A DNA stretch of 64,000 nucleotides from a bacterium (GTDB lineage: Bacteria; Planctomycetota; UBA1135; UBA2386), in NCBI GenBank assembly GCA_030432695.1, contig JAUILN010000011.1, positions 88,950 to 152,949 of the forward strand. Reading direction: 5' to 3'. Every line of letters starts with the position of its first letter. The stretch's first letter is position 1. Of this stretch, positions 1-64,000 are shown piece after piece. Made by a program: the position numbers and the translations under genes. The notes under the pieces are model-generated. The model saw only the letters and a list, made by a program, of their open reading frames with translations, was not told where the DNA came from and made no database searches.

Positions 1-1
1 C

Positions 2-1276
2 CGGATTCAGGTCGAGGACCCGCGCGGTCCCCAGCGGCGTCCCGTCGGTGCGATGCAGCTCGACTCCGTACCGGTCGCTCTCGGCGACGAAGTACAGCGC
101 GCCCTGGTGTTCGACGAACCCGCGCCGCTGCGCGAACCGCCGCACGTCGCCGAGGTCGAGCAGGCGACGCGCGCTCGAGGCCGTCCCCGACGTCGCCCAC
201 AGCTCGACTCCTCCTCCCGGTGCATCCGCGAGGAACACCAGCTCTCGCCCGAGCGCCGCCGCGTTCTGCCACTCGCTACCGGCCGGCGGGTCGAAGGCGA
301 TCCGCGACACGATCTGCACCACCCCGGTCGCAGTGTCGATGCAGAACATCCGCAGCGCGCCCGACGCATCGCGGGCCCGGCAGTAGAGCAGGCCCGCGGC
401 GTAGACGAGATCCTCGGGTTCGGACCCGGATGCGCCTGGCACCAGCTCGACGAACAGCGCCGTCCCGCCGGCCGTGCCGTCGCTGCTCCAGATCTCGGCT
501 CCGTGCGTCGAGGTCGTCGCGCGGAACCATATGCGGCCACCGCCGATCACGAAGCCGTGCGGGTCGGAGCTTCCGGGCCCCGGCTCCAGGTCACCGACGA
601 GGACGGTGCCGGCCGTCGTGCCGTCGGTCGCCCACAGTTCGTTGCCCTGACTCCCATCGTTCGCCGGGAACCAGGCCCGCCCCGCGAACTCGAGGAACTG
701 GTTCTGCGTCGGGCCGGTGTAGAGCGAACCGGGATACGCAGGGTTCGGGTCGATCTGGCGCAGGGGTCTGGCGCTGCGATAGCTGCCGTCGGTGACCCAT
801 GGCTCGGGACCGGAGCCGTTCGGCATCGCCGAGAGCAGCACGAGGTTGCCGACCCGTCCTTCGAGCCGGACCAGGCCGATGTCCTCGGCGAGGAGCACCG
901 AGGGGGAACCATCTCCACGGCTCACCCGGACCTCGTCGCCTCCGGGGCTCGTCAGGTCGTAGTAGACATCGTCCCCGACGGTGACCAGCGACTCGGGTCG
1001 GCCGAAGATGGTCTGGTCGACCACGAAGGTCCCGGCCGCCGTGCCATCGCTCCGCACCACGGCTCCCACGGACGGGGCCATGGACGAGAAGGCCGAGACG
1101 TAGAAGCGCGTCGCGGCACGGACGGCATCGGCCGGACGCGAGGAGCCGACGAAGGGGTCTGGATCCTCCAGGTCGGCCAGCGGCCGCTGCGCCGCCACCG
1201 ACTGGAACAGGGAGATCGTCGCAAGCAGTCCCCACGCAACCGGCGCGGCAGCGAGGGACATGGTGAACTGAGGCAT
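2..1276 (-). CDS. ELWxxDGT-repeat secreted protein, C-terminus truncated by window edge
   Basis: The frame is open to the window start, so it is missing from the ORF track. Hand translation from ATG 1276 gives MPQFTMSLAAAPVAWGLLATISLFQSVAAQ (signal-like). This is followed by NELWATDGTTAGT, AEIWSSDGTAGGT, VELWATSGTASS and VELHRTDGTPLGT repeats like the paralogs at 3727-8777. Confidence 0.8.
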   Translation of the reverse strand, partial: MPQFTMSLAAAPVAWGLLATISLFQSVAAQRPLADLEDPDPFVGSSRPADAVRAATRFYVSAFSSMAPSVGAVVRSDGTAAGTFVVDQTIFGRPESLVTVGDDVYYDLTSPGGDEVRVSRGDGSPSVLLAEDIGLVRLEGRVGNLVLLSAMPNGSGPEPWVTDGSYRSARPLRQIDPNPAYPGSLYTGPTQNQFLEFAGRAWFPANDGSQGNELWATDGTTAGTVLVGDLEPGPGSSDPHGFVIGGGRIWFRATTSTHGAEIWSSDGTAGGTALFVELVPGASGSEPEDLVYAAGLLYCRARDASGALRMFCIDTATGVVQIVSRIAFDPPAGSEWQNAAALGRELVFLADAPGGGVELWATSGTASSARRLLDLGDVRRFAQRRGFVEHQGALYFVAESDRYGVELHRTDGTPLGTARVLDLNP

Positions 1277-1387
1277 GGCTGAGCGAGCGGTCGGCGGGCG
1301 CGGCGCTCCGAGGGCGGGAGGCGCGAGATGTCCGACCCAGTCTAGCCAAGGCCTCCTCGGCGGGTGGGGCCTCGGGGATACCCCCGC

Positions 1388-3457
1388 TCACCTCAGCCGC
1401 GCCGTCTCGGCCAGGACCACCACGTCGCCGAACAGGATCGCGACGCGGTTGCCCTCCGGCGAAGTCGCCACGGCCTGGATGATCGGCTGGCCGAGCGTCG
1501 ACCTCGGCAGCGGCACGTCCTCCGTATCGCCCGTACTCAGTGCGAGCCGCATCAGGCTGCGTTCGTCCCAGGTCAGGATCTCGTCGTCGGCGATCTGCAC
1601 GAGGCCGAGCAGGTCGGTTCCCGTGAAGTAGCGGGTGTCGAGTTGGAGGCTGTCCGGATCGACCCGGACCAGTCCCTTGGTGCCGACCCCACGATGGGCG
1701 AAGGTGATCAACAGATCACCGCTGACCCGTTCGCGCAGCGCGGCGCTCGGAGCTTCCTCGAGGCGCACCACGTCGGTCGCCTTGCCCTCGGGATCCAGCA
1801 CGACCAGATTGCCATCGATCCCGTTGAGCACCACGAACAGGCCGGGCGCCCGGACCGACTGCGACTGCGGTGTCACGGTGACGACCAGGGTGCGCCGGTC
1901 GTCGTGGAAGACCGCGATTGGGATGCCCTCGAGGAAGCTGCTGGTGACGTCGGGCCAGGTCCAGGTCTCCGTCGATCCTCCTCGCGGATCGAAGACCACG
2001 AGACGATTTGCGTCGTAGCTGACGCCGATCCGGTCCTCGTCGATCCGCAGCAGACGGAGCCGAAGGGGCGGATGGCGGCGGGATTCGACCGCGTCGAACG
2101 GAGTCTTGCCGTTGTGGTGCAGCAACCGTGGCAGCTCGGCGCCGCGGCTCGGCGCGCTGGACTCCGACGGCCCGGTGCTCACCGTGCGGGTCGCGGCACC
2201 CAGCGGTCGCCGCGCTGCCGCGTGCAGCATCTCGACCCCGTCCTGCGAACCGAGACACAGCTCCGGCCCGACGAGACCGGTCCCGACCGAATGGCGACCG
2301 TGCCGGACCAGCACCGGAGTCCGCTCCGACTGGCGCGTGTCGAACACCGCGAGTCCCGCATCGCCGGCAACGCCGAGGTAGCGACCGTCGGGTGACCAGG
2401 CGACCTGATCGAAGGTTCCTCCGGGATGCGGCACGCGCTCGGCGGCGTCGCCTCGGACCCAGAACACGCCGGGGCGATCGGTCGCGGCCAGGAACTCGCC
2501 GCCGCCGAGCCCGAGCACCCAGCGAGGCGGTCTCCCCTCGAGCCCGAGCGCAATGGGCCCGGCAGGAGACTCGATGCGAAGCAGTGGGGTGACGAGATCG
2601 AACCACGCGATCCGGGTGCCGGAGACCGCGGCATCGGCGAGCACCGGACCCCGGAAGTCGAACGCGGTGCGGTCGAAGCCGCGGTCCACCCACAGCGTCG
2701 TCGCAGAGCGGAGCACGTGCCGCTCCTCGAGCACCACCTCGGTGCCGTCACCGAGGCGACCGACCCACTCCTGGTCCTCGGTCTGCAGGGGCGCGGCGAG
2801 CGGATCGTCGAGCGCGAGCGAGAACGAACTCCCGGCGAGCAGGTCCCAGCGCACGGTCGTCGCGTCCGGCTGCGCGAACGAACCGACTCCTTCAGGAATC
2901 GTATGCCGCACGTCGACCGGCAGATCGCCGTCTTCGATGTACCGCGCGAGCACCAGGCCCCCGTTCTGCTCGACCCACACGACCGAGTCGCCGTCCCGCG
3001 AGAAGAGGACCGCGCGTGGCATGCCCGGCGATCGCAGGCGCGGCTCGCTGTCGGGATCGAGGAGGTCCAGCTCGAAGACGCCGGTCCGGCGGTCGTCCGG
3101 CGCGGAGCGGACCAGCAGCGCCCGATCCCCGCGGGGATGGAGTGCGACCGTGAAGCGACCGACGAGGTGCGCCTCGAGGTCGACGGTGCCCGGGTCCTTG
3201 GCGGTCCGCGGGCCGTGGGGCCAGGAGCGTAGCGGTCGCCGGTCGGCCACGTCCCAGAGCGTGAGACCGCCGCGGCGAGTCGCGGTGGCATGGGTCCAGG
3301 TCAGGACCCGCGCGCCGTCGGCAGTGACCGCGGCACCATCCGGGCTGCCGAGCTGCGGATCGAGGAAGGCGAAGCCGCGCGCCTGGGCGAGGAGGGCCGG
3401 AGCGGGAAGCATCCACGCAGTGGACAGTGCGACGACGAGGCAGCGAAGCACGTGCAT
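1388..3457 (-). CDS. Secreted PD40/WD40-like beta-propeller repeat protein
   Basis: ORF 1388..3547 trimmed to the internal Met, giving MHVLRCLVVALSTAWMLPAPALLAQA (signal-like). Blade-like motifs are LTLWDVADRRPL and VAWSPDGRYLGVAGDAGLAVFD. Composition is protein-like throughout. Confidence 0.65.
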   Translation of the reverse strand: MHVLRCLVVALSTAWMLPAPALLAQARGFAFLDPQLGSPDGAAVTADGARVLTWTHATATRRGGLTLWDVADRRPLRSWPHGPRTAKDPGTVDLEAHLVGRFTVALHPRGDRALLVRSAPDDRRTGVFELDLLDPDSEPRLRSPGMPRAVLFSRDGDSVVWVEQNGGLVLARYIEDGDLPVDVRHTIPEGVGSFAQPDATTVRWDLLAGSSFSLALDDPLAAPLQTEDQEWVGRLGDGTEVVLEERHVLRSATTLWVDRGFDRTAFDFRGPVLADAAVSGTRIAWFDLVTPLLRIESPAGPIALGLEGRPPRWVLGLGGGEFLAATDRPGVFWVRGDAAERVPHPGGTFDQVAWSPDGRYLGVAGDAGLAVFDTRQSERTPVLVRHGRHSVGTGLVGPELCLGSQDGVEMLHAAARRPLGAATRTVSTGPSESSAPSRGAELPRLLHHNGKTPFDAVESRRHPPLRLRLLRIDEDRIGVSYDANRLVVFDPRGGSTETWTWPDVTSSFLEGIPIAVFHDDRRTLVVTVTPQSQSVRAPGLFVVLNGIDGNLVVLDPEGKATDVVRLEEAPSAALRERVSGDLLITFAHRGVGTKGLVRVDPDSLQLDTRYFTGTDLLGLVQIADDEILTWDERSLMRLALSTGDTEDVPLPRSTLGQPIIQAVATSPEGNRVAILFGDVVVLAETARLR

Positions 3458-3726
3458 GGCGTGGCGGGACGGGTGAGTCGTGCCTGGAACTCCGGGCCCG
3501 GGGAATCGCCCGAAGGACCTGCTCGACATCGGCTGGTGTATCTGCACGTGACACTCCGGGAAGGCGCGGGCGATCCGGGCGCGGGGTCGACGACGAGCCT
3601 GGTCCTGAACGCGGTGCCGTCGGTGCGCCGGATCGCGCGGTCGAGTGGCGGGTCGGCCGCCGCGACAGCGAATCGTGCCGGACCGGGTTCACCGGCCGGC
3701 CGAGCCCCCTCCCCACCCGGCCTGGT

Positions 3727-6700
3727 TCAGCGGCCGAGCAACACCTGCAGGCCGTCGCTCAGCGCGACCACTCCCAGGACCGGTCCACCGGGGTCGGTCA
3801 CGGCCCACTGGAAGTCGACCTCTCGCCCGAGCATCTCCGGCATCGCCGGGATCGGTAGCGGCACCCACCCTTCACCCGCCGCATCGCTCCGCACGGCGAA
3901 CGCCACCTGGGGATCCGTGACCAGGATCGTGCATCGACCGAGCTGCTGACGCGCCGGAGTGAAGCCGAACAGCAGCGCGGCATCCGCCCGCGGCGGGGCT
4001 TCCGAAAGCGTCACGACCAACGAACTCCCCAAGCGGGGCTGGCTGAATGCGCCGATCTCCGGTGCCACGAGCCCGCGGCCACAGGGGTCTCCGTAGTTCG
4101 AAGCCAACGGCACTCCGAGGTCGCCGACATCGAAGGCCCACGGCTCCACTCCGTGCACGCCGTCCTCCGCCGCGAACAGCACCTTCCGACCGGCCACGGT
4201 GAAGCGCACCGGCGCAGACTCGCCCTCGGCGCGCAGGTCGAAGAGCCGCCGCGTTCCGACCTCCGTCCCGTCCGAGATCCACGTCTCGAGTTCACCGTCG
4301 GGCCCACGCGCCGCGAAGACCACGCTGCCTCCGGTGCCGACCGGAGCGATCGACTCGGCGGCGGAATGGGGAATCGAATCCAGGGCACCGGGTCGGATGT
4401 CCTTGACCAGGTAGGTGCCGGCCGGCGTGCCATCGCTGGTCCACAGCTCGTTGCCGTGCTCGCGGTCGTCGAGCGCGAAGTAGGCGCGCGGGCCCGCGGC
4501 GACCATGCCGGCACCGAGGGCCGGACTGAAACCACCGGGAGCGATGTCGGCGAGTCGCGTCGTCCCCGCGACCGTGCCGTCGGTCGCCCACAACTCCGTT
4601 CCGACCTGACCGTCGTTCGCCCAGAACAGCACCCGAGGACCGATCCGCACGAACCGCTCGGGCGCGGAGCTCGCCGGGAATCCCGGCGAGATGTCCTCCG
4701 GACGCAGGTCGACGAGCATCCGGGTTCCTGAGGCCGTGCCGTCGGTCACCCAGAGTTCGCGCCCGTGCATCGCATCGGTGGCGGCGAACAACAGCACCTC
4801 GCCCAGTCTCGTCCATTCGGCAGGTGACGAATGGCTGGTCGGATGGATCTCCAGCAGCCGGTACGTGCCGGCCGCGGTGCCGTCGCTGACCCAGGGCTCC
4901 GAGTCGCTGCGGATCTGGGCGCCCGTGGCAGCGAAGTAGAGGCGGTCACGGAAGCGAACGATCCGCGGACCGACGAAGCCGATGTTCGCCAGCAGATAGG
5001 TGGTCGATCCGGTGTGATCGTCCGACTTCCAGAGCCCGGAGTAGGCCGAGCCGTGCTGGCCGACGGCGAACAGGACGGACCCGCCGAGCGGAATGAAGCC
5101 GTGCGGATAGGAATCTCCGGGCAGCAGGTCCAGACATCGGGTCCCTTCCGGCGTGCCATCGGTGACCCAGGGCTCCCGCCCGAACTGCGTATGGTCACCG
5201 ACGATCCAGGCGCGATCGCCGATCCAACGTCCGGTCCTCAGGCTCGCGTGGGGGACGAAGCTGGCGCCGAGCCCTGTCAATGCGAAGGTGCCGGAGGGGG
5301 TCCCGTCGGTGCGCCACAGCCAGGTTCCGAGCGCCTGCCCCCGCGATGCGGAGAACAGGCCGGGCGCGTTCGGCTCGAACGCCGGGTCCGAGGATCGGGT
5401 CTGTCGTGAGACCGCGAGGTCGGCGACCAGGTGCGTGCCCGAGGAGCTGCCGTCGCTACTCCACAGCTCTTGGCCAGTGACGCCGTCGTCCCCATTGAAC
5501 AGCACGCGACCGGCGTGCACGCCCAGCAGACCGTGCGCACCATAGCCCGGACCGGGCGCGAGATCGGTCACCCGCCCCGTCCCCTGGCTGGTGCCATCGG
5601 TTCGATACACCTCGGCACCGGTGTCCGCCGACACGGCGACGAACCAGACCTCGTTGCCGACCGTGAGGAAGGAGTACGGCACCGAGCCTGCCGATCCCGG
5701 TTGGAGGTCGGCGAGCAGCCGGGCCGTCGCAGGGTTCCCGTCGGTGATCCAGGGTTCGATGTTGCCAAACCCACCACCGCCCCGGAACACGAGCTGGTTG
5801 CCGAGAGCCGCCATGACCCGCGGCATGCCATCCCGGAACGGCCCGCCGGACGACGCGCCCGCGCGGACATCCGCGGCGATCGAGGTGCCGGCCGGCGTGC
5901 CGTCCGAACTCCAGATCTCGTCGCCGTAGCGGCTGGTCCGCGCCTCGAAGAACAGGCGCGCACCCACCGAGACGAAGCGGATCGGGTCGGATCCCACGGC
6001 ACCGGGCTCCACGTCGGCGACCAGTCTCGTACCGGCCGCGGAGCCGTCGCTCCGGTAGAGCTCTCGGCCCGTGGCTACGGGCGCCGCTGCGAACCAGACC
6101 TCCCCGGCGTGCGCGAACAGCTCGGTGGGTGAAGATCCCTGCACACCGGGTTGCACGTCCGCGACCCGCCAGGAGCCCGCTGCGGTGCCGTCGGTTCGCC
6201 ACAGCTCGTAGTCGGTCGCCGCGTCGCACGCGGTGAAGTAGACGATGCCGTCCAGATCGACGGCGTGGTCGGTCTCCGCGAGCGAACTGCCGACGCCCGG
6301 GAACAGGTCCGCGATGCGGTGGGTGTTGGCGGGGGTGCCGTCGGTGATCCACGGCTCGTAGCCACATGCCGCGTCCCAGCCGCGGAACACCAGCCGGGTG
6401 CCGAGCGCCGCGAGCAGGAGGCCGCGGGTCCGCTCCGGCCAGGCGAAGAGCCGGACCGGTGGCTGGCCGCTGCTCGGCGCGATCCACAGTTCGGGCCGGG
6501 ACTCCTCGTTCAGGAACGAGAAGTAGACGTCGTCTCCGGCCACGACCACTTCCTGGAACGCCGTATCCGCCGGTCCGGGCCAACCATCCGTCACGCGTCG
6601 CGTTCCAAGAGACGTCCCGTCCGAACTCCAGAGTTCGAGTCCGCTCGCCGGAGTGTCGGCCCAGAAGAACGTCCGCGTTGCGCCGGCAATGGGATCGCGC

Positions 6701-6840
6701 GGACTCGAGCCGAGCCGCAGGTCCTGCACCGTGTTGATGTCGATCAGCAGTTGCTGAGCCGCGGCGCAGGGAACGAGGACGAGGCTGGCCAGCAGTGCGA
6801 TCGAAGCAGACGCGGCTCGGTGGGTGAACATGTTCGACAT
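3727..6840 (-). CDS. ELWxxDGT-repeat secreted protein (about 16 repeats) with conserved C-terminal module
   Basis: ORF 3727..7263 trimmed to ATG 6840 (MSNMFTHRAASASIALLASLVLVPCAAAQ), with GGGAG just upstream. The upstream extension is Arg/Gly-rich and overlaps the next gene. Repeats include LELWSSDGTSLGT, YELWRTDGTAAGS, DEIWSSDGTPAGT, RELWVTDGTASGT and NELWTSDGTPAGT. Confidence 0.9.
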   Translation of the reverse strand: MSNMFTHRAASASIALLASLVLVPCAAAQQLLIDINTVQDLRLGSSPRDPIAGATRTFFWADTPASGLELWSSDGTSLGTRRVTDGWPGPADTAFQEVVVAGDDVYFSFLNEESRPELWIAPSSGQPPVRLFAWPERTRGLLLAALGTRLVFRGWDAACGYEPWITDGTPANTHRIADLFPGVGSSLAETDHAVDLDGIVYFTACDAATDYELWRTDGTAAGSWRVADVQPGVQGSSPTELFAHAGEVWFAAAPVATGRELYRSDGSAAGTRLVADVEPGAVGSDPIRFVSVGARLFFEARTSRYGDEIWSSDGTPAGTSIAADVRAGASSGGPFRDGMPRVMAALGNQLVFRGGGGFGNIEPWITDGNPATARLLADLQPGSAGSVPYSFLTVGNEVWFVAVSADTGAEVYRTDGTSQGTGRVTDLAPGPGYGAHGLLGVHAGRVLFNGDDGVTGQELWSSDGSSSGTHLVADLAVSRQTRSSDPAFEPNAPGLFSASRGQALGTWLWRTDGTPSGTFALTGLGASFVPHASLRTGRWIGDRAWIVGDHTQFGREPWVTDGTPEGTRCLDLLPGDSYPHGFIPLGGSVLFAVGQHGSAYSGLWKSDDHTGSTTYLLANIGFVGPRIVRFRDRLYFAATGAQIRSDSEPWVSDGTAAGTYRLLEIHPTSHSSPAEWTRLGEVLLFAATDAMHGRELWVTDGTASGTRMLVDLRPEDISPGFPASSAPERFVRIGPRVLFWANDGQVGTELWATDGTVAGTTRLADIAPGGFSPALGAGMVAAGPRAYFALDDREHGNELWTSDGTPAGTYLVKDIRPGALDSIPHSAAESIAPVGTGGSVVFAARGPDGELETWISDGTEVGTRRLFDLRAEGESAPVRFTVAGRKVLFAAEDGVHGVEPWAFDVGDLGVPLASNYGDPCGRGLVAPEIGAFSQPRLGSSLVVTLSEAPPRADAALLFGFTPARQQLGRCTILVTDPQVAFAVRSDAAGEGWVPLPIPAMPEMLGREVDFQWAVTDPGGPVLGVVALSDGLQVLLGR

Positions 6841-6977
6841 CGCTCCCTTCACTCGACGACCGCTCCCGAGGCGGCCGCGAAGTTGTACGGCAATGTCGCG
6901 CCGCCTCCGAGCCCCGGCCGCTGAGCGATCGCGCGCCGATGTCGATCGAGCCGAATCCAAGAGGCGGCCGCGGCAGA

Positions 6978-8777
6978 TCAGCCGCCGAGCACTACCTGCA
7001 GGCCGTCGCTCAACGCGACCACGCCGAGGACCGGGCCGCCCGGCTGGTCGAGGATCCATTGGAAGTCGATCTCGACGCCGACGAGGGCCGGCACCTGCGG
7101 GATCGACAGGTTCTGCGCCGCCTGACCGTTGAAGAGCGTGACCGTGACACCGAACACGTCCGGCGACTCCAACAGGATGCCGCAGGCACCGAAGCCGGGG
7201 TCGGCCTTGGCCTGCCCCCAGAGCAGCACGGCCGGACGATTCGCCGGCGCATCGTTGACCCATACCGACAGGAATCCGCCCGCGCGCGGCGGCGAGCGTG
7301 ACTCGATGCGCGGACCGGCCGGACCGTCACCGCCGCAGCCAGCACCGTAGGTCTGCGCCAACGGCTGGCCGAGGTCGGCGACGTCGAGGATCCACGGCTC
7401 GCGGCCGCGCACGCCATCGTCGGCACCGAACAGGACCTTGCGCTCCCACACCGCGAAGCCACCGTCCGCGCCCGGGTTCGACGAGCCGGCCGGATTCAGG
7501 TCGGCGAGCCGCCGCGTGCCGGCGATGGTGCCGTCGGAGATCCACGGTTCGCGATCCCCAGCGGCGTCGGCGGCTTCGAAGACCACGAGCCCGTCACTGC
7601 CGACCGGCGCGAGCACGCCGGCCAGGCGGCGGATCGAACCCTGTCGCCCGACCACCAGGTCCTGCACCATCCGGGTGCCGAACGCCGTGCCGTCGCTGGT
7701 CCAGAGTTCATGACCATGCACGCCGTCGTCCTGCACGAAGAACAGGCGCGAACCCGACGCGACGATCTGCAGCACCGCGTCGAACGGGCCCATCGGCCCC
7801 GGCACGGTGTCCGCCACCAACCGCGTGCCCGCCTCGGTGCCGTCGCTCACCCAGAGCTCGCGGCCCGCCACCCGCTCGCTGGCGAAGAAGTAGACGCTGT
7901 CGCGGACCGCGACGAGGCCGGCAGGCGTCGAGGAGTTGGCCTGGCCACGGATCGGATCGCGACCCGGGTTGATGTCCTTCACCAACCGCGTGCCGCTCTC
8001 GGTGCCGTCGGTGCACCACAGCTCGAAGCCGGTCGCCTCCTGGAAGGCACGGAAGAACACCTTGTCGCCGGCGCGGGTGAGCAGCTCGGCCGGGCTGGGG
8101 GCCCCCGGCTCCATTTCGACCAGCCGTCGCGTGCCGGCCAGCGTGCCGTCGCTGACCCACAGTCCGCCGCCGAACGGCGCGACCGGATCCGTGGCGGCGA
8201 ACAACACCTTGTCGCCGAGCCGCACCAGACCACCGAAGACCTGCTGCATCGTCGCCAGTGGCCGCGTGCCGGTGAGCGTGCCGTCGGTGCGCCACAGGAT
8301 CGGCACGACCGGACTCGCCGCGGAGCGCCCCACGAACAGGACCACACCGTTCAGCCCCACGAACTCGCCGGGCGCGGCACCTTGGGGTCCCGGGATCAGG
8401 TCGAAGGTGTGCAGGTTCGTTCCATCGAACCGATACAGCTCGCGACCGCGGACACCGTCGTCGGCGTTGAACCAGACGTCGTTGCCGACGCGGAAGAACC
8501 GGGACGGATCGGAGCTGGCGGCGCCTGCCGCGAGGTCGGCGAGCAGACGGGTGCCCGCAGGAGTGCCGTCGGTGAGGAACGGCTCACGGCCGGTCGCCGG
8601 AGTCGTCGCCGAGAACAGCGGGCCGCTGTCTGCGGCGAACTGCGGCGCGGAGCCCTCGGCAGGGGCCGGCACGAGGTCGGCGAGCAGGGACTGGGCGGGA
8701 AGGACGGCGCCGAGCAGGCTGGCGAGCAGCGGGCTCGCGGCGAGGGTCGTGGGCGTGCGAGGGCAGGTGTTGGTCAT
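6978..8777 (-). CDS. ELWxxDGT-repeat secreted protein (about 8 repeats) with conserved C-terminal module
   Basis: The N-terminus MTNTCPRTPTTLAASPLLASLLGAVLPAQS is signal-like. Repeats include REPFLTDGTPAGT, FELWCTDGTESGT, RELWVSDGTEAGT and HELWTSDGTAFGT. The C-terminal ...EIDFQWILDQPGGPVLGVVALSDGLQVVLGG is nearly identical to the end of the 3727-6840 protein. Confidence 0.9.
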   Translation of the reverse strand: MTNTCPRTPTTLAASPLLASLLGAVLPAQSLLADLVPAPAEGSAPQFAADSGPLFSATTPATGREPFLTDGTPAGTRLLADLAAGAASSDPSRFFRVGNDVWFNADDGVRGRELYRFDGTNLHTFDLIPGPQGAAPGEFVGLNGVVLFVGRSAASPVVPILWRTDGTLTGTRPLATMQQVFGGLVRLGDKVLFAATDPVAPFGGGLWVSDGTLAGTRRLVEMEPGAPSPAELLTRAGDKVFFRAFQEATGFELWCTDGTESGTRLVKDINPGRDPIRGQANSSTPAGLVAVRDSVYFFASERVAGRELWVSDGTEAGTRLVADTVPGPMGPFDAVLQIVASGSRLFFVQDDGVHGHELWTSDGTAFGTRMVQDLVVGRQGSIRRLAGVLAPVGSDGLVVFEAADAAGDREPWISDGTIAGTRRLADLNPAGSSNPGADGGFAVWERKVLFGADDGVRGREPWILDVADLGQPLAQTYGAGCGGDGPAGPRIESRSPPRAGGFLSVWVNDAPANRPAVLLWGQAKADPGFGACGILLESPDVFGVTVTLFNGQAAQNLSIPQVPALVGVEIDFQWILDQPGGPVLGVVALSDGLQVVLGG

Positions 8778-9078
8778 GGTCGCTCTGCGGAACGGACACG
8801 GGGGCAGGCCGGAGGTTCGAACCCCACCGACCGCAGCGAGTGTCCGGACCGGGAGCGTGAGGGTGCAATCCTCAGCGCTTTCTGCACGATCAAGCGCTCT
8901 GCGGAGGTGCGCAACCGGGGAGCGATGCTCTGGGTCTGGAACGGCGCGGTCCCCTCCGCGGCTGAACCGATCCGTCCCGCCCCCGCGACTCGGCGCCGGG
9001 GCGACGGCAGGCCGCGGCCCGACGGCGCCCCGGGCATACTCGCCGGCGAGAGCCGAGCTGACGAATCATCGCCGGGAG

Positions 9079-10458
9079 TCACTTCAGGTACTCGATCGGC
9101 TCTTCGTCGGGAACAGCGACCATCTCGTGCTTCGAGACGCGAAGTAGCCGATCGAGACGCTCTGCCGACAGGGCCAGATCCGTCGGGTCGGCATCGGCGC
9201 CGTACATGTCGGTCTGGTAGCGCATGGAGACTTCTCCTTCCGCCGACACTTCGTACCCGCAACCGAAGACGAACACTCTCGGCTCGGCCCATCGCGACCA
9301 TGGTGTTGGCGCCTCCGAAGGCCTCCGGCTCTCGAGCGACAGGGCGTCCGAGGGCCTCGGCAGACTGAGCCGCACCCCGTCTTCCTCGCGATTGTATCGG
9401 GTCGTCGCGTGGATGACGGCAGACCGCTGAAAGCCACGTGCAACGAAGACCACCCTACCCCGCGCAGCAACTCCGTTCAGCTTGTCGGATTGTCCGACCG
9501 GATCCTCCAGCACCCAGAACTGCGCCTTGCCGGCAATCTCCTCCAGCACCAGCGCTGTGTTCTGGGCATACATGCTCTGCCAATCGAACGCCGCATTGGG
9601 TGTGGGAGCGAAATGCGCTGTCTCGGCACCAGGGATACCGTGGGTGCGGCATGCGAAGAAGTGGTCGCCCCGGCGGCGGAACAGACCCTCGAAGAGGGCC
9701 ATGGACCGACGATGAACTTCGCCGACGGGCTGGGACAGGAGGGGAGCTTGCGAGGAGCCGTAGAGCTTGGCGACCGCATCGCCCGCGGGCGCTGCGAGCG
9801 GCAGGCGAAAGTCGACCTCGGTTCCGTTCGCCAGGACATCGACGCGCATTGGCCCGAAGATGCGGTCCCACTCTTGATCGGGAGACCAGGGCACGAGATA
9901 GGGGAACGAGTCCCGAGGCAATGACCGCTCGACCCGACCGGCTGCACCGAATTCGGGCAGCCGAGGAATCTCGAAGTCGGAGCCGCTGATCGCAGACTGC
10001 AGGGCGTTGGCATGCAACATGGTGTCGGCGCGTCCCAGCTCGGTGGCGCTGACGAAGCCGAGAGTATGAGCCGTCTGCAGTGGCTTGACGCGAACTCGAA
10101 TGCCGGTCGGAGTCGCGAGGAAGCGAGCGAGCACGCCACGCTCACGATCCGCCCGCTGCAACGGTTGGCCGTCGAGCCGAATCGCGAGGTCTGCCGGTGA
10201 CTTCGGCAGCCCGATCTCGACCGCGTGGGATTCCGAGAATCCCACATGCCTTCGCTCCTCCACCTGATGGATCCGAGCGAACTCACCGCTCACATGGGCG
10301 CGGACCGCGTCTCGGGCGCGCTCTTCGTTCGAGGCAACCTGAGGCATCGCCCCGAGGAACCCCGTGAGCAGGAGTGGTGCGAGAGAGTAGGCGACCATGG
10401 CAATCAGCTCGGCAGAGGTAGACAGCAGCTCGGCAGCGGTAGACCGGGACAACGGCAT
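9079..10458 (-). CDS. Hypothetical protein with N-terminal hydrophobic anchor
   Basis: Long ORF with balanced, protein-like composition. It has a hydrophobic segment MVAYSLAPLLLTGFLGAM near the N-terminus and no motif I recognise. The start could also be the Met at 10398. Confidence 0.55.
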   Translation of the reverse strand: MPLSRSTAAELLSTSAELIAMVAYSLAPLLLTGFLGAMPQVASNEERARDAVRAHVSGEFARIHQVEERRHVGFSESHAVEIGLPKSPADLAIRLDGQPLQRADRERGVLARFLATPTGIRVRVKPLQTAHTLGFVSATELGRADTMLHANALQSAISGSDFEIPRLPEFGAAGRVERSLPRDSFPYLVPWSPDQEWDRIFGPMRVDVLANGTEVDFRLPLAAPAGDAVAKLYGSSQAPLLSQPVGEVHRRSMALFEGLFRRRGDHFFACRTHGIPGAETAHFAPTPNAAFDWQSMYAQNTALVLEEIAGKAQFWVLEDPVGQSDKLNGVAARGRVVFVARGFQRSAVIHATTRYNREEDGVRLSLPRPSDALSLESRRPSEAPTPWSRWAEPRVFVFGCGYEVSAEGEVSMRYQTDMYGADADPTDLALSAERLDRLLRVSKHEMVAVPDEEPIEYLK

Positions 10459-10673
10459 CGATCAACGGGCAGCGGCCGACCGACGGTCGGGCTCGCGCCC
10501 GTCGACCCGGTCGCGGCAAGACCAGTGGAAGCCCGATGAGCCGACGAGGACCGGCGCCACGAACAACGCCACACGATCACGATACGTGACCCATCCCATC
10601 GAGAACGAACTCTCCGGAGGGCCGCCGGGCCAAGGAGACTCTCCCGGAACCCGACCGGCATCCGTTCGATGCG

Positions 10674-11552
10674 CTACTTCACCACCGCCCGCGTCGACGC
10701 CTCGGCATTGTATGGCAATTCGACCTCGCCGCTGAGCCCCAGCCTCTCACCGATCGCGCGCAGGTGGTGGTCGAGCCCGATCTCGCAACCCGGGATGAAA
10801 CCGGGCACGGTGACCACGTGGGCCAAGACGCCGCCGAGTGCGCGGTGCATCGCGCCGCGGCCGACCCAGACGAGATCGCCCGTCTCGACCGGGATTTCGC
10901 GGATCAGCTCAGCCGCCTGATCGCGCGTGACCGAGTCGGGATCCTCGATCGCAGCGACCTGCTCGGAGACGAGCACGCGGCCGCCGGGTCGCACGTCCTG
11001 CACCAGGTACATCTCGTCGAAGCCACCCTCGCGCGGGTGGTAATGCGAGAACGAGTCGGTCATCGCCACGCGGTGGCAGTTGAGCGCGCGGTAGTTGTAG
11101 GGGCCGTTCCTGCCGAGCCAGGTGAGCACCACGCGGCGGTAGGCGTCGGCGGCGGTGGCACAGCCGCCGGGCTCGTCGGTGATGAGGGGATCGTGGTCGG
11201 GACGCAGGATGCTCGGGATCGCGGCGTCGATCTCATTCGTGGTCGTGAAGGCGAGCAGCCCGAGCGGCGCATCGGCGATGAGCGACGCGCCCGGGCGAAG
11301 GACCACCACATCGCCGACGGTCACCGGCGAGCGGTCGGCACCGACCGTCACGTTGCCCGTACCGTGGTGCACGAAGACCACCCGCGGGCGATCGCAGGCT
11401 TCGAGCTCGCGGCAGTCTGCCGACCAGCTCAGGTCGTAGTCCGGATTGAACGCCACGAACCGCTCGCGCAGCGCTGCGAAGCCCTCGGCGGCGTCGCGGC
11501 CGAGGTGCGCGACGCGAAAGGAGTCTCCCGCCCTCACCATGACGCCATCCAC
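10674..11552 (-). CDS. Cupin-fold (bicupin-like) protein
   Basis: Two cupin-like halves are VVFVHHGTGNVTVGADRSPVTVGDVVVLRPG and HYHPREGGFDEMYLVQDV...GDLVWVGRGAMHRALGG. The track start is a GTG at 11552. An ATG at 11540 is also possible and would overlap the upstream stop (ATGGTGA). Confidence 0.6.
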   Translation of the reverse strand: MDGVMVRAGDSFRVAHLGRDAAEGFAALRERFVAFNPDYDLSWSADCRELEACDRPRVVFVHHGTGNVTVGADRSPVTVGDVVVLRPGASLIADAPLGLLAFTTTNEIDAAIPSILRPDHDPLITDEPGGCATAADAYRRVVLTWLGRNGPYNYRALNCHRVAMTDSFSHYHPREGGFDEMYLVQDVRPGGRVLVSEQVAAIEDPDSVTRDQAAELIREIPVETGDLVWVGRGAMHRALGGVLAHVVTVPGFIPGCEIGLDHHLRAIGERLGLSGEVELPYNAEASTRAVVK

Positions 11553-12799
11553 TCCTGCAGCCGCTCGGCCGCGGTGTCGGCATCCTCGATCGCGCCCGCT
11601 GCCGACGCCAGCTCGACCAGCCGCACGTAGTGCCCGCGGTCGCGGCAGCGCTCGGCGTGGTTCACCAGCATGGCATTGTCCTGATAGCCATTGAGCCAGC
11701 TCAGGAAGGCCAGACCGGCCTTGTAGTGCTGGGTCGGCGCCTCGAACACGTGCTGACCGAGCGCCTCGCAGGGCGCCGCGATCGCGCGGTAGCCCGCCAC
11801 GTCGCCCTGCGCCAGCAGCTCGAGCGCCACGCCGAAGGGTCGGGCGATCGCGTCGAAGATGCCGAGCAGTGCGTGGCTGAAATCGCCGTGGGTCAGCGGA
11901 CGTCCCGCGAACTCGCCGACCCGCACGATCGGCATCGGCAGCTCGCGTGCCGCATCGCGCGGATCGCCGCCGAGCACGAGTTCACCGAAGTGGAAGTCGT
12001 CGCCGGTGAACACCACCTGGTCGCGGTCGGCGATGCTGCGTCGCACGCCGAGTTCCATCGCGTCGTCGAGCAACGACAGCTTGCAGCCGCGCACCTTGGT
12101 GGGATCGAGCGCCAGGATCCGCGCGAAGCTGTCGCCGGGGAAGTAGCCCTGCAGGCTGGCCAGGAACATCGGGCCGAGCCAATGCAGGATCAGCGGGCCG
12201 TGGACCCGCTCGAGGATCCGCTCGTGGACCTTCACGAAGCCGTCGGCGTCGTAGCCGTTCTCGAGCAGCCAGACCATCGGCAGCAACACCGCGACTCCGC
12301 CATGCTCGCGGATGCGCTCGCACTGCCAGGCCACCGCCTCGACCAACTCGCGCTCGGAACCGGGCGGATGGCCGAGGTGGTCGGTGGAGGCGCCGGCGAC
12401 GAAGCCCGTCTCGAGACCGAGCCCCCCGCAGATCTCGATCAGCCGGTCGGCGGCTGGCCACCCCAGCTCGAAGCGCTGCGCGGTATCCATCGCCTCGGCG
12501 ATGCCGAAGCCGTGGCTGCCGAGCCGCGTGCGGAACGCCGCGGTCGCCTTCCAGTCGACGAAGTCGGCGATCTCGCTGGCATCGCCCGGCGCGTCGACCG
12601 AGTGCGCGACGTCCGCATACTCGGGACGCATCACCACGTGAGCCGCCGCGAAGCAGGTCCGGGTGCGAGGCGCATGGCCCTCTGCCACGTCGCCCCGGAG
12701 TCGCTCGAGGTGCGGCTCCAGCCAACGGCCATCGAGTTCGATCGACCGTCCGGCGACGGTCACGGTTCTGCGCTGCGATGCTCGACTCGGGGTGTCCAC
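11534..12799 (-). CDS. DUF993-like protein (assignment from memory, start uncertain)
   Basis: Protein-like ORF with segments FAAAHVVMRPEYADVAHS, DWKATAAFRTRLGSHGFGIAEAMDTAQR and LILHWLGPMFLASLQGYF, which I associate with the DUF993 family. The track start at 12976 would overlap the divergent NRAMP gene, so I chose the in-frame GTG at 12799. Confidence 0.5.
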   Translation of the reverse strand: MDTPSRASQRRTVTVAGRSIELDGRWLEPHLERLRGDVAEGHAPRTRTCFAAAHVVMRPEYADVAHSVDAPGDASEIADFVDWKATAAFRTRLGSHGFGIAEAMDTAQRFELGWPAADRLIEICGGLGLETGFVAGASTDHLGHPPGSERELVEAVAWQCERIREHGGVAVLLPMVWLLENGYDADGFVKVHERILERVHGPLILHWLGPMFLASLQGYFPGDSFARILALDPTKVRGCKLSLLDDAMELGVRRSIADRDQVVFTGDDFHFGELVLGGDPRDAARELPMPIVRVGEFAGRPLTHGDFSHALLGIFDAIARPFGVALELLAQGDVAGYRAIAAPCEALGQHVFEAPTQHYKAGLAFLSWLNGYQDNAMLVNHAERCRDRGHYVRLVELASAAGAIEDADTAAERLQEWMASW

Positions 12800-12845
12800 G
12801 CCCGGAGGATAGCGCAGCTCGCGTTCCCCACCGCGCCCCCCGCCG

Positions 12846-14552
12846 ATGAACGATTCCGAACCGCCGCTCCTCGACGAGGCCCAGCGTCTGCGCGAGGCCC
12901 GCGCCCGCGGCCCCCTCGCCACGTTCGCCACCTGCCTGAAGCTGTCCGGCCCCGGCTGGCTGCAGAGCGCGATCACGCTCGGCGGTGGCTCGCTGGCCTC
13001 CAGCCTCTACCTCGGCGTGCTCGGCGGCTTCGCGCTCTTGTGGCTGCAGCCGCTGGCGATGGTGATGGGCATCGTGATGCTCAGCGCGATCGGATACGTG
13101 ACGCTGTCGACCGGCCGGCGCCCGTTCGAGGCGATCAATAGCGACGTGAACCCGGTGCTCGGCTGGGGCTGGGCGCTGGCGTCGCTGGCCGCGAGCATGG
13201 TCTGGTCGCTGCCGCAGTTCTCGCTGGCGACCGGCGTGGTGCAGCAGAACCTGGCACCCGGCCTGCTCGGCGCCGAAGGCCCGCTCGGCGAGACCGGCTC
13301 CAAGTTCGTGATCGTGCTCGCACTGGCCGGCGTCGCGACCTTCGTGACCTGGCGCTACGACGAAGGTTCCAAGGGCGTGAAGCTCTACGAACGGCTGCTG
13401 AAGCTGCTGGTCGGCCTGATCGTGCTGTGCTTCTTCGGCGTGGTGGCGCGGCTGACCTTCACCGAGAACGGGCTCGACTGGAGCGAGGTCTTCGCCGGCT
13501 TCGTGCCCGACATGGACCTGTTGAGCGCTCCCGCGGCGACCTTCGCGCCGTTCCTCGATCGCCTCGAGGACGGCGCGCGGACCTTCTGGACCACGCGCAT
13601 CGTGAGCGAGCAGCGCGACGTGATGATCTCGGCGGCGGCGACCGCGGTGGGCATCAACATGACGTTCCTGCTGCCCTACTCGATGCTGCGCCGCGGCTGG
13701 GGTCGCGACCACCGCGGGCTGGCGCGGGTCGATCTCAGCGTCGGCATGCTGATTCCTTTCCTCCTGGCGACGAGCTGCGTGGTGATCGCCGCCGCGAGCC
13801 GCTTCCACACCGAGCCGGTGCCCGGCCTGCTGACGTCACCCGGGGTCGAGACCACCGCCGAGGTCTCCGCCGGCACACGCGGCAGCTTCGAGGGGCTCTG
13901 CGACGCGCGCCTCGCCAACCAGCTCGGCGCCGCCGAGTTCGCGGCCGTGAAGCAGCACGGCGGCGACGCGCTCGTGACCGCGCGCCAGGCCCTTCCAGCC
14001 GAGGAGCGCGCCGTCGCCGCGATGCTCGCCAAGCGCGATGCCTTCGACCTCGCCAAGGCCCTCGAGCCGCTCACCGGCGACCTGTTCGCCAACATCCTGT
14101 TCGGCCTCGGCGTGCTCGGCATGGCGCTGTCGACGATCACGCTGCTGATGCTGATCTCAGGCTTCGTCTGCTGCGAGATCCTCGGCCTGCCGCAAGGGGG
14201 TCGCGCCCACAAACTCGGCTGCCTCACAGCACTCACCGGCGTCCTCGGCCCGTTCCTGCCCGGCGCGATGTTCTACCTCGCGGTCCCCACCTCGGTGTTC
14301 GGGATGATGCTGCTGCCGATCGCCTACTGGACGTTCTTCCTGATGATGAACAGCCGGAAGCTGCTCGGCGACGACCTGCCGAAGGGTGGTGCGCGGGTGG
14401 CTTGGAACGGGTTGATGCTGGTGGCTGCCGGAATGGCGACTGCCGCGAGCCTCTACAGCATCCAGGCAAAGACCGGGGTGTGGGGCCTGGCGGCGCTGGG
14501 CGGGTTCCTGCTGGTGGCGGTGGTGGTGGGGATCGGGCGGCGCGGACGCTGA
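12846..14552 (+). CDS. NRAMP-family divalent metal transporter (long form with soluble insert)
   Basis: The motif GPGWLQSAITLGGGSLASSLYLG is typical of Nramp/MntH. There are many hydrophobic segments across 568 aa. A roughly 100-aa hydrophilic insert (…PGVETTAEVSAGTRGSFEGL…AKALEPL) is not present in typical MntH. Confidence 0.8.
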   Translation: MNDSEPPLLDEAQRLREARARGPLATFATCLKLSGPGWLQSAITLGGGSLASSLYLGVLGGFALLWLQPLAMVMGIVMLSAIGYVTLSTGRRPFEAINSDVNPVLGWGWALASLAASMVWSLPQFSLATGVVQQNLAPGLLGAEGPLGETGSKFVIVLALAGVATFVTWRYDEGSKGVKLYERLLKLLVGLIVLCFFGVVARLTFTENGLDWSEVFAGFVPDMDLLSAPAATFAPFLDRLEDGARTFWTTRIVSEQRDVMISAAATAVGINMTFLLPYSMLRRGWGRDHRGLARVDLSVGMLIPFLLATSCVVIAAASRFHTEPVPGLLTSPGVETTAEVSAGTRGSFEGLCDARLANQLGAAEFAAVKQHGGDALVTARQALPAEERAVAAMLAKRDAFDLAKALEPLTGDLFANILFGLGVLGMALSTITLLMLISGFVCCEILGLPQGGRAHKLGCLTALTGVLGPFLPGAMFYLAVPTSVFGMMLLPIAYWTFFLMMNSRKLLGDDLPKGGARVAWNGLMLVAAGMATAASLYSIQAKTGVWGLAALGGFLLVAVVVGIGRRGR

Positions 14553-14580
14553 CCGCCCGGCTCCCGCGCAACGACCCCGC

Positions 14581-15654
14581 TCACCGGTCGCGCAGCAACT
14601 CCGCGAGCCTCGCCTCTGCCTCGGCGAGCCAGCCGAGGTAGAGATGCTCCTCCTCGAGGTGTGCCTTCAAGGGCGGCATCGCCGAGTCGACGAGGTAGTA
14701 GAGATCGCCATCGAGGGCCTCGAACGACGAGTGTCGAGAGGTGATCAAGTTCAGCTTCTTCAGCCGGGTCTCGAACGGCTCGAGATGGCGCCGGTACTCG
14801 TCGACGGTCGGCGGCGGATTGTGGGTCAGCGGCTCGATCAGCCCGGTCAGGAGCGCGATCGCCCGCTCCTTCTGCACGCGGGCCTCGGCAACCTCGGGGG
14901 ACTCGTCCTCCTCCCCCTCGGCGAGCGGTGGCGGACCGAGGACCGTCTTCGGCAGCTCGGCGGCCAGATAACCACCGACCCGCGCCAGATCGTCGCGATC
15001 CCGCCGATGTCGCTCGAGTTCCTCGCGACACCGTGACAGCACCGACGCGGACTCGCGCTCGGAGACATCGGCCAAGACGTCGCGGATCAGCCGCATGCCG
15101 AGGGTCTCCGCATCCCTCCCGATCCAGATGCCGTCGCCACGACCGTGTCCGACCAGGTGCCGCGAGAACCGGAGCAGCGTGTAACCGTCGTTCAGCGCCA
15201 GCCGGGGCTGCGCCTCCCGAACGACGTAACCGTGCGCGGCGACCACCTGCACCACCTCGCCGAGCCGCTGACAGACATCGCCCCCCTCGTGGAGCAGCGC
15301 CGGACCTTTGGCGAGGATCTCCTCGAAGCGCGGCGCCGGGAGCACCGCCGCCTGAGCGAACAGCTCCCGCGCCTGCGCAGACCTGGCGACCGCGTCGCCC
15401 CAGACCTCCTCCGAGAACTGCCAGGCGTAGCAGGGCACGCCCAGCTCGGTCGGCAGATACGAGTTCTGGTAGGTCTCGTCGAGGCCGAAGGCCGCGAGGA
15501 GCGCGGTGTGGCTCCGCTCGTAGAGCTCGGCGGTGCGCGCCGCCAGGTCGGGCTCCGGAGTGCTCGTCGCTTCCTGAGCTCCGCCGCGGGATAGGATCAG
15601 CAGGAGTGCGAGGACGCAGATGCCCCGCCGCGACCGACGAACGTGGTTCGACAT
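14581..15654 (-). CDS. Hypothetical secreted protein
   Basis: The N-terminus MSNHVRRSRRGICVLALLLILSRGGAQE is signal-like. Composition is helical and protein-like, with no recognisable motif. Confidence 0.6.
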   Translation of the reverse strand: MSNHVRRSRRGICVLALLLILSRGGAQEATSTPEPDLAARTAELYERSHTALLAAFGLDETYQNSYLPTELGVPCYAWQFSEEVWGDAVARSAQARELFAQAAVLPAPRFEEILAKGPALLHEGGDVCQRLGEVVQVVAAHGYVVREAQPRLALNDGYTLLRFSRHLVGHGRGDGIWIGRDAETLGMRLIRDVLADVSERESASVLSRCREELERHRRDRDDLARVGGYLAAELPKTVLGPPPLAEGEEDESPEVAEARVQKERAIALLTGLIEPLTHNPPPTVDEYRRHLEPFETRLKKLNLITSRHSSFEALDGDLYYLVDSAMPPLKAHLEEEHLYLGWLAEAEARLAELLRDR

Positions 15655-15709
15655 GGGCGGAACCTACTTCGCGACGGGATCCGCTGCCTACCCCCTGGCG
15701 CCGGATCCG

Positions 15710-16909
15710 CTAATCGAACGCCCGCTCCATCCGCACCAGCGCCGCGTCGACCCAGGAACCCGAGCGGATCTCTAGTCCTTCGAGCCACGTGACGGCGCGT
15801 TTGGGCATCGCGCCGCTGCGGCCGAGGTCGGGACCGAGGTGCGACTCGTCGATCGAGATGCGGGCCCCGTGCACGGCATAGCGGCGCAGCTCACCCGATT
15901 CGGCGTCCCATTCGATCGTCACCCGGTCGTTGGCCAGCGCGATCTCGCCGTAGCTGAAACGGGCCTCGGCACCGTGGATCTCCAACGGGAACTCCATCGC
16001 ATTGGGATACGCGAAAACCAACGCCCTCTCGGCGGTCGCGCGGATCAGCAGGACTTCGTTGCCATACCAATAGACCACCGCGAACCGGCCGCCGCGGACC
16101 TCGCAGCGGATCGTCTCGGCCTCGACGAGCTTCATCTCGGGAAGCGGCAGGTGGGACGGCACCCAGTGCGGCGAGCGGACCTCGAAGTCGTGGCGGTAGC
16201 CGTCGGCCGGGAGCTGCCACGGCTCCGGGCTGCAAGGGTCCTCGGCGTCATCGGGGCGAGCCTCGAAGTCGCAGCCCTCGACCAGCCCGACGCCGCCGAT
16301 CGGGATCTGCTGGAACGAGTCGGCGAGCTTCAGGGGCGTCTCGCTGTCGAGGTAGCGCCGGACGCCGCCGACCCGGACCGAGGCAATCCGACCCGACTGC
16401 TCGAACCAGCGGACGATGAGCCGCTCGCGAAGCAGGAGCACCACGTCCTCGTAGTCCACGGTGTCCTTCTCGACCGCTTCGGCGCGCTCGTCGTCGAGGA
16501 CCTCGAAGGCGCGGGCGTGGACGCCCTCCCCGAACGGGAAGGGGATGACCAACGCGCGGCCCTCGCCGAGATCGACCGCGAGCGCCTCGGGGACCGCCTT
16601 GCAACAGGCGTGGTGCAACGGCGCATAGCGGGTCGCCATCTCCACGACCTGCCGACCGCCGCGCTCCTCCTCGACCACCGAGTTGCGACGCCGCCGGCCG
16701 ACCTCGTAGGCCACGCCGCCGAACGCCGCGCAGGCCGCCGCCACGCCGGCCCAGCCGGGCTCCATGTTCCACGACAGCCAGACCGACAGACCCGCGGCGA
16801 GGACCACGACTCCGACCACGCAGCCCGGGCCCTCCGGGAGGTGCCCTTCCAATTCGGCGGCTGTCGCGTCCGTGCGACGCACGCGCACCCATGCCTCGGC
16901 CTGCATCAT
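15710..16909 (-). CDS. Hypothetical membrane protein (two N-terminal TM segments)
   Basis: The hydrophobic segments VVGVVVLAAGLSVWLSW and WAGVAAACAAFGGVAY are followed by a soluble domain. Composition is protein-like, with no recognisable motif. Confidence 0.55.
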   Translation of the reverse strand: MMQAEAWVRVRRTDATAAELEGHLPEGPGCVVGVVVLAAGLSVWLSWNMEPGWAGVAAACAAFGGVAYEVGRRRRNSVVEEERGGRQVVEMATRYAPLHHACCKAVPEALAVDLGEGRALVIPFPFGEGVHARAFEVLDDERAEAVEKDTVDYEDVVLLLRERLIVRWFEQSGRIASVRVGGVRRYLDSETPLKLADSFQQIPIGGVGLVEGCDFEARPDDAEDPCSPEPWQLPADGYRHDFEVRSPHWVPSHLPLPEMKLVEAETIRCEVRGGRFAVVYWYGNEVLLIRATAERALVFAYPNAMEFPLEIHGAEARFSYGEIALANDRVTIEWDAESGELRRYAVHGARISIDESHLGPDLGRSGAMPKRAVTWLEGLEIRSGSWVDAALVRMERAFD

Positions 16910-17024
16910 GCGGAGATTCGGCGCAGCCGGTCAGTCGCCCCGAGGCCGCGGCCGCGCCACGCTTCATGGTGCCGCGGATGCGGCCGGACCGCCAACCCTC
17001 TCGGCGTGGACTCAGGGCCTTTGC

Positions 17025-18479
17025 TCACCGCGCGGTCCGCGCCTGCTTGATCGCCCTGACCCGCGCCGCCTCGGGACGGGCCCTATAGAGGTCGTCGAGC
17101 GGATAACAGCCGCTGACCATGCCGTTGCGGGGCGCGGTCGTGCAGTCGGAGAAGGTCCGGCAGATGAGCTTCTTGCGCAGGGCGTCGCCGCGCAGAACGT
17201 CGAGCGGCAGCTCGGGGTAGGAGAGCAGCATCCGACCCAGGCCGACGAAGTCGACGTGGCCCTGAGCGACCTCGTGGTGCGCGACGTGCGGCAACCACTC
17301 CTGGAGGTAGGTGTAGCCGGTGCCCACCAGGACGAGATCGGGGCAATGCGCCTTGGCGGCCCGCACCACCTGCAGATGGCGGAACACCGACGCGAGCGGG
17401 TCCTCCGGCGGCAGATAGCCGTCGCTCGGCGGGTAGGCGGCGGGTCGCTGCAGGTGCGGGCAGTAGTAGGGCGAGCCGAGGGTGACGTTCACCAGGCGGA
17501 CGTCGAGCTGCTCGCAGAGCTGCAGGAAGGCGAACGGTTCGTCGAGGTCGAAGGCGTAGACGTCAGCGCGGCCACGGCCGAAACCCGCGGCTTCGACGAC
17601 GTCGGCGGTGAAGCCGTCGGGCTCGCCGATGCGGCTGCCGGGCGCCGGACGGAACGGCCCGACGTCGGCCAGCGACACGCGCACGCCGATCGCCAGCCCG
17701 GGACACGCGGCACGGATGCCGGCGACGATCTCCACGAACAGGCGGGTGCGGTTCGCGAAGCTACCGCCGTAGGCTCCTTCGCGACCCTTGGCGCCGAGCA
17801 GCTCGTGCAGCAGGTAGCCGTGGCAGGCCTTCACGTCGACGAAGTCGAAGCCGGCCTCCTGGGCGAGGCGCGCGGCGTCGACGTAGCAGGCGCCGATTGC
17901 CCGCAGGTCGTCGTCGGTCAGGAGCGTTGCGTCGTCGTCGATGCCGAGCCGGGCGTCGAGCACCGGATGATGGGCGGCGATGCGCGGCGCGGGCGGGCCG
18001 ACCGGCCGCGACCAGCGTCCCGAGTGGGTCAGTTGCAGGCCGACCAGCACGTCGCCGTCGGCCCCGACCTCGGAACGTCCCAGTTCGATCTCGGCGAGAA
18101 GCGCCCGCAGATCCGCGACGACGGCGCCGTGGTCGGCATGCAGATGGAGCTGGTTCGGGTTCGCCCGACCGTCCTCGCGGACCGCGAAAGCCTCTCCGCC
18201 CCAGATCAGTGCGGCCCCCGAGCGGCCGAAGCGACGCCAACGGCGTAGGGTCAGCTCGGTTGGCCTTCCCTCGGCCGTGCCGTCCCAGCCCTCCATCGGA
18301 TGGGCCGTGAATCGGTTCGACAGATGCTTACCGGCAACTTCGAGCGGCCGCGCGAGCGCGGAGTCCGCACCGAACGGCGACGGATCGGCCCCGAAGCCGG
18401 GATCGACGCCCCGCAGGGCCTCGCGGAACGAATCCAGGTCCCTGAAGTGGCCGGGCGGGACGAAGCGGTCGCGCGACAT
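17025..18479 (-). CDS. NADH:flavin oxidoreductase, Old Yellow Enzyme family
   Basis: Motifs are HPMEGWDGT, LQLTHSGRW, DFVDVKACHGYLLHELLG and YGGSFANRTRLFVEIV. ORF 17025..18623 is trimmed to ATG 18479 (MSRDRFVPPGHF), which removes the overlap with the divergent gene. Confidence 0.8.
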   Translation of the reverse strand: MSRDRFVPPGHFRDLDSFREALRGVDPGFGADPSPFGADSALARPLEVAGKHLSNRFTAHPMEGWDGTAEGRPTELTLRRWRRFGRSGAALIWGGEAFAVREDGRANPNQLHLHADHGAVVADLRALLAEIELGRSEVGADGDVLVGLQLTHSGRWSRPVGPPAPRIAAHHPVLDARLGIDDDATLLTDDDLRAIGACYVDAARLAQEAGFDFVDVKACHGYLLHELLGAKGREGAYGGSFANRTRLFVEIVAGIRAACPGLAIGVRVSLADVGPFRPAPGSRIGEPDGFTADVVEAAGFGRGRADVYAFDLDEPFAFLQLCEQLDVRLVNVTLGSPYYCPHLQRPAAYPPSDGYLPPEDPLASVFRHLQVVRAAKAHCPDLVLVGTGYTYLQEWLPHVAHHEVAQGHVDFVGLGRMLLSYPELPLDVLRGDALRKKLICRTFSDCTTAPRNGMVSGCYPLDDLYRARPEAARVRAIKQARTAR

Positions 18480-18617
18480 GTCCACCGATCGGAGCCCGCC
18501 GACGACTCCGGCGCAAGCTTCGGAGGTGTCCGGCGGTCGCGTTGACAGGTCGGGCCAAGGCCGTACCTTGGAAAAAGCCCTGCTGCCCTGCTCCTTCCCT
18601 TCCCGAGGTTGTTCCCC

Positions 18618-20162
18618 ATGCACATGCGCACCGCCTGCTTCGCGGCCGCTGTCCTTCTCCTCGTCCCTGGCGCCTTCGCCCAGGACCCCGACGGCAAGTC
18701 GACGAGCCAGTCGAACCCAGCCACCACGGCAAGTCCTCCCGGCACGGCCGTGCCGATCTTCGGCAACGGAGGCGGCGGCAACCCTCAGGCGGCGAACGCC
18801 AACCTGACCCTGATCCGCAACTGGGACCGCGCGTCAGGCGTCCAATACAACGACATCTGGGGTTGGACCTCGCCGGACGGCCGCGAGTTCGCCTACATCG
18901 GCGAGACCGACGGCATCTGGTTCGTCGAGACGACCGACCCGCAGAACATCCGTCAGGTCGGCTGGTGGAGCGCCCCGAACAGCCTGTGGCGCGACTTCGC
19001 GAACCTCGGGCCCTACGTCTACTCGGTGAGCGAGCATCACCGCGGGATCCGGATCTTCGACATGAGCAATCCGGACAGCCCGCAGGACCTCGGCTACGTC
19101 GCGACGAGCCAGATCCGCAACACGCACAACATCACCGCCGACGAGTCGACCGGCTACCTGTACCTGAGCGGCACCAACCAAGGCCTGGCGATCTTCGACG
19201 CGAGCCAGAGCCCGACCAACCCGACGTTCGTCAGCACGTGGTACCCGGGCCGCACCTACACCCACGACTGCTGCGTGATCCGCGGTCGCGCATACCTCTC
19301 CAACGGCCGCAGCTACGCCGCGCGGATCATGGACGCGACCAACCCGTCGAGCCTGATCGAGATCGGTCGGTGCAACACTCCGGGCGGCTACGACCACAAC
19401 GTGTGGGTCAGCGACGACGACCAGGTGCTGTGCGTCACCGACGAGATCGAACGGAACGGCCCCAACGCGGCGCTCACCGTCTGGGACATCTCCAACCCGC
19501 AGGTCCCGGTGCTGCGCGATGACTACAGCCTGGGCACGATCGTCCACAACGTGTTCATCCTGGGCCGCACCGCCTACATGTCGCACTACGTCGACGGCGT
19601 GCACGTGATCGACATCACCGACCCGGCCAACATCTCGGCGGTCGGCAACTACGACACTTCGACGGTGGCGTCCGGGTACAACGGCGCGTGGGGCGTGCAC
19701 GTCTTCGCCGACCACGGCCTGATCTACGCCAGCGACATGCAGAACGGGCTCTACGTGTTCGAGATGCAGTGCGGCCACCTGAACCGCTACGGCGCGGCGA
19801 CGCCGGGAACCGCGGGACGGACCCCGCGGGCCATCCTGGCCGACGCCACGCCGCGGGTCGGCGCGAGCGGCCTGACGCTCGACATCGACGGCCTCGCGCC
19901 GAATGCCCCGGCGTTCCTGTTCGTCGGCTTCGCGGCCGGCAGCCTGAACGTGCTCGGTGTGGACATCCACATCGACCCCGCACAGGCGCTCTCGGCGAGC
20001 ATCACTGCCGACGCCAACGGCAAGGTCACCGTGCCGCTGCCGATCCCGAACGATCCGAACGCCGCCAACCAGCGCATCTACATGCAGATCCTGGCGCAGG
20101 ACGCCGGCGCACCGCAGGGCTGGTCGGCCAGCCGCGGCATGTGGATGGGCATCTGCCAGTGA
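18618..20162 (+). CDS. Secreted LVIVD-repeat beta-propeller protein (choice-of-anchor-B-like) with the shared C-terminal module
   Basis: The signal-like N-terminus is MRTACFAAAVLLLVPGAFAQ. NDIWGWTSPDGREFAYIG is followed by blades ending GIRIFDMSNP, GLAIFDASQSP, LTVWDISNP, GVHVIDITDP and GLYVFEM. The C-terminal ...VTVPLPIPNDPNAANQRIYMQILAQD resembles the ELW protein tails. The start is ATG 18618, with GAGG 9 nt upstream. Confidence 0.75.
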   Translation: MHMRTACFAAAVLLLVPGAFAQDPDGKSTSQSNPATTASPPGTAVPIFGNGGGGNPQAANANLTLIRNWDRASGVQYNDIWGWTSPDGREFAYIGETDGIWFVETTDPQNIRQVGWWSAPNSLWRDFANLGPYVYSVSEHHRGIRIFDMSNPDSPQDLGYVATSQIRNTHNITADESTGYLYLSGTNQGLAIFDASQSPTNPTFVSTWYPGRTYTHDCCVIRGRAYLSNGRSYAARIMDATNPSSLIEIGRCNTPGGYDHNVWVSDDDQVLCVTDEIERNGPNAALTVWDISNPQVPVLRDDYSLGTIVHNVFILGRTAYMSHYVDGVHVIDITDPANISAVGNYDTSTVASGYNGAWGVHVFADHGLIYASDMQNGLYVFEMQCGHLNRYGAATPGTAGRTPRAILADATPRVGASGLTLDIDGLAPNAPAFLFVGFAAGSLNVLGVDIHIDPAQALSASITADANGKVTVPLPIPNDPNAANQRIYMQILAQDAGAPQGWSASRGMWMGICQ

Positions 20163-22183
20163 GCGGCTCGCGCCGCCCACGACGTCGCGCCGCGGCGGGA
20201 GTTCTGTGTACACTCCTGCTGTCGGCAGCCTCCGCCGCGCAGGAGGCGGCGCCGCTCGGGCCGTATCCCGGCCCGACGCATCGCGCCTTCCTGATCGAGA
20301 ACACGCGGCACGCGCTGCGCTTCGAGGCGAGTCTCGATGGCGCCGAGGCGCGGGCGTTCGTCGACCAGGGCTTCGCGCAGCTGCACGGCGGCGCGTGGTT
20401 CGAGGCCGAGCGGTCGTTCCGGCAGGCGGCCTCGTTGCAGCCCTCGGGCGCGGTCGCGTGGCTCGGTGCGGCGATGGCCGCCCAGGCCGACGGCTACCGC
20501 GCGCGCTACTTCATGGAGAATGCGGTGGCGTGGCGTGAGCGCGCGTCCGCGCGGGAGCGCTTGCTGATCGACGCGTGGGCCCGCCGCTACGGCGTGAGCC
20601 GCAAGGACGCCGAACGGGCCCGCGCGATGCGCTCGCGCAACGTGCACGAGGCGCGCCGCACCTCGTTCGAGCGTTCCGACGAGGAACGGGCCGCCGAGCT
20701 CCGGGCGCGTCTCGCCGAGCTCTGCGAGCAGGATCCCGCGGACCATGAACTGCGGGCCCTGTGGCTGCACCTCCTGCACCTCGACCTCCGCACCGGTCGC
20801 ATCGCCGAGGACCAACGGCAGACCGCGCGGGAGGCCGGACTGCTCGCCTTCGATGCGCTGCCGGTCCGCCACCCGGGTCGGCTCCACCTCCTCGACCACG
20901 CGGCGTTCCTGGGGATCGAGCGTGGATTGCGCGCCCTGAAGGAGACCGCACCGTTCTCCATCACGCCGGTCACGACCCACGGCGCGGCGGGCCGCATGCT
21001 GCTGCGCCTGCGCCGCGCATCGGACGCCCTGCCGCATCTCGAGGCCGCCGTACGAGCCGGCTTCGCCTACCTGGAACGTGAGTGGACGATGCCGTTCCTG
21101 GTCGACGGCTTCGCCGACGCAGCGCTCGGCCGCGCCGAGGCACTCGATCGACTCGGTCGCGTGGCCGACGCGATCGACTGGCACCGCGAGATCCAGGAGC
21201 TGCCAAGGCACCCGACCCTGAATTGCCTGGCCGATCTCGACAGCTTCGCCACCCGGCATCTGCTGCAGTTTCTGGCGCTATGCGTGGAGTACGAACTCGG
21301 CACCACGCTCGAGACCGCGGCAGCCGACTCCTGGTTCGAGCCGACGCTCGACGCAGGAATCATCATCCCGGCCCGTGGCGCCTCGGCCGCGGCACGCCAC
21401 GCGATCACCGGCGATTCGCAGACACTCGAGGAAGCCATCCGCGGCGCGGCTTCGTTCCCCGACCACGCCGGTCGACTCGCGCAGCTGCTGGCACTCCGCA
21501 GCGGCGACGAACCGTTCTTCGCCGACGAGATCGAACGCCTGCGGCACCTGGCCGGGCAGGCCGACCTCGGCCTCGACGTGTTCGCGCGCGTGATCGCCCG
21601 GTTCCCACAGCTCGGACTCCCCGACGACTGGCGGCTTCCCCGAGATCCGCTGCTCGACTGGCCGCGCGACCTCGGCCCCCGCCCGATCCCGGAGGACTTC
21701 GGCCCGGCCCACTGGACGCCGCCCCGGACTCCCGATTGGGAACTGCGCAACGCCGAGGGCCTGCGCATCCGCTCCCACGACTACCGCGGCGAACCGTTGG
21801 TGCAGATCGCCTACCTCGGCTTCGGCTGCCAGCACTGCATCGATGCCCTCAACACCTTCGAGCCCGAGCTGTCGCGGTTCTACCGCCAGGACATCGACTT
21901 CGTGGCGATCGGCACCGACTCCCTGAAGGGGCTGCGAAACTCGCTCGGTGCCCTGAACCCCCGCGACCTCCCGACCTACCCGATGCTCGCCGACCGCAAG
22001 CTGCGCGTGTTCCGCGAGTGGCTCGCCTTCGACGAGTTCGACCACGTGGCGCTGCACGGCACCTGGCTGCTCGATGCCGTCGGCCGCGTGCTCTGGGTGG
22101 AGACCGGCTACCAACCCTTCGAGGAACCCGTTTGGCTGTCCCTGGAAGCGCAACGCTTGCTGTCGTCGCCCTCACCGCGCTGA
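20159..22183 (+). CDS. Secreted TPR-like protein with C-terminal thioredoxin-fold (AhpC/TSA, redoxin) domain
   Basis: ORF 19688..22183 is trimmed to the in-frame GTG at 20159, which overlaps the upstream stop (GTGA). The signal-like segment is RRRAAAGVLCTLLLSAASAAQE. The C-terminal YRGEPLVQIAYLGFGCQHCIDALNTFEPEL...DFVAIGTDS carries a CxxC redoxin motif. Confidence 0.7.
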   Translation: MSGSRRPRRRAAAGVLCTLLLSAASAAQEAAPLGPYPGPTHRAFLIENTRHALRFEASLDGAEARAFVDQGFAQLHGGAWFEAERSFRQAASLQPSGAVAWLGAAMAAQADGYRARYFMENAVAWRERASARERLLIDAWARRYGVSRKDAERARAMRSRNVHEARRTSFERSDEERAAELRARLAELCEQDPADHELRALWLHLLHLDLRTGRIAEDQRQTAREAGLLAFDALPVRHPGRLHLLDHAAFLGIERGLRALKETAPFSITPVTTHGAAGRMLLRLRRASDALPHLEAAVRAGFAYLEREWTMPFLVDGFADAALGRAEALDRLGRVADAIDWHREIQELPRHPTLNCLADLDSFATRHLLQFLALCVEYELGTTLETAAADSWFEPTLDAGIIIPARGASAAARHAITGDSQTLEEAIRGAASFPDHAGRLAQLLALRSGDEPFFADEIERLRHLAGQADLGLDVFARVIARFPQLGLPDDWRLPRDPLLDWPRDLGPRPIPEDFGPAHWTPPRTPDWELRNAEGLRIRSHDYRGEPLVQIAYLGFGCQHCIDALNTFEPELSRFYRQDIDFVAIGTDSLKGLRNSLGALNPRDLPTYPMLADRKLRVFREWLAFDEFDHVALHGTWLLDAVGRVLWVETGYQPFEEPVWLSLEAQRLLSSPSPR

Positions 22184-22195
22184 GCCCCCCCCTTT

Positions 22196-22279
22196 TCTGT
22201 CGTAGTTGGTGCCAGGCACCGACTACGACAGATCCTCAGAGTCTGTCGCGGTCGGTGCCTGGCACCGACTACGACAGAT
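22196..22279. repeat. Two tandem copies of a 37-bp near-perfect palindromic element
   Basis: In copy 1, 22196-22213 TCTGTCGTAGTTGGTGCC pairs with 22215-22232 GGCACCGACTACGACAGA (18 bp, one G-T). In copy 2, 22242-22259 TCTGTCGCGGTCGGTGCC pairs with 22261-22278 GGCACCGACTACGACAGA. The right arms are identical over 19 nt. A C9T4 tract precedes the pair. Confidence 0.85.
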
Positions 22280-22335
22280 TCCTGCGCGAGCCGCCGCGGG
22301 CCCACGACCAGAATCCCGACCCCGACGTCTTCGAG

Positions 22336-24006
22336 ATGGTGCTGACCGCGGCGCCGATCGACGTCGAGTACGCGGCGGGCAAGACCACCGCGGCGTGGGC
22401 CTTCAACGGCTCGGTCCCTGGCCCCACGATCGACGCGAAGCTCGGCGACACGCTGATCGTCCACTTCGTGAACCTGCTGCCCGAGGCGACCTCGATCCAC
22501 TGGCACGGCATCGCCACGCCGTCGACGATGGACGGCAGCCAGCTCTCGCAGGTCGCGGTGCCGCGCTCGGGCTACCACCGCTACGAGTTCCAGCTCAACG
22601 TCGCCGGCACCTTCTGGTACCACCCGCACCGCAACACCAACGAGCAGATCGAGCGCGGGCTGCACGGCGTCCTGGTGGTCCGCGACCCGAAGCACGACGC
22701 CGCCCTCGGCATCGCGCCGGAGGACGACCACGTGCTGGTCCTCGACGACGTCAAACTCGACGACGACTTCCAGCTCAGCCTCTTCGCCACCGATCTCGGC
22801 GCCGACTTCGTGCCCTGGGAGCGCGCTGAGGACCTCGCCAACTCGCGCGTCGGCAACCACGTGCTGCAGAACGGCCGGATCGTCGACGACGCGCGCCCGC
22901 CCCTGCTGCCGGTCCGCGCCGGCCGCCCGTATCGCCTGCGCCTCGTCAACGCGGCGAGCGGCCGGATCTTCCGCTTCGATCTGCACGAGGCCGGCGCGTC
23001 GTGCCTGTTCGCGGTCGGCAGCGACCAAGGCCTGTGGAACGCCGCCGAGGAGGTGCGGCCGATCGACAAGGTCCGCAACACGCTCGGGCACCACGACGAG
23101 CTGATCTCGAATCCCGACACGACCCGCGGCATCACGCTGACGCCCGGCGACCGGATGGAGCTGGTGCTGGTCCCCGACGGCGCGGTCGACGACCGGTTCG
23201 TGCTCCGCAGCCACGACTACCAGAAGGGCAAGCACACCGCCTACCGCGACCCGGCGGGGGACCTGTTGTTCGGCCACGACCACTTCGACGGCGCCGAGCC
23301 GCCGGAAGACTACCTCGCCTTCCAGATCACCGAGGCGCGCGGCGACCGACCGACCTGGTCCCCGCCCGCGGCACTCCGCCACGACCCGATCGAGGCGCTA
23401 CGCCCAGCCGACGACCTGCCGACCCTCCCGGTGTTCCTCGGCCACTCTCCGCCGAACCGCGACACCGGCATGGTGATGTTCTTCGTGCAGGTCGACCGCG
23501 CCGACGCGCTGCTCGAGGCGGTCCACGCCCGTGAGCACGTGCTGCCGATCGACTACGCCCCGCGGCCCATGATGCGCCAGCGCGCCCAGCACGGCTGGCA
23601 CGTGCAGCTCGGCAGCGAGCGCATCTGGGAGGTCGTGAACTTCACCGGCAACGACCACAACTTCCACGTCCACGGCTTCCGCTTCCAACACCTCTCGACC
23701 GAGTACATCGACCTCGACGAGCCTGAGTTCAACAAGACCGAAGCCCCGCGCCGCGTCGCCTGGGAAGACACCCTACGCATCGCCCGCCGCCCCGGCCTGA
23801 CGCTCGGCCGCAGCTACACGATCACCCGCCTGGCGACCCGCTTCGACGACGACGACCTGCCGTTCCGCCTGCGCCGCGACGCCACCGAGATCCTGGCCGG
23901 AGGCCTCGACCCGACCCCCTCGCGCTCGGGTGGCTGGGTGGTGCACTGCCACTTCCTCGAGCACTCGGCGATGGGAATGATGTCGTTCGTGACGGTCACC
24001 CGCTGA
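22336..24006 (+). CDS. Multicopper oxidase (three-domain type), no recognisable signal peptide
   Basis: Copper-site motifs are SIHWHGIATP, FWYHPH, NFHVHGFRF and the C-terminal HCHFLEHSAMGMM. This is the C-terminal part of track ORF 21082..24006. The first ATG after the upstream gene is 22336. A GTG at 22255 lies inside the palindrome. Confidence 0.85.
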   Translation: MVLTAAPIDVEYAAGKTTAAWAFNGSVPGPTIDAKLGDTLIVHFVNLLPEATSIHWHGIATPSTMDGSQLSQVAVPRSGYHRYEFQLNVAGTFWYHPHRNTNEQIERGLHGVLVVRDPKHDAALGIAPEDDHVLVLDDVKLDDDFQLSLFATDLGADFVPWERAEDLANSRVGNHVLQNGRIVDDARPPLLPVRAGRPYRLRLVNAASGRIFRFDLHEAGASCLFAVGSDQGLWNAAEEVRPIDKVRNTLGHHDELISNPDTTRGITLTPGDRMELVLVPDGAVDDRFVLRSHDYQKGKHTAYRDPAGDLLFGHDHFDGAEPPEDYLAFQITEARGDRPTWSPPAALRHDPIEALRPADDLPTLPVFLGHSPPNRDTGMVMFFVQVDRADALLEAVHAREHVLPIDYAPRPMMRQRAQHGWHVQLGSERIWEVVNFTGNDHNFHVHGFRFQHLSTEYIDLDEPEFNKTEAPRRVAWEDTLRIARRPGLTLGRSYTITRLATRFDDDDLPFRLRRDATEILAGGLDPTPSRSGGWVVHCHFLEHSAMGMMSFVTVTR

Positions 24007-24042
24007 CTCTCGGAGAATCGGCGATCGGCCCCGATCGACCCG

Positions 24043-27000
24043 TCATCCCATCAGATCGAAGTCTCCCGCCAGCACCCGATCGAGCCGTCCCGTCCGGAAC
24101 CCCCGCACCGAGTCCCGACACAGCGGCGACGGCTCGTGGCGGTAGCGGCGGACGATGAGGGTGCCGTCGTTCTCGTGGGAGACCTCCTGCAAGCACTCCC
24201 GCGCGATCTTCAAGCGCTTGCTGGGTGAATCGGGCAAGGGCGTGTCAGGCTGGCCGACCACGGTCACCCGCACGCGGATCCGCGGCGCGCGGTCTTCCGC
24301 CTCGCCCGGTTCCAGCACATGCAGTCCCGACTCGCGGGCCAACAACGTGAATGCCCCGAAGCCGGCGACCGACAGGATCATCCGGTAGCTCATCCCGTCC
24401 TGGGCCCCGGCCTCGCGGAGCACCTCGAAGTCCATCCGGCGGCGGCGCGCCCAGCCGCGGTACATCGAACTCAGCTCGCGCGCGAAGGCCTCGGTCGCAT
24501 CCGCGTCACCGCGCGGATCGACGACCGGTTCGACCCGGAGGAAAGCATCGCTGGCGCGCGCCGCCTCCAGTCCGTCGACCGCGGCCCGCAGCAGGTGGAG
24601 CTGCACGGCAAGTCGCTGGGCCACGCCGGTCGGCACGCGATCGCGCGGCTCCACGCCTTCGGCGGTGCCCAGCCGCTCCAACAGCCGCGTCGCGGTGTCC
24701 AGGCCGGTCTCGATGCGGTCGCGATACTCCGCGTCACTGAGCGTCCGGAACCGGTCGTCACGGCTCCAGAAGTCGGGATCCGACATCGCATCCATCGACT
24801 CCTGCTTCTGCGCGGCCCAGGCCGGGTCGTGGACCTTCGACTCGATCTCCTGCCACGTCGTCCGCAACAGCTCGACCTCGCGCCGGCTCCCGGTCGGGTC
24901 GAGCGCGATCCCGCCCAGGGTCGGCGCCTGACCTGAACCGGCCTCGGGCTCCCGCAGCGCCGGGAGTTCCTCGGGCGCGTCCGGATCGACGAATTCGACC
25001 TGCACGCCACGGCCGTCGGAGCGCACGAACAGGAACTGGTCGCCGGTCGGTGCCTTCTGGTTGACGATGGTCCGCGCCAGCGGCGCCAGCAGGAACCGCT
25101 CGATCGTCCGCCGCAGCGGCCGCGCGCCGAGTTCCGGCGAGAAGCCGCGGTCGAGGAAGAACTGCAGTGCCGAGTCGTCCCACTCCACCGCCCACTGCCG
25201 GTTGCGCAGACCGCGCCGCTCGAGCACCAACCGCAGCTCCTTCTCCAGCACCTGGTGCATCTCGGCGCGGCCGAGCGTCCGGAACACCACGATGCGGTCG
25301 ATGCGGTTCAGGAACTCGGCGCGGAACTGCTCGCGCAGCGCCTTCTCGACGCCCTGGTCGAGGCCGGTCGCGGTCGGCGCGGCGGAGAATCCGAGCCCGC
25401 CACCACGCGTCGCCTCGGCACCGACGTTGGAGGTCATGATGACGATCGCGTGACGGAAGTCGGCGAGCCGGCCGCGCCGGTCGGTGAGCCGGCCGTCGTC
25501 GAAGACCTGCAGGAACAGGTCGAAGACCCGGCTGTGGGCCTTCTCGATCTCGTCGAGCAGAACCACCGAGAACGGCTGCTTGCGGATCCGGTCGACCAGT
25601 GCCTCGCCGGCCTCGCGTTCGTCGCGCTCGCCGAGCAGGCGGTCGAGGGCCTCGTAGCCCTGCAGCTCGCTCATGTCGAGGCGCACCATCCGGTCGGGCG
25701 AGCCGAACAGGTAGGCCGCCAGCGTCTTGGCGATCTCGGTCTTGCCGCTGCCGGTCGGGCCGGTGAACAGGAACACACCGAGCGGGCGGGTCGGGTCGGT
25801 GAGCCCGGCCTTGATCATCGCGACGCGCTCGACGAGGCAGGAGATCGCCTCGGGCTGGCCGATCACGCGCTCGTGGAAGTGTCGCTCGAGCGAGGCGAGG
25901 TCGAGACCCTCCCGGTCGTCGAGGATCGACGCCGGCAGACCGGTCAGCCGACCGAGCGTCGCCAGCAGGTCTTCGAAACCGAGCTCGATGCCGGGCGACG
26001 ATGCCGCACCCGGCAACCCCTCCGCCGTCGCCGACAGCAGCTTCGACTGCCGCGCCAGCGACAGGAACCCGAGCAGATTGCCCGGCTGCGCCCGCGCGCC
26101 GAGGAACTGCTGCGCCAGCTGGAACGACTGCTCGACGATGCCGCGCGCCACCAGCGGCCGGCCGTCGGTGCTGAACTTCGCCGACCAGGCCTGGGCCAGT
26201 GCCAGGGTCGGCTCGTCGCCGTACGGCTCGAGCCGAACCGCCTCCATCGCGGCCCGCAGCGCCGGCTTGGACTGCAGCAGCCGCTCGTGCGGCGAAGGCT
26301 GCACCTCCGCGACCGCCAGCACCCGCCCCGACTCCAGGAACGGCATCAACACGTCGAGCAGGCTGGTGGTGCTGAACTGGTGGCGGCCGGCCCAGGCCAT
26401 CTCCTCGAAGCCCGGGATCAGCCAGAGCACGCGCGGTTTCTCGGCGATCGCCGCCAGCAGATCCTTCATCCGCTGCTCGATCTGGCCCACGTAGCTCTGG
26501 CCGGCGAGCAGCTCCACCGCACCCGCCTCGAACACGGTCCAGCCGTCGTCGATCAGCCCCTGGGCGAGCACCTCGAGCGCCACCGTCTTGCCGGTGCCCG
26601 AGTCGCCGACCAGCAGGACCGACCGCGGCACCTCACCGAGCACCAGCCGGCGCAGCTCCGCGACCCGCCGCTCGACCAGTTCGTCGACCACCACCTGCTC
26701 CAGCGCCGGTCTCTTCCACACCTTGCCGACCGTCTCCAGGTAGGCCCGGTCGACCGTCTCGACGCGCGCGCCTTCGAGCACCTCGGCCTGCTCGAGAGCC
26801 CCCGCCTCGCGCAGCAGGCCGAGCAGCCACGCCTTCTTCTCCGGCGCCAGCTCGGCCGGATCTTCCGGCGGTCGATACTCCGTGTCGCCGACCGCGAGCC
26901 GCCGCTGCACGAACTCGCGGAGGACCCGCTCGGCGAACGGCTGGGCCCAGCTCGCGTCGATGGTGTTCAGCACCGTGCTCAGCAGCGGCTGATCGACCCG

Positions 27001-27450
27001 CTCCTCGAGCGCCCGGACCACGAACGAGCGCGCGTAGTAGTTGCCGAGGTTCAGCGTCGGCAGCAGACTCGGCAGGAGTTCGACTTCGTCGCGCCGCTGC
27101 ACCAGCGCCATCGCGGCCAGGGTCGAGATCAGTGCATTGTCGCCGCTCAGGTAGGCGACCATCTCGTCGTGGCCGAACGCCGAGCCGCGCAGGAGGCGCA
27201 CCGCCTCCTTGAAGCCGTCGTGCTCCAGCAGGTCGCGCGGGTGCGCCGCTTGATCGTAGTCGCCGGCCAGCGACGCGGCCATCGCGTACAGCGCCTTGCG
27301 GACCTCGCCGGGGTTGAGCGACGTCAGGTCGACCTGGACCGGCGCGTCGCTCTCGGGCGCCGGATCTTCGGCGCGCTGCCCGATCCGCGACCGCAACAGG
27401 ACCGCGGCCACGAAGACCGCGCCCACCAAGGCTCCCAGCCAGAACTCCAT
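24043..27450 (-). CDS. Membrane-anchored ClpA/B-type double AAA+ ATPase with C-terminal release-factor-like (GGQ-less) domain
   Basis: The N-terminal TM segment is [19 protein letters not shown]. The Walker A motifs are [14 protein letters not shown] and [19 protein letters not shown], and the Walker B is [11 protein letters not shown]. The Clp D2-small motif is [14 protein letters not shown]. The last roughly 300 aa resemble RF2 PCRF/RF-1 regions (DPDFWSRDD...; [16 protein letters not shown]...[43 protein letters not shown]) but lack GGQ. Confidence 0.8.
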   Translation of the reverse strand: [1135 protein letters not shown]

Positions 27451-27500
27451 CGCTGGCTAGCGAAACCGATCACGAGGAGCCGGGGAAGTGCGCGGTCGGA

Positions 27501-28883
27501 TTAGGACGAAGGCCCGGCAGGATACGCCGGGTCGACCCGGACGAGGCCCGACTCGATCCGGACGGCGAGGCGGTCGGCGGTGCCCGCGTACAACTCCGGC
27601 CGCTCTGCCAACGCCACGGCCCGCTCCTCCCCGCTCAGGTGGTCGAGTCCCGCGAAGTAGTGGTGGCCGTTGCGCTCGAGGTGCGTGATGCCGAGAGCGG
27701 AATGCAGGGCCAGGTCCCCTTCGAGAGCCGTTCGGGGCACGGTGGTGAGGTCCTCGCCGCACACGAAGGCCGTCTCGCCCTCCCGCTCGGCGAGCACGTC
27801 GCAGAGCGCCCGGTTCAACATCGCCCGGAACGCGCCCTTGCAGCTCTTGGCGCTGACGCCGCGGTAACCGAATGGCCAGGCCGCGCGCAGGCTGCCGTGG
27901 CGGACGTCGGCCTCGTCGAGGGCCAGCGGCGCGAAGGACGCGACCCGCTTCCGGGCGGCGTGACGCGCCGGGTCGAAGGTCTCCCAGCGGGGCAGCGGCT
28001 GCTCCACGTAGACCAGGCCGTCGAGCAGCCAGCGACCGAGCGGTCGGGCCGCGGTCGTCTCGAGCAGTTCGGCGACGCCGTCGAGATCCGCGTAGCTCTC
28101 GTTACCGTCCAGCGTGATCCGCGGCCGCTCGACTCGCTCGGCGCGCAGCGTCGCCGCGATGTCGAGCAGGCGCTCGCGGTCGGACGCGACGTCACCACCC
28201 ACCTTGATCTTGAACCAGGTGAACCCGTAGCGGCGGACGTCCTCCTCCAACGTCTCGGGCCAACCGTCACCGACGGGCGAGGCGAGTTGGCCGGCGCGCA
28301 GCGCGTCGGCCATGCCGATGGTGTGCCGCACCGCGATCCGCTCACTGGCCGGCCCCAGACGCTCGGCGGGCCGCCAGTCGGCGAGTTCCGGATCCACGAC
28401 GCCTGCATCGAACCCGAGGGTGCCGTCGATCCAGGCCGCGTGCAGCGAACGGTCGGTCGCCCGGCAGACCGCGTCGAGCACCGCGCGCTCGAACAGCGCG
28501 ACGCCGGCACCCGCCACCAGAACGTCGGCGAACTCCTGCGGCCCGACCAGCTCCCGGTAGACCGCGTGCCAGGCGTCGAACGCCGAGCGCGGGTCCTCGG
28601 TCGCGGCCAGCCACCCACCGCGCGCCGCCTCGGCACTGGCCACCAGCTCGGCGACGTCCTGCTCGACGGATCGCGTGGGATCCTTGCGGAACCACTTGGG
28701 CACCGCGAACTCCGCACCGCGACCCGCCACCTCACGGCCGTCCGCGAGCCGGATCGTCACCCGACTCTGGAGCTGCCGGAGTTCTGTGACCGTCACCTGC
28801 CCGAAGCGGAACGGCAGCCGCGCGGTGAGCTGCACCGAGTCGAGAGCGGCATCGACCAGACGGAACCGGAGCGCCGCGCTCAC
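27501..28883 (-). CDS. Enolase-superfamily (mandelate racemase/muconate lactonizing-like) enzyme
   Basis: The motifs appear in the order FKIKVGG, ITLDGNESY, VYVEQPLP, LALDEAD. The track ORF 27501..29489 overlaps the esterase gene, so I used the in-frame GTG at 28883, which overlaps the upstream stop as GTGA. Confidence 0.6.
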   Translation of the reverse strand: MSAALRFRLVDAALDSVQLTARLPFRFGQVTVTELRQLQSRVTIRLADGREVAGRGAEFAVPKWFRKDPTRSVEQDVAELVASAEAARGGWLAATEDPRSAFDAWHAVYRELVGPQEFADVLVAGAGVALFERAVLDAVCRATDRSLHAAWIDGTLGFDAGVVDPELADWRPAERLGPASERIAVRHTIGMADALRAGQLASPVGDGWPETLEEDVRRYGFTWFKIKVGGDVASDRERLLDIAATLRAERVERPRITLDGNESYADLDGVAELLETTAARPLGRWLLDGLVYVEQPLPRWETFDPARHAARKRVASFAPLALDEADVRHGSLRAAWPFGYRGVSAKSCKGAFRAMLNRALCDVLAEREGETAFVCGEDLTTVPRTALEGDLALHSALGITHLERNGHHYFAGLDHLSGEERAVALAERPELYAGTADRLAVRIESGLVRVDPAYPAGPSS

Positions 28884-29554
28884 AGCCCCAGCCGTTCGCC
28901 GAGCCATGCGCCGATGTCGACGATCTGCTCCATGCAGACCGCGTGCTGCATCGGGTAGGTCCGGTAGTCGACCGCGTAGCCGCGCACCGACAGCGCGTCC
29001 CTGCAGGCCGCACCGCGGTCGGGCGTGACCATCGGATCGTAGTCGCCGTGCATCTGCAGGATCGGTGTCGCCCTGTTGGCGGCGCTCGCTTCGGCGTCGA
29101 GCGACTCTTCGCAGACCAGGTAGGTCGACAACGCCAGGATGCCGGCGAGGGTCTGCGGGTGCCGCAGCCCCTGGAACAACGCGATCGCACCACCCTGCGA
29201 GAAGCCGGCCAGCACGATCCTCTCGTCGGACACCCCGCGCTGGTTCTCGCGTGCGAGCAGCGCCGCCACCTGCTGCGCCGAACGCCGGATCCCGGCCTCG
29301 TCGTGGCGTCGGCGGAGATCCATCTCCTGGATGTCGTACCACGCAGGCATCACCATCCCCATGTTCAGGGTCACCGGGATCTGCGGCGCGTGCGGGAAGA
29401 CGAAGCGAACCGCGGCGTCGGCCGGCAAGCCGAGTTCCGGCACGATCGGCTCGAAGTCGTGGCCGTTGGCTCCGAGCCCGTGCAACCACACGACGCTATG
29501 AGTCGCCGCACCGGAACGCGGCTCGATCTCCACGGAGGGCAGGAGTTCGGTCAT
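28880..29554 (-). CDS. Phospholipase/carboxylesterase-family alpha/beta hydrolase
   Basis: The start is MTELLPSVEIEP. Motifs are VVWLHGLGANGHDF, the nucleophile elbow GFSQGGA, and HGDYDPMV. At 224 aa it is typical of this family. The start is trimmed to ATG 29554. Confidence 0.85.
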   Translation of the reverse strand: MTELLPSVEIEPRSGAATHSVVWLHGLGANGHDFEPIVPELGLPADAAVRFVFPHAPQIPVTLNMGMVMPAWYDIQEMDLRRRHDEAGIRRSAQQVAALLARENQRGVSDERIVLAGFSQGGAIALFQGLRHPQTLAGILALSTYLVCEESLDAEASAANRATPILQMHGDYDPMVTPDRGAACRDALSVRGYAVDYRTYPMQHAVCMEQIVDIGAWLGERLGL

Positions 29555-29716
29555 GTCGGGACTCGAAACACGCGGGCTCGGGAGCGCAAGCCATCTCCTT
29601 CCGGAGAACGGACGCGACACCTTCCCGACAGTCTCGTCGACTCACGTCCGGACGAGACGCCCCGTCTCGCGGAATCCACGAACTCGCGGCGGGGCGCCGG
29701 CTTCTGGTTCCGGAGC

Positions 29717-31117
29717 TCACGCACCGCCCGTCGGCCAGCTCAACGGTACGCCATCCAGCGCGGCGAGGGGGCCCACCCGGACCGAGTCCCGGCCCCGCAC
29801 CGATCGCAGGACGGAGAGGCCGCGGTTGCGCAGGTCCTCCGCTTCCCGCTCGGTGATCCAGCGCTCGGCGCACGGCATCGACTCGGCCTCACCGTCCAGG
29901 TGGTAGACCCACACCGGCAAGGCCTCCAGCTCGACGATCTGCCGCGAATCCAGCGCCCAGCCGTGGGTCGCGAAGCCGGACGCGAGGGCGACGACCGCAG
30001 CGAAGACTCCGCTGCCCCAACAGCAGTGCTCGGGATCATCCGGCGGCACGGCTTCCTCGAACCGGAATCGCTCGACCTGGTTGCCGCGCTCCCCGTACGG
30101 CATGCGCAGCAGTATCCGAGGCCCGACCAGGCAGACCTGCGATGGATCGCCAGCCTCGCTGATCCGCACCGGCCCACGGGAGTCCTGCTCGACGAAGAAG
30201 CTGGGGCCCGCGCCGCACAACAGCACGCCGCCAGCACCGCGGGACAGTGCGCTGAGCCGCCCGAGCCACTCCGCAGAGGCGTCGTCCTGCTCGATCGGAT
30301 CCGCAAGGGCGATCACCGACCACGGCTCACCGCCAGCCAATCCCGCTCCCTGATCCACCAGCCGCTTCCACAAGTCGCAGTCGGCCGGATCGCCCTCGGC
30401 CAGCAGGGCGTCCGCGAGTTCCCCGGTAGTCGCATCGAGCACGTAGAGGCCGAGTTCTGCGCCCGCCTCGAGACGCCGCACCAGGAAGCGAAGCCCGGAC
30501 CACCTGGCCTCCAGAGGCCGAAGCTGCTTCAGCACGCGGCGCATCAGCTCCGAGGCGGCGCGGTCCACCATCGCCTGCAACTCCGGGAGGCGCGGGTCGG
30601 CGGCCGGTGTGACGTGCGGCACCACCAGCTCCCGCAACACTGCATCGACGATCTCCGATCCAGTGCCACGATCGGCAGGCCGCTCCGGCGCCTCGGTCGC
30701 CTCCAGCACCGCCTCGAGCATCCCTGCGGCATCCAGATCGGAGGGCGCCGTATCGGCGGGCAGCCGCTGGTCATCCGTGGGCGCATCGACGGACTGCGTC
30801 GCGCCGAGCTCTTCCGCCGCAGCTCGGAACGTCGCCGGGTCGCCCAGTCGGCGGCGGAGGCTGCGAAGTCGCTCGAATCCCGCCAGCCGATCGAACAACT
30901 GGTCCGGATGCATCGCGTCGAACTCGGGGAGCTGCACCGACTGGGTGGTTTCACCGACCTCTTCCAATTCGGCCGTCACGCCGAGTCGACCGAACAGCTC
31001 CTCGAAGTCATCCCGGTCGACGCGGTGAATCCGCCGCTGCGCGACCGGAACGGCCGCGTTGGATCCCCCGGAGAAATCACCGACGACCAGGATCCGGAAT
31101 GCGTCACTTCGCTCCAT
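29717..31117 (-). CDS. Fused TssB-like/TssC-like sheath paralog lacking the TssB N-terminus and the TssC C-terminal domain
   Basis: The start is ATG 31117 (MERSDAFRILVVGDFSGG), with AGGAG 10 nt upstream. The N-terminal 100 aa align with the TssB in this window ([11 protein letters not shown]...[13 protein letters not shown] versus FRILVVGDFSG...IHRVDRDDFEELF). The rest aligns with TssC at four points: [94 protein letters not shown], and [61 protein letters not shown]. Confidence 0.75.
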   Translation of the reverse strand: MERSDAFRILVVGDFSGGSNAAVPVAQRRIHRVDRDDFEELFGRLGVTAELEEVGETTQSVQLPEFDAMHPDQLFDRLAGFERLRSLRRRLGDPATFRAAAEELGATQSVDAPTDDQRLPADTAPSDLDAAGMLEAVLEATEAPERPADRGTGSEIVDAVLRELVVPHVTPAADPRLPELQAMVDRAASELMRRVLKQLRPLEARWSGLRFLVRRLEAGAELGLYVLDATTGELADALLAEGDPADCDLWKRLVDQGAGLAGGEPWSVIALADPIEQDDASAEWLGRLSALSRGAGGVLLCGAGPSFFVEQDSRGPVRISEAGDPSQVCLVGPRILLRMPYGERGNQVERFRFEEAVPPDDPEHCCWGSGVFAAVVALASGFATHGWALDSRQIVELEALPVWVYHLDGEAESMPCAERWITEREAEDLRNRGLSVLRSVRGRDSVRVGPLAALDGVPLSWPTGGA

Positions 31118-31212
31118 GGGGTCTGACTCCTTTCCCGTGGCCCCTCGGCCCCAGGAGTGCGATCTGCTACCTTCGAGCAAGCTCGTTCGGACAATTCACC
31201 AGCCGCAGCACC

Positions 31213-31602
31213 ATGCCGCAACAGGTCGTCGCCGGCGCATCGATGATGTGCACCTTCGGAGCCGCACCGTCGGTCCTCTCCGTCCTGCCCGCGAACCGGA
31301 CGCTCACCGGCGGGCCGCCAGCGGCGAACATCATGGACAACAAGCCCATGGTGAACATCCCGCCTTTCGGCGTGTGCATGAGCCTCGCCAATCCGACCGT
31401 CGCTTCCGCGACCGCGGCTGCGCTCGGCGTACTCACCCCGATGCCCTGCGTCCCGGTGACGGCGGCGCCTTGGGCACCGGGATCGCCGAACGTGATCATC
31501 GGTGGCATGCCGGCACTCAACAACACCTCCAAGTGCATGTGCAATTGGGGCGGAGTCATCTCGATCACCGTGCCGGGACAGTTCCAGGCCATGACCTCGT
31601 GA
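31213..31602 (+). CDS. DUF4280 (PAAR-like) domain protein
   Basis: The sequence MPQQVVAGASMMCTFGAAPSVLSVLP...NIPPFGVCMSLANP...PMPCVPVTAAPWAPGSPNVIIGGMPALNNTSKCMCNWGGVISITVPGQ matches the DUF4280 Cys pattern. ORF 31099..31602 is trimmed to ATG 31213. Confidence 0.85.
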   Translation: MPQQVVAGASMMCTFGAAPSVLSVLPANRTLTGGPPAANIMDNKPMVNIPPFGVCMSLANPTVASATAAALGVLTPMPCVPVTAAPWAPGSPNVIIGGMPALNNTSKCMCNWGGVISITVPGQFQAMTS

Positions 31603-31693
31603 CGTGTCCGGAGAAGACGGCTCATGGCACATGAGTCGTCGAGCCTGCTCCCCGATCCAGGTTCCAGACCCGACTCTCGCCGACTCAGCACCC

Positions 31694-31723
31694 GTCGGCC
31701 CAGCTCTCGTCGGCCCAGCTCTC
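31694..31723. repeat. 15-bp perfect tandem duplication (GTCGGCCCAGCTCTC x2)
   Basis: Direct reading: 31694-31708 and 31709-31723 are identical, followed by the partial third copy GTCGAG. The repeat lies in the convergent intergenic gap between the DUF4280 and DUF4123 genes. Confidence 0.9.
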
Positions 31724-31765
31724 GTCGAGTCAGCGCTGGGCGCGCAGAATCTCGGAAGCAGTCGA

Positions 31766-32338
31766 TCAGCGCAGATCGACGCGACGCGCGACCCCCGGGC
31801 GCTCGGCCCTCGAGAAATCGAGCAGCGCCCCGCCGTCCTCGCCCTCCATCACGAACGACCGGGCAGGTCCGAACACCAACGCGAACTCCTCCGCCGTGCA
31901 CGTGGGCAGGTAGAGACGCAGAACCCGAGGATCGTAGAAGCGGAAATAGAGCACCCGACCGTCGGGCCCCTTGACCCGGAGCAACGTGCGGAAGTGGCGA
32001 CGCACCGACTTCAGGTCGCCAGAAGCCCGAACGAAGATCCCCCAGGAGCGACCCCAGCCCTGTTCGAGCAGCCAACGGGTGAACTCCGACTCCTCGTGAA
32101 GCCGCACGAGGTAGGGCGCAACGCGCTGTTCGCTGGGATGCAACTCCCCCGCGAACAGGCACTCGGCTTCGACCCGATGCGTGTCGAGTTCGCGCACCAG
32201 CTCCTTCACACGTGCGCCATCGAGAACCGCCCAGGTCGGCACCTCGGGATCTGCGAACAGCAGATCCAACAGATGCTCGACCCGCGGGTTTCGCAAGCCG
32301 GTGGAGTCAGGACCAGGGCCTCTTGATTCGTGCACCAT
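31766..32338 (-). CDS. DUF4123 T6SS effector adaptor/chaperone (Tap/Tec-like)
   Basis: The sequence WAVLDGARVKELV...APYLVRLHEESEFTRWLLEQGWGRSWGIFVRASGDLKSVRRHFRTLLRVKGPDGRVLYFRFYDPRVLRLYL matches the DUF4123 pattern. The gene sits directly downstream of vgrG. The start is trimmed to ATG 32338. Confidence 0.85.
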   Translation of the reverse strand: MVHESRGPGPDSTGLRNPRVEHLLDLLFADPEVPTWAVLDGARVKELVRELDTHRVEAECLFAGELHPSEQRVAPYLVRLHEESEFTRWLLEQGWGRSWGIFVRASGDLKSVRRHFRTLLRVKGPDGRVLYFRFYDPRVLRLYLPTCTAEEFALVFGPARSFVMEGEDGGALLDFSRAERPGVARRVDLR

Positions 32339-32369
32339 GGATGATCGCCCTGCGTCGGGATCCCGCGTC

Positions 32370-34634
32370 TCACCCACAACTCTCACAGAACGGCGCCCCG
32401 GTATCCGATGCGGCCTGCATGGCCGCGGCCTGGGCGGTGTCCCTCGACGCCTCGATGGAAGTCCACTTCAGGGTCATCTTGTCGGCACCCGGCTGCCCGG
32501 CCTGGTAGGCGTCCGCATCCGCGGACGCGATCTTGTCGAGAGGCGGATCGGGCGGCTTCGGCTTGCCGGGAGCAGCAGGCGTCCCGGGGGCCTGGGGACT
32601 GCATCCCGACCCCGACCCGGCCGCCCCGCCACTGTTCACCTTCACCATCGGACCGGAGATGTCGACGCCGGCCGGTCCGATCACGACGAAGCCGGCGCCG
32701 GCCTTGAGGGTGAGCTGCATCCCGGCCTCGATGACCACGTTCATGCCACCCTTCACGTGCACGTTCATGCCACCCTCTGCGGCGAGGTTCATGCCCGCCT
32801 TCAGGTTCGCGTTCTTGCCGGACTGAACGTGGAGGTCCATCCCCGCCTTCACCTTCGAGGCCTGGGCGACATTCAGCTCGTGGTTGCCACCGAGCTTCGT
32901 GACCTGATCTCCGCCCACGTCGACCCCCTCGGTGCCGCCGACCTTGCGGGATCGATCCCCGGCAACGCTCTCCTCGTGGGCCCCGGCGACGTCGACGAGA
33001 CGGTCGCCGCCGATCGTCTCGTGCACGTCACCGCCGGTCTCCTCGAACGCGTTCCCGACGACCTTCCGGTGCGAGTCCTTACCCACCTGGTCGAACCGGC
33101 ACTCCACCACATCGTGGTGTTCGTCCTTCTGGGCCCGGATGTAGATGTGCTCCTTGCCCTTCAGGTCCTCGAAGCGGATCTCGTTGATCGCATCGGCCGC
33201 CCCCTTCTTGGTGGCCCTCGACCGGAATCCGGACTGGGTCTTGTTCGCCGGGAGTTCGAAGGCCGGCATCGTGTTGGCGTTGTAGACCGCGCCGGTCACG
33301 AGCGGCCGATCCGGATCCCCGTCGAGGAACTCGACCACCACCTCCTGCCCGACGCGCGGCAGCACCTGCCATCCCCACTTCTTGCCGGCAACGCCCTGGA
33401 CGACACGCATCCAGCACGAACTCTTGTCGTCGTACTTGCCGCGGCGGTCCCAATGGAACTGCACCTTGATCCGCCCGTACTTGTCGGTGTGGATCTCCTC
33501 CCCGGCCGGCCCGACGACGATGGCGGTCTGCGGACCGGACACCCTCGGCCGCTCCGTCCGACGCTCGGGACGGAAGGGCACGCTGGCGGGAATGCAACGG
33601 AAGCGGTTCGAGTAGCCCGTACCACCACCGGACTGAAGGAACGAACCATCCCTCGCCGAGTGTTCGATGCTCGTCATCACGAACGACTGGCCGTCGTCGC
33701 TCGCGATCCGCGGTGCGACGAACTTGAACCTGGTCGCCAGACCGATGCGGAAACAGCCCCCGACGCCGGACACGACGTCGTGACGACATTCCTCTGCCTC
33801 CATCCGCACCTTGGCGAGTTCGTCGCCGTCGGCTCGGGCGTGGTAGCGACCGGGATACTCGAACCGCTCGAACGCGCCCGCGCTCGGGATCGAGACGACC
33901 GTATCGCTCTGTGAGAGCAGCCGTGTGGTCGGAGCCTCGAAGTCGAAATCGGCGTGCCCCCAGCGGCCGGACACGAACTCGTAGCCGTGTTCCCACGAGG
34001 AGACCTGCTCGGTGCTCGGCTCGCTGGACGTGAATTCGAGTTCGGGTGTCGCTGCCTCCGCGTACGCGGCGGTGCTGTCGGCCAGCACCATGACGTGCCG
34101 CCCCGATTCGAACCGGAAGGAGTAGAAGATCCCGGACTCCTCGAGCAGGCGAGAGACGAAGTCGAAGTCGGTCTCCCCCATCTGCACGCAGTATTCGCGC
34201 TTCGGGTAGGAGCCAGTGATCCCGGACACGTCGAATGCGTCGAAGCCGGCATCCTGGAACACCTGCTCGCAGATCTGCGTGACCGTCATCTCCTGGAAGA
34301 TGCGGTGGTCGGAGCGCTTGGTGAGCAGCCAGAACCAGGGGACCAGCTCCGCCCGGTAGCTGGCGACGTCTTCGGATGCGAAACCGGTGAAGACGATCCG
34401 ACGGACGATGCCGCTGAACTCCCGCGGATCGCCGTGTTGCGGCTGGATGGCGAAGCTGACCGCCTTGCCGACGAGCGAGCCGACGTCTCGGATCACCTTC
34501 TCGGCGAGCAGGTCGAGGTCGAACTCGAAGGGCGCGGACACCGCCTCCCGCCCCAGGAAGGACCGCAGCAGGAAGGAGTCCTTTCCCAGCGGGGTCGAGA
34601 CGATCAGGAACCTGCCATCCTGGGTGAAGGTCAT
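32370..34634 (-). CDS. vgrG: VgrG (TssI) spike protein with about 85-aa C-terminal tail
   Basis: The start is ATG 34634 (MTFTQDGRFLIVSTPLGKDSFLLRSFLGREAVSAPFEFDLDLL). VgrG motifs are YRAELVPWFWLLTKRSDHRIFQ, YCVQMGETDFDFVSRLLEESGIFY and GRIKVQFHWDR. A gp5-like beta-helix follows (GGMNVHVKGGMNVVIEAGMQLTLKAG). Confidence 0.95.
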   Translation of the reverse strand: MTFTQDGRFLIVSTPLGKDSFLLRSFLGREAVSAPFEFDLDLLAEKVIRDVGSLVGKAVSFAIQPQHGDPREFSGIVRRIVFTGFASEDVASYRAELVPWFWLLTKRSDHRIFQEMTVTQICEQVFQDAGFDAFDVSGITGSYPKREYCVQMGETDFDFVSRLLEESGIFYSFRFESGRHVMVLADSTAAYAEAATPELEFTSSEPSTEQVSSWEHGYEFVSGRWGHADFDFEAPTTRLLSQSDTVVSIPSAGAFERFEYPGRYHARADGDELAKVRMEAEECRHDVVSGVGGCFRIGLATRFKFVAPRIASDDGQSFVMTSIEHSARDGSFLQSGGGTGYSNRFRCIPASVPFRPERRTERPRVSGPQTAIVVGPAGEEIHTDKYGRIKVQFHWDRRGKYDDKSSCWMRVVQGVAGKKWGWQVLPRVGQEVVVEFLDGDPDRPLVTGAVYNANTMPAFELPANKTQSGFRSRATKKGAADAINEIRFEDLKGKEHIYIRAQKDEHHDVVECRFDQVGKDSHRKVVGNAFEETGGDVHETIGGDRLVDVAGAHEESVAGDRSRKVGGTEGVDVGGDQVTKLGGNHELNVAQASKVKAGMDLHVQSGKNANLKAGMNLAAEGGMNVHVKGGMNVVIEAGMQLTLKAGAGFVVIGPAGVDISGPMVKVNSGGAAGSGSGCSPQAPGTPAAPGKPKPPDPPLDKIASADADAYQAGQPGADKMTLKWTSIEASRDTAQAAAMQAASDTGAPFCESCG

Positions 34635-34757
34635 GCCGAGCGCAAAGTCTACCTCCCGATCGGGCGGTACGGCCACGCGAACGGCGCGATCGAAAACACG
34701 CTGCGGGCCCGACTGCCCGTCGTTGGGAAAACGGTGGCGAGATATCCTCTCGGGACC

Positions 34758-35540
34758 ATGAGTGGGAACCCCGCCTTCATCGCTTGCCTCCTTGGAGCCT
34801 GTCTCGGGCTTGCCTCGTGCAAGTCGATCGAGGAGTCCGAGGTCCACGCGGCCTATATGCACACCGATCTGCAGGGCGATGTGGCGGTCGGACCTTCGAG
34901 CGGCGGCGCCAATCTCGCAGCGCGTCGCAATGACATCACCGGCGATCTGGGGATCGACGATTCCCAACCGGCGATCCTGTTCGGCGGCAGCATGAAGACT
35001 CCCATCGGCAGGTTCGGCGGATCCATCTTCTGGTTCGAGGATTCCGGCAGCGGCACGCTCGCCAGGGACTTCGGCGATATCCCGATCGGGGCCACCGTCG
35101 CCTCCGACTTCGAGTTCCTGAATGCGAAGACCTACTGGGTCTACGACGTGCTCGAGGGCCGCAACTGGCGGGTCTCCCCGGGCGTCGCGGTCGACTTCTT
35201 CGACTCATCGACCACGGTCCGCGCCCAGAATGCGAGCCAGGCCTTCGAAGAGGTCGACGTCTTCGCCCCCGTCCCGCTGGCGTTCCTCGATGCCCAGCTC
35301 GACCTGGCGGACTTCTCGCTCAATGCGCAGGGCGGCGGGATGCAGATCACGCTGACCGACGGCCTCGGAACCTACTGGGACGCCGAGGCCAGCGTCCGCT
35401 TCCGCCCCACGGACCAGGTCGACTTCCGAGCCGGATACCGCTTCCTGTCGATGGACACCGGCGGTGACGCGGGCAGCCGCAACGCCGAGGTCGACCTGCA
35501 GGTCCAGGGCTGGTTCCTCGGAGGCGGGCTGCACTTCTGA
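34758..35540 (+). CDS. Outer-membrane beta-barrel-like lipoprotein
   Basis: ATG 34758 gives MSGNPAFIACLLGACLGLASC (lipobox LASC). The sequence shows an alternating beta-strand pattern and a C-terminal ...QVQGWFLGGGLHF ending in Phe, as in OM barrels. This is the C-terminal part of track ORF 33954..35540. Confidence 0.7.
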   Translation: MSGNPAFIACLLGACLGLASCKSIEESEVHAAYMHTDLQGDVAVGPSSGGANLAARRNDITGDLGIDDSQPAILFGGSMKTPIGRFGGSIFWFEDSGSGTLARDFGDIPIGATVASDFEFLNAKTYWVYDVLEGRNWRVSPGVAVDFFDSSTTVRAQNASQAFEEVDVFAPVPLAFLDAQLDLADFSLNAQGGGMQITLTDGLGTYWDAEASVRFRPTDQVDFRAGYRFLSMDTGGDAGSRNAEVDLQVQGWFLGGGLHF

Positions 35541-35621
35541 TCGACGACTTCCGGAGGTCGTCGCATGCCACGACGGATTCCAGGAGGAGCCGGTGCCAGG
35601 TCGACCGCCAGCGCGGCCAGG

Positions 35622-36479
35622 CTACCAATCCGAACCGCTCGTATCCCGCCGTTGCGGAGTCCCGCCCAGTCCGATGCTGGAGGCTTCGCGCAGTCGCTCT
35701 CCGACGAAACTGCCGACGACCGCGCGATCGTACGAACCCGACTCCGCCAGGATCAGTAGTCTCCGCAGGCTCGGGCAGCGATAGCGGTTGCAGGTAGCAG
35801 AACGGAGCGCACGCGGCTGAGCGCAGCCGGTTTCGGTGTGGAACACGCAACTCCCCGCGATGCTCCGCTCCGGCAAGTAGGACTCGAACTCCCCGAGGAG
35901 TTCCTCACGGCTCCGGCCCGGTCGACCGCGGACGACCCGACGCACCGACTCGAGATCGTGGAAGGCCTGCGTGCCGCCTCGCTGGCAGCATGATCCGCGA
36001 CACAGAGAACAGGCGGTGCTTTCGAGGTCCCCGGGAGCGGCCTCGGTCGGGGCCATGCCGTGGAAACCGGCCTGCTCCGGCGGCCGCGCATCGACCGAGT
36101 CCTCATCGGGAATCGCCATGGCCTCGTCGAGGATCGCGGCGAGGTGCTCGAGAAACCGCTGCGCGCGCTCGGGATGAAGCGGCACGAGCGGTTCCTCCAG
36201 GCCGGGAACCGGCGCCAGGAGGACGTCTCCGGAGTCGGCCGACGCGTCTCGCGCCCGCACCTCGGACAGGGCCTGCTCCTTCGCCGCGAAGTCGGCCTCC
36301 TCGGCCTCCCGCTCGCGTCGCAAGCGCTGGTGCACCTCGGACGTCGCAGCATCGACCGAGCGGCTGATCTGATGACCCAGCCTGCAGGACACCGATCCGC
36401 AGGTCGTGTCGAACCGCACGACCGCCGGTTCGAGCGACACACCACACTCTGAACAGTGGGTCCTACGAACAGGCAACAT
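35622..36479 (-). CDS. CxxCxxCC (UPF0153/YkgJ-like) putative Zn/Fe-binding protein with N-terminal Cys4 ribbon and acidic coiled coil
   Basis: The start is trimmed to ATG 36479 (MLPVRRTHCSECGVSLEP...CGSVSC). The C-terminal CSLCRGSCCQRGG...SCVFHTETGCAQPRALRSATCNRYRC matches the CxxCxxCC metal-chelating domain pattern. The gene lies in the same orientation directly downstream of hcp. Confidence 0.6.
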   Translation of the reverse strand: MLPVRRTHCSECGVSLEPAVVRFDTTCGSVSCRLGHQISRSVDAATSEVHQRLRREREAEEADFAAKEQALSEVRARDASADSGDVLLAPVPGLEEPLVPLHPERAQRFLEHLAAILDEAMAIPDEDSVDARPPEQAGFHGMAPTEAAPGDLESTACSLCRGSCCQRGGTQAFHDLESVRRVVRGRPGRSREELLGEFESYLPERSIAGSCVFHTETGCAQPRALRSATCNRYRCPSLRRLLILAESGSYDRAVVGSFVGERLREASSIGLGGTPQRRDTSGSDW

Positions 36480-36569
36480 GACGTGGGTCCAAGCACGCGA
36501 AGGGGCCGAACATGACGCGGGCTGCAGGAAGCGACGCGCCCGATCGGCCGACACCGTGACAGGAGCCGA

Positions 36570-37055
36570 TCAGCTCGCGACGGCGGCACCGAGGTCGTAC
36601 GACACCGGAACCTGCGAGGACTTCTTGTGCGACTCGTCCCACTGGAAGTACTTCATTTCGATCTTGGTGTAGGCCAGCGAGACCGACTCCGTCGGCGCGT
36701 CTCCCCCGGAGCTGACGGAGTATCCACTGATCATCGCGTCGCCGAGGATGTACTCGACGACGTTGTCGAGCTGATTCACTCCGGTCTTGGTCACGTGGAT
36801 CGTCACCGGCTTGCCGACACCCTTCAGCGCCTCCTGGAACAGGTAGGGGCTGGAATCGTCCATCTGCTTGGTCAGGGTGACCTCGCTGAGCGACGGATGG
36901 GAAGCCTCACGCTCGGTCTGCCGACCGACCATCATCGGGACGGACCGACCGCAACCGAACTGGAACGACGACACCTCGATCCAGTTCTCGTGCCCCTTGG
37001 AACTGACGTTTCCCTTGATCTCGTCCTTCTTACCGATCTGCACGTAGATGGCCAT
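36570..37055 (-). CDS. hcp: Hcp (TssD) tube protein
   Basis: ATG 37055 gives MAIYVQIGKKDEIKGNVSSKGHENWIEVSSFQFGCGRSV...PVTIHVTKTG...VSLAYTKIEMKY. At 161 aa the size and motifs are typical of Hcp. Confidence 0.95.
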   Translation of the reverse strand: MAIYVQIGKKDEIKGNVSSKGHENWIEVSSFQFGCGRSVPMMVGRQTEREASHPSLSEVTLTKQMDDSSPYLFQEALKGVGKPVTIHVTKTGVNQLDNVVEYILGDAMISGYSVSSGGDAPTESVSLAYTKIEMKYFQWDESHKKSSQVPVSYDLGAAVAS

Positions 37056-37106
37056 GGAACAACTCTCCTCGTCTAACGGGTGGTGGTGGGATGGTGGTGT
37101 TCGCCC

Positions 37107-37152
37107 CCGAGGTCCGGCGCGCACCGACGATGCGGGACGCGCCGGACCTCGG
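37107..37152 (-). promoter_or_regulatory. 15-bp GC-rich perfect stem-loop between clpV and hcp
   Basis: 37107-37121 CCGAGGTCCGGCGCG is the exact reverse complement of 37138-37152 CGCGCCGGACCTCGG, with a 16-nt loop. No U-tract follows on the minus-strand transcript. Confidence 0.45.
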
Positions 37153-37198
37153 AGGCCTGTTCAGATCAACTTGCAGCGCTCGGCTCGATCCGCAGCGC

Positions 37199-39892
37199 TC
37201 AACTCAACTCGTAGCTGAAGCCGCCGTCCTCGCGGACATCGACCCGGGCGCCAGTGATGGCACTCCCCGCCGCCATCCTAGCGAGGAACTCGGCGGACAG
37301 CTCGGGAAGCAGGGTGCGCGACAGAATGTGATCCACGTTGCGGGCACCGCTCTCGACCTCGGTGCAGCGATCCAGCACCCGCTGGACGAACCCCGGCGTC
37401 CAGGTGAACTCCGCCCGGTAGTTGGCCCGCACGCGCCGTTGGATCTTGCCGAGCTTGAGTTCCACGATCCCGCGCATCACCTCGTCGCTCAACGGGTAGT
37501 AGGGAAGGACCTGGCAGCGCCCCAGGAACGCCGGCTTGAAGGTCTTCAGCAGCTCGGGATGCATCGCCGTCACGAAACCGTCGGCGTCGGGCATCGTCTC
37601 CGGGTCGGCACAGAGCGACATCACCGCTTCGGTGCCGGCATTGGTGGTCATGATGATCACCGTATTGCGGAAGTCGATATCACGACCTTCGCCATCCTTC
37701 AGAGTGCCCTTGTCGAAGACCTGATAGAAGATCTCCTGCACGCCCGGGTGCGCCTTCTCGAGTTCGTCGAGCAATACCACCGAGTAGGGCTTGCGACGAA
37801 CGGCCTCGGTGAGCACACCGCCCTCCCCGAATCCGACGTAGCCAGGCGGCGAGCCCATGAGGAGCGAGACCTTGTGCTCCTCCTTGAACTCGCTCATGTT
37901 GATGACCGTCATGTTCTGCTCGCCGCCGTAGAGCTCTTCGGCGAGCGCGATCGCGGTCTCGGTCTTCCCGACGCCGCTGGTGCCGGCAAGCATGAACACG
38001 CCGATCGGGCGCTGCGGGTCCTTCAGATTGGCCCGGGAGATCCGGATCGACTGCGCGATCGCATCGAGCGCATGGGACTGTCCGATGACCCGCTCGCCGA
38101 GCCGCTCCTTCAGGGCCAGCACGCTCCGGATCTCGTCGGCGAGCATCCGACCCGCCGGGATTCCGGTCCAACCCGAGATGACCTCGGCGATCGCCTGACC
38201 GGTGACTGCGGGATGAACCAGCGGAGCATCACCCTGCAACGCCTTCAATTCCGCTACGAGCGCTTCGAGCTGGCGCCGCAGCTCGGCCCGCTGTTCCGGG
38301 GAGAGTTCCGCGTCGACCGGATCACCTGCCGCCTGGGCATCGGCCTCGTCCGGCCCCCCATCGGTCCGGCTCGCGGCGAGCTGCTCATGGAGCGCCCGAA
38401 TCGCATCGACGAGACGCTTCTCTTCGGCCCATCGCGCCTCGAGGGCCGACAACTCCGCGGCCGCAACAGTGCGCTCGGCTTCGATCTCCTCGAGCCGATC
38501 CCCGTGCAGGCCCTGCACCGCGTGCTCGCGCTGCAGCACGCGGGACTCCGTCTCCAGGCGCGCGATCCGGCGATGGCAATCGTCGATGGCTGCCGGCGTG
38601 GAGGATTGGCTGAGCGCGACCCGGGCGCACGCGGTGTCGAGGAGACTCACCGACTTGTCCGGCAACTGCCGCCCGGCGAGGTAGCGGCTCGACAGGCGCA
38701 CCGACTCCTGCAGAGCCTCGTCGAGGATGCGCACGCGATGGTGTTCCTCCATCACCTTGGCGAGACCGCGCATGATCTCGATCGCCACCGCCTCGGACGG
38801 TTCCTCGATCTTCACCACCTGGAAGCGCCGGGCGAGCGCGGCATCCTTCTCGAAGTACTTCTTGTACTCCGCCCAGGTGGTGGCTGCGATCGTCCTCAGC
38901 TCCCCACGAGCGAGCGCGGGCTTGAGAAGATTGGCGGCATCACCCTGACCGGCCGCCCCCCCCGCACCGATCAGGGTATGCGCCTCGTCGATGAACAGAA
39001 TGATCGGCTCGGGCGACGACTTGACCTCGTCGATGACCCCTTTGAGCCGATTCTCGAACTCGCCCTTCACACCGGCACCGGCCTGCAAGAGGGACAGGTC
39101 GAGCGTCCGCACCACGACTTTCTGCAACGCCGCCGGCACGTCGCCCTCGGTGACCCGCAGAGCGAAGCCCTCCGCAACTGCGGTCTTCCCGACTCCTGGT
39201 TCGCCGGTCAGGATCGGATTGTTCTGCCGACGCCGGGTCAGAATGTCGATCAACTGACGGATCTCGTCGTCACGACCCAGCACCGGGTCGATGCCTCCGG
39301 TCCGCGCGCGCTCCGTCAGGTCCAGCGTGTACTGGTCGAGATTCGGCGTCGCGCCGCCGGTCTTGCGCGCGCTCGGGCCCTTTCCACCCCCCTCCGCGGC
39401 CGGAGCGGACGCCGACTCGGTCGACTCGGCCTCGCACGTGGCGAGCCGTTGGGCCAGGGCCTCCGCCTGCACCTTGTTGAACTCCGTGGAGGCCTCCTTG
39501 GCCTGGCGCGCCAGCGCATCCACGGACATCAATGCCGACAGCACGTGCCCCGTATGCGCCGCCCCGGCCTGGTGGTCGAGCGACGCCACCAACCACGCCT
39601 CACGAGCGAGGTCCACGACCGCCGGAGACAGGGACGGAGGCCGCGAATTGCCGGTCTTGCACTTGTCGAGTGCGCGCTGGAGCCCGCTCCGCAAGGCGTC
39701 GAGGTCGACATCGAAACTACGCAGCGCGGCTTCCATCACGGAGCCCGTGGCCTCGAGGACCTTGATCAGCCAATGCTCGATCTCGACGTTGTAATGAGTG
39801 CGCGAGAGGCAGAGACCGGCAGCGCCTTCCAGCGCCCTACGGCCCTCGGGACTCAGGCGAGCGACGAGCGACTTGAGGTTCACTGAGGACAT
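37199..39892 (-). CDS. clpV: ClpV (TssH) AAA+ sheath-recycling ATPase
   Basis: The start is MSSVNLKSLVARLSPEGRRALEGAAGLCLSRTHYNVEIEHWLIKVL. The Walker A motifs are LTGEPGVGKTAVAEG and MLAGTSGVGKTETAIALA. At 897 aa, and adjacent to hcp and tssG, it fits ClpV. Confidence 0.95.
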   Translation of the reverse strand: MSSVNLKSLVARLSPEGRRALEGAAGLCLSRTHYNVEIEHWLIKVLEATGSVMEAALRSFDVDLDALRSGLQRALDKCKTGNSRPPSLSPAVVDLAREAWLVASLDHQAGAAHTGHVLSALMSVDALARQAKEASTEFNKVQAEALAQRLATCEAESTESASAPAAEGGGKGPSARKTGGATPNLDQYTLDLTERARTGGIDPVLGRDDEIRQLIDILTRRRQNNPILTGEPGVGKTAVAEGFALRVTEGDVPAALQKVVVRTLDLSLLQAGAGVKGEFENRLKGVIDEVKSSPEPIILFIDEAHTLIGAGGAAGQGDAANLLKPALARGELRTIAATTWAEYKKYFEKDAALARRFQVVKIEEPSEAVAIEIMRGLAKVMEEHHRVRILDEALQESVRLSSRYLAGRQLPDKSVSLLDTACARVALSQSSTPAAIDDCHRRIARLETESRVLQREHAVQGLHGDRLEEIEAERTVAAAELSALEARWAEEKRLVDAIRALHEQLAASRTDGGPDEADAQAAGDPVDAELSPEQRAELRRQLEALVAELKALQGDAPLVHPAVTGQAIAEVISGWTGIPAGRMLADEIRSVLALKERLGERVIGQSHALDAIAQSIRISRANLKDPQRPIGVFMLAGTSGVGKTETAIALAEELYGGEQNMTVINMSEFKEEHKVSLLMGSPPGYVGFGEGGVLTEAVRRKPYSVVLLDELEKAHPGVQEIFYQVFDKGTLKDGEGRDIDFRNTVIIMTTNAGTEAVMSLCADPETMPDADGFVTAMHPELLKTFKPAFLGRCQVLPYYPLSDEVMRGIVELKLGKIQRRVRANYRAEFTWTPGFVQRVLDRCTEVESGARNVDHILSRTLLPELSAEFLARMAAGSAITGARVDVREDGGFSYELS

Positions 39893-40011
39893 GACTCCGA
39901 CTCAACCTCGCTTGGAGGTGCTCCTCGACTTCCAGCGGAACCACCGCACACCGACAGACAGCGCTTCGGGTGGCCGGCGGACGGGTCGCAGCGACAGGAA
40001 CGCGTCCCTGA

Positions 40012-41061
40012 TCATCCGCGAGCCTCCGGCGAGAGTCCACAGCGCATGAGGGCCGTTCGCGCGCCTGGCGTAGCTCCAGTTCGTTCCATGAAAGCGTCCC
40101 TGCCGAGCCGTGCCGGTTCGACGTGTCCGGAGGCACCGAGTCGAATCCCCGGTGACTCGCCGGCCGCGAGCACGAGCGACAGCTCGAAGTCGTTCTCCAG
40201 GCCCAGGTAGTCCCGCACCACACCAGGAATCCCACAGTCACCGGCGATCCCGGCGTGCAAGGCGAGGAAGCGCGCGCGTGAGACCGGCCCCACGTGGACC
40301 CGGATCCGGCTCGACACGTCCCAGACCCGGGCACCGAGTGTGGCTCCCCTCCCCAAGCGAGCCGACGGGTCATGTCGTGCCGGCCGACCGCGCAACACGG
40401 TCCGGTCGGCGGGCTCGATGGCCAGCCAGCGCCCGACGAACTCCTCGACCCGGACGGCTACCCCGAACAGGTCCCGCAGCAAGGACTCGAGAGCCTTTGC
40501 GGAACGGACGCCACGAGCGTAGTGGCCGCTAGCAAAGGCCACGGCCCGGTCGAGCCCAGGAGCGCGAGCGCGGATCGATTCGAACCCGCGACCGGCGAGG
40601 CTTCGCACAGCGATCGTGAAGGCATCATCCCGCCCGGCGGTATACCGCGCCCGCTCATAGCTGAACGGGAATCGGTACTTCACCCAGGCCCTATGGAACA
40701 GCGAGAGCAGCCGATGATGGAACAGGTCGAGCCACTCGAGGAAGGTCTCGTCCCGATTGTGCCGACGTCGGATCGCGAGTTCGCTGTAGTGTTGTGGCAG
40801 GACCCCCGTAGCGCCGACGAAGCCCAGGAAGCGGATCTCGAGTTCCTTGCCACGACCGGGAGCATCACGGTCCCGCAGACCCCGCACCTCGGTCGCGGGG
40901 AACGCCAGGGACGGCGAGACGCGAAACCGGATGCACTCGGCCCCGGGCGGCGCGTCGGCGCCCACCGGGCGGAGCGAGCCCTCCTTCGCGGCCGTCTGCT
41001 CCAGCTCGCGAACCAGCTGGAAGAAGGAGTAGCGCTCGGGTCGCTGGCGAGCGGTGGCCAT
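40012..41061 (-). CDS. tssG: TssG baseplate protein
   Basis: The start is trimmed to ATG 41061 (MATARQRPERYSFFQLVRELE), overlapping the tssF stop (TGATG). Motifs are IRFRVSPSLAFPATEV, LGFVGATGVLPQHYSE and LDLFHHRLLSLFHRAW. Confidence 0.9.
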   Translation of the reverse strand: MATARQRPERYSFFQLVRELEQTAAKEGSLRPVGADAPPGAECIRFRVSPSLAFPATEVRGLRDRDAPGRGKELEIRFLGFVGATGVLPQHYSELAIRRRHNRDETFLEWLDLFHHRLLSLFHRAWVKYRFPFSYERARYTAGRDDAFTIAVRSLAGRGFESIRARAPGLDRAVAFASGHYARGVRSAKALESLLRDLFGVAVRVEEFVGRWLAIEPADRTVLRGRPARHDPSARLGRGATLGARVWDVSSRIRVHVGPVSRARFLALHAGIAGDCGIPGVVRDYLGLENDFELSLVLAAGESPGIRLGASGHVEPARLGRDAFMERTGATPGARTALMRCGLSPEARG

Positions 41062-42896
41062 CAGACGATCTGCCTCGTCCCGGATCGCGCAGGCCAGCGC
41101 CGCAGCCCCCCCTCGCGCGCCCCGGTATCGACCGAGAGGCGCACGAACGAGTTCACCGAGCAGTAGATGCCGAAGAACACCTCGAGGACGCTGGCGAACA
41201 GGAACAGGCCACGATCCGAAAACCGCTTGCCGTCGAGTTCGAGCCGGATCTCGGTGCCGCGCGCGAAGCCGGATCGGCCGCCGGTCGCGATCCGCATCGC
41301 GACCGGCCGCGCATCGACCGAGAGGACCGAGTCGATCACCGCGGCGGTCGCGGCATCGCCGACGTAGTCGTAGAGCCGCAGCACCTCCCGAAGCGCCGTT
41401 GCCGCATCCTTGCCGCCAACGATGGAGAGGTGGTTCAGCGACAGGTGGGAGATCAACCGCCATTGGGCTCCCTCGCCGCGCCTCGGCCGAACCGTCCGCG
41501 TCGGAGCGGTCAGGCACCGCACACGTGCCACGGGCACGGAACCATCGACCAATGCCATCCGCGGCTCATTGACACCGAAGGGCAATCTGGCGGGCAGGTC
41601 GCGGTTCAGGCACGTGGTCTCAACGGTGACGACGGATGCGTCGTCGCTCCGGGGCCGCATCGACTCGTCGACCAGACGCAACGCCACCTCCGTTCCGCGC
41701 GCAGATTTGGCACTCGAACTGCCGACGTCGCGTCGAACCACATGGTAGTAACGGCCTGGAGTGTCGCCCTCGTCGCGGCCATGGTCGAGGCCGAAGAACG
41801 GCCGGTAGTCGCACCGCGAACCGTCGGGAGCGACCGCCGAGACCGCATCGATCGAGTGCACCTCGATCGCATGGGGTCGCCTCGCGTTCGGAACGACCAG
41901 GATCTCCGGCTCCCGGCCGTCGAGTCGGACCGGCTCGGCACGTCTCGGGAACAGGTTGACGATCGGCGTCGCGCCAAGCACGAAGCTCGCCGCGGTCAGG
42001 CTCTGCTGGAGTTCGGCAGGACAACGGCGGAGGAAGAAGTAGAGGGTGAACTCACGATCGGCGCGCTGCAGCGCCGGGCCCGCCAGGTCGCACAGATCGA
42101 CGAACAGGAACTTGGCAGGGAAGGCGAAGTACTCGGTGAGGAGTCGATACGCCGGATTGGAGCGACCGGGACACGGCAACACGCCCTCGTCGTCGGCGAA
42201 ACCGACCGGCCGGATGATCTCGGGGCCGAGGAGCTGCGGTCGGCGGTCCCGCTCGGAGGTCGCGACGGCGACCTCCAGGACGTCGTTGAGCAGGAGTTCG
42301 TAGCTACTGAGCGCAACGGGCAGCTGCCCGCCCAGGAACAGCCGGATCCGATCGATTCCGAGCCCTTTGATGCTCGCCGACTCCGACAGCGTCCGGATCG
42401 TCAGTCGCAGCACGCCCTGCGCGGATGTGGAGCGCAACGTGGTCGGAGAAGTGAACGGGGCAGCCTCCAATCTCGCCTCGGCGACCTCGATCGGCAGCAG
42501 CGTCACGTCGTAGCAGGTGCGGAACCTGCAGGGTTCACCGTGCTCCCGGTCGGTCTCCACGAACGCCCCCGCCGCGATCTCGTGCACGTCTTCGACGTCC
42601 CTGGCGAGTTCCAAGCTGGCGATGGCCATGGATGGGATCGGCGCGAGGTAGTGCGGGTAGAGCACCTCGAAGAGCGCGTCGGTCAGCTCGGGGAAGTCGT
42701 CCTCGAGCTTGCAGCGGATCCGTGCATTGAGAAACGCCGCCGATTCGATGAGGCGCGCGACGTGGGGATCCTCCACCGCGTTCTCACCGAGCCGCAGGCG
42801 CCCCGCGATCTTGTGATGGTTGCTCGCGAACTCCGCGCCCATGTGCCGCAGGAACGCCAGCTCGCTGTTGTAGTAATGGAGAAGGTCGTCGGTCAT
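41061..42896 (-). CDS. tssF: TssF baseplate protein
   Basis: The sequence MTDDLLHYYNSELAFLRHMGAEFASNHHKIAGRLRL...DPHVARLIESAAFLNARIRCKLEDDFPELTDALFEVLYPHYLAPIPSM is the classical TssF N-terminus. Length is 611 aa. Confidence 0.95.
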   Translation of the reverse strand: MTDDLLHYYNSELAFLRHMGAEFASNHHKIAGRLRLGENAVEDPHVARLIESAAFLNARIRCKLEDDFPELTDALFEVLYPHYLAPIPSMAIASLELARDVEDVHEIAAGAFVETDREHGEPCRFRTCYDVTLLPIEVAEARLEAAPFTSPTTLRSTSAQGVLRLTIRTLSESASIKGLGIDRIRLFLGGQLPVALSSYELLLNDVLEVAVATSERDRRPQLLGPEIIRPVGFADDEGVLPCPGRSNPAYRLLTEYFAFPAKFLFVDLCDLAGPALQRADREFTLYFFLRRCPAELQQSLTAASFVLGATPIVNLFPRRAEPVRLDGREPEILVVPNARRPHAIEVHSIDAVSAVAPDGSRCDYRPFFGLDHGRDEGDTPGRYYHVVRRDVGSSSAKSARGTEVALRLVDESMRPRSDDASVVTVETTCLNRDLPARLPFGVNEPRMALVDGSVPVARVRCLTAPTRTVRPRRGEGAQWRLISHLSLNHLSIVGGKDAATALREVLRLYDYVGDAATAAVIDSVLSVDARPVAMRIATGGRSGFARGTEIRLELDGKRFSDRGLFLFASVLEVFFGIYCSVNSFVRLSVDTGAREGGLRRWPARSGTRQIV

Positions 42897-42906
42897 GGCA
42901 ACCTCG

Positions 42907-43380
42907 TCATCCGATCCGACGGCTCACCGGCTCCATCCGGAAATCGAAGGAAGTCTTCTCGCTCTCGCTCTCCAGCCGCAACGTCGCACGGATCCGGAAA
43001 CGCAGGGTCCGGTCCTCGGAACTGCTGTTGTCGAGCGAAGTCACTTGCACATCGACGAGCCGTGGATCCATGGCGCCGATCACTACCCGCATCTCCGCCA
43101 GGAACGCCTCGCGCCGCTCAGCGGACGCGAGGTTGGCACCGCTGAGGTCCACGATCCCGTATTCGAAGACCGAGCGCCGCAACTCCTCGAATTCAGCAGG
43201 GCAGGACAGGCACCGCTGACGGGTATTGAGCAGGTTCTGGAGATCCTGACGCACCGACTCGCGGACCCGATCCATCTGACGACGAGAAGACAGGGATTCC
43301 TCGGACTTCTGCTCCGGGTCCTCGTCGATCAACGACCACAGCAAGGACTGCCGGATCCCGTTCTCGTCGTCGAGCGGCAT
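42907..43380 (-). CDS. tssE: TssE (gp25-like) baseplate protein
   Basis: The protein is 157 aa. SLLWSLIDEDP...VRQDLQNLLNTRQRC...FEYGIVDLSG is typical of the GPW/gp25 family. The gene lies between tagJ and tssF. Confidence 0.9.
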   Translation of the reverse strand: MPLDDENGIRQSLLWSLIDEDPEQKSEESLSSRRQMDRVRESVRQDLQNLLNTRQRCLSCPAEFEELRRSVFEYGIVDLSGANLASAERREAFLAEMRVVIGAMDPRLVDVQVTSLDNSSSEDRTLRFRIRATLRLESESEKTSFDFRMEPVSRRIG

Positions 43381-43457
43381 GGGTCACCTCGAAACACGGC
43401 AGTCCGCTTCACACCGTTGCGAGACGGGCGGACACGACACGGCTCTCGAACGGCAGG

Positions 43458-44249
43458 TCACGAGTCCCCTCCGCCGAATTCGACCACACCGAGTTCCGGC
43501 AGCGTCACCGCATCGTCGCCGACCAGGAACATCCGGAGACCGGCGCCTCGGACCGGCGCCTCCTCGGTCCACTCGGTGGCTCGCCCGAGCCGGAGCGACT
43601 CGGCGGCCGGGGCCGGAGCATAGATCGCGGGGAGATAGACCTCGCCCTCGGGACCGTTCTCGACCTCCATGCCGGCCTGCCGCCAGATGAGACCACGGGC
43701 CCCCTCCAGGCGTCTAAGCTCGAGCCGCTTGACGCGCGCCATCGGCACCCAGAAGTATTTGCCCGTGCTGGTGAGCACCTCGAAGAAGCCCGCCACCAGA
43801 TCGTCGCAGTCTCGGAAGTCATCCACCCGACGCCCGTCGTAGTGACAGGACAGAGGGCCCCGAAGTTCCTCGGCTGCGGCGAGCCCGTCCCGCGCTTCGT
43901 CGCCCCGCCCCTCGCGAAGATCGAGGATGGCCCGCAGATGCGCCTGCAGCCACGGCTCCGGCGCGGCGAGAAACTCCGGTACGCGCCCTTCCAGGAACAC
44001 CTCCTGCCGCCACTTCTCGGCCCGGATCAGCTGGCGGACGAGTGCGACCGTCGGAACCGAGCCCGGCGCGATCTTGGAGATCGCCTCGAGCTGGACATCC
44101 GCCCGATCGAAGTTGCCGACGATGCACAGCATGTCGGCGAGGAACGCCCGTCGGTCGGGATCCGAGGGATGCGCACGGACCTCGCCGTTCATGGCGTCGA
44201 TCGCCTCTCCTACCTTGCCGGCGCGGAACAGATCGTGGGGGTTCGTCAT
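43458..44249 (-). CDS. tagJ: TagJ (ImpE-like) T6SS accessory protein
   Basis: ATG 44249 gives MTNPHDLFRAGKVGEAIDAMNGEVRAHPSDPDRRAFLADMLCIVGNFDRADVQLE, an ImpE-type N-terminal TPR-like signature. The gene sits between tssC' and tssE, as in imp clusters. Confidence 0.8.
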   Translation of the reverse strand: MTNPHDLFRAGKVGEAIDAMNGEVRAHPSDPDRRAFLADMLCIVGNFDRADVQLEAISKIAPGSVPTVALVRQLIRAEKWRQEVFLEGRVPEFLAAPEPWLQAHLRAILDLREGRGDEARDGLAAAEELRGPLSCHYDGRRVDDFRDCDDLVAGFFEVLTSTGKYFWVPMARVKRLELRRLEGARGLIWRQAGMEVENGPEGEVYLPAIYAPAPAAESLRLGRATEWTEEAPVRGAGLRMFLVGDDAVTLPELGVVEFGGGDS

Positions 44250-44292
44250 GGGCTTCCTGGAATCGGCACTCGGTCGAGAAGAAGGAGTTCGA

Positions 44293-45789
44293 TCATGGCG
44301 CACGGCCGGCGAACAACTCGGTGACGAGCTTCACCGACGAGGACATCTGGTCGAGTTGATAGTGAGGGCGCAGATGGATCTCCGTCTGGTACACACCGGG
44401 TCGACCGGGCACCTCCCGCACCTCGACCCGGGCCTCTCGGAGCGGATATCGCGCCTGATCTTCGGGAGAGGCCGATTCGTTGGAAGTGGCGTAGTCGTTC
44501 AACCAGTCGTGGAGCACCGCTTCGATGTCCTCGGCCCGCGTGTAGCTGCCGACCTTGTCCCGCGCGATGACCTTCACATAGTGCGCGAATCTCGACACGC
44601 AGAACATGTACTGCAGCATCGACGACAGCTTCGCATTGACGTGCTCGACGGTCACTCCCGAATGCGGGGTGACTGCTCGCCCGTAATCGTGCAGCGACTG
44701 GTTGCCGTAGAAGGCCGCGAAAGGCGTCCCGGGACAGTGGGTCAGCGCGATGAAGCCGAGTTCACCGAGTTCACGCTCTTGCTCGCCGGTGATCTGCACC
44801 TCCACCGCGCCCTTCGGGATCCGTCCGCGGGCATCGGTACCGAACCAGTCGGTCACCAGCCCGGTGAGGATCCCACCGGTCTCGGCATCGCGCTCGACGC
44901 CCCGGATCCCCGCCAGCCAGCCGTTCTCGCTGAACGTCCGGATCAGGACCTCGGCGAACGCCCAGCTCGCACTCCCGAACAGATGACCGCGCCCGTCGGC
45001 GGCCGACACATCTTCGTCGTAGACCCAGCCATCTGCGCGCAGCGAGCCGCATCGATACGGCAACCGCATGAGCATTCGTGGCAGTGTGAGCCCGAGAAAC
45101 CTCGTGTCGGAGTGCTTCCGCATCGAGTTCCAGGCATTGAACTCCACGGACCGGAAGTTGGCCTCCAGATCGAGCGGACGCTCGAGTTCGTGGAATGCAT
45201 CGAGCCCGAACAGAGATGCGTGCGCAGAGAGGATGATCGGCGCGAAGCTGGCTGCCGCGACTTCGGACAGCGCCCGGAGAGCCCCCACATCGTCGGGATG
45301 CTCGGAACTCCGTCGATGACGGACCTCGTAGTCGGCGACCAGGACTGCATAGGGCTCACCGCCCGCGACCCCGAATTCCTCGCTGTAGACCTTCCGGAAC
45401 AGCGCGCTCTGGTCGAACTCGATGGCCTTCCCGAGATCCCGGACCAACTCCTTCCAGCTCACGTCCAAGACCCGGACCTTACAGCGACCCTCCTTGTGGT
45501 CGACCTGCTCGGTGAGCCGACGCAACCCCCGCCAACGCGCCTCGAGCGCCTGGAACATCGGATGGTGGAGGATCGCGTCGACCTGGCGCGACAACAGGCG
45601 ATCGATCGCCGCCACGGCCAGGACTAGATCCGCGATCACCGCATCGTGATCGGGAAGCTTCTGGCCAGGCACCAGGCGGAGATGTCCGACCAGCGCCAGA
45701 TCGTCGGGTAACGCGACCCACGCCTCGAGCACGCCGCCACGTGACGGGCCAGCTGCCTCGAGAACGGCCTGGAACTGCTGCGATGGCAT
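44293..45789 (-). CDS. tssC: Second TssC-family sheath paralog (ImpD-like)
   Basis: The protein is 498 aa. Motifs are ILHHPMFQALEARWRGLRRL, GGEPYAVLVADYEV, LTLPRMLMRLPY, SRFAHYVKVIARDKVGSY and YPLREARVEVREVPGRPGVY. It is clearly homologous to, but divergent from, the adjacent tssC. Confidence 0.9.
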   Translation of the reverse strand: MPSQQFQAVLEAAGPSRGGVLEAWVALPDDLALVGHLRLVPGQKLPDHDAVIADLVLAVAAIDRLLSRQVDAILHHPMFQALEARWRGLRRLTEQVDHKEGRCKVRVLDVSWKELVRDLGKAIEFDQSALFRKVYSEEFGVAGGEPYAVLVADYEVRHRRSSEHPDDVGALRALSEVAAASFAPIILSAHASLFGLDAFHELERPLDLEANFRSVEFNAWNSMRKHSDTRFLGLTLPRMLMRLPYRCGSLRADGWVYDEDVSAADGRGHLFGSASWAFAEVLIRTFSENGWLAGIRGVERDAETGGILTGLVTDWFGTDARGRIPKGAVEVQITGEQERELGELGFIALTHCPGTPFAAFYGNQSLHDYGRAVTPHSGVTVEHVNAKLSSMLQYMFCVSRFAHYVKVIARDKVGSYTRAEDIEAVLHDWLNDYATSNESASPEDQARYPLREARVEVREVPGRPGVYQTEIHLRPHYQLDQMSSSVKLVTELFAGRAP

Positions 45790-45934
45790 AGGACGCGCAG
45801 GTCACCCGCGCGGCGCGCGGAACGAGCGAGTAGCCCTCGATCCCGGAACCCCGGACCGTACGACCGGCGACTCCGGGCGAGGCCGGACGCGACGCGGCCG
45901 GTCTCGCCCGCTGCGGCGAACCGACCAGACCGAC

Positions 45935-45955
45935 GGCCGGTGGTGCCCACCGGCC
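45935..45955 (-). terminator. 9-bp GC hairpin immediately downstream of the tssC stop (possible attenuator)
   Basis: GGCCGGTGG (45935-45943), TGC loop, CCACCGGCC (45947-45955). It lies 8 nt after the tssC stop on the minus strand and has no clear U-tract. Confidence 0.3.
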
Positions 45956-45962
45956 GCGGCGA

Positions 45963-47456
45963 TCAGCCCCCCTTGGGGATCCGCGCAACGAGGCGCATCG
46001 ACGTGGTCAACTCTTCCATCTGCAGCCAGGGCCGCAGGTAGGCCACCGCGTTGTACGACCCGGGAGCGCCCGGGATCTCCGCGACCTTCACCGCAGCCTC
46101 CGCCAACGGATACTTGGCCTTCATCTCCTGGCCCGCTCCCTGGTTGGCGTTGACGTAGTTCTGGATCCAGTTGTTGAGCCAGGTCTCGCAGTCGGTCGCC
46201 TCCATGAAGGAGCCGATCTTGTCGCGTGCCATCACCTTCAGGTAGTGCGCGAACCGCGAGGTCGCCATCAGGTAGGGCAACCGCGCCGAGATCGCCGCGT
46301 TCGCGGTGGCGTCCGGGTTGTCGTACTTCTTGGGGCGCTGGCTGGTCTGGGCACCGAAGAACACCGCGTAGTCGGTGTTCTTGTAGTGGCAGAGCGGCAG
46401 GAACCCGCACTTGCTGAGTTCTGCCTCGCGCCGGTCGGTGATCGCGATCTCGGTCGGGCACTTGGTGTCCGCGTCGCCATCGTCGGTCGTGAAGGTGTGG
46501 GTCGGCAGATTCTCGACCTTGCCGCCGCCTTCGGCTCCACGGATCGCGGTGCACCAGCCGTACTGCGAGTAGGCACTCGTCAGGGTCGTACCCATCACGT
46601 AGGCCGCGTTCATCCAGCAGTACTGGTCGTGCGCGAGCGCCCCGGATGCCTCGGAGTCGATCTCCTCGTAACCGAACTCCTCGACGGGCTTGGTCTCCGC
46701 ACCGTAGGGCAGGCGCGCGAGCGCGCGCGGCATCGTCAGGGTGACGAAGCGGGAGTCCTCCGAGTCGCGGAACGACCGCCACTTGGTGTATTCCTGCGAC
46801 TCGAAGATCTTCTCCAGGTCACGGGGCTTGGAGAGTTCCTCCCACGAGTCGAAGCCGAAGAATCCCGGCCCCGGCGAAGTGATGAACGGGCAGAACGCTC
46901 CGGCCGCGACATTGGACATCGACGACAGCAGCTCGATGTCGTCGGGGTGGTTGGTGATCTCGTAGTCACCGATCAGGGCGCCGTAGGGCTCGCCGCCCGG
47001 GGTGCCGAACTCGTTCTCGTAGAGCTTCTTCCAGGTCTCGCTCTGGTCGAACTCCACCGCCTTCGACAGGTCCTTGAAGACGTCCTTCTTCTTGGCGTTG
47101 AACATCCGGATCTTCAGGCCGGAGCCCGTCTCGGAGTTCATCACCAGATGGTGGAGGCCACGCCAGGAACCCTCGAGCTTGCGGAAGGGCTCGGAGTGCA
47201 TCACCGCGGCGAGCTGCTTCGACACGATCCGGTCGAGTCCCTCGATCGCCTCCCGGAAGGTGACGGTGAGGTTCTTGCTCCAGGTCACCGTGCCGCTCAT
47301 CGCCTCCTGGGCGAGCGTGGCGAGCAGCTCCTGGGCCCGCGAAGGCTCGGTCTGCTTGGTGGCTGCGATCGCCTGATCGAGGAGGCTGACCTCGGCGGCG
47401 TCCTGGGTGATCTCGGCGCCGGCCTGCGGCGACTGCTGGGCTTCGTTCTCGGCCAT
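45963..47456 (-). CDS. tssC: TssC (VipB) sheath large subunit
   Basis: The protein is 497 aa. Motifs are [65 protein letters not shown] and [20 protein letters not shown]. The stop lies 2 nt... correction: the gene start lies 2 nt downstream of the tssB stop. Confidence 0.95.
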
Positions 47457-47457
47457 G

Positions 47458-47979
47458 TCACGCTCCTCCGTCGCTGGATTCCGACTCGCCGCCGATCCCC
47501 AGTTCCTTCTGGAGTCGACTCATCTCCTCGGGGTTCTGCAACACCCGCTCGAGCAACCCTTCGAGATCCTCCGAGCGGTCCACCTTGGCCATCAGGTCGT
47601 TCAACCTGGCCCGGGTCTCGAGGAGCTTCTTCAGCGGCTCGATCTGTTCCGCCACCCTGGCCGGATCGAAGTCGTCCATGCTCTTGAACTTGAGCTGGAC
47701 CGCCATCTCGCTGTCGTCGCCGGCGATGGTGTTCTCGACCTTGAAGTTCAGCTCCGGCGCGGTCTTCGCGATCACCTCGTTGAAGTTGTCGCGGTCGATT
47801 TGAACGAACTTCCGGTCCTTCAACGGCTTCAGCGGCTGCTCGGGATTCCCGGAGAAGTCCCCCATCACACCGACCACGAAGGGTAGCTCGCGCTCGACCT
47901 GCGCCCCCCCTGTCTCGACCTCGTAGGTGATGTGCACGCGCGGTTTGCGAACTCGCTTCAACTTGTCGTGGATGCTCAT
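47458..47979 (-). CDS. tssB: TssB (VipA) sheath small subunit
   Basis: The protein is 173 aa. [33 protein letters not shown]...[13 protein letters not shown] matches TssB. A GAAGGAGAGG RBS lies upstream. Confidence 0.95.
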
Positions 47980-48094
47980 GGAATCCTCTCCTTCGACTGG
48001 ATGGCGAAACTGATGTGCGAGCGGCGGAGGGACCGCGCGACAGACCGACCCCGCGCCCGACGATCACCGCGCGCCAGGATCGACGACGGACGAG

Positions 48095-49249
48095 TCATCC
48101 TTCGTCCGGCTTGGTGATCTTCACCCCGGTGAGTTGCGCATAGGTATCCCGCGCGGACTCGTCGGGAATGAGTTCTGCGAGCAGGTCCGGGAGCGGCAGC
48201 CGCCCCCAACGAATGGTCCGCTCGACCAGGAACGCGAGCGGGGAATGCGGCTCCGCCTGACGGAAGAACTCGGCAACCTTCGCGAGGGCCCGCAGGGCAT
48301 CCTCACGGGACGACAGCGCACCGGGCACACCACCGACTGCGACTGCCCGCGACGCACCGGCCACCACTCCCGCGTCACCTGCCTGGGGCGACGGCGCATC
48401 CGTGCCGGCATCCCCTCCGCCTGCCACTTCGTCTCCACCCTCGACCGGAAGGACATCACGGGCGATCAGGCGGATGGTTGCCGCGGCGTCCTCCAACGCC
48501 TCGCGGATCGCCTTGGTGGGCGGCGAGGCGGCACCGCAGTGACGGTCGAGCAGTTCACCGAGGGCTCGTAGCTCGACCAGCGCCGCGTCGATGTCGGCGA
48601 GTTGGTCGACGAAGATCTCAACCGGCGTCTCGCGGACCGCGGTCTGCACGATTTCCATCGAGGTCTCGCCGCTCGCGACCCGCTGCTCGCGGTCGTCCGG
48701 GGACAATCGCTCGAGTTCCTGCGCCTTCCTGCAGCTCCAGACCGCGACGGGAGCGACGCTGGAGCCGGTGGTGATCGGGATCCGCGAGATCGGGGCGATG
48801 AGGGTACCGACCGAACCGGCACCGTTCAGACCGGCGAGCGGCGACACCCGTGTCTCGATCCCCTCCTCGTCGGGCGTGGGATACAAGCCGTCCCAGAACG
48901 TCTCCACCAACCCCCGCGCGAGCCGGAAGCCGTCACGCAAGCCCGCGAACCCGTCGGTCCGCGCCAGCGCCTCGATCAGCCAGGTCGTGATCTCCAGGTC
49001 CTTCGAGCGCTCGGCCAGCGTGTCGCGCGCCGACTCGAGCACCGGACGCCAGGCACTCGCCTCCGCCGAACCGATCACCGCCTCGAACTCGCCCTTGCGC
49101 TCCCTGTCGCGCGCGGTGTTCCGGGCATCTTTGATCTGCGAGTAGATCCGGGCCGGTGACGAGTCTTCCCGAAGATCTTCTCCGGCCGGAAGATCGCCTG
49201 GAATCGGCTGGAGGAGCGCTTCCAGATCGAGGGTGGAGGGAGATCCCAT
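48095..49249 (-). CDS. tssA: TssA (ImpA N-terminal domain protein)
   Basis: MGSPSTLDLEALLQPIPGDLPAGEDLREDSSPARIYSQIKDARN is an ImpA_N signature. The C-terminal segment is FFRQAEPHSPLAFLVERTIRWGRLPLPDLL. Confidence 0.9.
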   Translation of the reverse strand: MGSPSTLDLEALLQPIPGDLPAGEDLREDSSPARIYSQIKDARNTARDRERKGEFEAVIGSAEASAWRPVLESARDTLAERSKDLEITTWLIEALARTDGFAGLRDGFRLARGLVETFWDGLYPTPDEEGIETRVSPLAGLNGAGSVGTLIAPISRIPITTGSSVAPVAVWSCRKAQELERLSPDDREQRVASGETSMEIVQTAVRETPVEIFVDQLADIDAALVELRALGELLDRHCGAASPPTKAIREALEDAAATIRLIARDVLPVEGGDEVAGGGDAGTDAPSPQAGDAGVVAGASRAVAVGGVPGALSSREDALRALAKVAEFFRQAEPHSPLAFLVERTIRWGRLPLPDLLAELIPDESARDTYAQLTGVKITKPDEG

Positions 49250-49283
49250 GGGAACGGACGCGGTCGACGAGGCGAGTTCGGCC

Positions 49284-49312
49284 GAGACTACTTACGTTCC
49301 TCGAATCACACA
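49284..49312 (-). promoter_or_regulatory. Candidate sigma70-type promoter in an AT-richer patch upstream of tssA
   Basis: The minus strand reads TTGTGT, a 17-nt spacer, then TAGTCT (about 3/6 matches to each hexamer, correct spacing). It lies about 35 nt upstream of the tssA ATG in a locally lower-GC stretch. By-eye call only. Confidence 0.25.
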
Positions 49313-49461
49313 AGAACGGGGCCTCTCCAGTCATCGAAGGCCGGATCCGCACCGAGGAGGGCTGTCGCCTCGGTTTCTCGACCGCGCAAGCGTGGGACGA
49401 CCCACCGCATGCGGTCGGCTCGCGACTCTTCCAGAGTGGCAGGTTCACACGACGCCCGGGA

Positions 49462-50388
49462 TCAGGCCTTCGCGCGCGCAGCGAGCGCCCGCCCGCGCAA
49501 CGAGTCGGCCAGCGAGGGACCGGCTTCGGGCTCCGAGTCGACTGCGTCCATGCGGCACACCTCCACACCGCAGTAGTCGTTCGGACCGAGACAAGTGCGA
49601 CTGCGAGAACCGGTCACCCACTCGACCTCGTCGATGCGCAGTTCCCGCAGAAAGAACACGGCGAAGCCCGGCTCCGGGCCGTCTTCGAGCTGGGCGGGGA
49701 ACACCAGTGTGGGCAACGATCCGGAATCGAACACGCGCAGCGTCGCCAGTGCGGCCCACCAACCCTGCACCTGCGGCACCAGAGGCGCCCCGAACGCCAA
49801 CGGCAGGCGGATCGGCCCACGCACCGTCTCGGCACCGGCAAGGCTGGCGAGGATCGCGCCGAGCCCGTCCTCCCCGCGCTCGGGCCACAGCGCTGCGACC
49901 CATCGGTGCCAGTCGATCCGGCTCGCGGCTCCGGCCGATTCCGAGGGCAGCGCGAGTTCGCGGGTCCGCATGTCGGCCAGGAACGACTGCCCGTCATGGA
50001 AACCGTCTGCCTCGTTCCGACAGCTCTCGATCTGGTCCCAGATCGGCGCGAGCCGATCGACGCCTCGCTCGAGTTCGTGGAGGAGGGCTTTCCGACGCCG
50101 CTCGACGAACATCGTGAACGGGAAGGCTCGCTCTCCGCCCATGTCGCTGCTGGGCCACGCATTGCCGACCAACGGACTCTCGCTTCCGGCCGCCAGCAGG
50201 AAGCGAATCGGCCAGGGGATCGTCGGCGCCGACTGGGAAACGACCCTGGTGGAGAACGCCGCGTCGAGCCAGTCGCGGAGCAGGCGCGCGCGACCGCGTG
50301 ACGCCCCGACCCGCAGGTAGTCCTTGGCCAAGGGCAGCTTGCCGTACAGCTGCAGCGGTAGCCGCTCCTTGAGGAAGCTCTCGAACAT
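49462..50388 (-). CDS. tagF: TagF (ImpM/DUF2094) T6SS post-translational regulator
   Basis: ATG 50388 gives MFESFLKERLPLQLYGKLPLAKDYLRVG...VGNAWPSSDMGGERAFPFTMFV, matching the TagF pattern (GKlP..gDF, PS.D..GR.FP). The gene is directly downstream of tssM. Confidence 0.85.
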   Translation of the reverse strand: MFESFLKERLPLQLYGKLPLAKDYLRVGASRGRARLLRDWLDAAFSTRVVSQSAPTIPWPIRFLLAAGSESPLVGNAWPSSDMGGERAFPFTMFVERRRKALLHELERGVDRLAPIWDQIESCRNEADGFHDGQSFLADMRTRELALPSESAGAASRIDWHRWVAALWPERGEDGLGAILASLAGAETVRGPIRLPLAFGAPLVPQVQGWWAALATLRVFDSGSLPTLVFPAQLEDGPEPGFAVFFLRELRIDEVEWVTGSRSRTCLGPNDYCGVEVCRMDAVDSEPEAGPSLADSLRGRALAARAKA

Positions 50389-50398
50389 GTGGTGGGGC

Positions 50399-53300
50399 TC
50401 AGTCCCGGAAGGGGTCTTCACAGCGACGAGGCACGGGCTGCTTGAACTGCACCCTGAACTCGACCGACTCCGATCCACCTCGGGCTGCAGTGGCCGATGC
50501 CTCCAACCTGAAGTCCCGCCCGATCCGCTCGTCGTCGCCCGCGCGCTCGAAGACCCACACCAGGATCAGGGGCGCGAGACAGGAGCCGATCGACAGCCGT
50601 GCATCGCTGTCATGACGCGTGCCCGAAGCGACCTGCGACCAGCGCAGGGAGAGTTCGTCGGATCCCTCGGCTCCGAACCTCCACTTCAAGGGACCGATGC
50701 CGCGACCGATCTGCACCGTGGCCATGTCGAAGTCCTGCTCCCCGGCGCGCGAGGAGTCCTTGACGAACAAGCGCCCCTTCGTCCAGACGCCGTCGTCGAG
50801 GTCCTCCGGACGCAGCGTGAACTCGAGTTCCGCGGAGTCCGCCGTCGCCTCGTCGAGATGAGGTCGGACGACCTCACCGAGATCGACCAGGAACCGATCG
50901 AAACGCCATACGGCGGCATCGGCGTCGCCTTCGCCGAGCCGCTCGGGCTTGAACGACAGACCGTCGGCCACGCCGTAGTCGGCCTGCAACGTCGCCAAGC
51001 CACCTTCCGGGCCGAAGAAGCTCGCGAGGTCCGACGCGATGGCTCCACGGCTCGCTGTCAATGTCGCCAACTCGGAGCGCTGAACGCGCACGGCATCGCG
51101 GAGGCTGGTCTCGTTCTTCCACGCGCTCTCGAGATCGGCGAGGTAGCGGGTTCGCAAGGCACGCTCCGCCCGATCGTCCATCTTCGAGCGCAGGTACCCC
51201 ACGCACCACTCGACGACGTTGGAGGCGGAAGCCGGTGCTTCCAACTCACGCAGGCTCTTCAACGCCGTCGCGAGCTTCGGCCCGGTTCCCTTGCTCGGCA
51301 GCCCACTGATCGGGTGGACCTGCCGTTCGAGTTCATGCGCGGCCCCCTTGGGTCCCGTGATCTTGTTGAGGCTGGTCAGTCGCTCGGAGACTCCGCGCAG
51401 CTCGATCGCCGCCTGGCGCACGTCCCAGCTGTCCGGCAGGCTCGCGAGTCGGTCGAGGCCCTCGCGCATCACCGTCGCGGAGAGGACCTCCGAACCGGAC
51501 GCAAACAGCGACTCCTGCCACTGGCGGAGCCGCTCCGCTTTCAGGAGTTCGAGGACCCCCTTCGCGAACGACTCCACATCCGTATCGGCTGGGGGCAAGC
51601 TGGTGCTCAGAGACGCCTCGAGCTGGTCGCGCTGGTGCTGGACCTGCGTGCGAAGCTCCGGAGCCACCTGACCATTGAGCCATCCTGACAGGAGGCGTTC
51701 GACACCGGCTTCGCCCAGCAACTTGCGGGTCTCGCCGATCCGCTGCCCGAGGAGGCCGACCATCCCATGGACTTTCGCGGAACCGCCCTCGACCTCCGTT
51801 CGCCACCGCGCGAGCAGCGCCTCGTTCACCGCATCCGAGTGGACCTGTAGGACGCTCTGGGCAGCGGCTTCGAGATCGGGGATGGTGCTGGCACGGATCA
51901 GGACTTCGACGAGATCCGCGTTGACGCCGGTACCACCAGGGTCCTCCTTCAGAAGACGCGGCGCCACGGTCTCCGCGACCCGCAGTCCGGCGCGGGTCAT
52001 GGCGACGAGCTGGCCGCGCCAGGCCGTGAATCCAGCCGCCGACTCGCCCCCGCTCTCGAGTGCCGCCAGGGACGTGTAGAGGCTCGCGAGATGCCGCAGC
52101 CCCACGACGACGACGCGGACCCCACGATCCTCAGTGGAGCCACTGCTGGTCCCTCGCTCCGCGTCGAGCCCGGAGGCGAGAGCCTCCCAGCTACCGTATC
52201 GATTCCGATAGGCCTCCTCGACGGCCTTGCAGCGGGCGCGCAAGGTCTCCCTGGCGAGCGGGTCGACCTCCGCGCCGGACACGCCCGTGACGAGTTCCTC
52301 AAGAGCGGCGGAGAGTGCGGCCGGCTTCGCGACGGCCGAGACGGCGAGGACTCCCGGCTCACAGACGGCCATGAACTCCGGCTCGCACATCTTGGCGGTC
52401 TCGGCGGTCGGCACGCTGACGATCTTGCCGCTCAGCGCATCCCCGAGTTCCCCGGCCTCATCCGGGACGCCGGCACCACTTGGCACCACCTCGTCCGCGA
52501 ACCCCACCACCGACTCCATCAGGGCCCAGGACTCGGGCCTGGTCCCCGTCGCAGCTTCGAGCAGGTCGGCCCGCGACTCCTGCAGGGACTCCAGACCCTC
52601 GTCGATCCCGGCACGCGCCAGTCGCCAGGTCGCACCAGATCTTCGCAGCCCCTTCGTCGCAGTCTCACCGACCAGGTACTGCAGGGCGGGATACAGCTCC
52701 GCGAGCCAGTCCTCGAGGTCCTGGACGGCGGTGCCCAGAAGGTCCGAAGCATCGAGCCGCCCCCTACCCCGAGCCGCCGCCTGCCACGCGACGAGGTAGC
52801 CGGCCGCACCGTCGACCTGCAACCGATCACCGGCGGTCAGAGTGCGCGGCAAGGTCTCACGGAACCACGCGGTCGCAGCTCTCAGATCCTCGCTCCGGTC
52901 CGCTTCCAGACCGGTCGCGCTGGCCGGCGACAACGGCACGTCCGTCGTGGTCCGCAACTCGTCGCGACGCTCCCGGGCACGGCGCAGACGAACGAGGAGT
53001 TCGGCGCCGATCTCTTCCGACTCCAGCAGGTCGGCGAACAGATCGATGCAGGCCGGATCGGCCGGATCGAAGCCCTTCAACAGCGCCGTGAGCTGGGTCA
53101 GCCGCTCCCGAAAGGCCGCGTGATCCATTCCGCCGTGGCCGGTCCCGACGCGCGATTCGGCAGCGACCAGGTTCGCGAGCCCGGACTCCGCCGTCGCCCG
53201 GATCCATGGTGCGAGCCGAAGGTCGTAGAGCTTGCAGTAGAGCTGGAGGAACGAACTCTGGGAGCCCTTCCCCAGCTTCTCGAAAAGGACCTGCTCGGCA

Positions 53301-54754
53301 TCGCCGGCCATCCACGCGCGATCGAGCGCCGTCAGCAAGTCACCCGGTGCCGGTGAGGCCGCATTCGCGACTGGCACGGCGGTGCTTATCGCCAGGCCGT
53401 ATCGATCCTCGACGGCCGCGCTGTTGCCCGTGAACGCGTAGTAGATGCACCAGATCGTGCTCACCAGCGCGAGCGACGCCGCCGCACCGTAGCCGAGCAG
53501 CGCATTGCGCCGCGAACGCGAGACCCGTGCCTCGGTCGGGCGGACCAACCCCCGCTCGCTGAACACACGACGCCGGACCAGATCCTTGATGAAGTAGGCG
53601 TGCTGCCGGGTGAACAGCGCTTCGAGTTCGCGCTCGTCGGCCTCGCCGCTGCCCCCGTAGAGATCGGCACAGACGTTGGCGATCGGCTTACCCGACTGCA
53701 GACCGCTGGTGAGATAGAAGCCTCGGAAGTACAGCCGATCGACGAGGCGCGACTCCGAGAAGATGCCCTTCAGGTAGGCCTCTAGACTCGAACCGACGCC
53801 GGCGAACTCGTCGGGGAATGCGTACATCCGATCGACCTCGCCGATGCCCTCGGGGAGCCGCACGGTGCACATCATCGAGTCGCGCAGACCGCGCGCCCGG
53901 TCGACGAGTTCGTCGAACGCACGCCGCACCTCGACGATGTCGAACGGCGCTTCGAAGTTCTCCGCCGGCCGAGACCAGCCGAACATCTGCTGGCGCTGCT
54001 CGGCCTCCAGCCGGTGCACGGTCTCGGCGAAGCCGAAGATGCGGTCGCCCTTGGTGAGCACCACGTAGATCGGCAGCTGCGCCATCAGCTTGCCCGTCAG
54101 GGTGAGCAGCGCGTCCCGGATCTTGCCGGCCTTGCGAGCGATCGTGTCCTTGTTGTCGGCCAGCAGACTATCGCAGGGGATCACCAACATGATCCCGTCG
54201 GCCGGACACAGCGGCCGGTAGCCGGCCAGCAACTCGAGGAAGGCCTCCCACTCCGCCTCGTCGCTCGCGCCACCCTCGTGGGTGAACAGCCGACCCGCCA
54301 GGTCGAGGATCACCGCCTCCTCGGTGAACCACCAGTCACAGCCGCGCGTGCCGCCGATGCCCGACAGGCGCGTCTGGCCGAACGGGAAGTTGAGGTCGGA
54401 GTTCTGCAGCAGGACGCTCTTGCCCGACTGCGGCTCGCCGACCAGCAGATAGAAGGGCAGCTCGTAGCGATCGATCCCCTGCTGCTCGAGCTCGGCGGTC
54501 CAGGTCCGCCACTCGCTCTTGCGGTCCTCGATGCCCTCCTTGGCGGCGATCCCGGCGTCGAAGCGCTGCTGCTTGCGACGCTGCAGCCACTGCACGAAGA
54601 CCTGCGAGCCGATCCACAGCAGGCCGACCAGCAGGATCGCGCCGAGGAAGTAGACGACCAGACCCGGGACGAGGAACACCAGCGCGACGCCACCGAGGAC
54701 CGCAAGGGCCACCAGGATCGCCAGCGCGAGACGGTTGGACTTGAACAGGTTCAT
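50399..54754 (-). CDS. tssM: TssM (IcmF) membrane-complex protein, long form (1451 aa)
   Basis: Two N-terminal TM segments are followed by the Walker A motif LLVGEPQSGKSVLL and then a third TM (ALLGYGAAASLALVSTIWCIYYAF). A very large C-terminal region follows. The gene lies in tssK-tssL-tssM context. Confidence 0.95.
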   Translation of the reverse strand: MNLFKSNRLALAILVALAVLGGVALVFLVPGLVVYFLGAILLVGLLWIGSQVFVQWLQRRKQQRFDAGIAAKEGIEDRKSEWRTWTAELEQQGIDRYELPFYLLVGEPQSGKSVLLQNSDLNFPFGQTRLSGIGGTRGCDWWFTEEAVILDLAGRLFTHEGGASDEAEWEAFLELLAGYRPLCPADGIMLVIPCDSLLADNKDTIARKAGKIRDALLTLTGKLMAQLPIYVVLTKGDRIFGFAETVHRLEAEQRQQMFGWSRPAENFEAPFDIVEVRRAFDELVDRARGLRDSMMCTVRLPEGIGEVDRMYAFPDEFAGVGSSLEAYLKGIFSESRLVDRLYFRGFYLTSGLQSGKPIANVCADLYGGSGEADERELEALFTRQHAYFIKDLVRRRVFSERGLVRPTEARVSRSRRNALLGYGAAASLALVSTIWCIYYAFTGNSAAVEDRYGLAISTAVPVANAASPAPGDLLTALDRAWMAGDAEQVLFEKLGKGSQSSFLQLYCKLYDLRLAPWIRATAESGLANLVAAESRVGTGHGGMDHAAFRERLTQLTALLKGFDPADPACIDLFADLLESEEIGAELLVRLRRARERRDELRTTTDVPLSPASATGLEADRSEDLRAATAWFRETLPRTLTAGDRLQVDGAAGYLVAWQAAARGRGRLDASDLLGTAVQDLEDWLAELYPALQYLVGETATKGLRRSGATWRLARAGIDEGLESLQESRADLLEAATGTRPESWALMESVVGFADEVVPSGAGVPDEAGELGDALSGKIVSVPTAETAKMCEPEFMAVCEPGVLAVSAVAKPAALSAALEELVTGVSGAEVDPLARETLRARCKAVEEAYRNRYGSWEALASGLDAERGTSSGSTEDRGVRVVVVGLRHLASLYTSLAALESGGESAAGFTAWRGQLVAMTRAGLRVAETVAPRLLKEDPGGTGVNADLVEVLIRASTIPDLEAAAQSVLQVHSDAVNEALLARWRTEVEGGSAKVHGMVGLLGQRIGETRKLLGEAGVERLLSGWLNGQVAPELRTQVQHQRDQLEASLSTSLPPADTDVESFAKGVLELLKAERLRQWQESLFASGSEVLSATVMREGLDRLASLPDSWDVRQAAIELRGVSERLTSLNKITGPKGAAHELERQVHPISGLPSKGTGPKLATALKSLRELEAPASASNVVEWCVGYLRSKMDDRAERALRTRYLADLESAWKNETSLRDAVRVQRSELATLTASRGAIASDLASFFGPEGGLATLQADYGVADGLSFKPERLGEGDADAAVWRFDRFLVDLGEVVRPHLDEATADSAELEFTLRPEDLDDGVWTKGRLFVKDSSRAGEQDFDMATVQIGRGIGPLKWRFGAEGSDELSLRWSQVASGTRHDSDARLSIGSCLAPLILVWVFERAGDDERIGRDFRLEASATAARGGSESVEFRVQFKQPVPRRCEDPFRD

Positions 54755-54767
54755 GGCAGCCTCCCCG

Positions 54768-55523
54768 TCAATCGTCGATCACGACGTTCGGCAGACCCGG
54801 ATCCTCGAGCTTGGCCTCGATCTTCTCCACGGCGTCCAGGTCGTCGGCGTTGGCGATCCGCGTCGCGACCTGGGGGAGCACCATCGCGACGGCGAGCGCG
54901 ATCAGCGCGATCCCCACCATCCGGATGGTGCCGAGCGTCGGCAGTTTGGCGGGCTCGCGCTGCGCGTTGCGGCCGTAGCTGTCGGGCGCCAGCCGGGCCC
55001 CGAGCGCCCCCGCCAACCGCGCCTTTTCGAAGAGCTGGCGCCGCCGGTTCTCGAGCTCCTTGCGCTCGCCGAGCAGCTCGCCCTGGAAACCGAGCCCCAT
55101 GCACAGGAACAGCACGTGCGCGGCCTCGGCCGCCGCGTCCGACGCATCGCCGAGGACCTCGTCGACCACGCGGTAGAACTGCTTACCTCCTTCGGCACGC
55201 CCGAAGAACTGGGTCTCCAGCAGACTCATCGACCAACCGGCCCGGTTCGCCCAGGCCGATCCCAGGACCACCTGGTCGGCCGTCGCGACCAACGCGTAGT
55301 GGACCCGATCGAACAACGGCGCCAACCGTGGGTCGCGCTCGCAGCGACCACGGAGCCGGTCGAATTCGCGAACCAGCGCCTGACGCAGGTCGTCGATTCC
55401 GAGCCGGGTCGTCGCCGCATTGCGACGGAACGTCGTGAGGTACAGGAACAGCGGTGCGCACACCTCGTGGAGCGTCTGGTTCCTATCGGTCATCGCATGG
55501 CTCCTGCCGGTCTTGGACTCCAT
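54768..55523 (-). CDS. tssL: TssL (DotU) membrane-complex protein, no peptidoglycan-binding extension
   Basis: DotU-like motifs are CAPLFLYLTTFRRN, HYALVATADQVVL, SLLETQFFG and VLFLCMGLGFQGE. There is a single C-terminal TM (IRMVGIALIALAVAMVL). The start is ATG 55523 or, with the better RBS (AGGAG), ATG 55493. Confidence 0.9.
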   Translation of the reverse strand: MESKTGRSHAMTDRNQTLHEVCAPLFLYLTTFRRNAATTRLGIDDLRQALVREFDRLRGRCERDPRLAPLFDRVHYALVATADQVVLGSAWANRAGWSMSLLETQFFGRAEGGKQFYRVVDEVLGDASDAAAEAAHVLFLCMGLGFQGELLGERKELENRRRQLFEKARLAGALGARLAPDSYGRNAQREPAKLPTLGTIRMVGIALIALAVAMVLPQVATRIANADDLDAVEKIEAKLEDPGLPNVVIDD

Positions 55524-55526
55524 GGC

Positions 55527-56903
55527 TCAGCCCCTGGCTCCGCGGAGTTCGACATAGAGGTGGAACCAGGCCCCCATCGCACGGAGAGCCGTCAGCAGGA
55601 CCGCTTTCCGGGATTGCTCGATCTGCTTCCACCTGGCGCGTGACTCACCCTCCATGTCGAGCCGGAAGTAGTGCAGGTCGGACCGCTTCGGGAACGCCAG
55701 CGGCGGAGTCCGCACGTGCTCCAATTCCACGCCGGGCACCACGCCCTGCAATACACGCTCGAGGTCGGACTCCGCGACGAGCTTGACGCCCGTCTTCACC
55801 AAGGTGGCGACTTTCTCGGCCGGCTCCGCCAGTTCGACGCCGAGGAACACCAACGGATTGGCCTCCAACCAGTCGTCCGGAATCTCCAGCGAGAAGAGAC
55901 CCGGGCGCGCCGGATCCTCCTCCCGGAACTCCAGGGTGTCGTACGGCACCGAGACCTCCGCCGGGATCAGCGACTGCACGGTCTCCAGGACCTCCCGGAA
56001 GCAAGCGTCGAGATCCCCGTGTTCGTAGACAGCGAGCTGCGGCGCGACTCGCTGTTCGCCGAAGATCGCCAGGCTACCGACCGCCTGGACCAGCATCTGG
56101 TAGGCATGGAACGGGTGGATCCCACCGAGACCCGCCAGCTGCTCCAGCGTGACCACGCATTGGTTCACCGCCTGGAGTTTCACGAAGCCGGCGAGATCAG
56201 CGCCCTTCTCGACGCTCGACAGCCCGGTGGTGTCCGGGATCCGCGCGGCCAGATCCCGGGCCTGGGACCGCACGGCATCCGCAACCTCTCGCAAGCGTCG
56301 CATCAACACCGGTGCGCCGCGCAGTTCGAGGCACGGCGGGATGAAGTCCCGGCACAAGACCGAGGTCGCGACCGGGCGGCCTTCGCGGACGAGCCGGGCC
56401 AAGGGCACGCACTCGAAGCCGGACCGGTCCTCTTCGCCGAAGAACAGCCGCGCATGCAGGACCTTGATCTCGATCTCGCACGGCTCGGTGTTCAGGTTCT
56501 CGTCGAAGCCCTCGACGATCTCGCCATGGAACCGCGCCCGCTCCGCAGACTCCTCACCGAGCTCCGGAACGCCCTTGGTCCGCGCCGGGATGCCGAGGTG
56601 GACATCCAGGGTCACGTCGGTGAACAGCGCCCCGAACTCGCGCTGCGCCACGCGCGCATTGCCGGGAAACACCGCCCGCTGACCGTCGGGGAACACGACC
56701 TCCGCGGCCCGCACCGCGAACAGATCGCGCTGCAGTGCGTCCTCATCGAATTCCGCATGCACCAAGCCCCAGGACCCAGCACTGCCGATCGATTCGGACG
56801 CCCTGATCCGGGACCCGACGAAGCGGGCGAAGCTCTGCATGTGCTGGGGGCAGAGGAACATCCCTTCACGCCACAGCACCTCGGGCTGGAATCCGCTCGA
56901 CAT
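55527..56903 (-). CDS. tssK: TssK baseplate protein
   Basis: MSSGFQPEVLWREGMFLCPQHMQSFARF is the classical TssK N-terminus. The track start is GTG 56906, and the adjacent ATG 56903 is used here. Confidence 0.95.
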   Translation of the reverse strand: MSSGFQPEVLWREGMFLCPQHMQSFARFVGSRIRASESIGSAGSWGLVHAEFDEDALQRDLFAVRAAEVVFPDGQRAVFPGNARVAQREFGALFTDVTLDVHLGIPARTKGVPELGEESAERARFHGEIVEGFDENLNTEPCEIEIKVLHARLFFGEEDRSGFECVPLARLVREGRPVATSVLCRDFIPPCLELRGAPVLMRRLREVADAVRSQARDLAARIPDTTGLSSVEKGADLAGFVKLQAVNQCVVTLEQLAGLGGIHPFHAYQMLVQAVGSLAIFGEQRVAPQLAVYEHGDLDACFREVLETVQSLIPAEVSVPYDTLEFREEDPARPGLFSLEIPDDWLEANPLVFLGVELAEPAEKVATLVKTGVKLVAESDLERVLQGVVPGVELEHVRTPPLAFPKRSDLHYFRLDMEGESRARWKQIEQSRKAVLLTALRAMGAWFHLYVELRGARG

Positions 56904-56928
56904 CACCGATCGCTCCGACGACTGGATC

Positions 56929-57474
56929 TCAGAAATTGCTGTCCACGCCGTCGGCGCTCACCGTCAGGGCGAGGTCGGCCTGGGCCGAGGTCAACGTCGC
57001 GTGGGTCCAGCGACGGAAGCGGTACACGCGACCCGCACGGACCACCACTGCGATCGCCAGGCCCGGATTCGACCTGAGCTGCCCACGCGGCAGGCTGAGT
57101 CGAAGGGTCTTGTCCGGCGCACTCCAGTGAACCTGCAGGGCCTTCAGCCTCTCGTCGAGCAGGGTCCAGCTGGCATCGTCACCGCCGGTTCCGACGACCT
57201 CGAACTGGGCATAGCCGTGGTATTGCTTCAGCCCTTCGGAAGCGACCAACGGTGCGACCTCGCCGATGCCCTCCTGCACATCGAAGTCCGCGTCTTCGCC
57301 ATAGAGCACGAACACCGAGGCCACCTCGTCCGGCCGCTCTGCCACGACGGTCAACGAGAACGGCGACGAGCAGGCGGAGAGCAGCAGGAGGAATGCCGCC
57401 CAAAACGAGGCCAACGGGAACGAGGCCAACGACGGCGAACGCCGCCCCGACGCTCGCAGCCCCGACGCTCGCAT
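56929..57474 (-). CDS. tssJ: TssJ outer-membrane lipoprotein
   Basis: ATG 57474 gives MRASGLRASGRRSPSLASFPLASFWAAFLLLLSAC (lipobox LSAC). The mature part is about 150 aa. The gene is immediately upstream of tssK. Confidence 0.8.
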   Translation of the reverse strand: MRASGLRASGRRSPSLASFPLASFWAAFLLLLSACSSPFSLTVVAERPDEVASVFVLYGEDADFDVQEGIGEVAPLVASEGLKQYHGYAQFEVVGTGGDDASWTLLDERLKALQVHWSAPDKTLRLSLPRGQLRSNPGLAIAVVVRAGRVYRFRRWTHATLTSAQADLALTVSADGVDSNF

Positions 57475-57677
57475 CGACGAGCCCCGATCCGATCGAATGC
57501 GATCCGACCCGTGCCGGTGGACCCGGAAAGCGCAGGCCGAGGGGAGACAGGTGGGGGAGACCTTTTCCATGTGCGAGCCGATCCGTCTGGAGTGGCAGCG
57601 GAGCCTACCAGAGCGCCGACACCGGAACCACGACCCGAACCGGCTCGCGCGGCCCTCGCCAAGGACGACGAGAACCG

Positions 57678-59375
57678 TCAACACCGATCCTGGTCGCGGC
57701 GCAATTCGTCGGCACAACGCCCGGCCAGCCGACGGAGGCGTTCCTCGATCACGTCGGAGGTGAGCCGCTTCAGGTAGTCACTCGCCCGGCGCCAGAGTTC
57801 CGCATCGACCCCACCGGTCAGCTTCTTCAGCGCAGGCATCGGTTCGTCGGCGGTCAGCCCCCGCTCCGAGAGATCGCTGCGCAACTCCTCCGCGAACCGC
57901 TCCGCGGCCTGCTTGTTGGCACCGACGGCAACCACCAGCCACTTGCGGAGTTCGTCGATGTAATCGAGGAGGGAGCGTCGGGACTCGGCACTCCCCGCCT
58001 CCTCGAACACGGCGCCGATGAGGCGGCGCAGGTTACCCTTCACGTCCGGCAGCATGGTGCCCTGCGAATAGAGCTGGTGGAAGTTCCCGGTCATCCGGGT
58101 CACGAATCGCTCCACCTTGCGCACGAAGCGGAACAGCTCGACGGCCACGAACCCGCCCGCGTCGCCGTCGAGCAGCGGCGGCATCCCCTCCTCGTCCTCG
58201 TCCACCAGGGCGCGGAAGGTGGCGTCCAGACCCTGCCCGGCCGACGCCGACCCCGGGGTCGGGACATGCACGATCGTCTTGTCGATCAGCTTCGTGCGCA
58301 GCACGTCGAGCTCACCGATCAGGTCCGCCTTGGACAACTCGAGAGCGTGATTCTCCTGCTGCAGACGCGCCAGTTCTTCGGTCGCGTCCCCCGACCACGA
58401 CTCCGGGGCAGCCGGAACCGATTCGGACACAGCACCCCGCTCGTCGAGCTCCCGACGCAACCTGGCGTTCTCCGCCTGAAGTTCGAAGAACAGCCCGCTG
58501 GCCCCATCGCCTTCCTCGCTCTGAGCCCGCCCGGCCTTCGCCGCCTCGAGTTCCTGGCGAAGCGACTGGTTGTCGGCCTGCAGCTTGAAGAACAGGTCCG
58601 ACATCCCGCCCGCCGGCTGCGATGCGGCCTCGGCCGCCTCCAACCTGGACTCGAGTCCCGCGACCGACGCCTTCAGGCGAGCCCGCTCCTGCTCGAGTTC
58701 CGCCACGCGATCGGCCAACGCCCGCCGCGCGGCCTCGGCGCCAGCTCCGCCACCCGTTGCACGAAGCTGCTCGATCTCGGCGCTCAGCCGCTCGTTGCGC
58801 GCCTGTGTCGCCGCCAGCGCGTCCTGGGCGAGTCGGACCTGCACCCCTTCCGACGCCGAGAGATCCCGCTCCTGAACCTCGGCCTTGAGGCTCTCGATCC
58901 GCTGCAGAGCACTCTTCAGCTCGGTGCGCAGTTGTTCGACGAACCTCGGATCCACACCCTCGGCCTTGGGCGTCGGTGGCCGTCGGCGCAACGCGTCGAG
59001 CTCCTTGATCATCGAGGCGCTGCGCCGCCGCTCCGCATCGAGTTCTCTCCGCACCTCGAGCAGTTCCGCGGTTCCCGCCAGCCCCCCGATGTGTTCGACC
59101 TCGATGACCGCATCGGTCGGCTCGGAGCCGAGCCGGAACGACGAGTCCGTCAGCAACACCGGCTCGCCGATGGCCGAACCGTCGACGAAGGTCCCGTTGC
59201 TCGAGCCCAGATCGACGAGCACCAGACCGGCGAGGATCTTGGTGTGCCGCTTGCTGACGTAGCCCTCGGGAACGACGACGTCACACTCGGGCGCGCGCCC
59301 CACGACGGCCTCGTCACCCGCGAACTCGTGGACTACCGGGGCGCTCCCCGGCTGGACGACACGGAGTTTGAGCAA
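57678..59375 (-). CDS. tagH: FHA-domain T6SS protein (TagH/Fha-like) with long coiled coil
   Basis: The proposed start is TTG 59375 (LLKLRVVQPG), with GGGGAG 6 nt upstream. The FHA core is VVGRAPECDVVVPEGYVSKRHTKI...VDLGSSNGTFVDG. The upstream part of track ORF 57678..59876 is Arg/Gly-rich and not protein-like. Confidence 0.85.
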   Translation of the reverse strand: MLKLRVVQPGSAPVVHEFAGDEAVVGRAPECDVVVPEGYVSKRHTKILAGLVLVDLGSSNGTFVDGSAIGEPVLLTDSSFRLGSEPTDAVIEVEHIGGLAGTAELLEVRRELDAERRRSASMIKELDALRRRPPTPKAEGVDPRFVEQLRTELKSALQRIESLKAEVQERDLSASEGVQVRLAQDALAATQARNERLSAEIEQLRATGGGAGAEAARRALADRVAELEQERARLKASVAGLESRLEAAEAASQPAGGMSDLFFKLQADNQSLRQELEAAKAGRAQSEEGDGASGLFFELQAENARLRRELDERGAVSESVPAAPESWSGDATEELARLQQENHALELSKADLIGELDVLRTKLIDKTIVHVPTPGSASAGQGLDATFRALVDEDEEGMPPLLDGDAGGFVAVELFRFVRKVERFVTRMTGNFHQLYSQGTMLPDVKGNLRRLIGAVFEEAGSAESRRSLLDYIDELRKWLVVAVGANKQAAERFAEELRSDLSERGLTADEPMPALKKLTGGVDAELWRRASDYLKRLTSDVIEERLRRLAGRCADELRRDQDRC

Positions 59376-59379
59376 TGGG

Positions 59380-59446
59380 GACTCCCCGGTTCGGGGTTCG
59401 GACTCGGTTCCACGGGCGCACGGAGTCACCCTCGGAGAAGGGAGTC
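59380..59446. promoter_or_regulatory. Array of four GANTC (GACTC/GAGTC) sites with about 21-bp phasing at the fha 5' end
   Basis: The sites are GACTC 59380-59384, GACTC 59401-59405, GAGTC 59423-59427 and GAGTC 59442-59446. Centre spacings are 21, 22 and 19 bp. My rough expectation for a 67-bp stretch at this base composition is about 0.2 sites. Confidence 0.35.
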
Positions 59447-59930
59447 GGACCTTACCAGCCAGCCGGATCCCGGTCTCGATCGAAGACCAGGTGCCCGCAT
59501 CTGGACCGCGCTCCGACGAGCAACCCCGACGGTGCACGAAGAGCGGCGCAGAAGGGGGACGGGCCGCCGGATCCAGCCGACGATCCCGATCCGGGACCTC
59601 GGCAGCCCATCGAATCCGACGGGCTCCGATCGGCAGCTGCCGCCACGCGGGGCCTGGGTCGAGCCTCCCGCCTCGGGGCGAAGCCCGCCAACGGGATGGT
59701 CCGCGCAGTGACGATGGCCCTTCCTGCCCACTCCGAACGCCCGACGGCCCCGAGCACGACCTCTCGCCCCGCTTCAGCCCCGAGGTCGCGCCGTCGGCAC
59801 CGATGGTCTCGGGGAGACTCGGCCGCGCGCGCGGGGTCGCCGCGGCACGTCGGGTGATCTCCCAGCCTCCCTCCACCCGACAGGTTCACGGGCTACGATC
59901 GCCTGGAGCCGTCCCCTCCGGTTCGATCCC

Positions 59931-62141
59931 ATGCGCCCCCGACTCCCTCTGTTCTGTGGCCTAGCGCTGCTCGCCGCGTGTGCCGACCACCGCGCCGGCC
60001 GCGTCGGCCCGACCACTCCTCAGGTCGCGAACGTCTCGTTCCAGACCCGCTCGCTCCTGCCGCTCGACGTCCAGCGCTCGGTGGACATCGTGGTGGCGGA
60101 CCTCGATGACGACGGCCTGAGCGACATCGCGGCGGCCGACTTGACCGGCAGTGTGGTGATCCGGATCGGCGCGACCGACGGGACCTACAGCACGCGGGAA
60201 CGACTGCCGGTCGCCGGTGAGCCGTTGGCTGTCGAAGCCGCGGACCTCGACGGAGACGGCCTCCTGGACCTGGTCGTCGCCAGCGCTACAGCCAACGTCG
60301 CGACCGTGTTCCGGAACGTCGGAGGCGCTTCTTTCCAGGCAACGCAGGTCTTCGACGTGGAGGAGCTGCCGACCGGCATGGTGGTCGGCGATCTGAACGG
60401 CGACACCGCTCCCGACATGGTCGTGACCCACCTCTCGCGATCCGACCTGCTGGTCTTCGGAGGGCTCGGCGACGGCACCTTCGGCGAGCCGATCTCGATC
60501 GCCCTGCCGCGTGGCACGCGGACCGCAGGCCTGACCATCGGCGACGCCGACGACGATGGCCGGCAGGACATCCTGATCTGCGACACGGACAACGACCGGA
60601 TCGTCGTTCGACTCAGCAACGACCCGACCTCGGGCGGTGTCATCGCGGTCGTCCCGGTCGGCAGCACTCCGATCGCCCTGGCGCTCGGCGACCTCGACGA
60701 GGACGGCCGGACCGACATCGCCGTCTCCTGCTTCGGCAGCGAGCGGATCGACGTGCTCGCCCACACCGGCGACAACGAGTTCGAGACCGTCCGTTCGCTG
60801 GCAGTGAGTGGCCGGCCAGCGCGCTCGGTCATCGCCGACCTCGATTCAGACGGTTTCGACGACCTCGCGGTCTGCCTGCTGAACAAGAGCGCGGTCAGCA
60901 TCTTCCACGGCGCGGCGACAGGTCTGGCGGAGATGGAGGACCAACTCCCGGCGACCGGCTTCCCCTACCGCCCGCTGGTTGCCGACCTCACCGGCGACGG
61001 TCGCCCGGACCTGGGCCTGGTATCCTCGAACATCGCCGCGATGAACGTCTTCGCGAACTCCGACGACGGCCTGCTCAGCGGTCGCACCGCCGCGAGTTCG
61101 GCGGGCCGCGCGCAGATCGTCTGCGCGGCGGACTTCGACGGCGACGGCCGCGACGAGATCGCGGTCGCCGGAACCGACCTCGGAACCCTCGCAATCCTCG
61201 ACTCGACCGATCTGGCGAGGGGCCCCGCGGTGCAGGAGGCCTACTCGATCGATGTCGGGCGCACGTTCAGCAACCTGCACGCGACCGACATCGACGACGA
61301 CGGCCGCCCCGACCTGATGCTCGGAGTCCGCGGCGGTGTCCTGGTCCTCGCGAACCGTTCCACGAGTGGGCAGCTACTCTTCGAACCCCCGACGGGTTCG
61401 ATGGCCGACCTGCAGATGACTGGCTCGATCGCCGCCGGACTCGCCGCGGTGGACGTGACCGGCGACGGCGTGAAGGACCTGGTGGCGACCTTCTTCGGCG
61501 ACGAGACCGTAGGCGTGGCACGTGGTACCGGCGCACCCTTCGGGTTCGAGACGGCGACGATCACCGCACTGCCCGGTCGCCCGTTCAGCCTCGCCGTCGC
61601 CGACTTCGATTCCGACGGCGCCCGGGAACTGGCGGTGAGCATGAGTGCATCGTCGACCGTGCAGTTCCTCGCAGCAGACGTGGACGGGACTCTCACGAAC
61701 ACTTCGATGCTGGAGGTCGGCCCGAACCCCACGTATGTCTGCGGCTCCGACTTCGACGGCGATGGACGCGCCGACCTCGCGGTGAGCAACGCCAACGACA
61801 ACACCGTCCAGATGTTCGTCCAGCAGGCCGGTGGAGGCTTCGCCACGGTCGACCTGCAGGTCGGGGCGGTACCCACGGCTCTGGCCGCCGTGGACCTGGA
61901 CATGGACGGCTTCCCGGACCTGGCCATCACGACCCTCAACGGCATGTCCTTCGAGGTGGTGCTGAGCGACGGCCGCGGCGGCGCGCGATCGCAGCAGGTC
62001 TTCCCCGGCGTCTACGGTGCAACCTCCGCGGTGTTCGCCGACGTGACCGGCTCGACCATGCCCGACCTGGTGATCGGCAGCGGCGAGATCGACCGGGTCA
62101 CGGTCTACCAGAACGACAGCTTCCTGGTCGACAGCCAGTAA
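59931..62141 (+). CDS. FG-GAP/VCBS-repeat beta-propeller lipoprotein
   Basis: The N-terminus MRPRLPLFCGLALLAACADH carries the lipobox LAAC. There are more than 10 repeats of the type DLDGDGLLDLVVAS, GDLNGDTAPDMVVT, DADDDGRQDILI, DFDGDGRDEIAV and DFDGDGRADLAVS. Confidence 0.9.
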   Translation: MRPRLPLFCGLALLAACADHRAGRVGPTTPQVANVSFQTRSLLPLDVQRSVDIVVADLDDDGLSDIAAADLTGSVVIRIGATDGTYSTRERLPVAGEPLAVEAADLDGDGLLDLVVASATANVATVFRNVGGASFQATQVFDVEELPTGMVVGDLNGDTAPDMVVTHLSRSDLLVFGGLGDGTFGEPISIALPRGTRTAGLTIGDADDDGRQDILICDTDNDRIVVRLSNDPTSGGVIAVVPVGSTPIALALGDLDEDGRTDIAVSCFGSERIDVLAHTGDNEFETVRSLAVSGRPARSVIADLDSDGFDDLAVCLLNKSAVSIFHGAATGLAEMEDQLPATGFPYRPLVADLTGDGRPDLGLVSSNIAAMNVFANSDDGLLSGRTAASSAGRAQIVCAADFDGDGRDEIAVAGTDLGTLAILDSTDLARGPAVQEAYSIDVGRTFSNLHATDIDDDGRPDLMLGVRGGVLVLANRSTSGQLLFEPPTGSMADLQMTGSIAAGLAAVDVTGDGVKDLVATFFGDETVGVARGTGAPFGFETATITALPGRPFSLAVADFDSDGARELAVSMSASSTVQFLAADVDGTLTNTSMLEVGPNPTYVCGSDFDGDGRADLAVSNANDNTVQMFVQQAGGGFATVDLQVGAVPTALAAVDLDMDGFPDLAITTLNGMSFEVVLSDGRGGARSQQVFPGVYGATSAVFADVTGSTMPDLVIGSGEIDRVTVYQNDSFLVDSQ

Positions 62142-62348
62142 GCTGTCGCCCCACGGCGCACCTGAACGCGAATTGACGAACGCGTCGAGGCGGGCGATCG
62201 GCGATGATCCTCCGCCCGGGGAAAGATCCCCCTCTCTACACCCCGAGCGACAGCCGGGCAGCACCGACGCGCCGGCCTGCAAGAGGCACCCGACCGGCAA
62301 GGCTCTCGGAAGCGGCGCAGGGCCAGCGGACCAGCTGGCTGGAAGGCC

Positions 62349-64000: not shown

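Follow-up and report, generated by a model that had tools for sequence, protein, structure and literature searches.

A single-chain TssB-TssC-like sheath paralog without handshake elements, and its possible relation to ClpV

A gene for a 466-aa single-chain TssB-TssC-like protein, which we call FUS, lies on the minus strand at 29717..31117 of the window, that is, of the whole stretch of 64,000 nucleotides that was analysed. It was recognised from its open reading frame, its Pfam VipA and VipB matches and its AlphaFold2 (AF2) model; its stop codon occupies positions 29717-29719 of the same strand. The full open reading frame (29717..31180, minus strand) would code for 487 aa if counted from a TTG, the 466-aa form starting at ATG 31117. 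We discarded the TTG start at 31180 in favour of this ATG on account of the ribosome-binding site, of the N-termini of the closest homologs and of the gene call in an independent assembly. The Shine-Dalgarno sequence GGAAAGGAG, read directly in the DNA, is found at 31127..31135 (minus strand), 9 nt before ATG 31117, and the reading frame displays a coding-type GC3 of 0.82. The preliminary description of this DNA had advised looking for a sequencing frameshift: the frame is intact, and because the independent Logan assembly ERR3428543 encodes the identical 466-aa product, followed by the same downstream neighbours, a frameshift or an assembly artefact is unlikely. A divergent intergenic region of 95 bp (31118..31212, from the gene coordinates) separates the FUS gene from a DUF4280 gene, and presumably holds a putative promoter proper to FUS. 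An esterase gene follows the FUS gene at a distance of 96 nt.

The window comprises the usual sheath genes as well. Canonical tssB (47458..47979, minus strand) matches Pfam T6SS_VipA over its full length, with 211 bits. Canonical tssC (45963..47456, minus strand) has both VipB and VipB_2 by Pfam, and its N-terminus reads with the motif LLDQAI. A second full-length tssC paralog (44293-45789), again with VipB and VipB_2, is 39% identical to the canonical copy, and clpV/tssH (37199..39892, minus strand) was identified by Pfam and by alignment of its N-domain. Beside the FUS gene, Pfam recognises a PAAR-like DUF4280 gene (31213-31602, plus strand), a DUF4123 adaptor gene (31766-32386, minus strand) and a VgrG gene (32370-34967, minus strand), a spike module spanning 31213..34967. 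The placement next to PAAR-like, adaptor and VgrG genes had been described correctly, except that the DUF4280 gene is on the opposite strand, divergent from FUS. There is no effector gene downstream of the adaptor on the adaptor's strand in the window. That FUS might itself be the effector or cargo of the DUF4123 adaptor is unlikely: its fold is that of a cytoplasmic structural protein, a toxin domain is lacking, and the Eleftheria adaptor is followed by genes of its own. A tie to a 1135-aa AAA+ protein (24043-27450) was rejected as well, the esterase gene and an enolase-superfamily gene lying in between, and the only matches of that protein at other loci overlapping clpV.

FUS consists of three segments. 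The TssB-like half (residues 1-103; 30809..31117, minus strand), delimited by BLASTP, Pfam and PDB profile matches, contains the strands that enter the domain-2 sheet and the TssC-pairing helix; the beta1 arm is absent. A flexible linker follows (residues 104-152; 30662..30808, minus strand), homologous to the TssC N-terminus and recognised from AF2 pLDDT and from BLASTP, which pairs FUS residues 112-171 with TssC 2-59. The TssC-like core (residues 153-466, corresponding to TssC ~45-370; 29720..30661, minus strand), supported by Pfam, PDB profile and Foldseek matches, is made of the domain-3 helices and the domain-2 sheet, and stops where TssC domain 1 (VipB_2) would start. The profile searches that had been proposed for the two halves both succeed: T6SS_VipA (PF05591) matches residues 7-93 over profile positions 28-122 of 155 (26.7 bits, for a gathering score of 24; E 5.5e-6), and VipB (PF05943) matches residues 182-445 over positions 5-291 of 301 (E 3.7e-30). 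By BLASTP, FUS residues 1-93 align with residues 28-128 of the window's TssB (29% identity, E 8e-8) and residues 112-444 with residues 2-362 of its TssC (24% identity, E 5e-22). A profile built from the family agrees, reaching E 5e-84 to 8e-72 with solved TssC chains, in alignments that end near TssC residue 340-370, and about 1e-15 with solved TssB/VipA chains (residues ~22-125). The union of a TssB-like N-terminal region and a TssC-like core in one open reading frame is thereby upheld by Pfam, BLASTP, profiles and Foldseek alike, and FUS is a true single-chain TssB-TssC paralog.

It is not an orthodox member of either parental family. It has the PF05943 domain of TssC and the fold of TssC domains 2 and 3, and lacks the gpW/gp25-like C-terminal domain (VipB_2, PF18945, beta11-13): Pfam found no PF18945 match in FUS, whereas both full-length TssC of the window have one. 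A full-length VipA with beta1 arm and C-terminal part is likewise lacking, FUS residue 1 corresponding to TssB residue 28. Scores against the NCBIfam equivalogs fall far below the cut-offs, at 105.1 bits for TssC (TIGR03355, cut-off 271.5) and 23.8 bits for TssB (TIGR03358, cut-off 97.25). The loss of the TssB N-terminal strand that had been noticed from the sequence is borne out by this alignment start. That of the TssC C-terminus is real too, yet larger than the ~110 aa first given, amounting to ~135 aa (residues 363-497, the whole VipB_2). To these two losses must be added the TssB C-terminal ~45 aa (129-173), so that FUS is without the TssB N-terminal strand, the TssB C-terminal part and the whole TssC C-terminal domain.

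In solved sheaths, the handshake between subunits is built by TssB beta1 and by TssC beta11-13, the latter forming domain 1 (Salih 2018, PMC5807055). The segments absent from FUS are therefore, as the preliminary description had supposed, inter-subunit handshake elements (Salih 2018, PMC5807055), and, from the loss of TssB beta1 and TssC beta11-13, a non-polymerising role can soundly be inferred on structural grounds. What is left folds well: the AF2 model of FUS has a pLDDT of 87.8 and a pTM of 0.85, with lower values (pLDDT 49-59) over residues 110-150, where a short helix is predicted at 131-141. Its best Foldseek matches are TssC1, VipB and Myxococcus xanthus TssC (E 4e-16 to 5e-13), the TssC-fold matches including 5n8n_B, 3j9g and 5urw (E 4e-16 to 5e-14), followed by weak matches to PVC and Streptomyces CIS sheath chains (E about 1e-3). 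FUS is a folded single-chain sheath protomer restricted to the middle (domain 2) and outer (domain 3) layers.

Comparison with known sheath proteins makes this clearer. Canonical TssB/TssC (VipA/VipB, HsiB1/HsiC1) are homologous to FUS over TssB 28-128 and TssC 2-362, with the same domain-2 sheet and domain-3 helices, and have in common with it the motifs GDFSG, DRDxF, HPD, ExxWRGL, PRxLxRLPYG and FxFEE as well as the N-terminal TssC helix. They form a heterodimer, by contrast with FUS, a single polypeptide devoid of domain 1, of the TssB C-terminal ~45 aa and of TssB beta1, which therefore cannot form the handshake mesh of solved sheaths. Extracellular contractile injection systems possess specialised end-of-sheath paralogs, such as Afp2-4 and Pvc2-4, encoded alongside the main sheath gene. 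These have retained their handshake domain and become part of the sheath; the idea of an extra sheath-family paralog is common to them and to FUS, but in FUS the handshake domain has been lost. Second full-length tssC paralogs, known from Tateyamaria clusters (Suria 2022, PMC9515649) and present at 44293-45789 of the window, also place an extra TssC-family gene in a single T6SS cluster; they differ from FUS in having full-length VipB and VipB_2, in keeping domain 1 and in having no TssB part.

The nearest described relative is TssCL ('long TssC') of roseobacter T6SS, identified in silico with two VipA domains, of which the first is all but identical to the TssB of the cluster, and one VipB domain, and reported only in Alphaproteobacteria (Suria 2022, Front Microbiol, PMC9515649). 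The preliminary description knew of no T6SS component with this architecture; one has nevertheless been described, since the C-terminal module of TssCL is homologous to FUS. That module associates a divergent short VipA with a VipB devoid of VipB_2, as FUS does, and is 27% identical to FUS over residues 7-465 (tblastn). In Leisingera, Pfam places VipA at 800-895 and VipB at 981-1264 of TssCL, with the order and boundaries seen in FUS, and the L. methylohalidivorans open reading frame of 1654 aa joins a full TssB, acidic 21-aa repeats and a FUS-type module. Both proteins coexist with separate, normal tssB and tssC genes; the TssCL cluster also has a normal clpV, and the gene adjoins vgrG. The differences are considerable, however. 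TssCL is a protein of ~1,650-1,700 aa (1654-1684 aa) that begins with a complete TssB close to the cluster's own TssB, continues for some 800 aa with acidic repeats of 21 residues each and ends with an acidic tail, whereas FUS, with one short VipA, is the bare 466-aa module without arm, repeats or tail, and has an LLDEII-type helix where TssCL has a DFAxL-type one. A literature search for a functional study of the family, with subscription journals outside its coverage, found none, the only relevant paper being that on TssCL (Suria 2022).

For want of a database name, we define the short-form family, for this analysis, as TssB(~1/28-128)-linker-TssC(~2-370) in one chain of ~450-620 aa that ends 45-50 residues past 'PC[AST]E' and has no VipB_2; in FUS, PCAE occupies residues 415-418 and the chain ends at 466. 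Family representatives number 2976 at E<=1e-3, 1778 at 1e-10 and 748 at 1e-30, the ~750 at the last threshold being clusters at 50% identity. The best 150 relatives are all 453-530 aa long and colinear with FUS, and in the family alignment 12 columns are invariant and 25 nearly so. Hundreds of full-length relatives at 30-45% identity, in many phyla, have both termini and the invariant residues in common. They come from Acidobacteriota, Planctomycetota, Gemmatimonadota, Verrucomicrobiota, Desulfobacterota, and Alpha-, Beta- and Gammaproteobacteria, and the module is present in at least eight phyla. The FUS family is widespread across T6SS clusters, and not peculiar to this window.

In one respect FUS is atypical of its own family. 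The preliminary description pointed to the absence of both termini; this is right for FUS, but as a family trait it defines a minority subclade, 87% of relatives keeping the beta1-like N-terminal arm of TssB. In such arm-bearing relatives the GDFSG glycine stands at position 25-60, and in four of the loci (L011, L013, L072, L001) the tblastn alignments begin at TssB residues 1-17. The arm is unstructured in the AF2 model of an arm-bearing relative. Its retention points to docking, either on TagJ or on an acceptor of handshake strands, which would be TssC domain 1 or TssE.

Genomic context was collected by a scan using a hand-designed degenerate DNA pattern over W367...PCAE...G433, validated on the window, with chance matches in three of 120 stretches (L046, L064, L087). 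Among the 121 loci, the closest homolog of FUS, from a Planctomycetota MAG, is 43% identical. Most family genes belong to T6SS clusters, often with vgrG immediately downstream, and some are solitary. Another T6SS gene is found within the 8-kb slice at 60 of 121 loci; slices of this length are short, and many of them end right beside the gene. The commonest neighbour is vgrG (median gap of its neighbour cluster, 311 nt), which at 29/121 loci follows directly on the same strand, no more than 1.5 kb away, in a sample enriched in Rhodobacterales, where cluster order is fixed by descent; clpV is upstream on the same strand at 10/121. In some Acidobacteriota and Gemmatimonadota loci (L058, L108, L114, L115) the gene has as neighbours tssB-tssC, encoded on its own strand, or tssK. 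The T6SS clusters of the family also hold normal tssB, tssC and clpV, and complete clusters surround the family gene in Leisingera and Eleftheria. Some members are true orphans, with 10-kb flanks free of T6SS genes, among them L001, adjoining rpoBC, ribosomal genes and rpsA, a Siccirubricoccus locus (L003) and a Bryobacteraceae locus (L004). All-against-all clustering of neighbouring open reading frames found no recurrent non-T6SS partner beside the orphan copies, the identifiable recurrent clusters being T6SS genes, chiefly vgrG, or likely antisense frames of GC-rich T6SS genes.

The feature that brings us closest to a function is in the linker. Aligned to the TssC segment 'SLLDQAI' and supported by family motif counts, an LLDEII-like motif, MLEAVL (residues 133-138; 30704..30721, minus strand), falls within helix 131-141, where TssC has its ClpV-recognition helix, and the helix is left unpacked in both predicted models. 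The LLDEII motif of that TssC N-terminal helix was defined, and TssC-ClpV coevolution reported, by Forster 2014. Of 148 family linkers, 65 contain a strict LLDEII-like motif, where shuffling would lead one to expect 2.1. In all 16 clusters compared, the class of the helix motif agrees with that of the ClpV groove or of TssC in the cluster concerned: an LLDEII-like helix accompanies an uncharged ClpV groove or an LLDQIV-type TssC in 11/11, and a DFAxL helix accompanies an R6/D87 groove or an EFASLL/DFSALL-type TssC in 5/5, this charged-groove class stemming from few independent lineages, mainly Alphaproteobacteria plus one betaproteobacterium. At the level of sequence, this pairing mirrors the TssC-ClpV coevolution of Forster 2014, and part of the concordance could come from the gene and its cluster having descended together. 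The window fits the pattern: its ClpV N-domain, aligned to ClpV1-N (4uqw) and ClpV-N (3zri) and interpreted against Forster 2014, has an uncharged groove of the V. cholerae type (L6, S87), so that FUS, with its putatively accessible helix, would belong to the LLDEII class as far as sequence tells. In ClpV1/TagJ-type systems, the motif may serve another partner, because ClpV binding there does not require the TssC N-terminal helix (Forster 2014).

The preliminary description had suggested a cap, an initiator, a length or assembly regulator, or a decoy; for the arm-less form, a ClpV-recognition helix of the matching class speaks, indirectly, for a mimic directed at ClpV or for a role of the decoy type. 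The reading that we prefer, tentatively and at somewhat less than even chances, is that FUS is a non-polymerising mimic of the sheath protomer, recognised by ClpV and tuning sheath disassembly and recycling. Without domain 1, FUS would neither accept nor donate handshake strands, and would therefore be unable to join the sheath mesh or to contact the Hcp tube. Most likely it would be a soluble or peripherally attached mimic, recognised by ClpV through the exposed helix. It might then vie with the contracted sheath for ClpV, hold or recruit ClpV near the machine, or be a ClpV client itself, so that its effect could be that of an inhibitor or that of a recruiter. Arm-bearing relatives and TssCL might act in the same way, anchored to the sheath or to TagJ. 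Counting against the mimic is precisely the arm: a pure soluble decoy would not need arm-based docking, and 87% of relatives keep it. The true orphans, with no T6SS gene in 10 kb of flank, count against it too. Extending the proposal to the whole family is more doubtful still: it would make of the FUS family an unrecognised accessory component of T6SS, a built-in ClpV decoy, recruiter or 'disassembly mark' controlling sheath turnover, with a helix coevolving with the ClpV/TssC class, and with TssCL carrying the module into the sheath via its fused TssB.

The same arm is the best argument for another role, unlikely in our opinion, in which the protein is a sheath subunit specialised for the end position, as cap, 'ring 0' or chain terminator, and binds to TssE or to one end of the sheath. 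Arm-bearing relatives would attach themselves by the TssB beta1 arm; otherwise attachment would rely on the tri-helical packing of domain 3. The module, being without domain 1, would block further polymerisation or mark the end. Besides the prevalence of the arm, homologous to beta1 and unstructured in AF2 as expected of a donated strand, this would suit the four loci where the gene adjoins tssB-tssC or tssK, the complete TssB of TssCL, which could co-polymerise, and the conservation of the domain-3 helices of vertical contacts. The arm route is closed to the window's protein, however, because it has no arm. Furthermore, beta1 is exchanged within a closed ring in solved sheaths (Salih 2018, PMC5807055), which leaves no obvious free acceptor at sheath ends, and a ring made only of FUS would have no acceptor sheet. 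Nor does a terminal subunit need a ClpV helix matched to the class of the cluster. We know of no T6SS-end structure that shows such a subunit.

Gene order inspires a further explanation, an improbable one: a spike or baseplate factor working with VgrG/PAAR, as a loading platform, chaperone or spacer to the first sheath ring, with no action on ClpV. It has in its favour the 29 loci out of 121 with vgrG directly downstream, and, in the window, the vicinity of DUF4280, DUF4123 and VgrG with an adaptor that has no effector gene downstream. Yet nothing in the fold or in the conserved motifs hints at binding to VgrG, Pfam detects no effector-like domain in FUS, the gene commonly stands elsewhere (behind clpV, ahead of tssB, at the side of tssK, or as an orphan), and the Rhodobacterales that enrich the sample owe their cluster order to descent. 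We consider highly improbable a function independent of T6SS, with a co-opted sheath-core fold whose location in T6SS clusters would be historical. The orphans, and the half or so of the 8-kb slices with no T6SS neighbour, would be explained at once, but slices of 8 kb are short and often end beside the gene, no recurrent non-T6SS neighbour emerged, and the TssB/TssC motifs persist in orphans down to the ClpV-type helix (SLLDRVL in P0006, SLLADML in P0016). Finally, the idea of a decaying, non-functional remnant of a tssB-tssC duplication, suggested by a protein shorter than both its parents and by a gene at the cluster edge with a small intergenic region of its own, is effectively refuted by conservation data, hundreds of full-length relatives having common termini and invariant residues, next to an intact frame with a good RBS and coding-type GC3 and a confident AF2 fold.

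What does this mean for T6SS biology? Firing depends on the time and place of TssBC sheath polymerisation and on recycling by ClpV. To our knowledge, the modulators identified so far, TssA, TagA, TagB and TagJ, are not sheath homologs. In present annotations, genes of this family go under the names 'TssC', 'ImpC' or 'sheath large subunit', so that genome surveys can overcount T6SS or tssC. A single published observation, TssCL, described as confined to roseobacters, is extended here to a module found across many phyla, and what is new is a linker helix at the position that TssC would offer to ClpV, matched in class in 16/16 clusters. If the proposed role is true, the family would be a third conserved sheath-family protein, non-polymerising and yet keeping surfaces recognised by partners, and would offer a novel way of acting on sheath dynamics, in hundreds of species that include many soil and marine phyla with an unexplored T6SS biology.

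The gene encoding the single-chain TssB-TssC-like protein of the window (29717-31117, minus strand) is intact. Its reading frame spans 29717..31180 and makes 487 aa when counted from a TTG, while the 466-aa form begins at ATG 31117, preceded by GGAAAGGAG with a spacer of 9 nt; this start agrees with the closest homologs. Third-position GC is 0.82, typical for real genes in this 69% GC window. An independent Logan assembly (ERR3428543) gives an identical 466-aa product, then the same esterase and enolase-superfamily genes. A frameshift artefact, against which the preliminary description advised a check, is thus rejected. The gene stops at a TGA (29717-29719) only 96 nt from the start of the next gene, so that downstream there is neither trace of nor room for the lost C-terminal domain.

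That one reading frame joins a TssB-like N-terminal region to a TssC-like core is upheld for both halves by several types of comparison. In Pfam, residues 7-93 match T6SS_VipA above its gathering score (profile positions 28-122 of 155), residues 182-445 match VipB (profile 5-291 of 301, E 3.7e-30), and VipB_2 is not found. In BLASTP alignments with the window's own canonical proteins, residues 1-93 match TssB 28-128 and residues 112-444 match TssC 2-362. A family profile built from 49 members recovers solved TssC chains with E from 5e-84 to 8e-72, always stopping near TssC 340-370, and, at about 1e-15, residues ~22-125 of solved TssB/VipA chains. The AlphaFold2 model, made with the family alignment, is confident (pLDDT 87.8, pTM 0.85) except for a flexible segment, 104-152, which holds a short helix at 131-141; all nine significant Foldseek matches of this model are T6SS TssC chains. 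The protein falls far under the cut-offs of the NCBIfam equivalog models for both TssC and TssB.

What is missing can be read against the sheath of Pseudomonas aeruginosa (Salih et al., 2018, PMC5807055). There, the inner layer (domain 1) is a handshake sheet made of TssC beta11-12 with donated TssC beta13 and TssB beta1, the middle layer (domain 2) is a sheet of seven strands (TssB beta2-3, TssC beta1-4 and beta8), and the outer layer (domain 3) bundles one TssB helix with two N-terminal TssC helices. According to the alignments and Foldseek matches, the window protein spans those parts of TssB and TssC from which domains 2 and 3 are built, and has none of domain 1. We confidently predict a domain-2 plus domain-3 protomer in one chain, devoid of all handshake elements. 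The preliminary description was right that the TssB N-terminal strand is missing (residue 1 aligns with TssB 28) and that the TssC C-terminus is absent, although the latter loss is ~135 rather than ~110 aa, and its inventory of two missing termini was incomplete: besides the TssB beta1 arm, the last ~45 residues of TssB are lacking too. Its structural reasoning was sound.

The protein belongs to a large family. Of the 55 proteins recovered by a word-indexed search, nearly all carry PF05591 and PF05943, measure 448-618 aa, and have names that go no further than 'ImpC' or 'contractile sheath domain-containing protein'. When 1.84 billion cluster representatives were searched exhaustively with phmmer, 2976 matched at E<=1e-3, 1778 at 1e-10 and 748 at 1e-30, the best 150 all being 453-530 aa long and colinear over almost the full query. 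As the window's canonical TssC scores only 85 bits against it in pairwise BLAST, the E<=1e-30 set is probably made mostly of the fusion family. In the alignment, the blocks GDFSG, VDRDNFD, HPD, EAAWRGL, PRFLLRLPYG and FxFEE are shared with TssB and TssC, while LRxLRRRLxxPxTFxxAA at the junction, PCAE and an end near LxGxW are specific to the family. A degenerate DNA pattern designed over W367...PCAE...G433, which at the protein level fits 84 of 203 members of the family but neither of the window's canonical TssC proteins, was scanned against one genome per GTDB species and found in at least 120 stretches. Among the matches listed, 117 of 120 stretches carry the gene and three are chance matches; the hosts include many Acidobacteriota, Gemmatimonadota, Planctomycetota, Desulfobacterota, Binatia and Eisenbacteria, Verrucomicrobiota/Lentisphaerota (Opitutales, Chthoniobacterales, Kiritimatiellae, Victivallales), Alphaproteobacteria (Rhodobacterales, Rhodospirillales), Betaproteobacteria (Rhodocyclales, Rubrivivax) and Gammaproteobacteria.

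Association with type VI secretion is frequent. When four loci retrieved through protein identity (L001-L004) are added to these 117, another T6SS gene is seen in 60 of 121 loci, within slices of only 8 kb. On the same strand, vgrG lies directly downstream (<=1.5 kb) in 29 of the 121 and clpV upstream in 10; further loci have a same-strand tssB-tssC pair beside the gene, or an adjoining tssK. The cluster is complete on a Leisingera methylohalidivorans plasmid (tssA-B-C-hcp-tagJ-tssE-F-G-H ... family gene ... vgrG-PAAR-tagH-tssK-L-M-tagF) and on a plasmid record of Eleftheria terrae (tssA-B-C-hcp x4-tssE-F-G-vgrG-DUF4123 ... tssK, then the family gene). Three loci are true orphans over flanks of 10 kb, among them one adjoining rpoBC and rpsA. 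No recurrent non-T6SS neighbour was found across the compared loci. In two orphans (L001, L004), the fusion gene has an ECF sigma factor and an anti-sigma gene as neighbours no more than ~2 kb away, perhaps by coincidence, ECF sigma genes being abundant in those phyla.

In the window, the gene is the last T6SS-related one of a cluster read from the minus strand, and is followed by the unrelated esterase and enolase-like genes. The cluster comprises the gene for an FHA protein (57678-59876), a 262-aa reading frame (56929-57717), tssK (55527-56906), tssL (54768-55523), tssM (50399-54754), tagF (49462-50478), tssA (48095-49249), tssB (47458-47979), the canonical tssC (45963-47456), directly followed by a second full-length tssC with VipB and VipB_2 (44293-45789), tagJ/impE (43458-44303), tssE (42907-43380), tssF (41061-42896), tssG (40012-41061), clpV (37199-39892), hcp (36570-37124), a 310-aa reading frame (35622-36554), vgrG (32370-34967) and a DUF4123 adaptor gene (31766-32386). 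The second TssC is 39% identical to the canonical one over residues 58-495, the N-terminal ~57 aa differing, and there is no second tssB in the cluster, which thus has three TssC-family genes; two tssC genes have been noted in Tateyamaria clusters (Suria et al., 2022, PMC9515649). The TssM-like frame is unusually long (1451 aa), matches only IcmF-related_N in Pfam at the threshold used, and overlaps the tagF call by ~80 nt. The 262-aa and 310-aa frames have coding-type GC3 and no Pfam match; the latter has one weak tblastn match, near clpV in another locus (L067). A PAAR-like DUF4280 gene (31213-31602, plus strand) converges on the DUF4123 gene, leaving this adaptor with no same-strand effector gene after it; DUF4280 and the fusion gene diverge from a shared stretch of 95 bp (31118-31212). 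Two genes past the end of the T6SS cluster, a 1135-aa AAA+ protein (24043-27450, minus strand) combines a ClpB-like D2 module (AAA_2, ClpB_D2-small) with an additional P-loop region at the N-terminus and, at the C-terminus, a match to a PCRF-like (release-factor) domain; its sole matches in other loci overlapped clpV.

The flexible segment deserves attention. Residues 132-141 (GMLEAVLEAT) face, in the BLASTP alignment, the N-terminal helix segment of TssC. In Vibrio cholerae, ClpV has a groove of uncharged residues in which it binds this helix of VipB via LLDEIM/LLDEII, while in P. aeruginosa the ClpV1 groove residues are charged (R6, D87), TssC1 has EFASLL in place of LLDEII, and TagJ, which co-occurs with this charged class, binds TssB residues 8-30 (Forster et al., 2014, PMC4239648). 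The window's ClpV has L6 and S87, its canonical TssC LLDQAI; the cluster thus mixes TagJ/ImpE with an uncharged-groove ClpV and an LLDQAI-bearing TssC, a combination reported to be rare (Forster et al., 2014). Of 148 family linkers, 65 contain a strict LLDEII-like pattern, where 2.1 would be expected from the same linkers shuffled. In both AlphaFold2 models the helix, of low confidence and with disorder on either side, is not packed into the fold. All 11 clusters with an uncharged-groove ClpV or LLDQIV TssC (L015, L017, L047, L048, L058, L081, L085, L106, L114, L116 and the window) have an LLDEII-like helix in the family protein (LLDRIL, ILDQIV, LLDDIL, LLDAVL, LLEDAM, LLDMIL, VLDAIL, LLDEMI, ILDQIL, MLEAVL), and all five with an R6/D87 ClpV or EFASLL/DFSALL TssC (L002, L083, L090, Leisingera L126, Eleftheria L127) a DFAxL-like one (LSDFARL, LSDFAAL, LSAFQQL, LDDFARL). 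This concordance, 16 of 16, is explained in part by shared descent, since the charged class comes from few lineages; shared descent leaves unexplained a short motif kept across many phyla in a linker otherwise variable in length and sequence.

The ends of the protein vary. Among 148 members with clear anchors, 129 (87%) place the GDFSG glycine at position 25-60 and so have an N-terminal extension, absent in 19 (13%), among them the window protein with its nearest relatives. It is homologous to the TssB beta1 arm: tblastn matches to the window TssB begin at residues 1-17 (L011, L013, L072, L001 and others). In the model of the arm-bearing P0006 (pLDDT 88.5), residues 1-20 are unstructured (pLDDT ~50), as would be expected of a strand that pairs only in trans. 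Lacking both terminal segments, a true description of the window protein, is therefore a minority condition in its family; what all members have in common is that domain 1 is lost. Of the 41 proteins in the DFAxL class, 39 end in a long acidic tail with DLDALLASL-type repeats, as does none of the 74 in the LLDEII class. This tailed subfamily, with ~600-aa forms (P0008, P0011, P0020, P0028, P0041, P0053 and others; loci L002, L003), has tails of 100-180 aa, with three 'DLDALLASL' repeats in the members displayed in alignment A1; its identified hosts are Alphaproteobacteria and the betaproteobacterium Eleftheria.

Full-text literature search returned one relevant description of the module, the 1,684-aa 'TssCL' of Leisingera and other roseobacters, known from sequence analysis only (Suria et al., 2022, PMC9515649). 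In L. methylohalidivorans (plasmid NC_023136.1, PLSDB copy), the annotated CDS of 1370 aa, starting at 17592, lies within a 1654-aa frame (16740-21704 of L126) open from ATG 16740. Read from there, it encodes first a full TssB with its beta1 arm, then ~800 aa of acidic repeats of 21 residues (32% D+E and <1% K+R in the stretch sampled), the module of short VipA and VipB seen in the window protein, and an acidic tail; most of its 36 VLxGL/LDxLL-type motifs fall within the repeats. The window protein is thus the C-terminal module of TssCL in a short, stand-alone form, and this module is far more widespread than that paper reported. The preliminary claim that nothing of this architecture had been described holds only in part: the module had been noticed once, inside TssCL. 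Its fusion to a genuine TssB is 'Rosetta stone' evidence suggesting that it works at or near the sheath.

What might such a protein do? It is encoded with a complete T6SS, and bears on a flexible linker a helix matching, at the sequence level, the type recognized by ClpV. The most likely mechanism, which we put forward tentatively, is that it could neither join the sheath lattice nor contact the Hcp tube and would act as a protomer mimic recognized by ClpV, and so tune how the sheath is disassembled and recycled, whether by competing, by storing or recruiting ClpV locally, or as a client; in arm-bearing or tailed relatives TagJ might possibly recognize it as well. A terminal or capping subunit, docking via the beta1 arm or via domain-3 helical contacts, is attractive for the 87% of members that carry arms but is not available to the arm-less window protein; it seems to us unlikely, if worth keeping in mind. 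Frequent vgrG adjacency would fit a factor associated with the spike or baseplate, which we consider improbable, and the orphan copies a T6SS-independent role, slightly more improbable still. A decaying paralog, contradicted by the conservation of the family, is hardly credible. The remaining likelihood belongs to mechanisms outside this list.

Compared with the module embedded in TssCL, what is new is the stand-alone short form and its distribution across many phyla, the existence of arm-bearing and arm-less states and of tailed and untailed subfamilies, and a ClpV-type helix matched in class to its cluster. The fusion protein is not categorically new, yet it is conserved, linked to the T6SS, and comes with a concrete, testable hypothesis.
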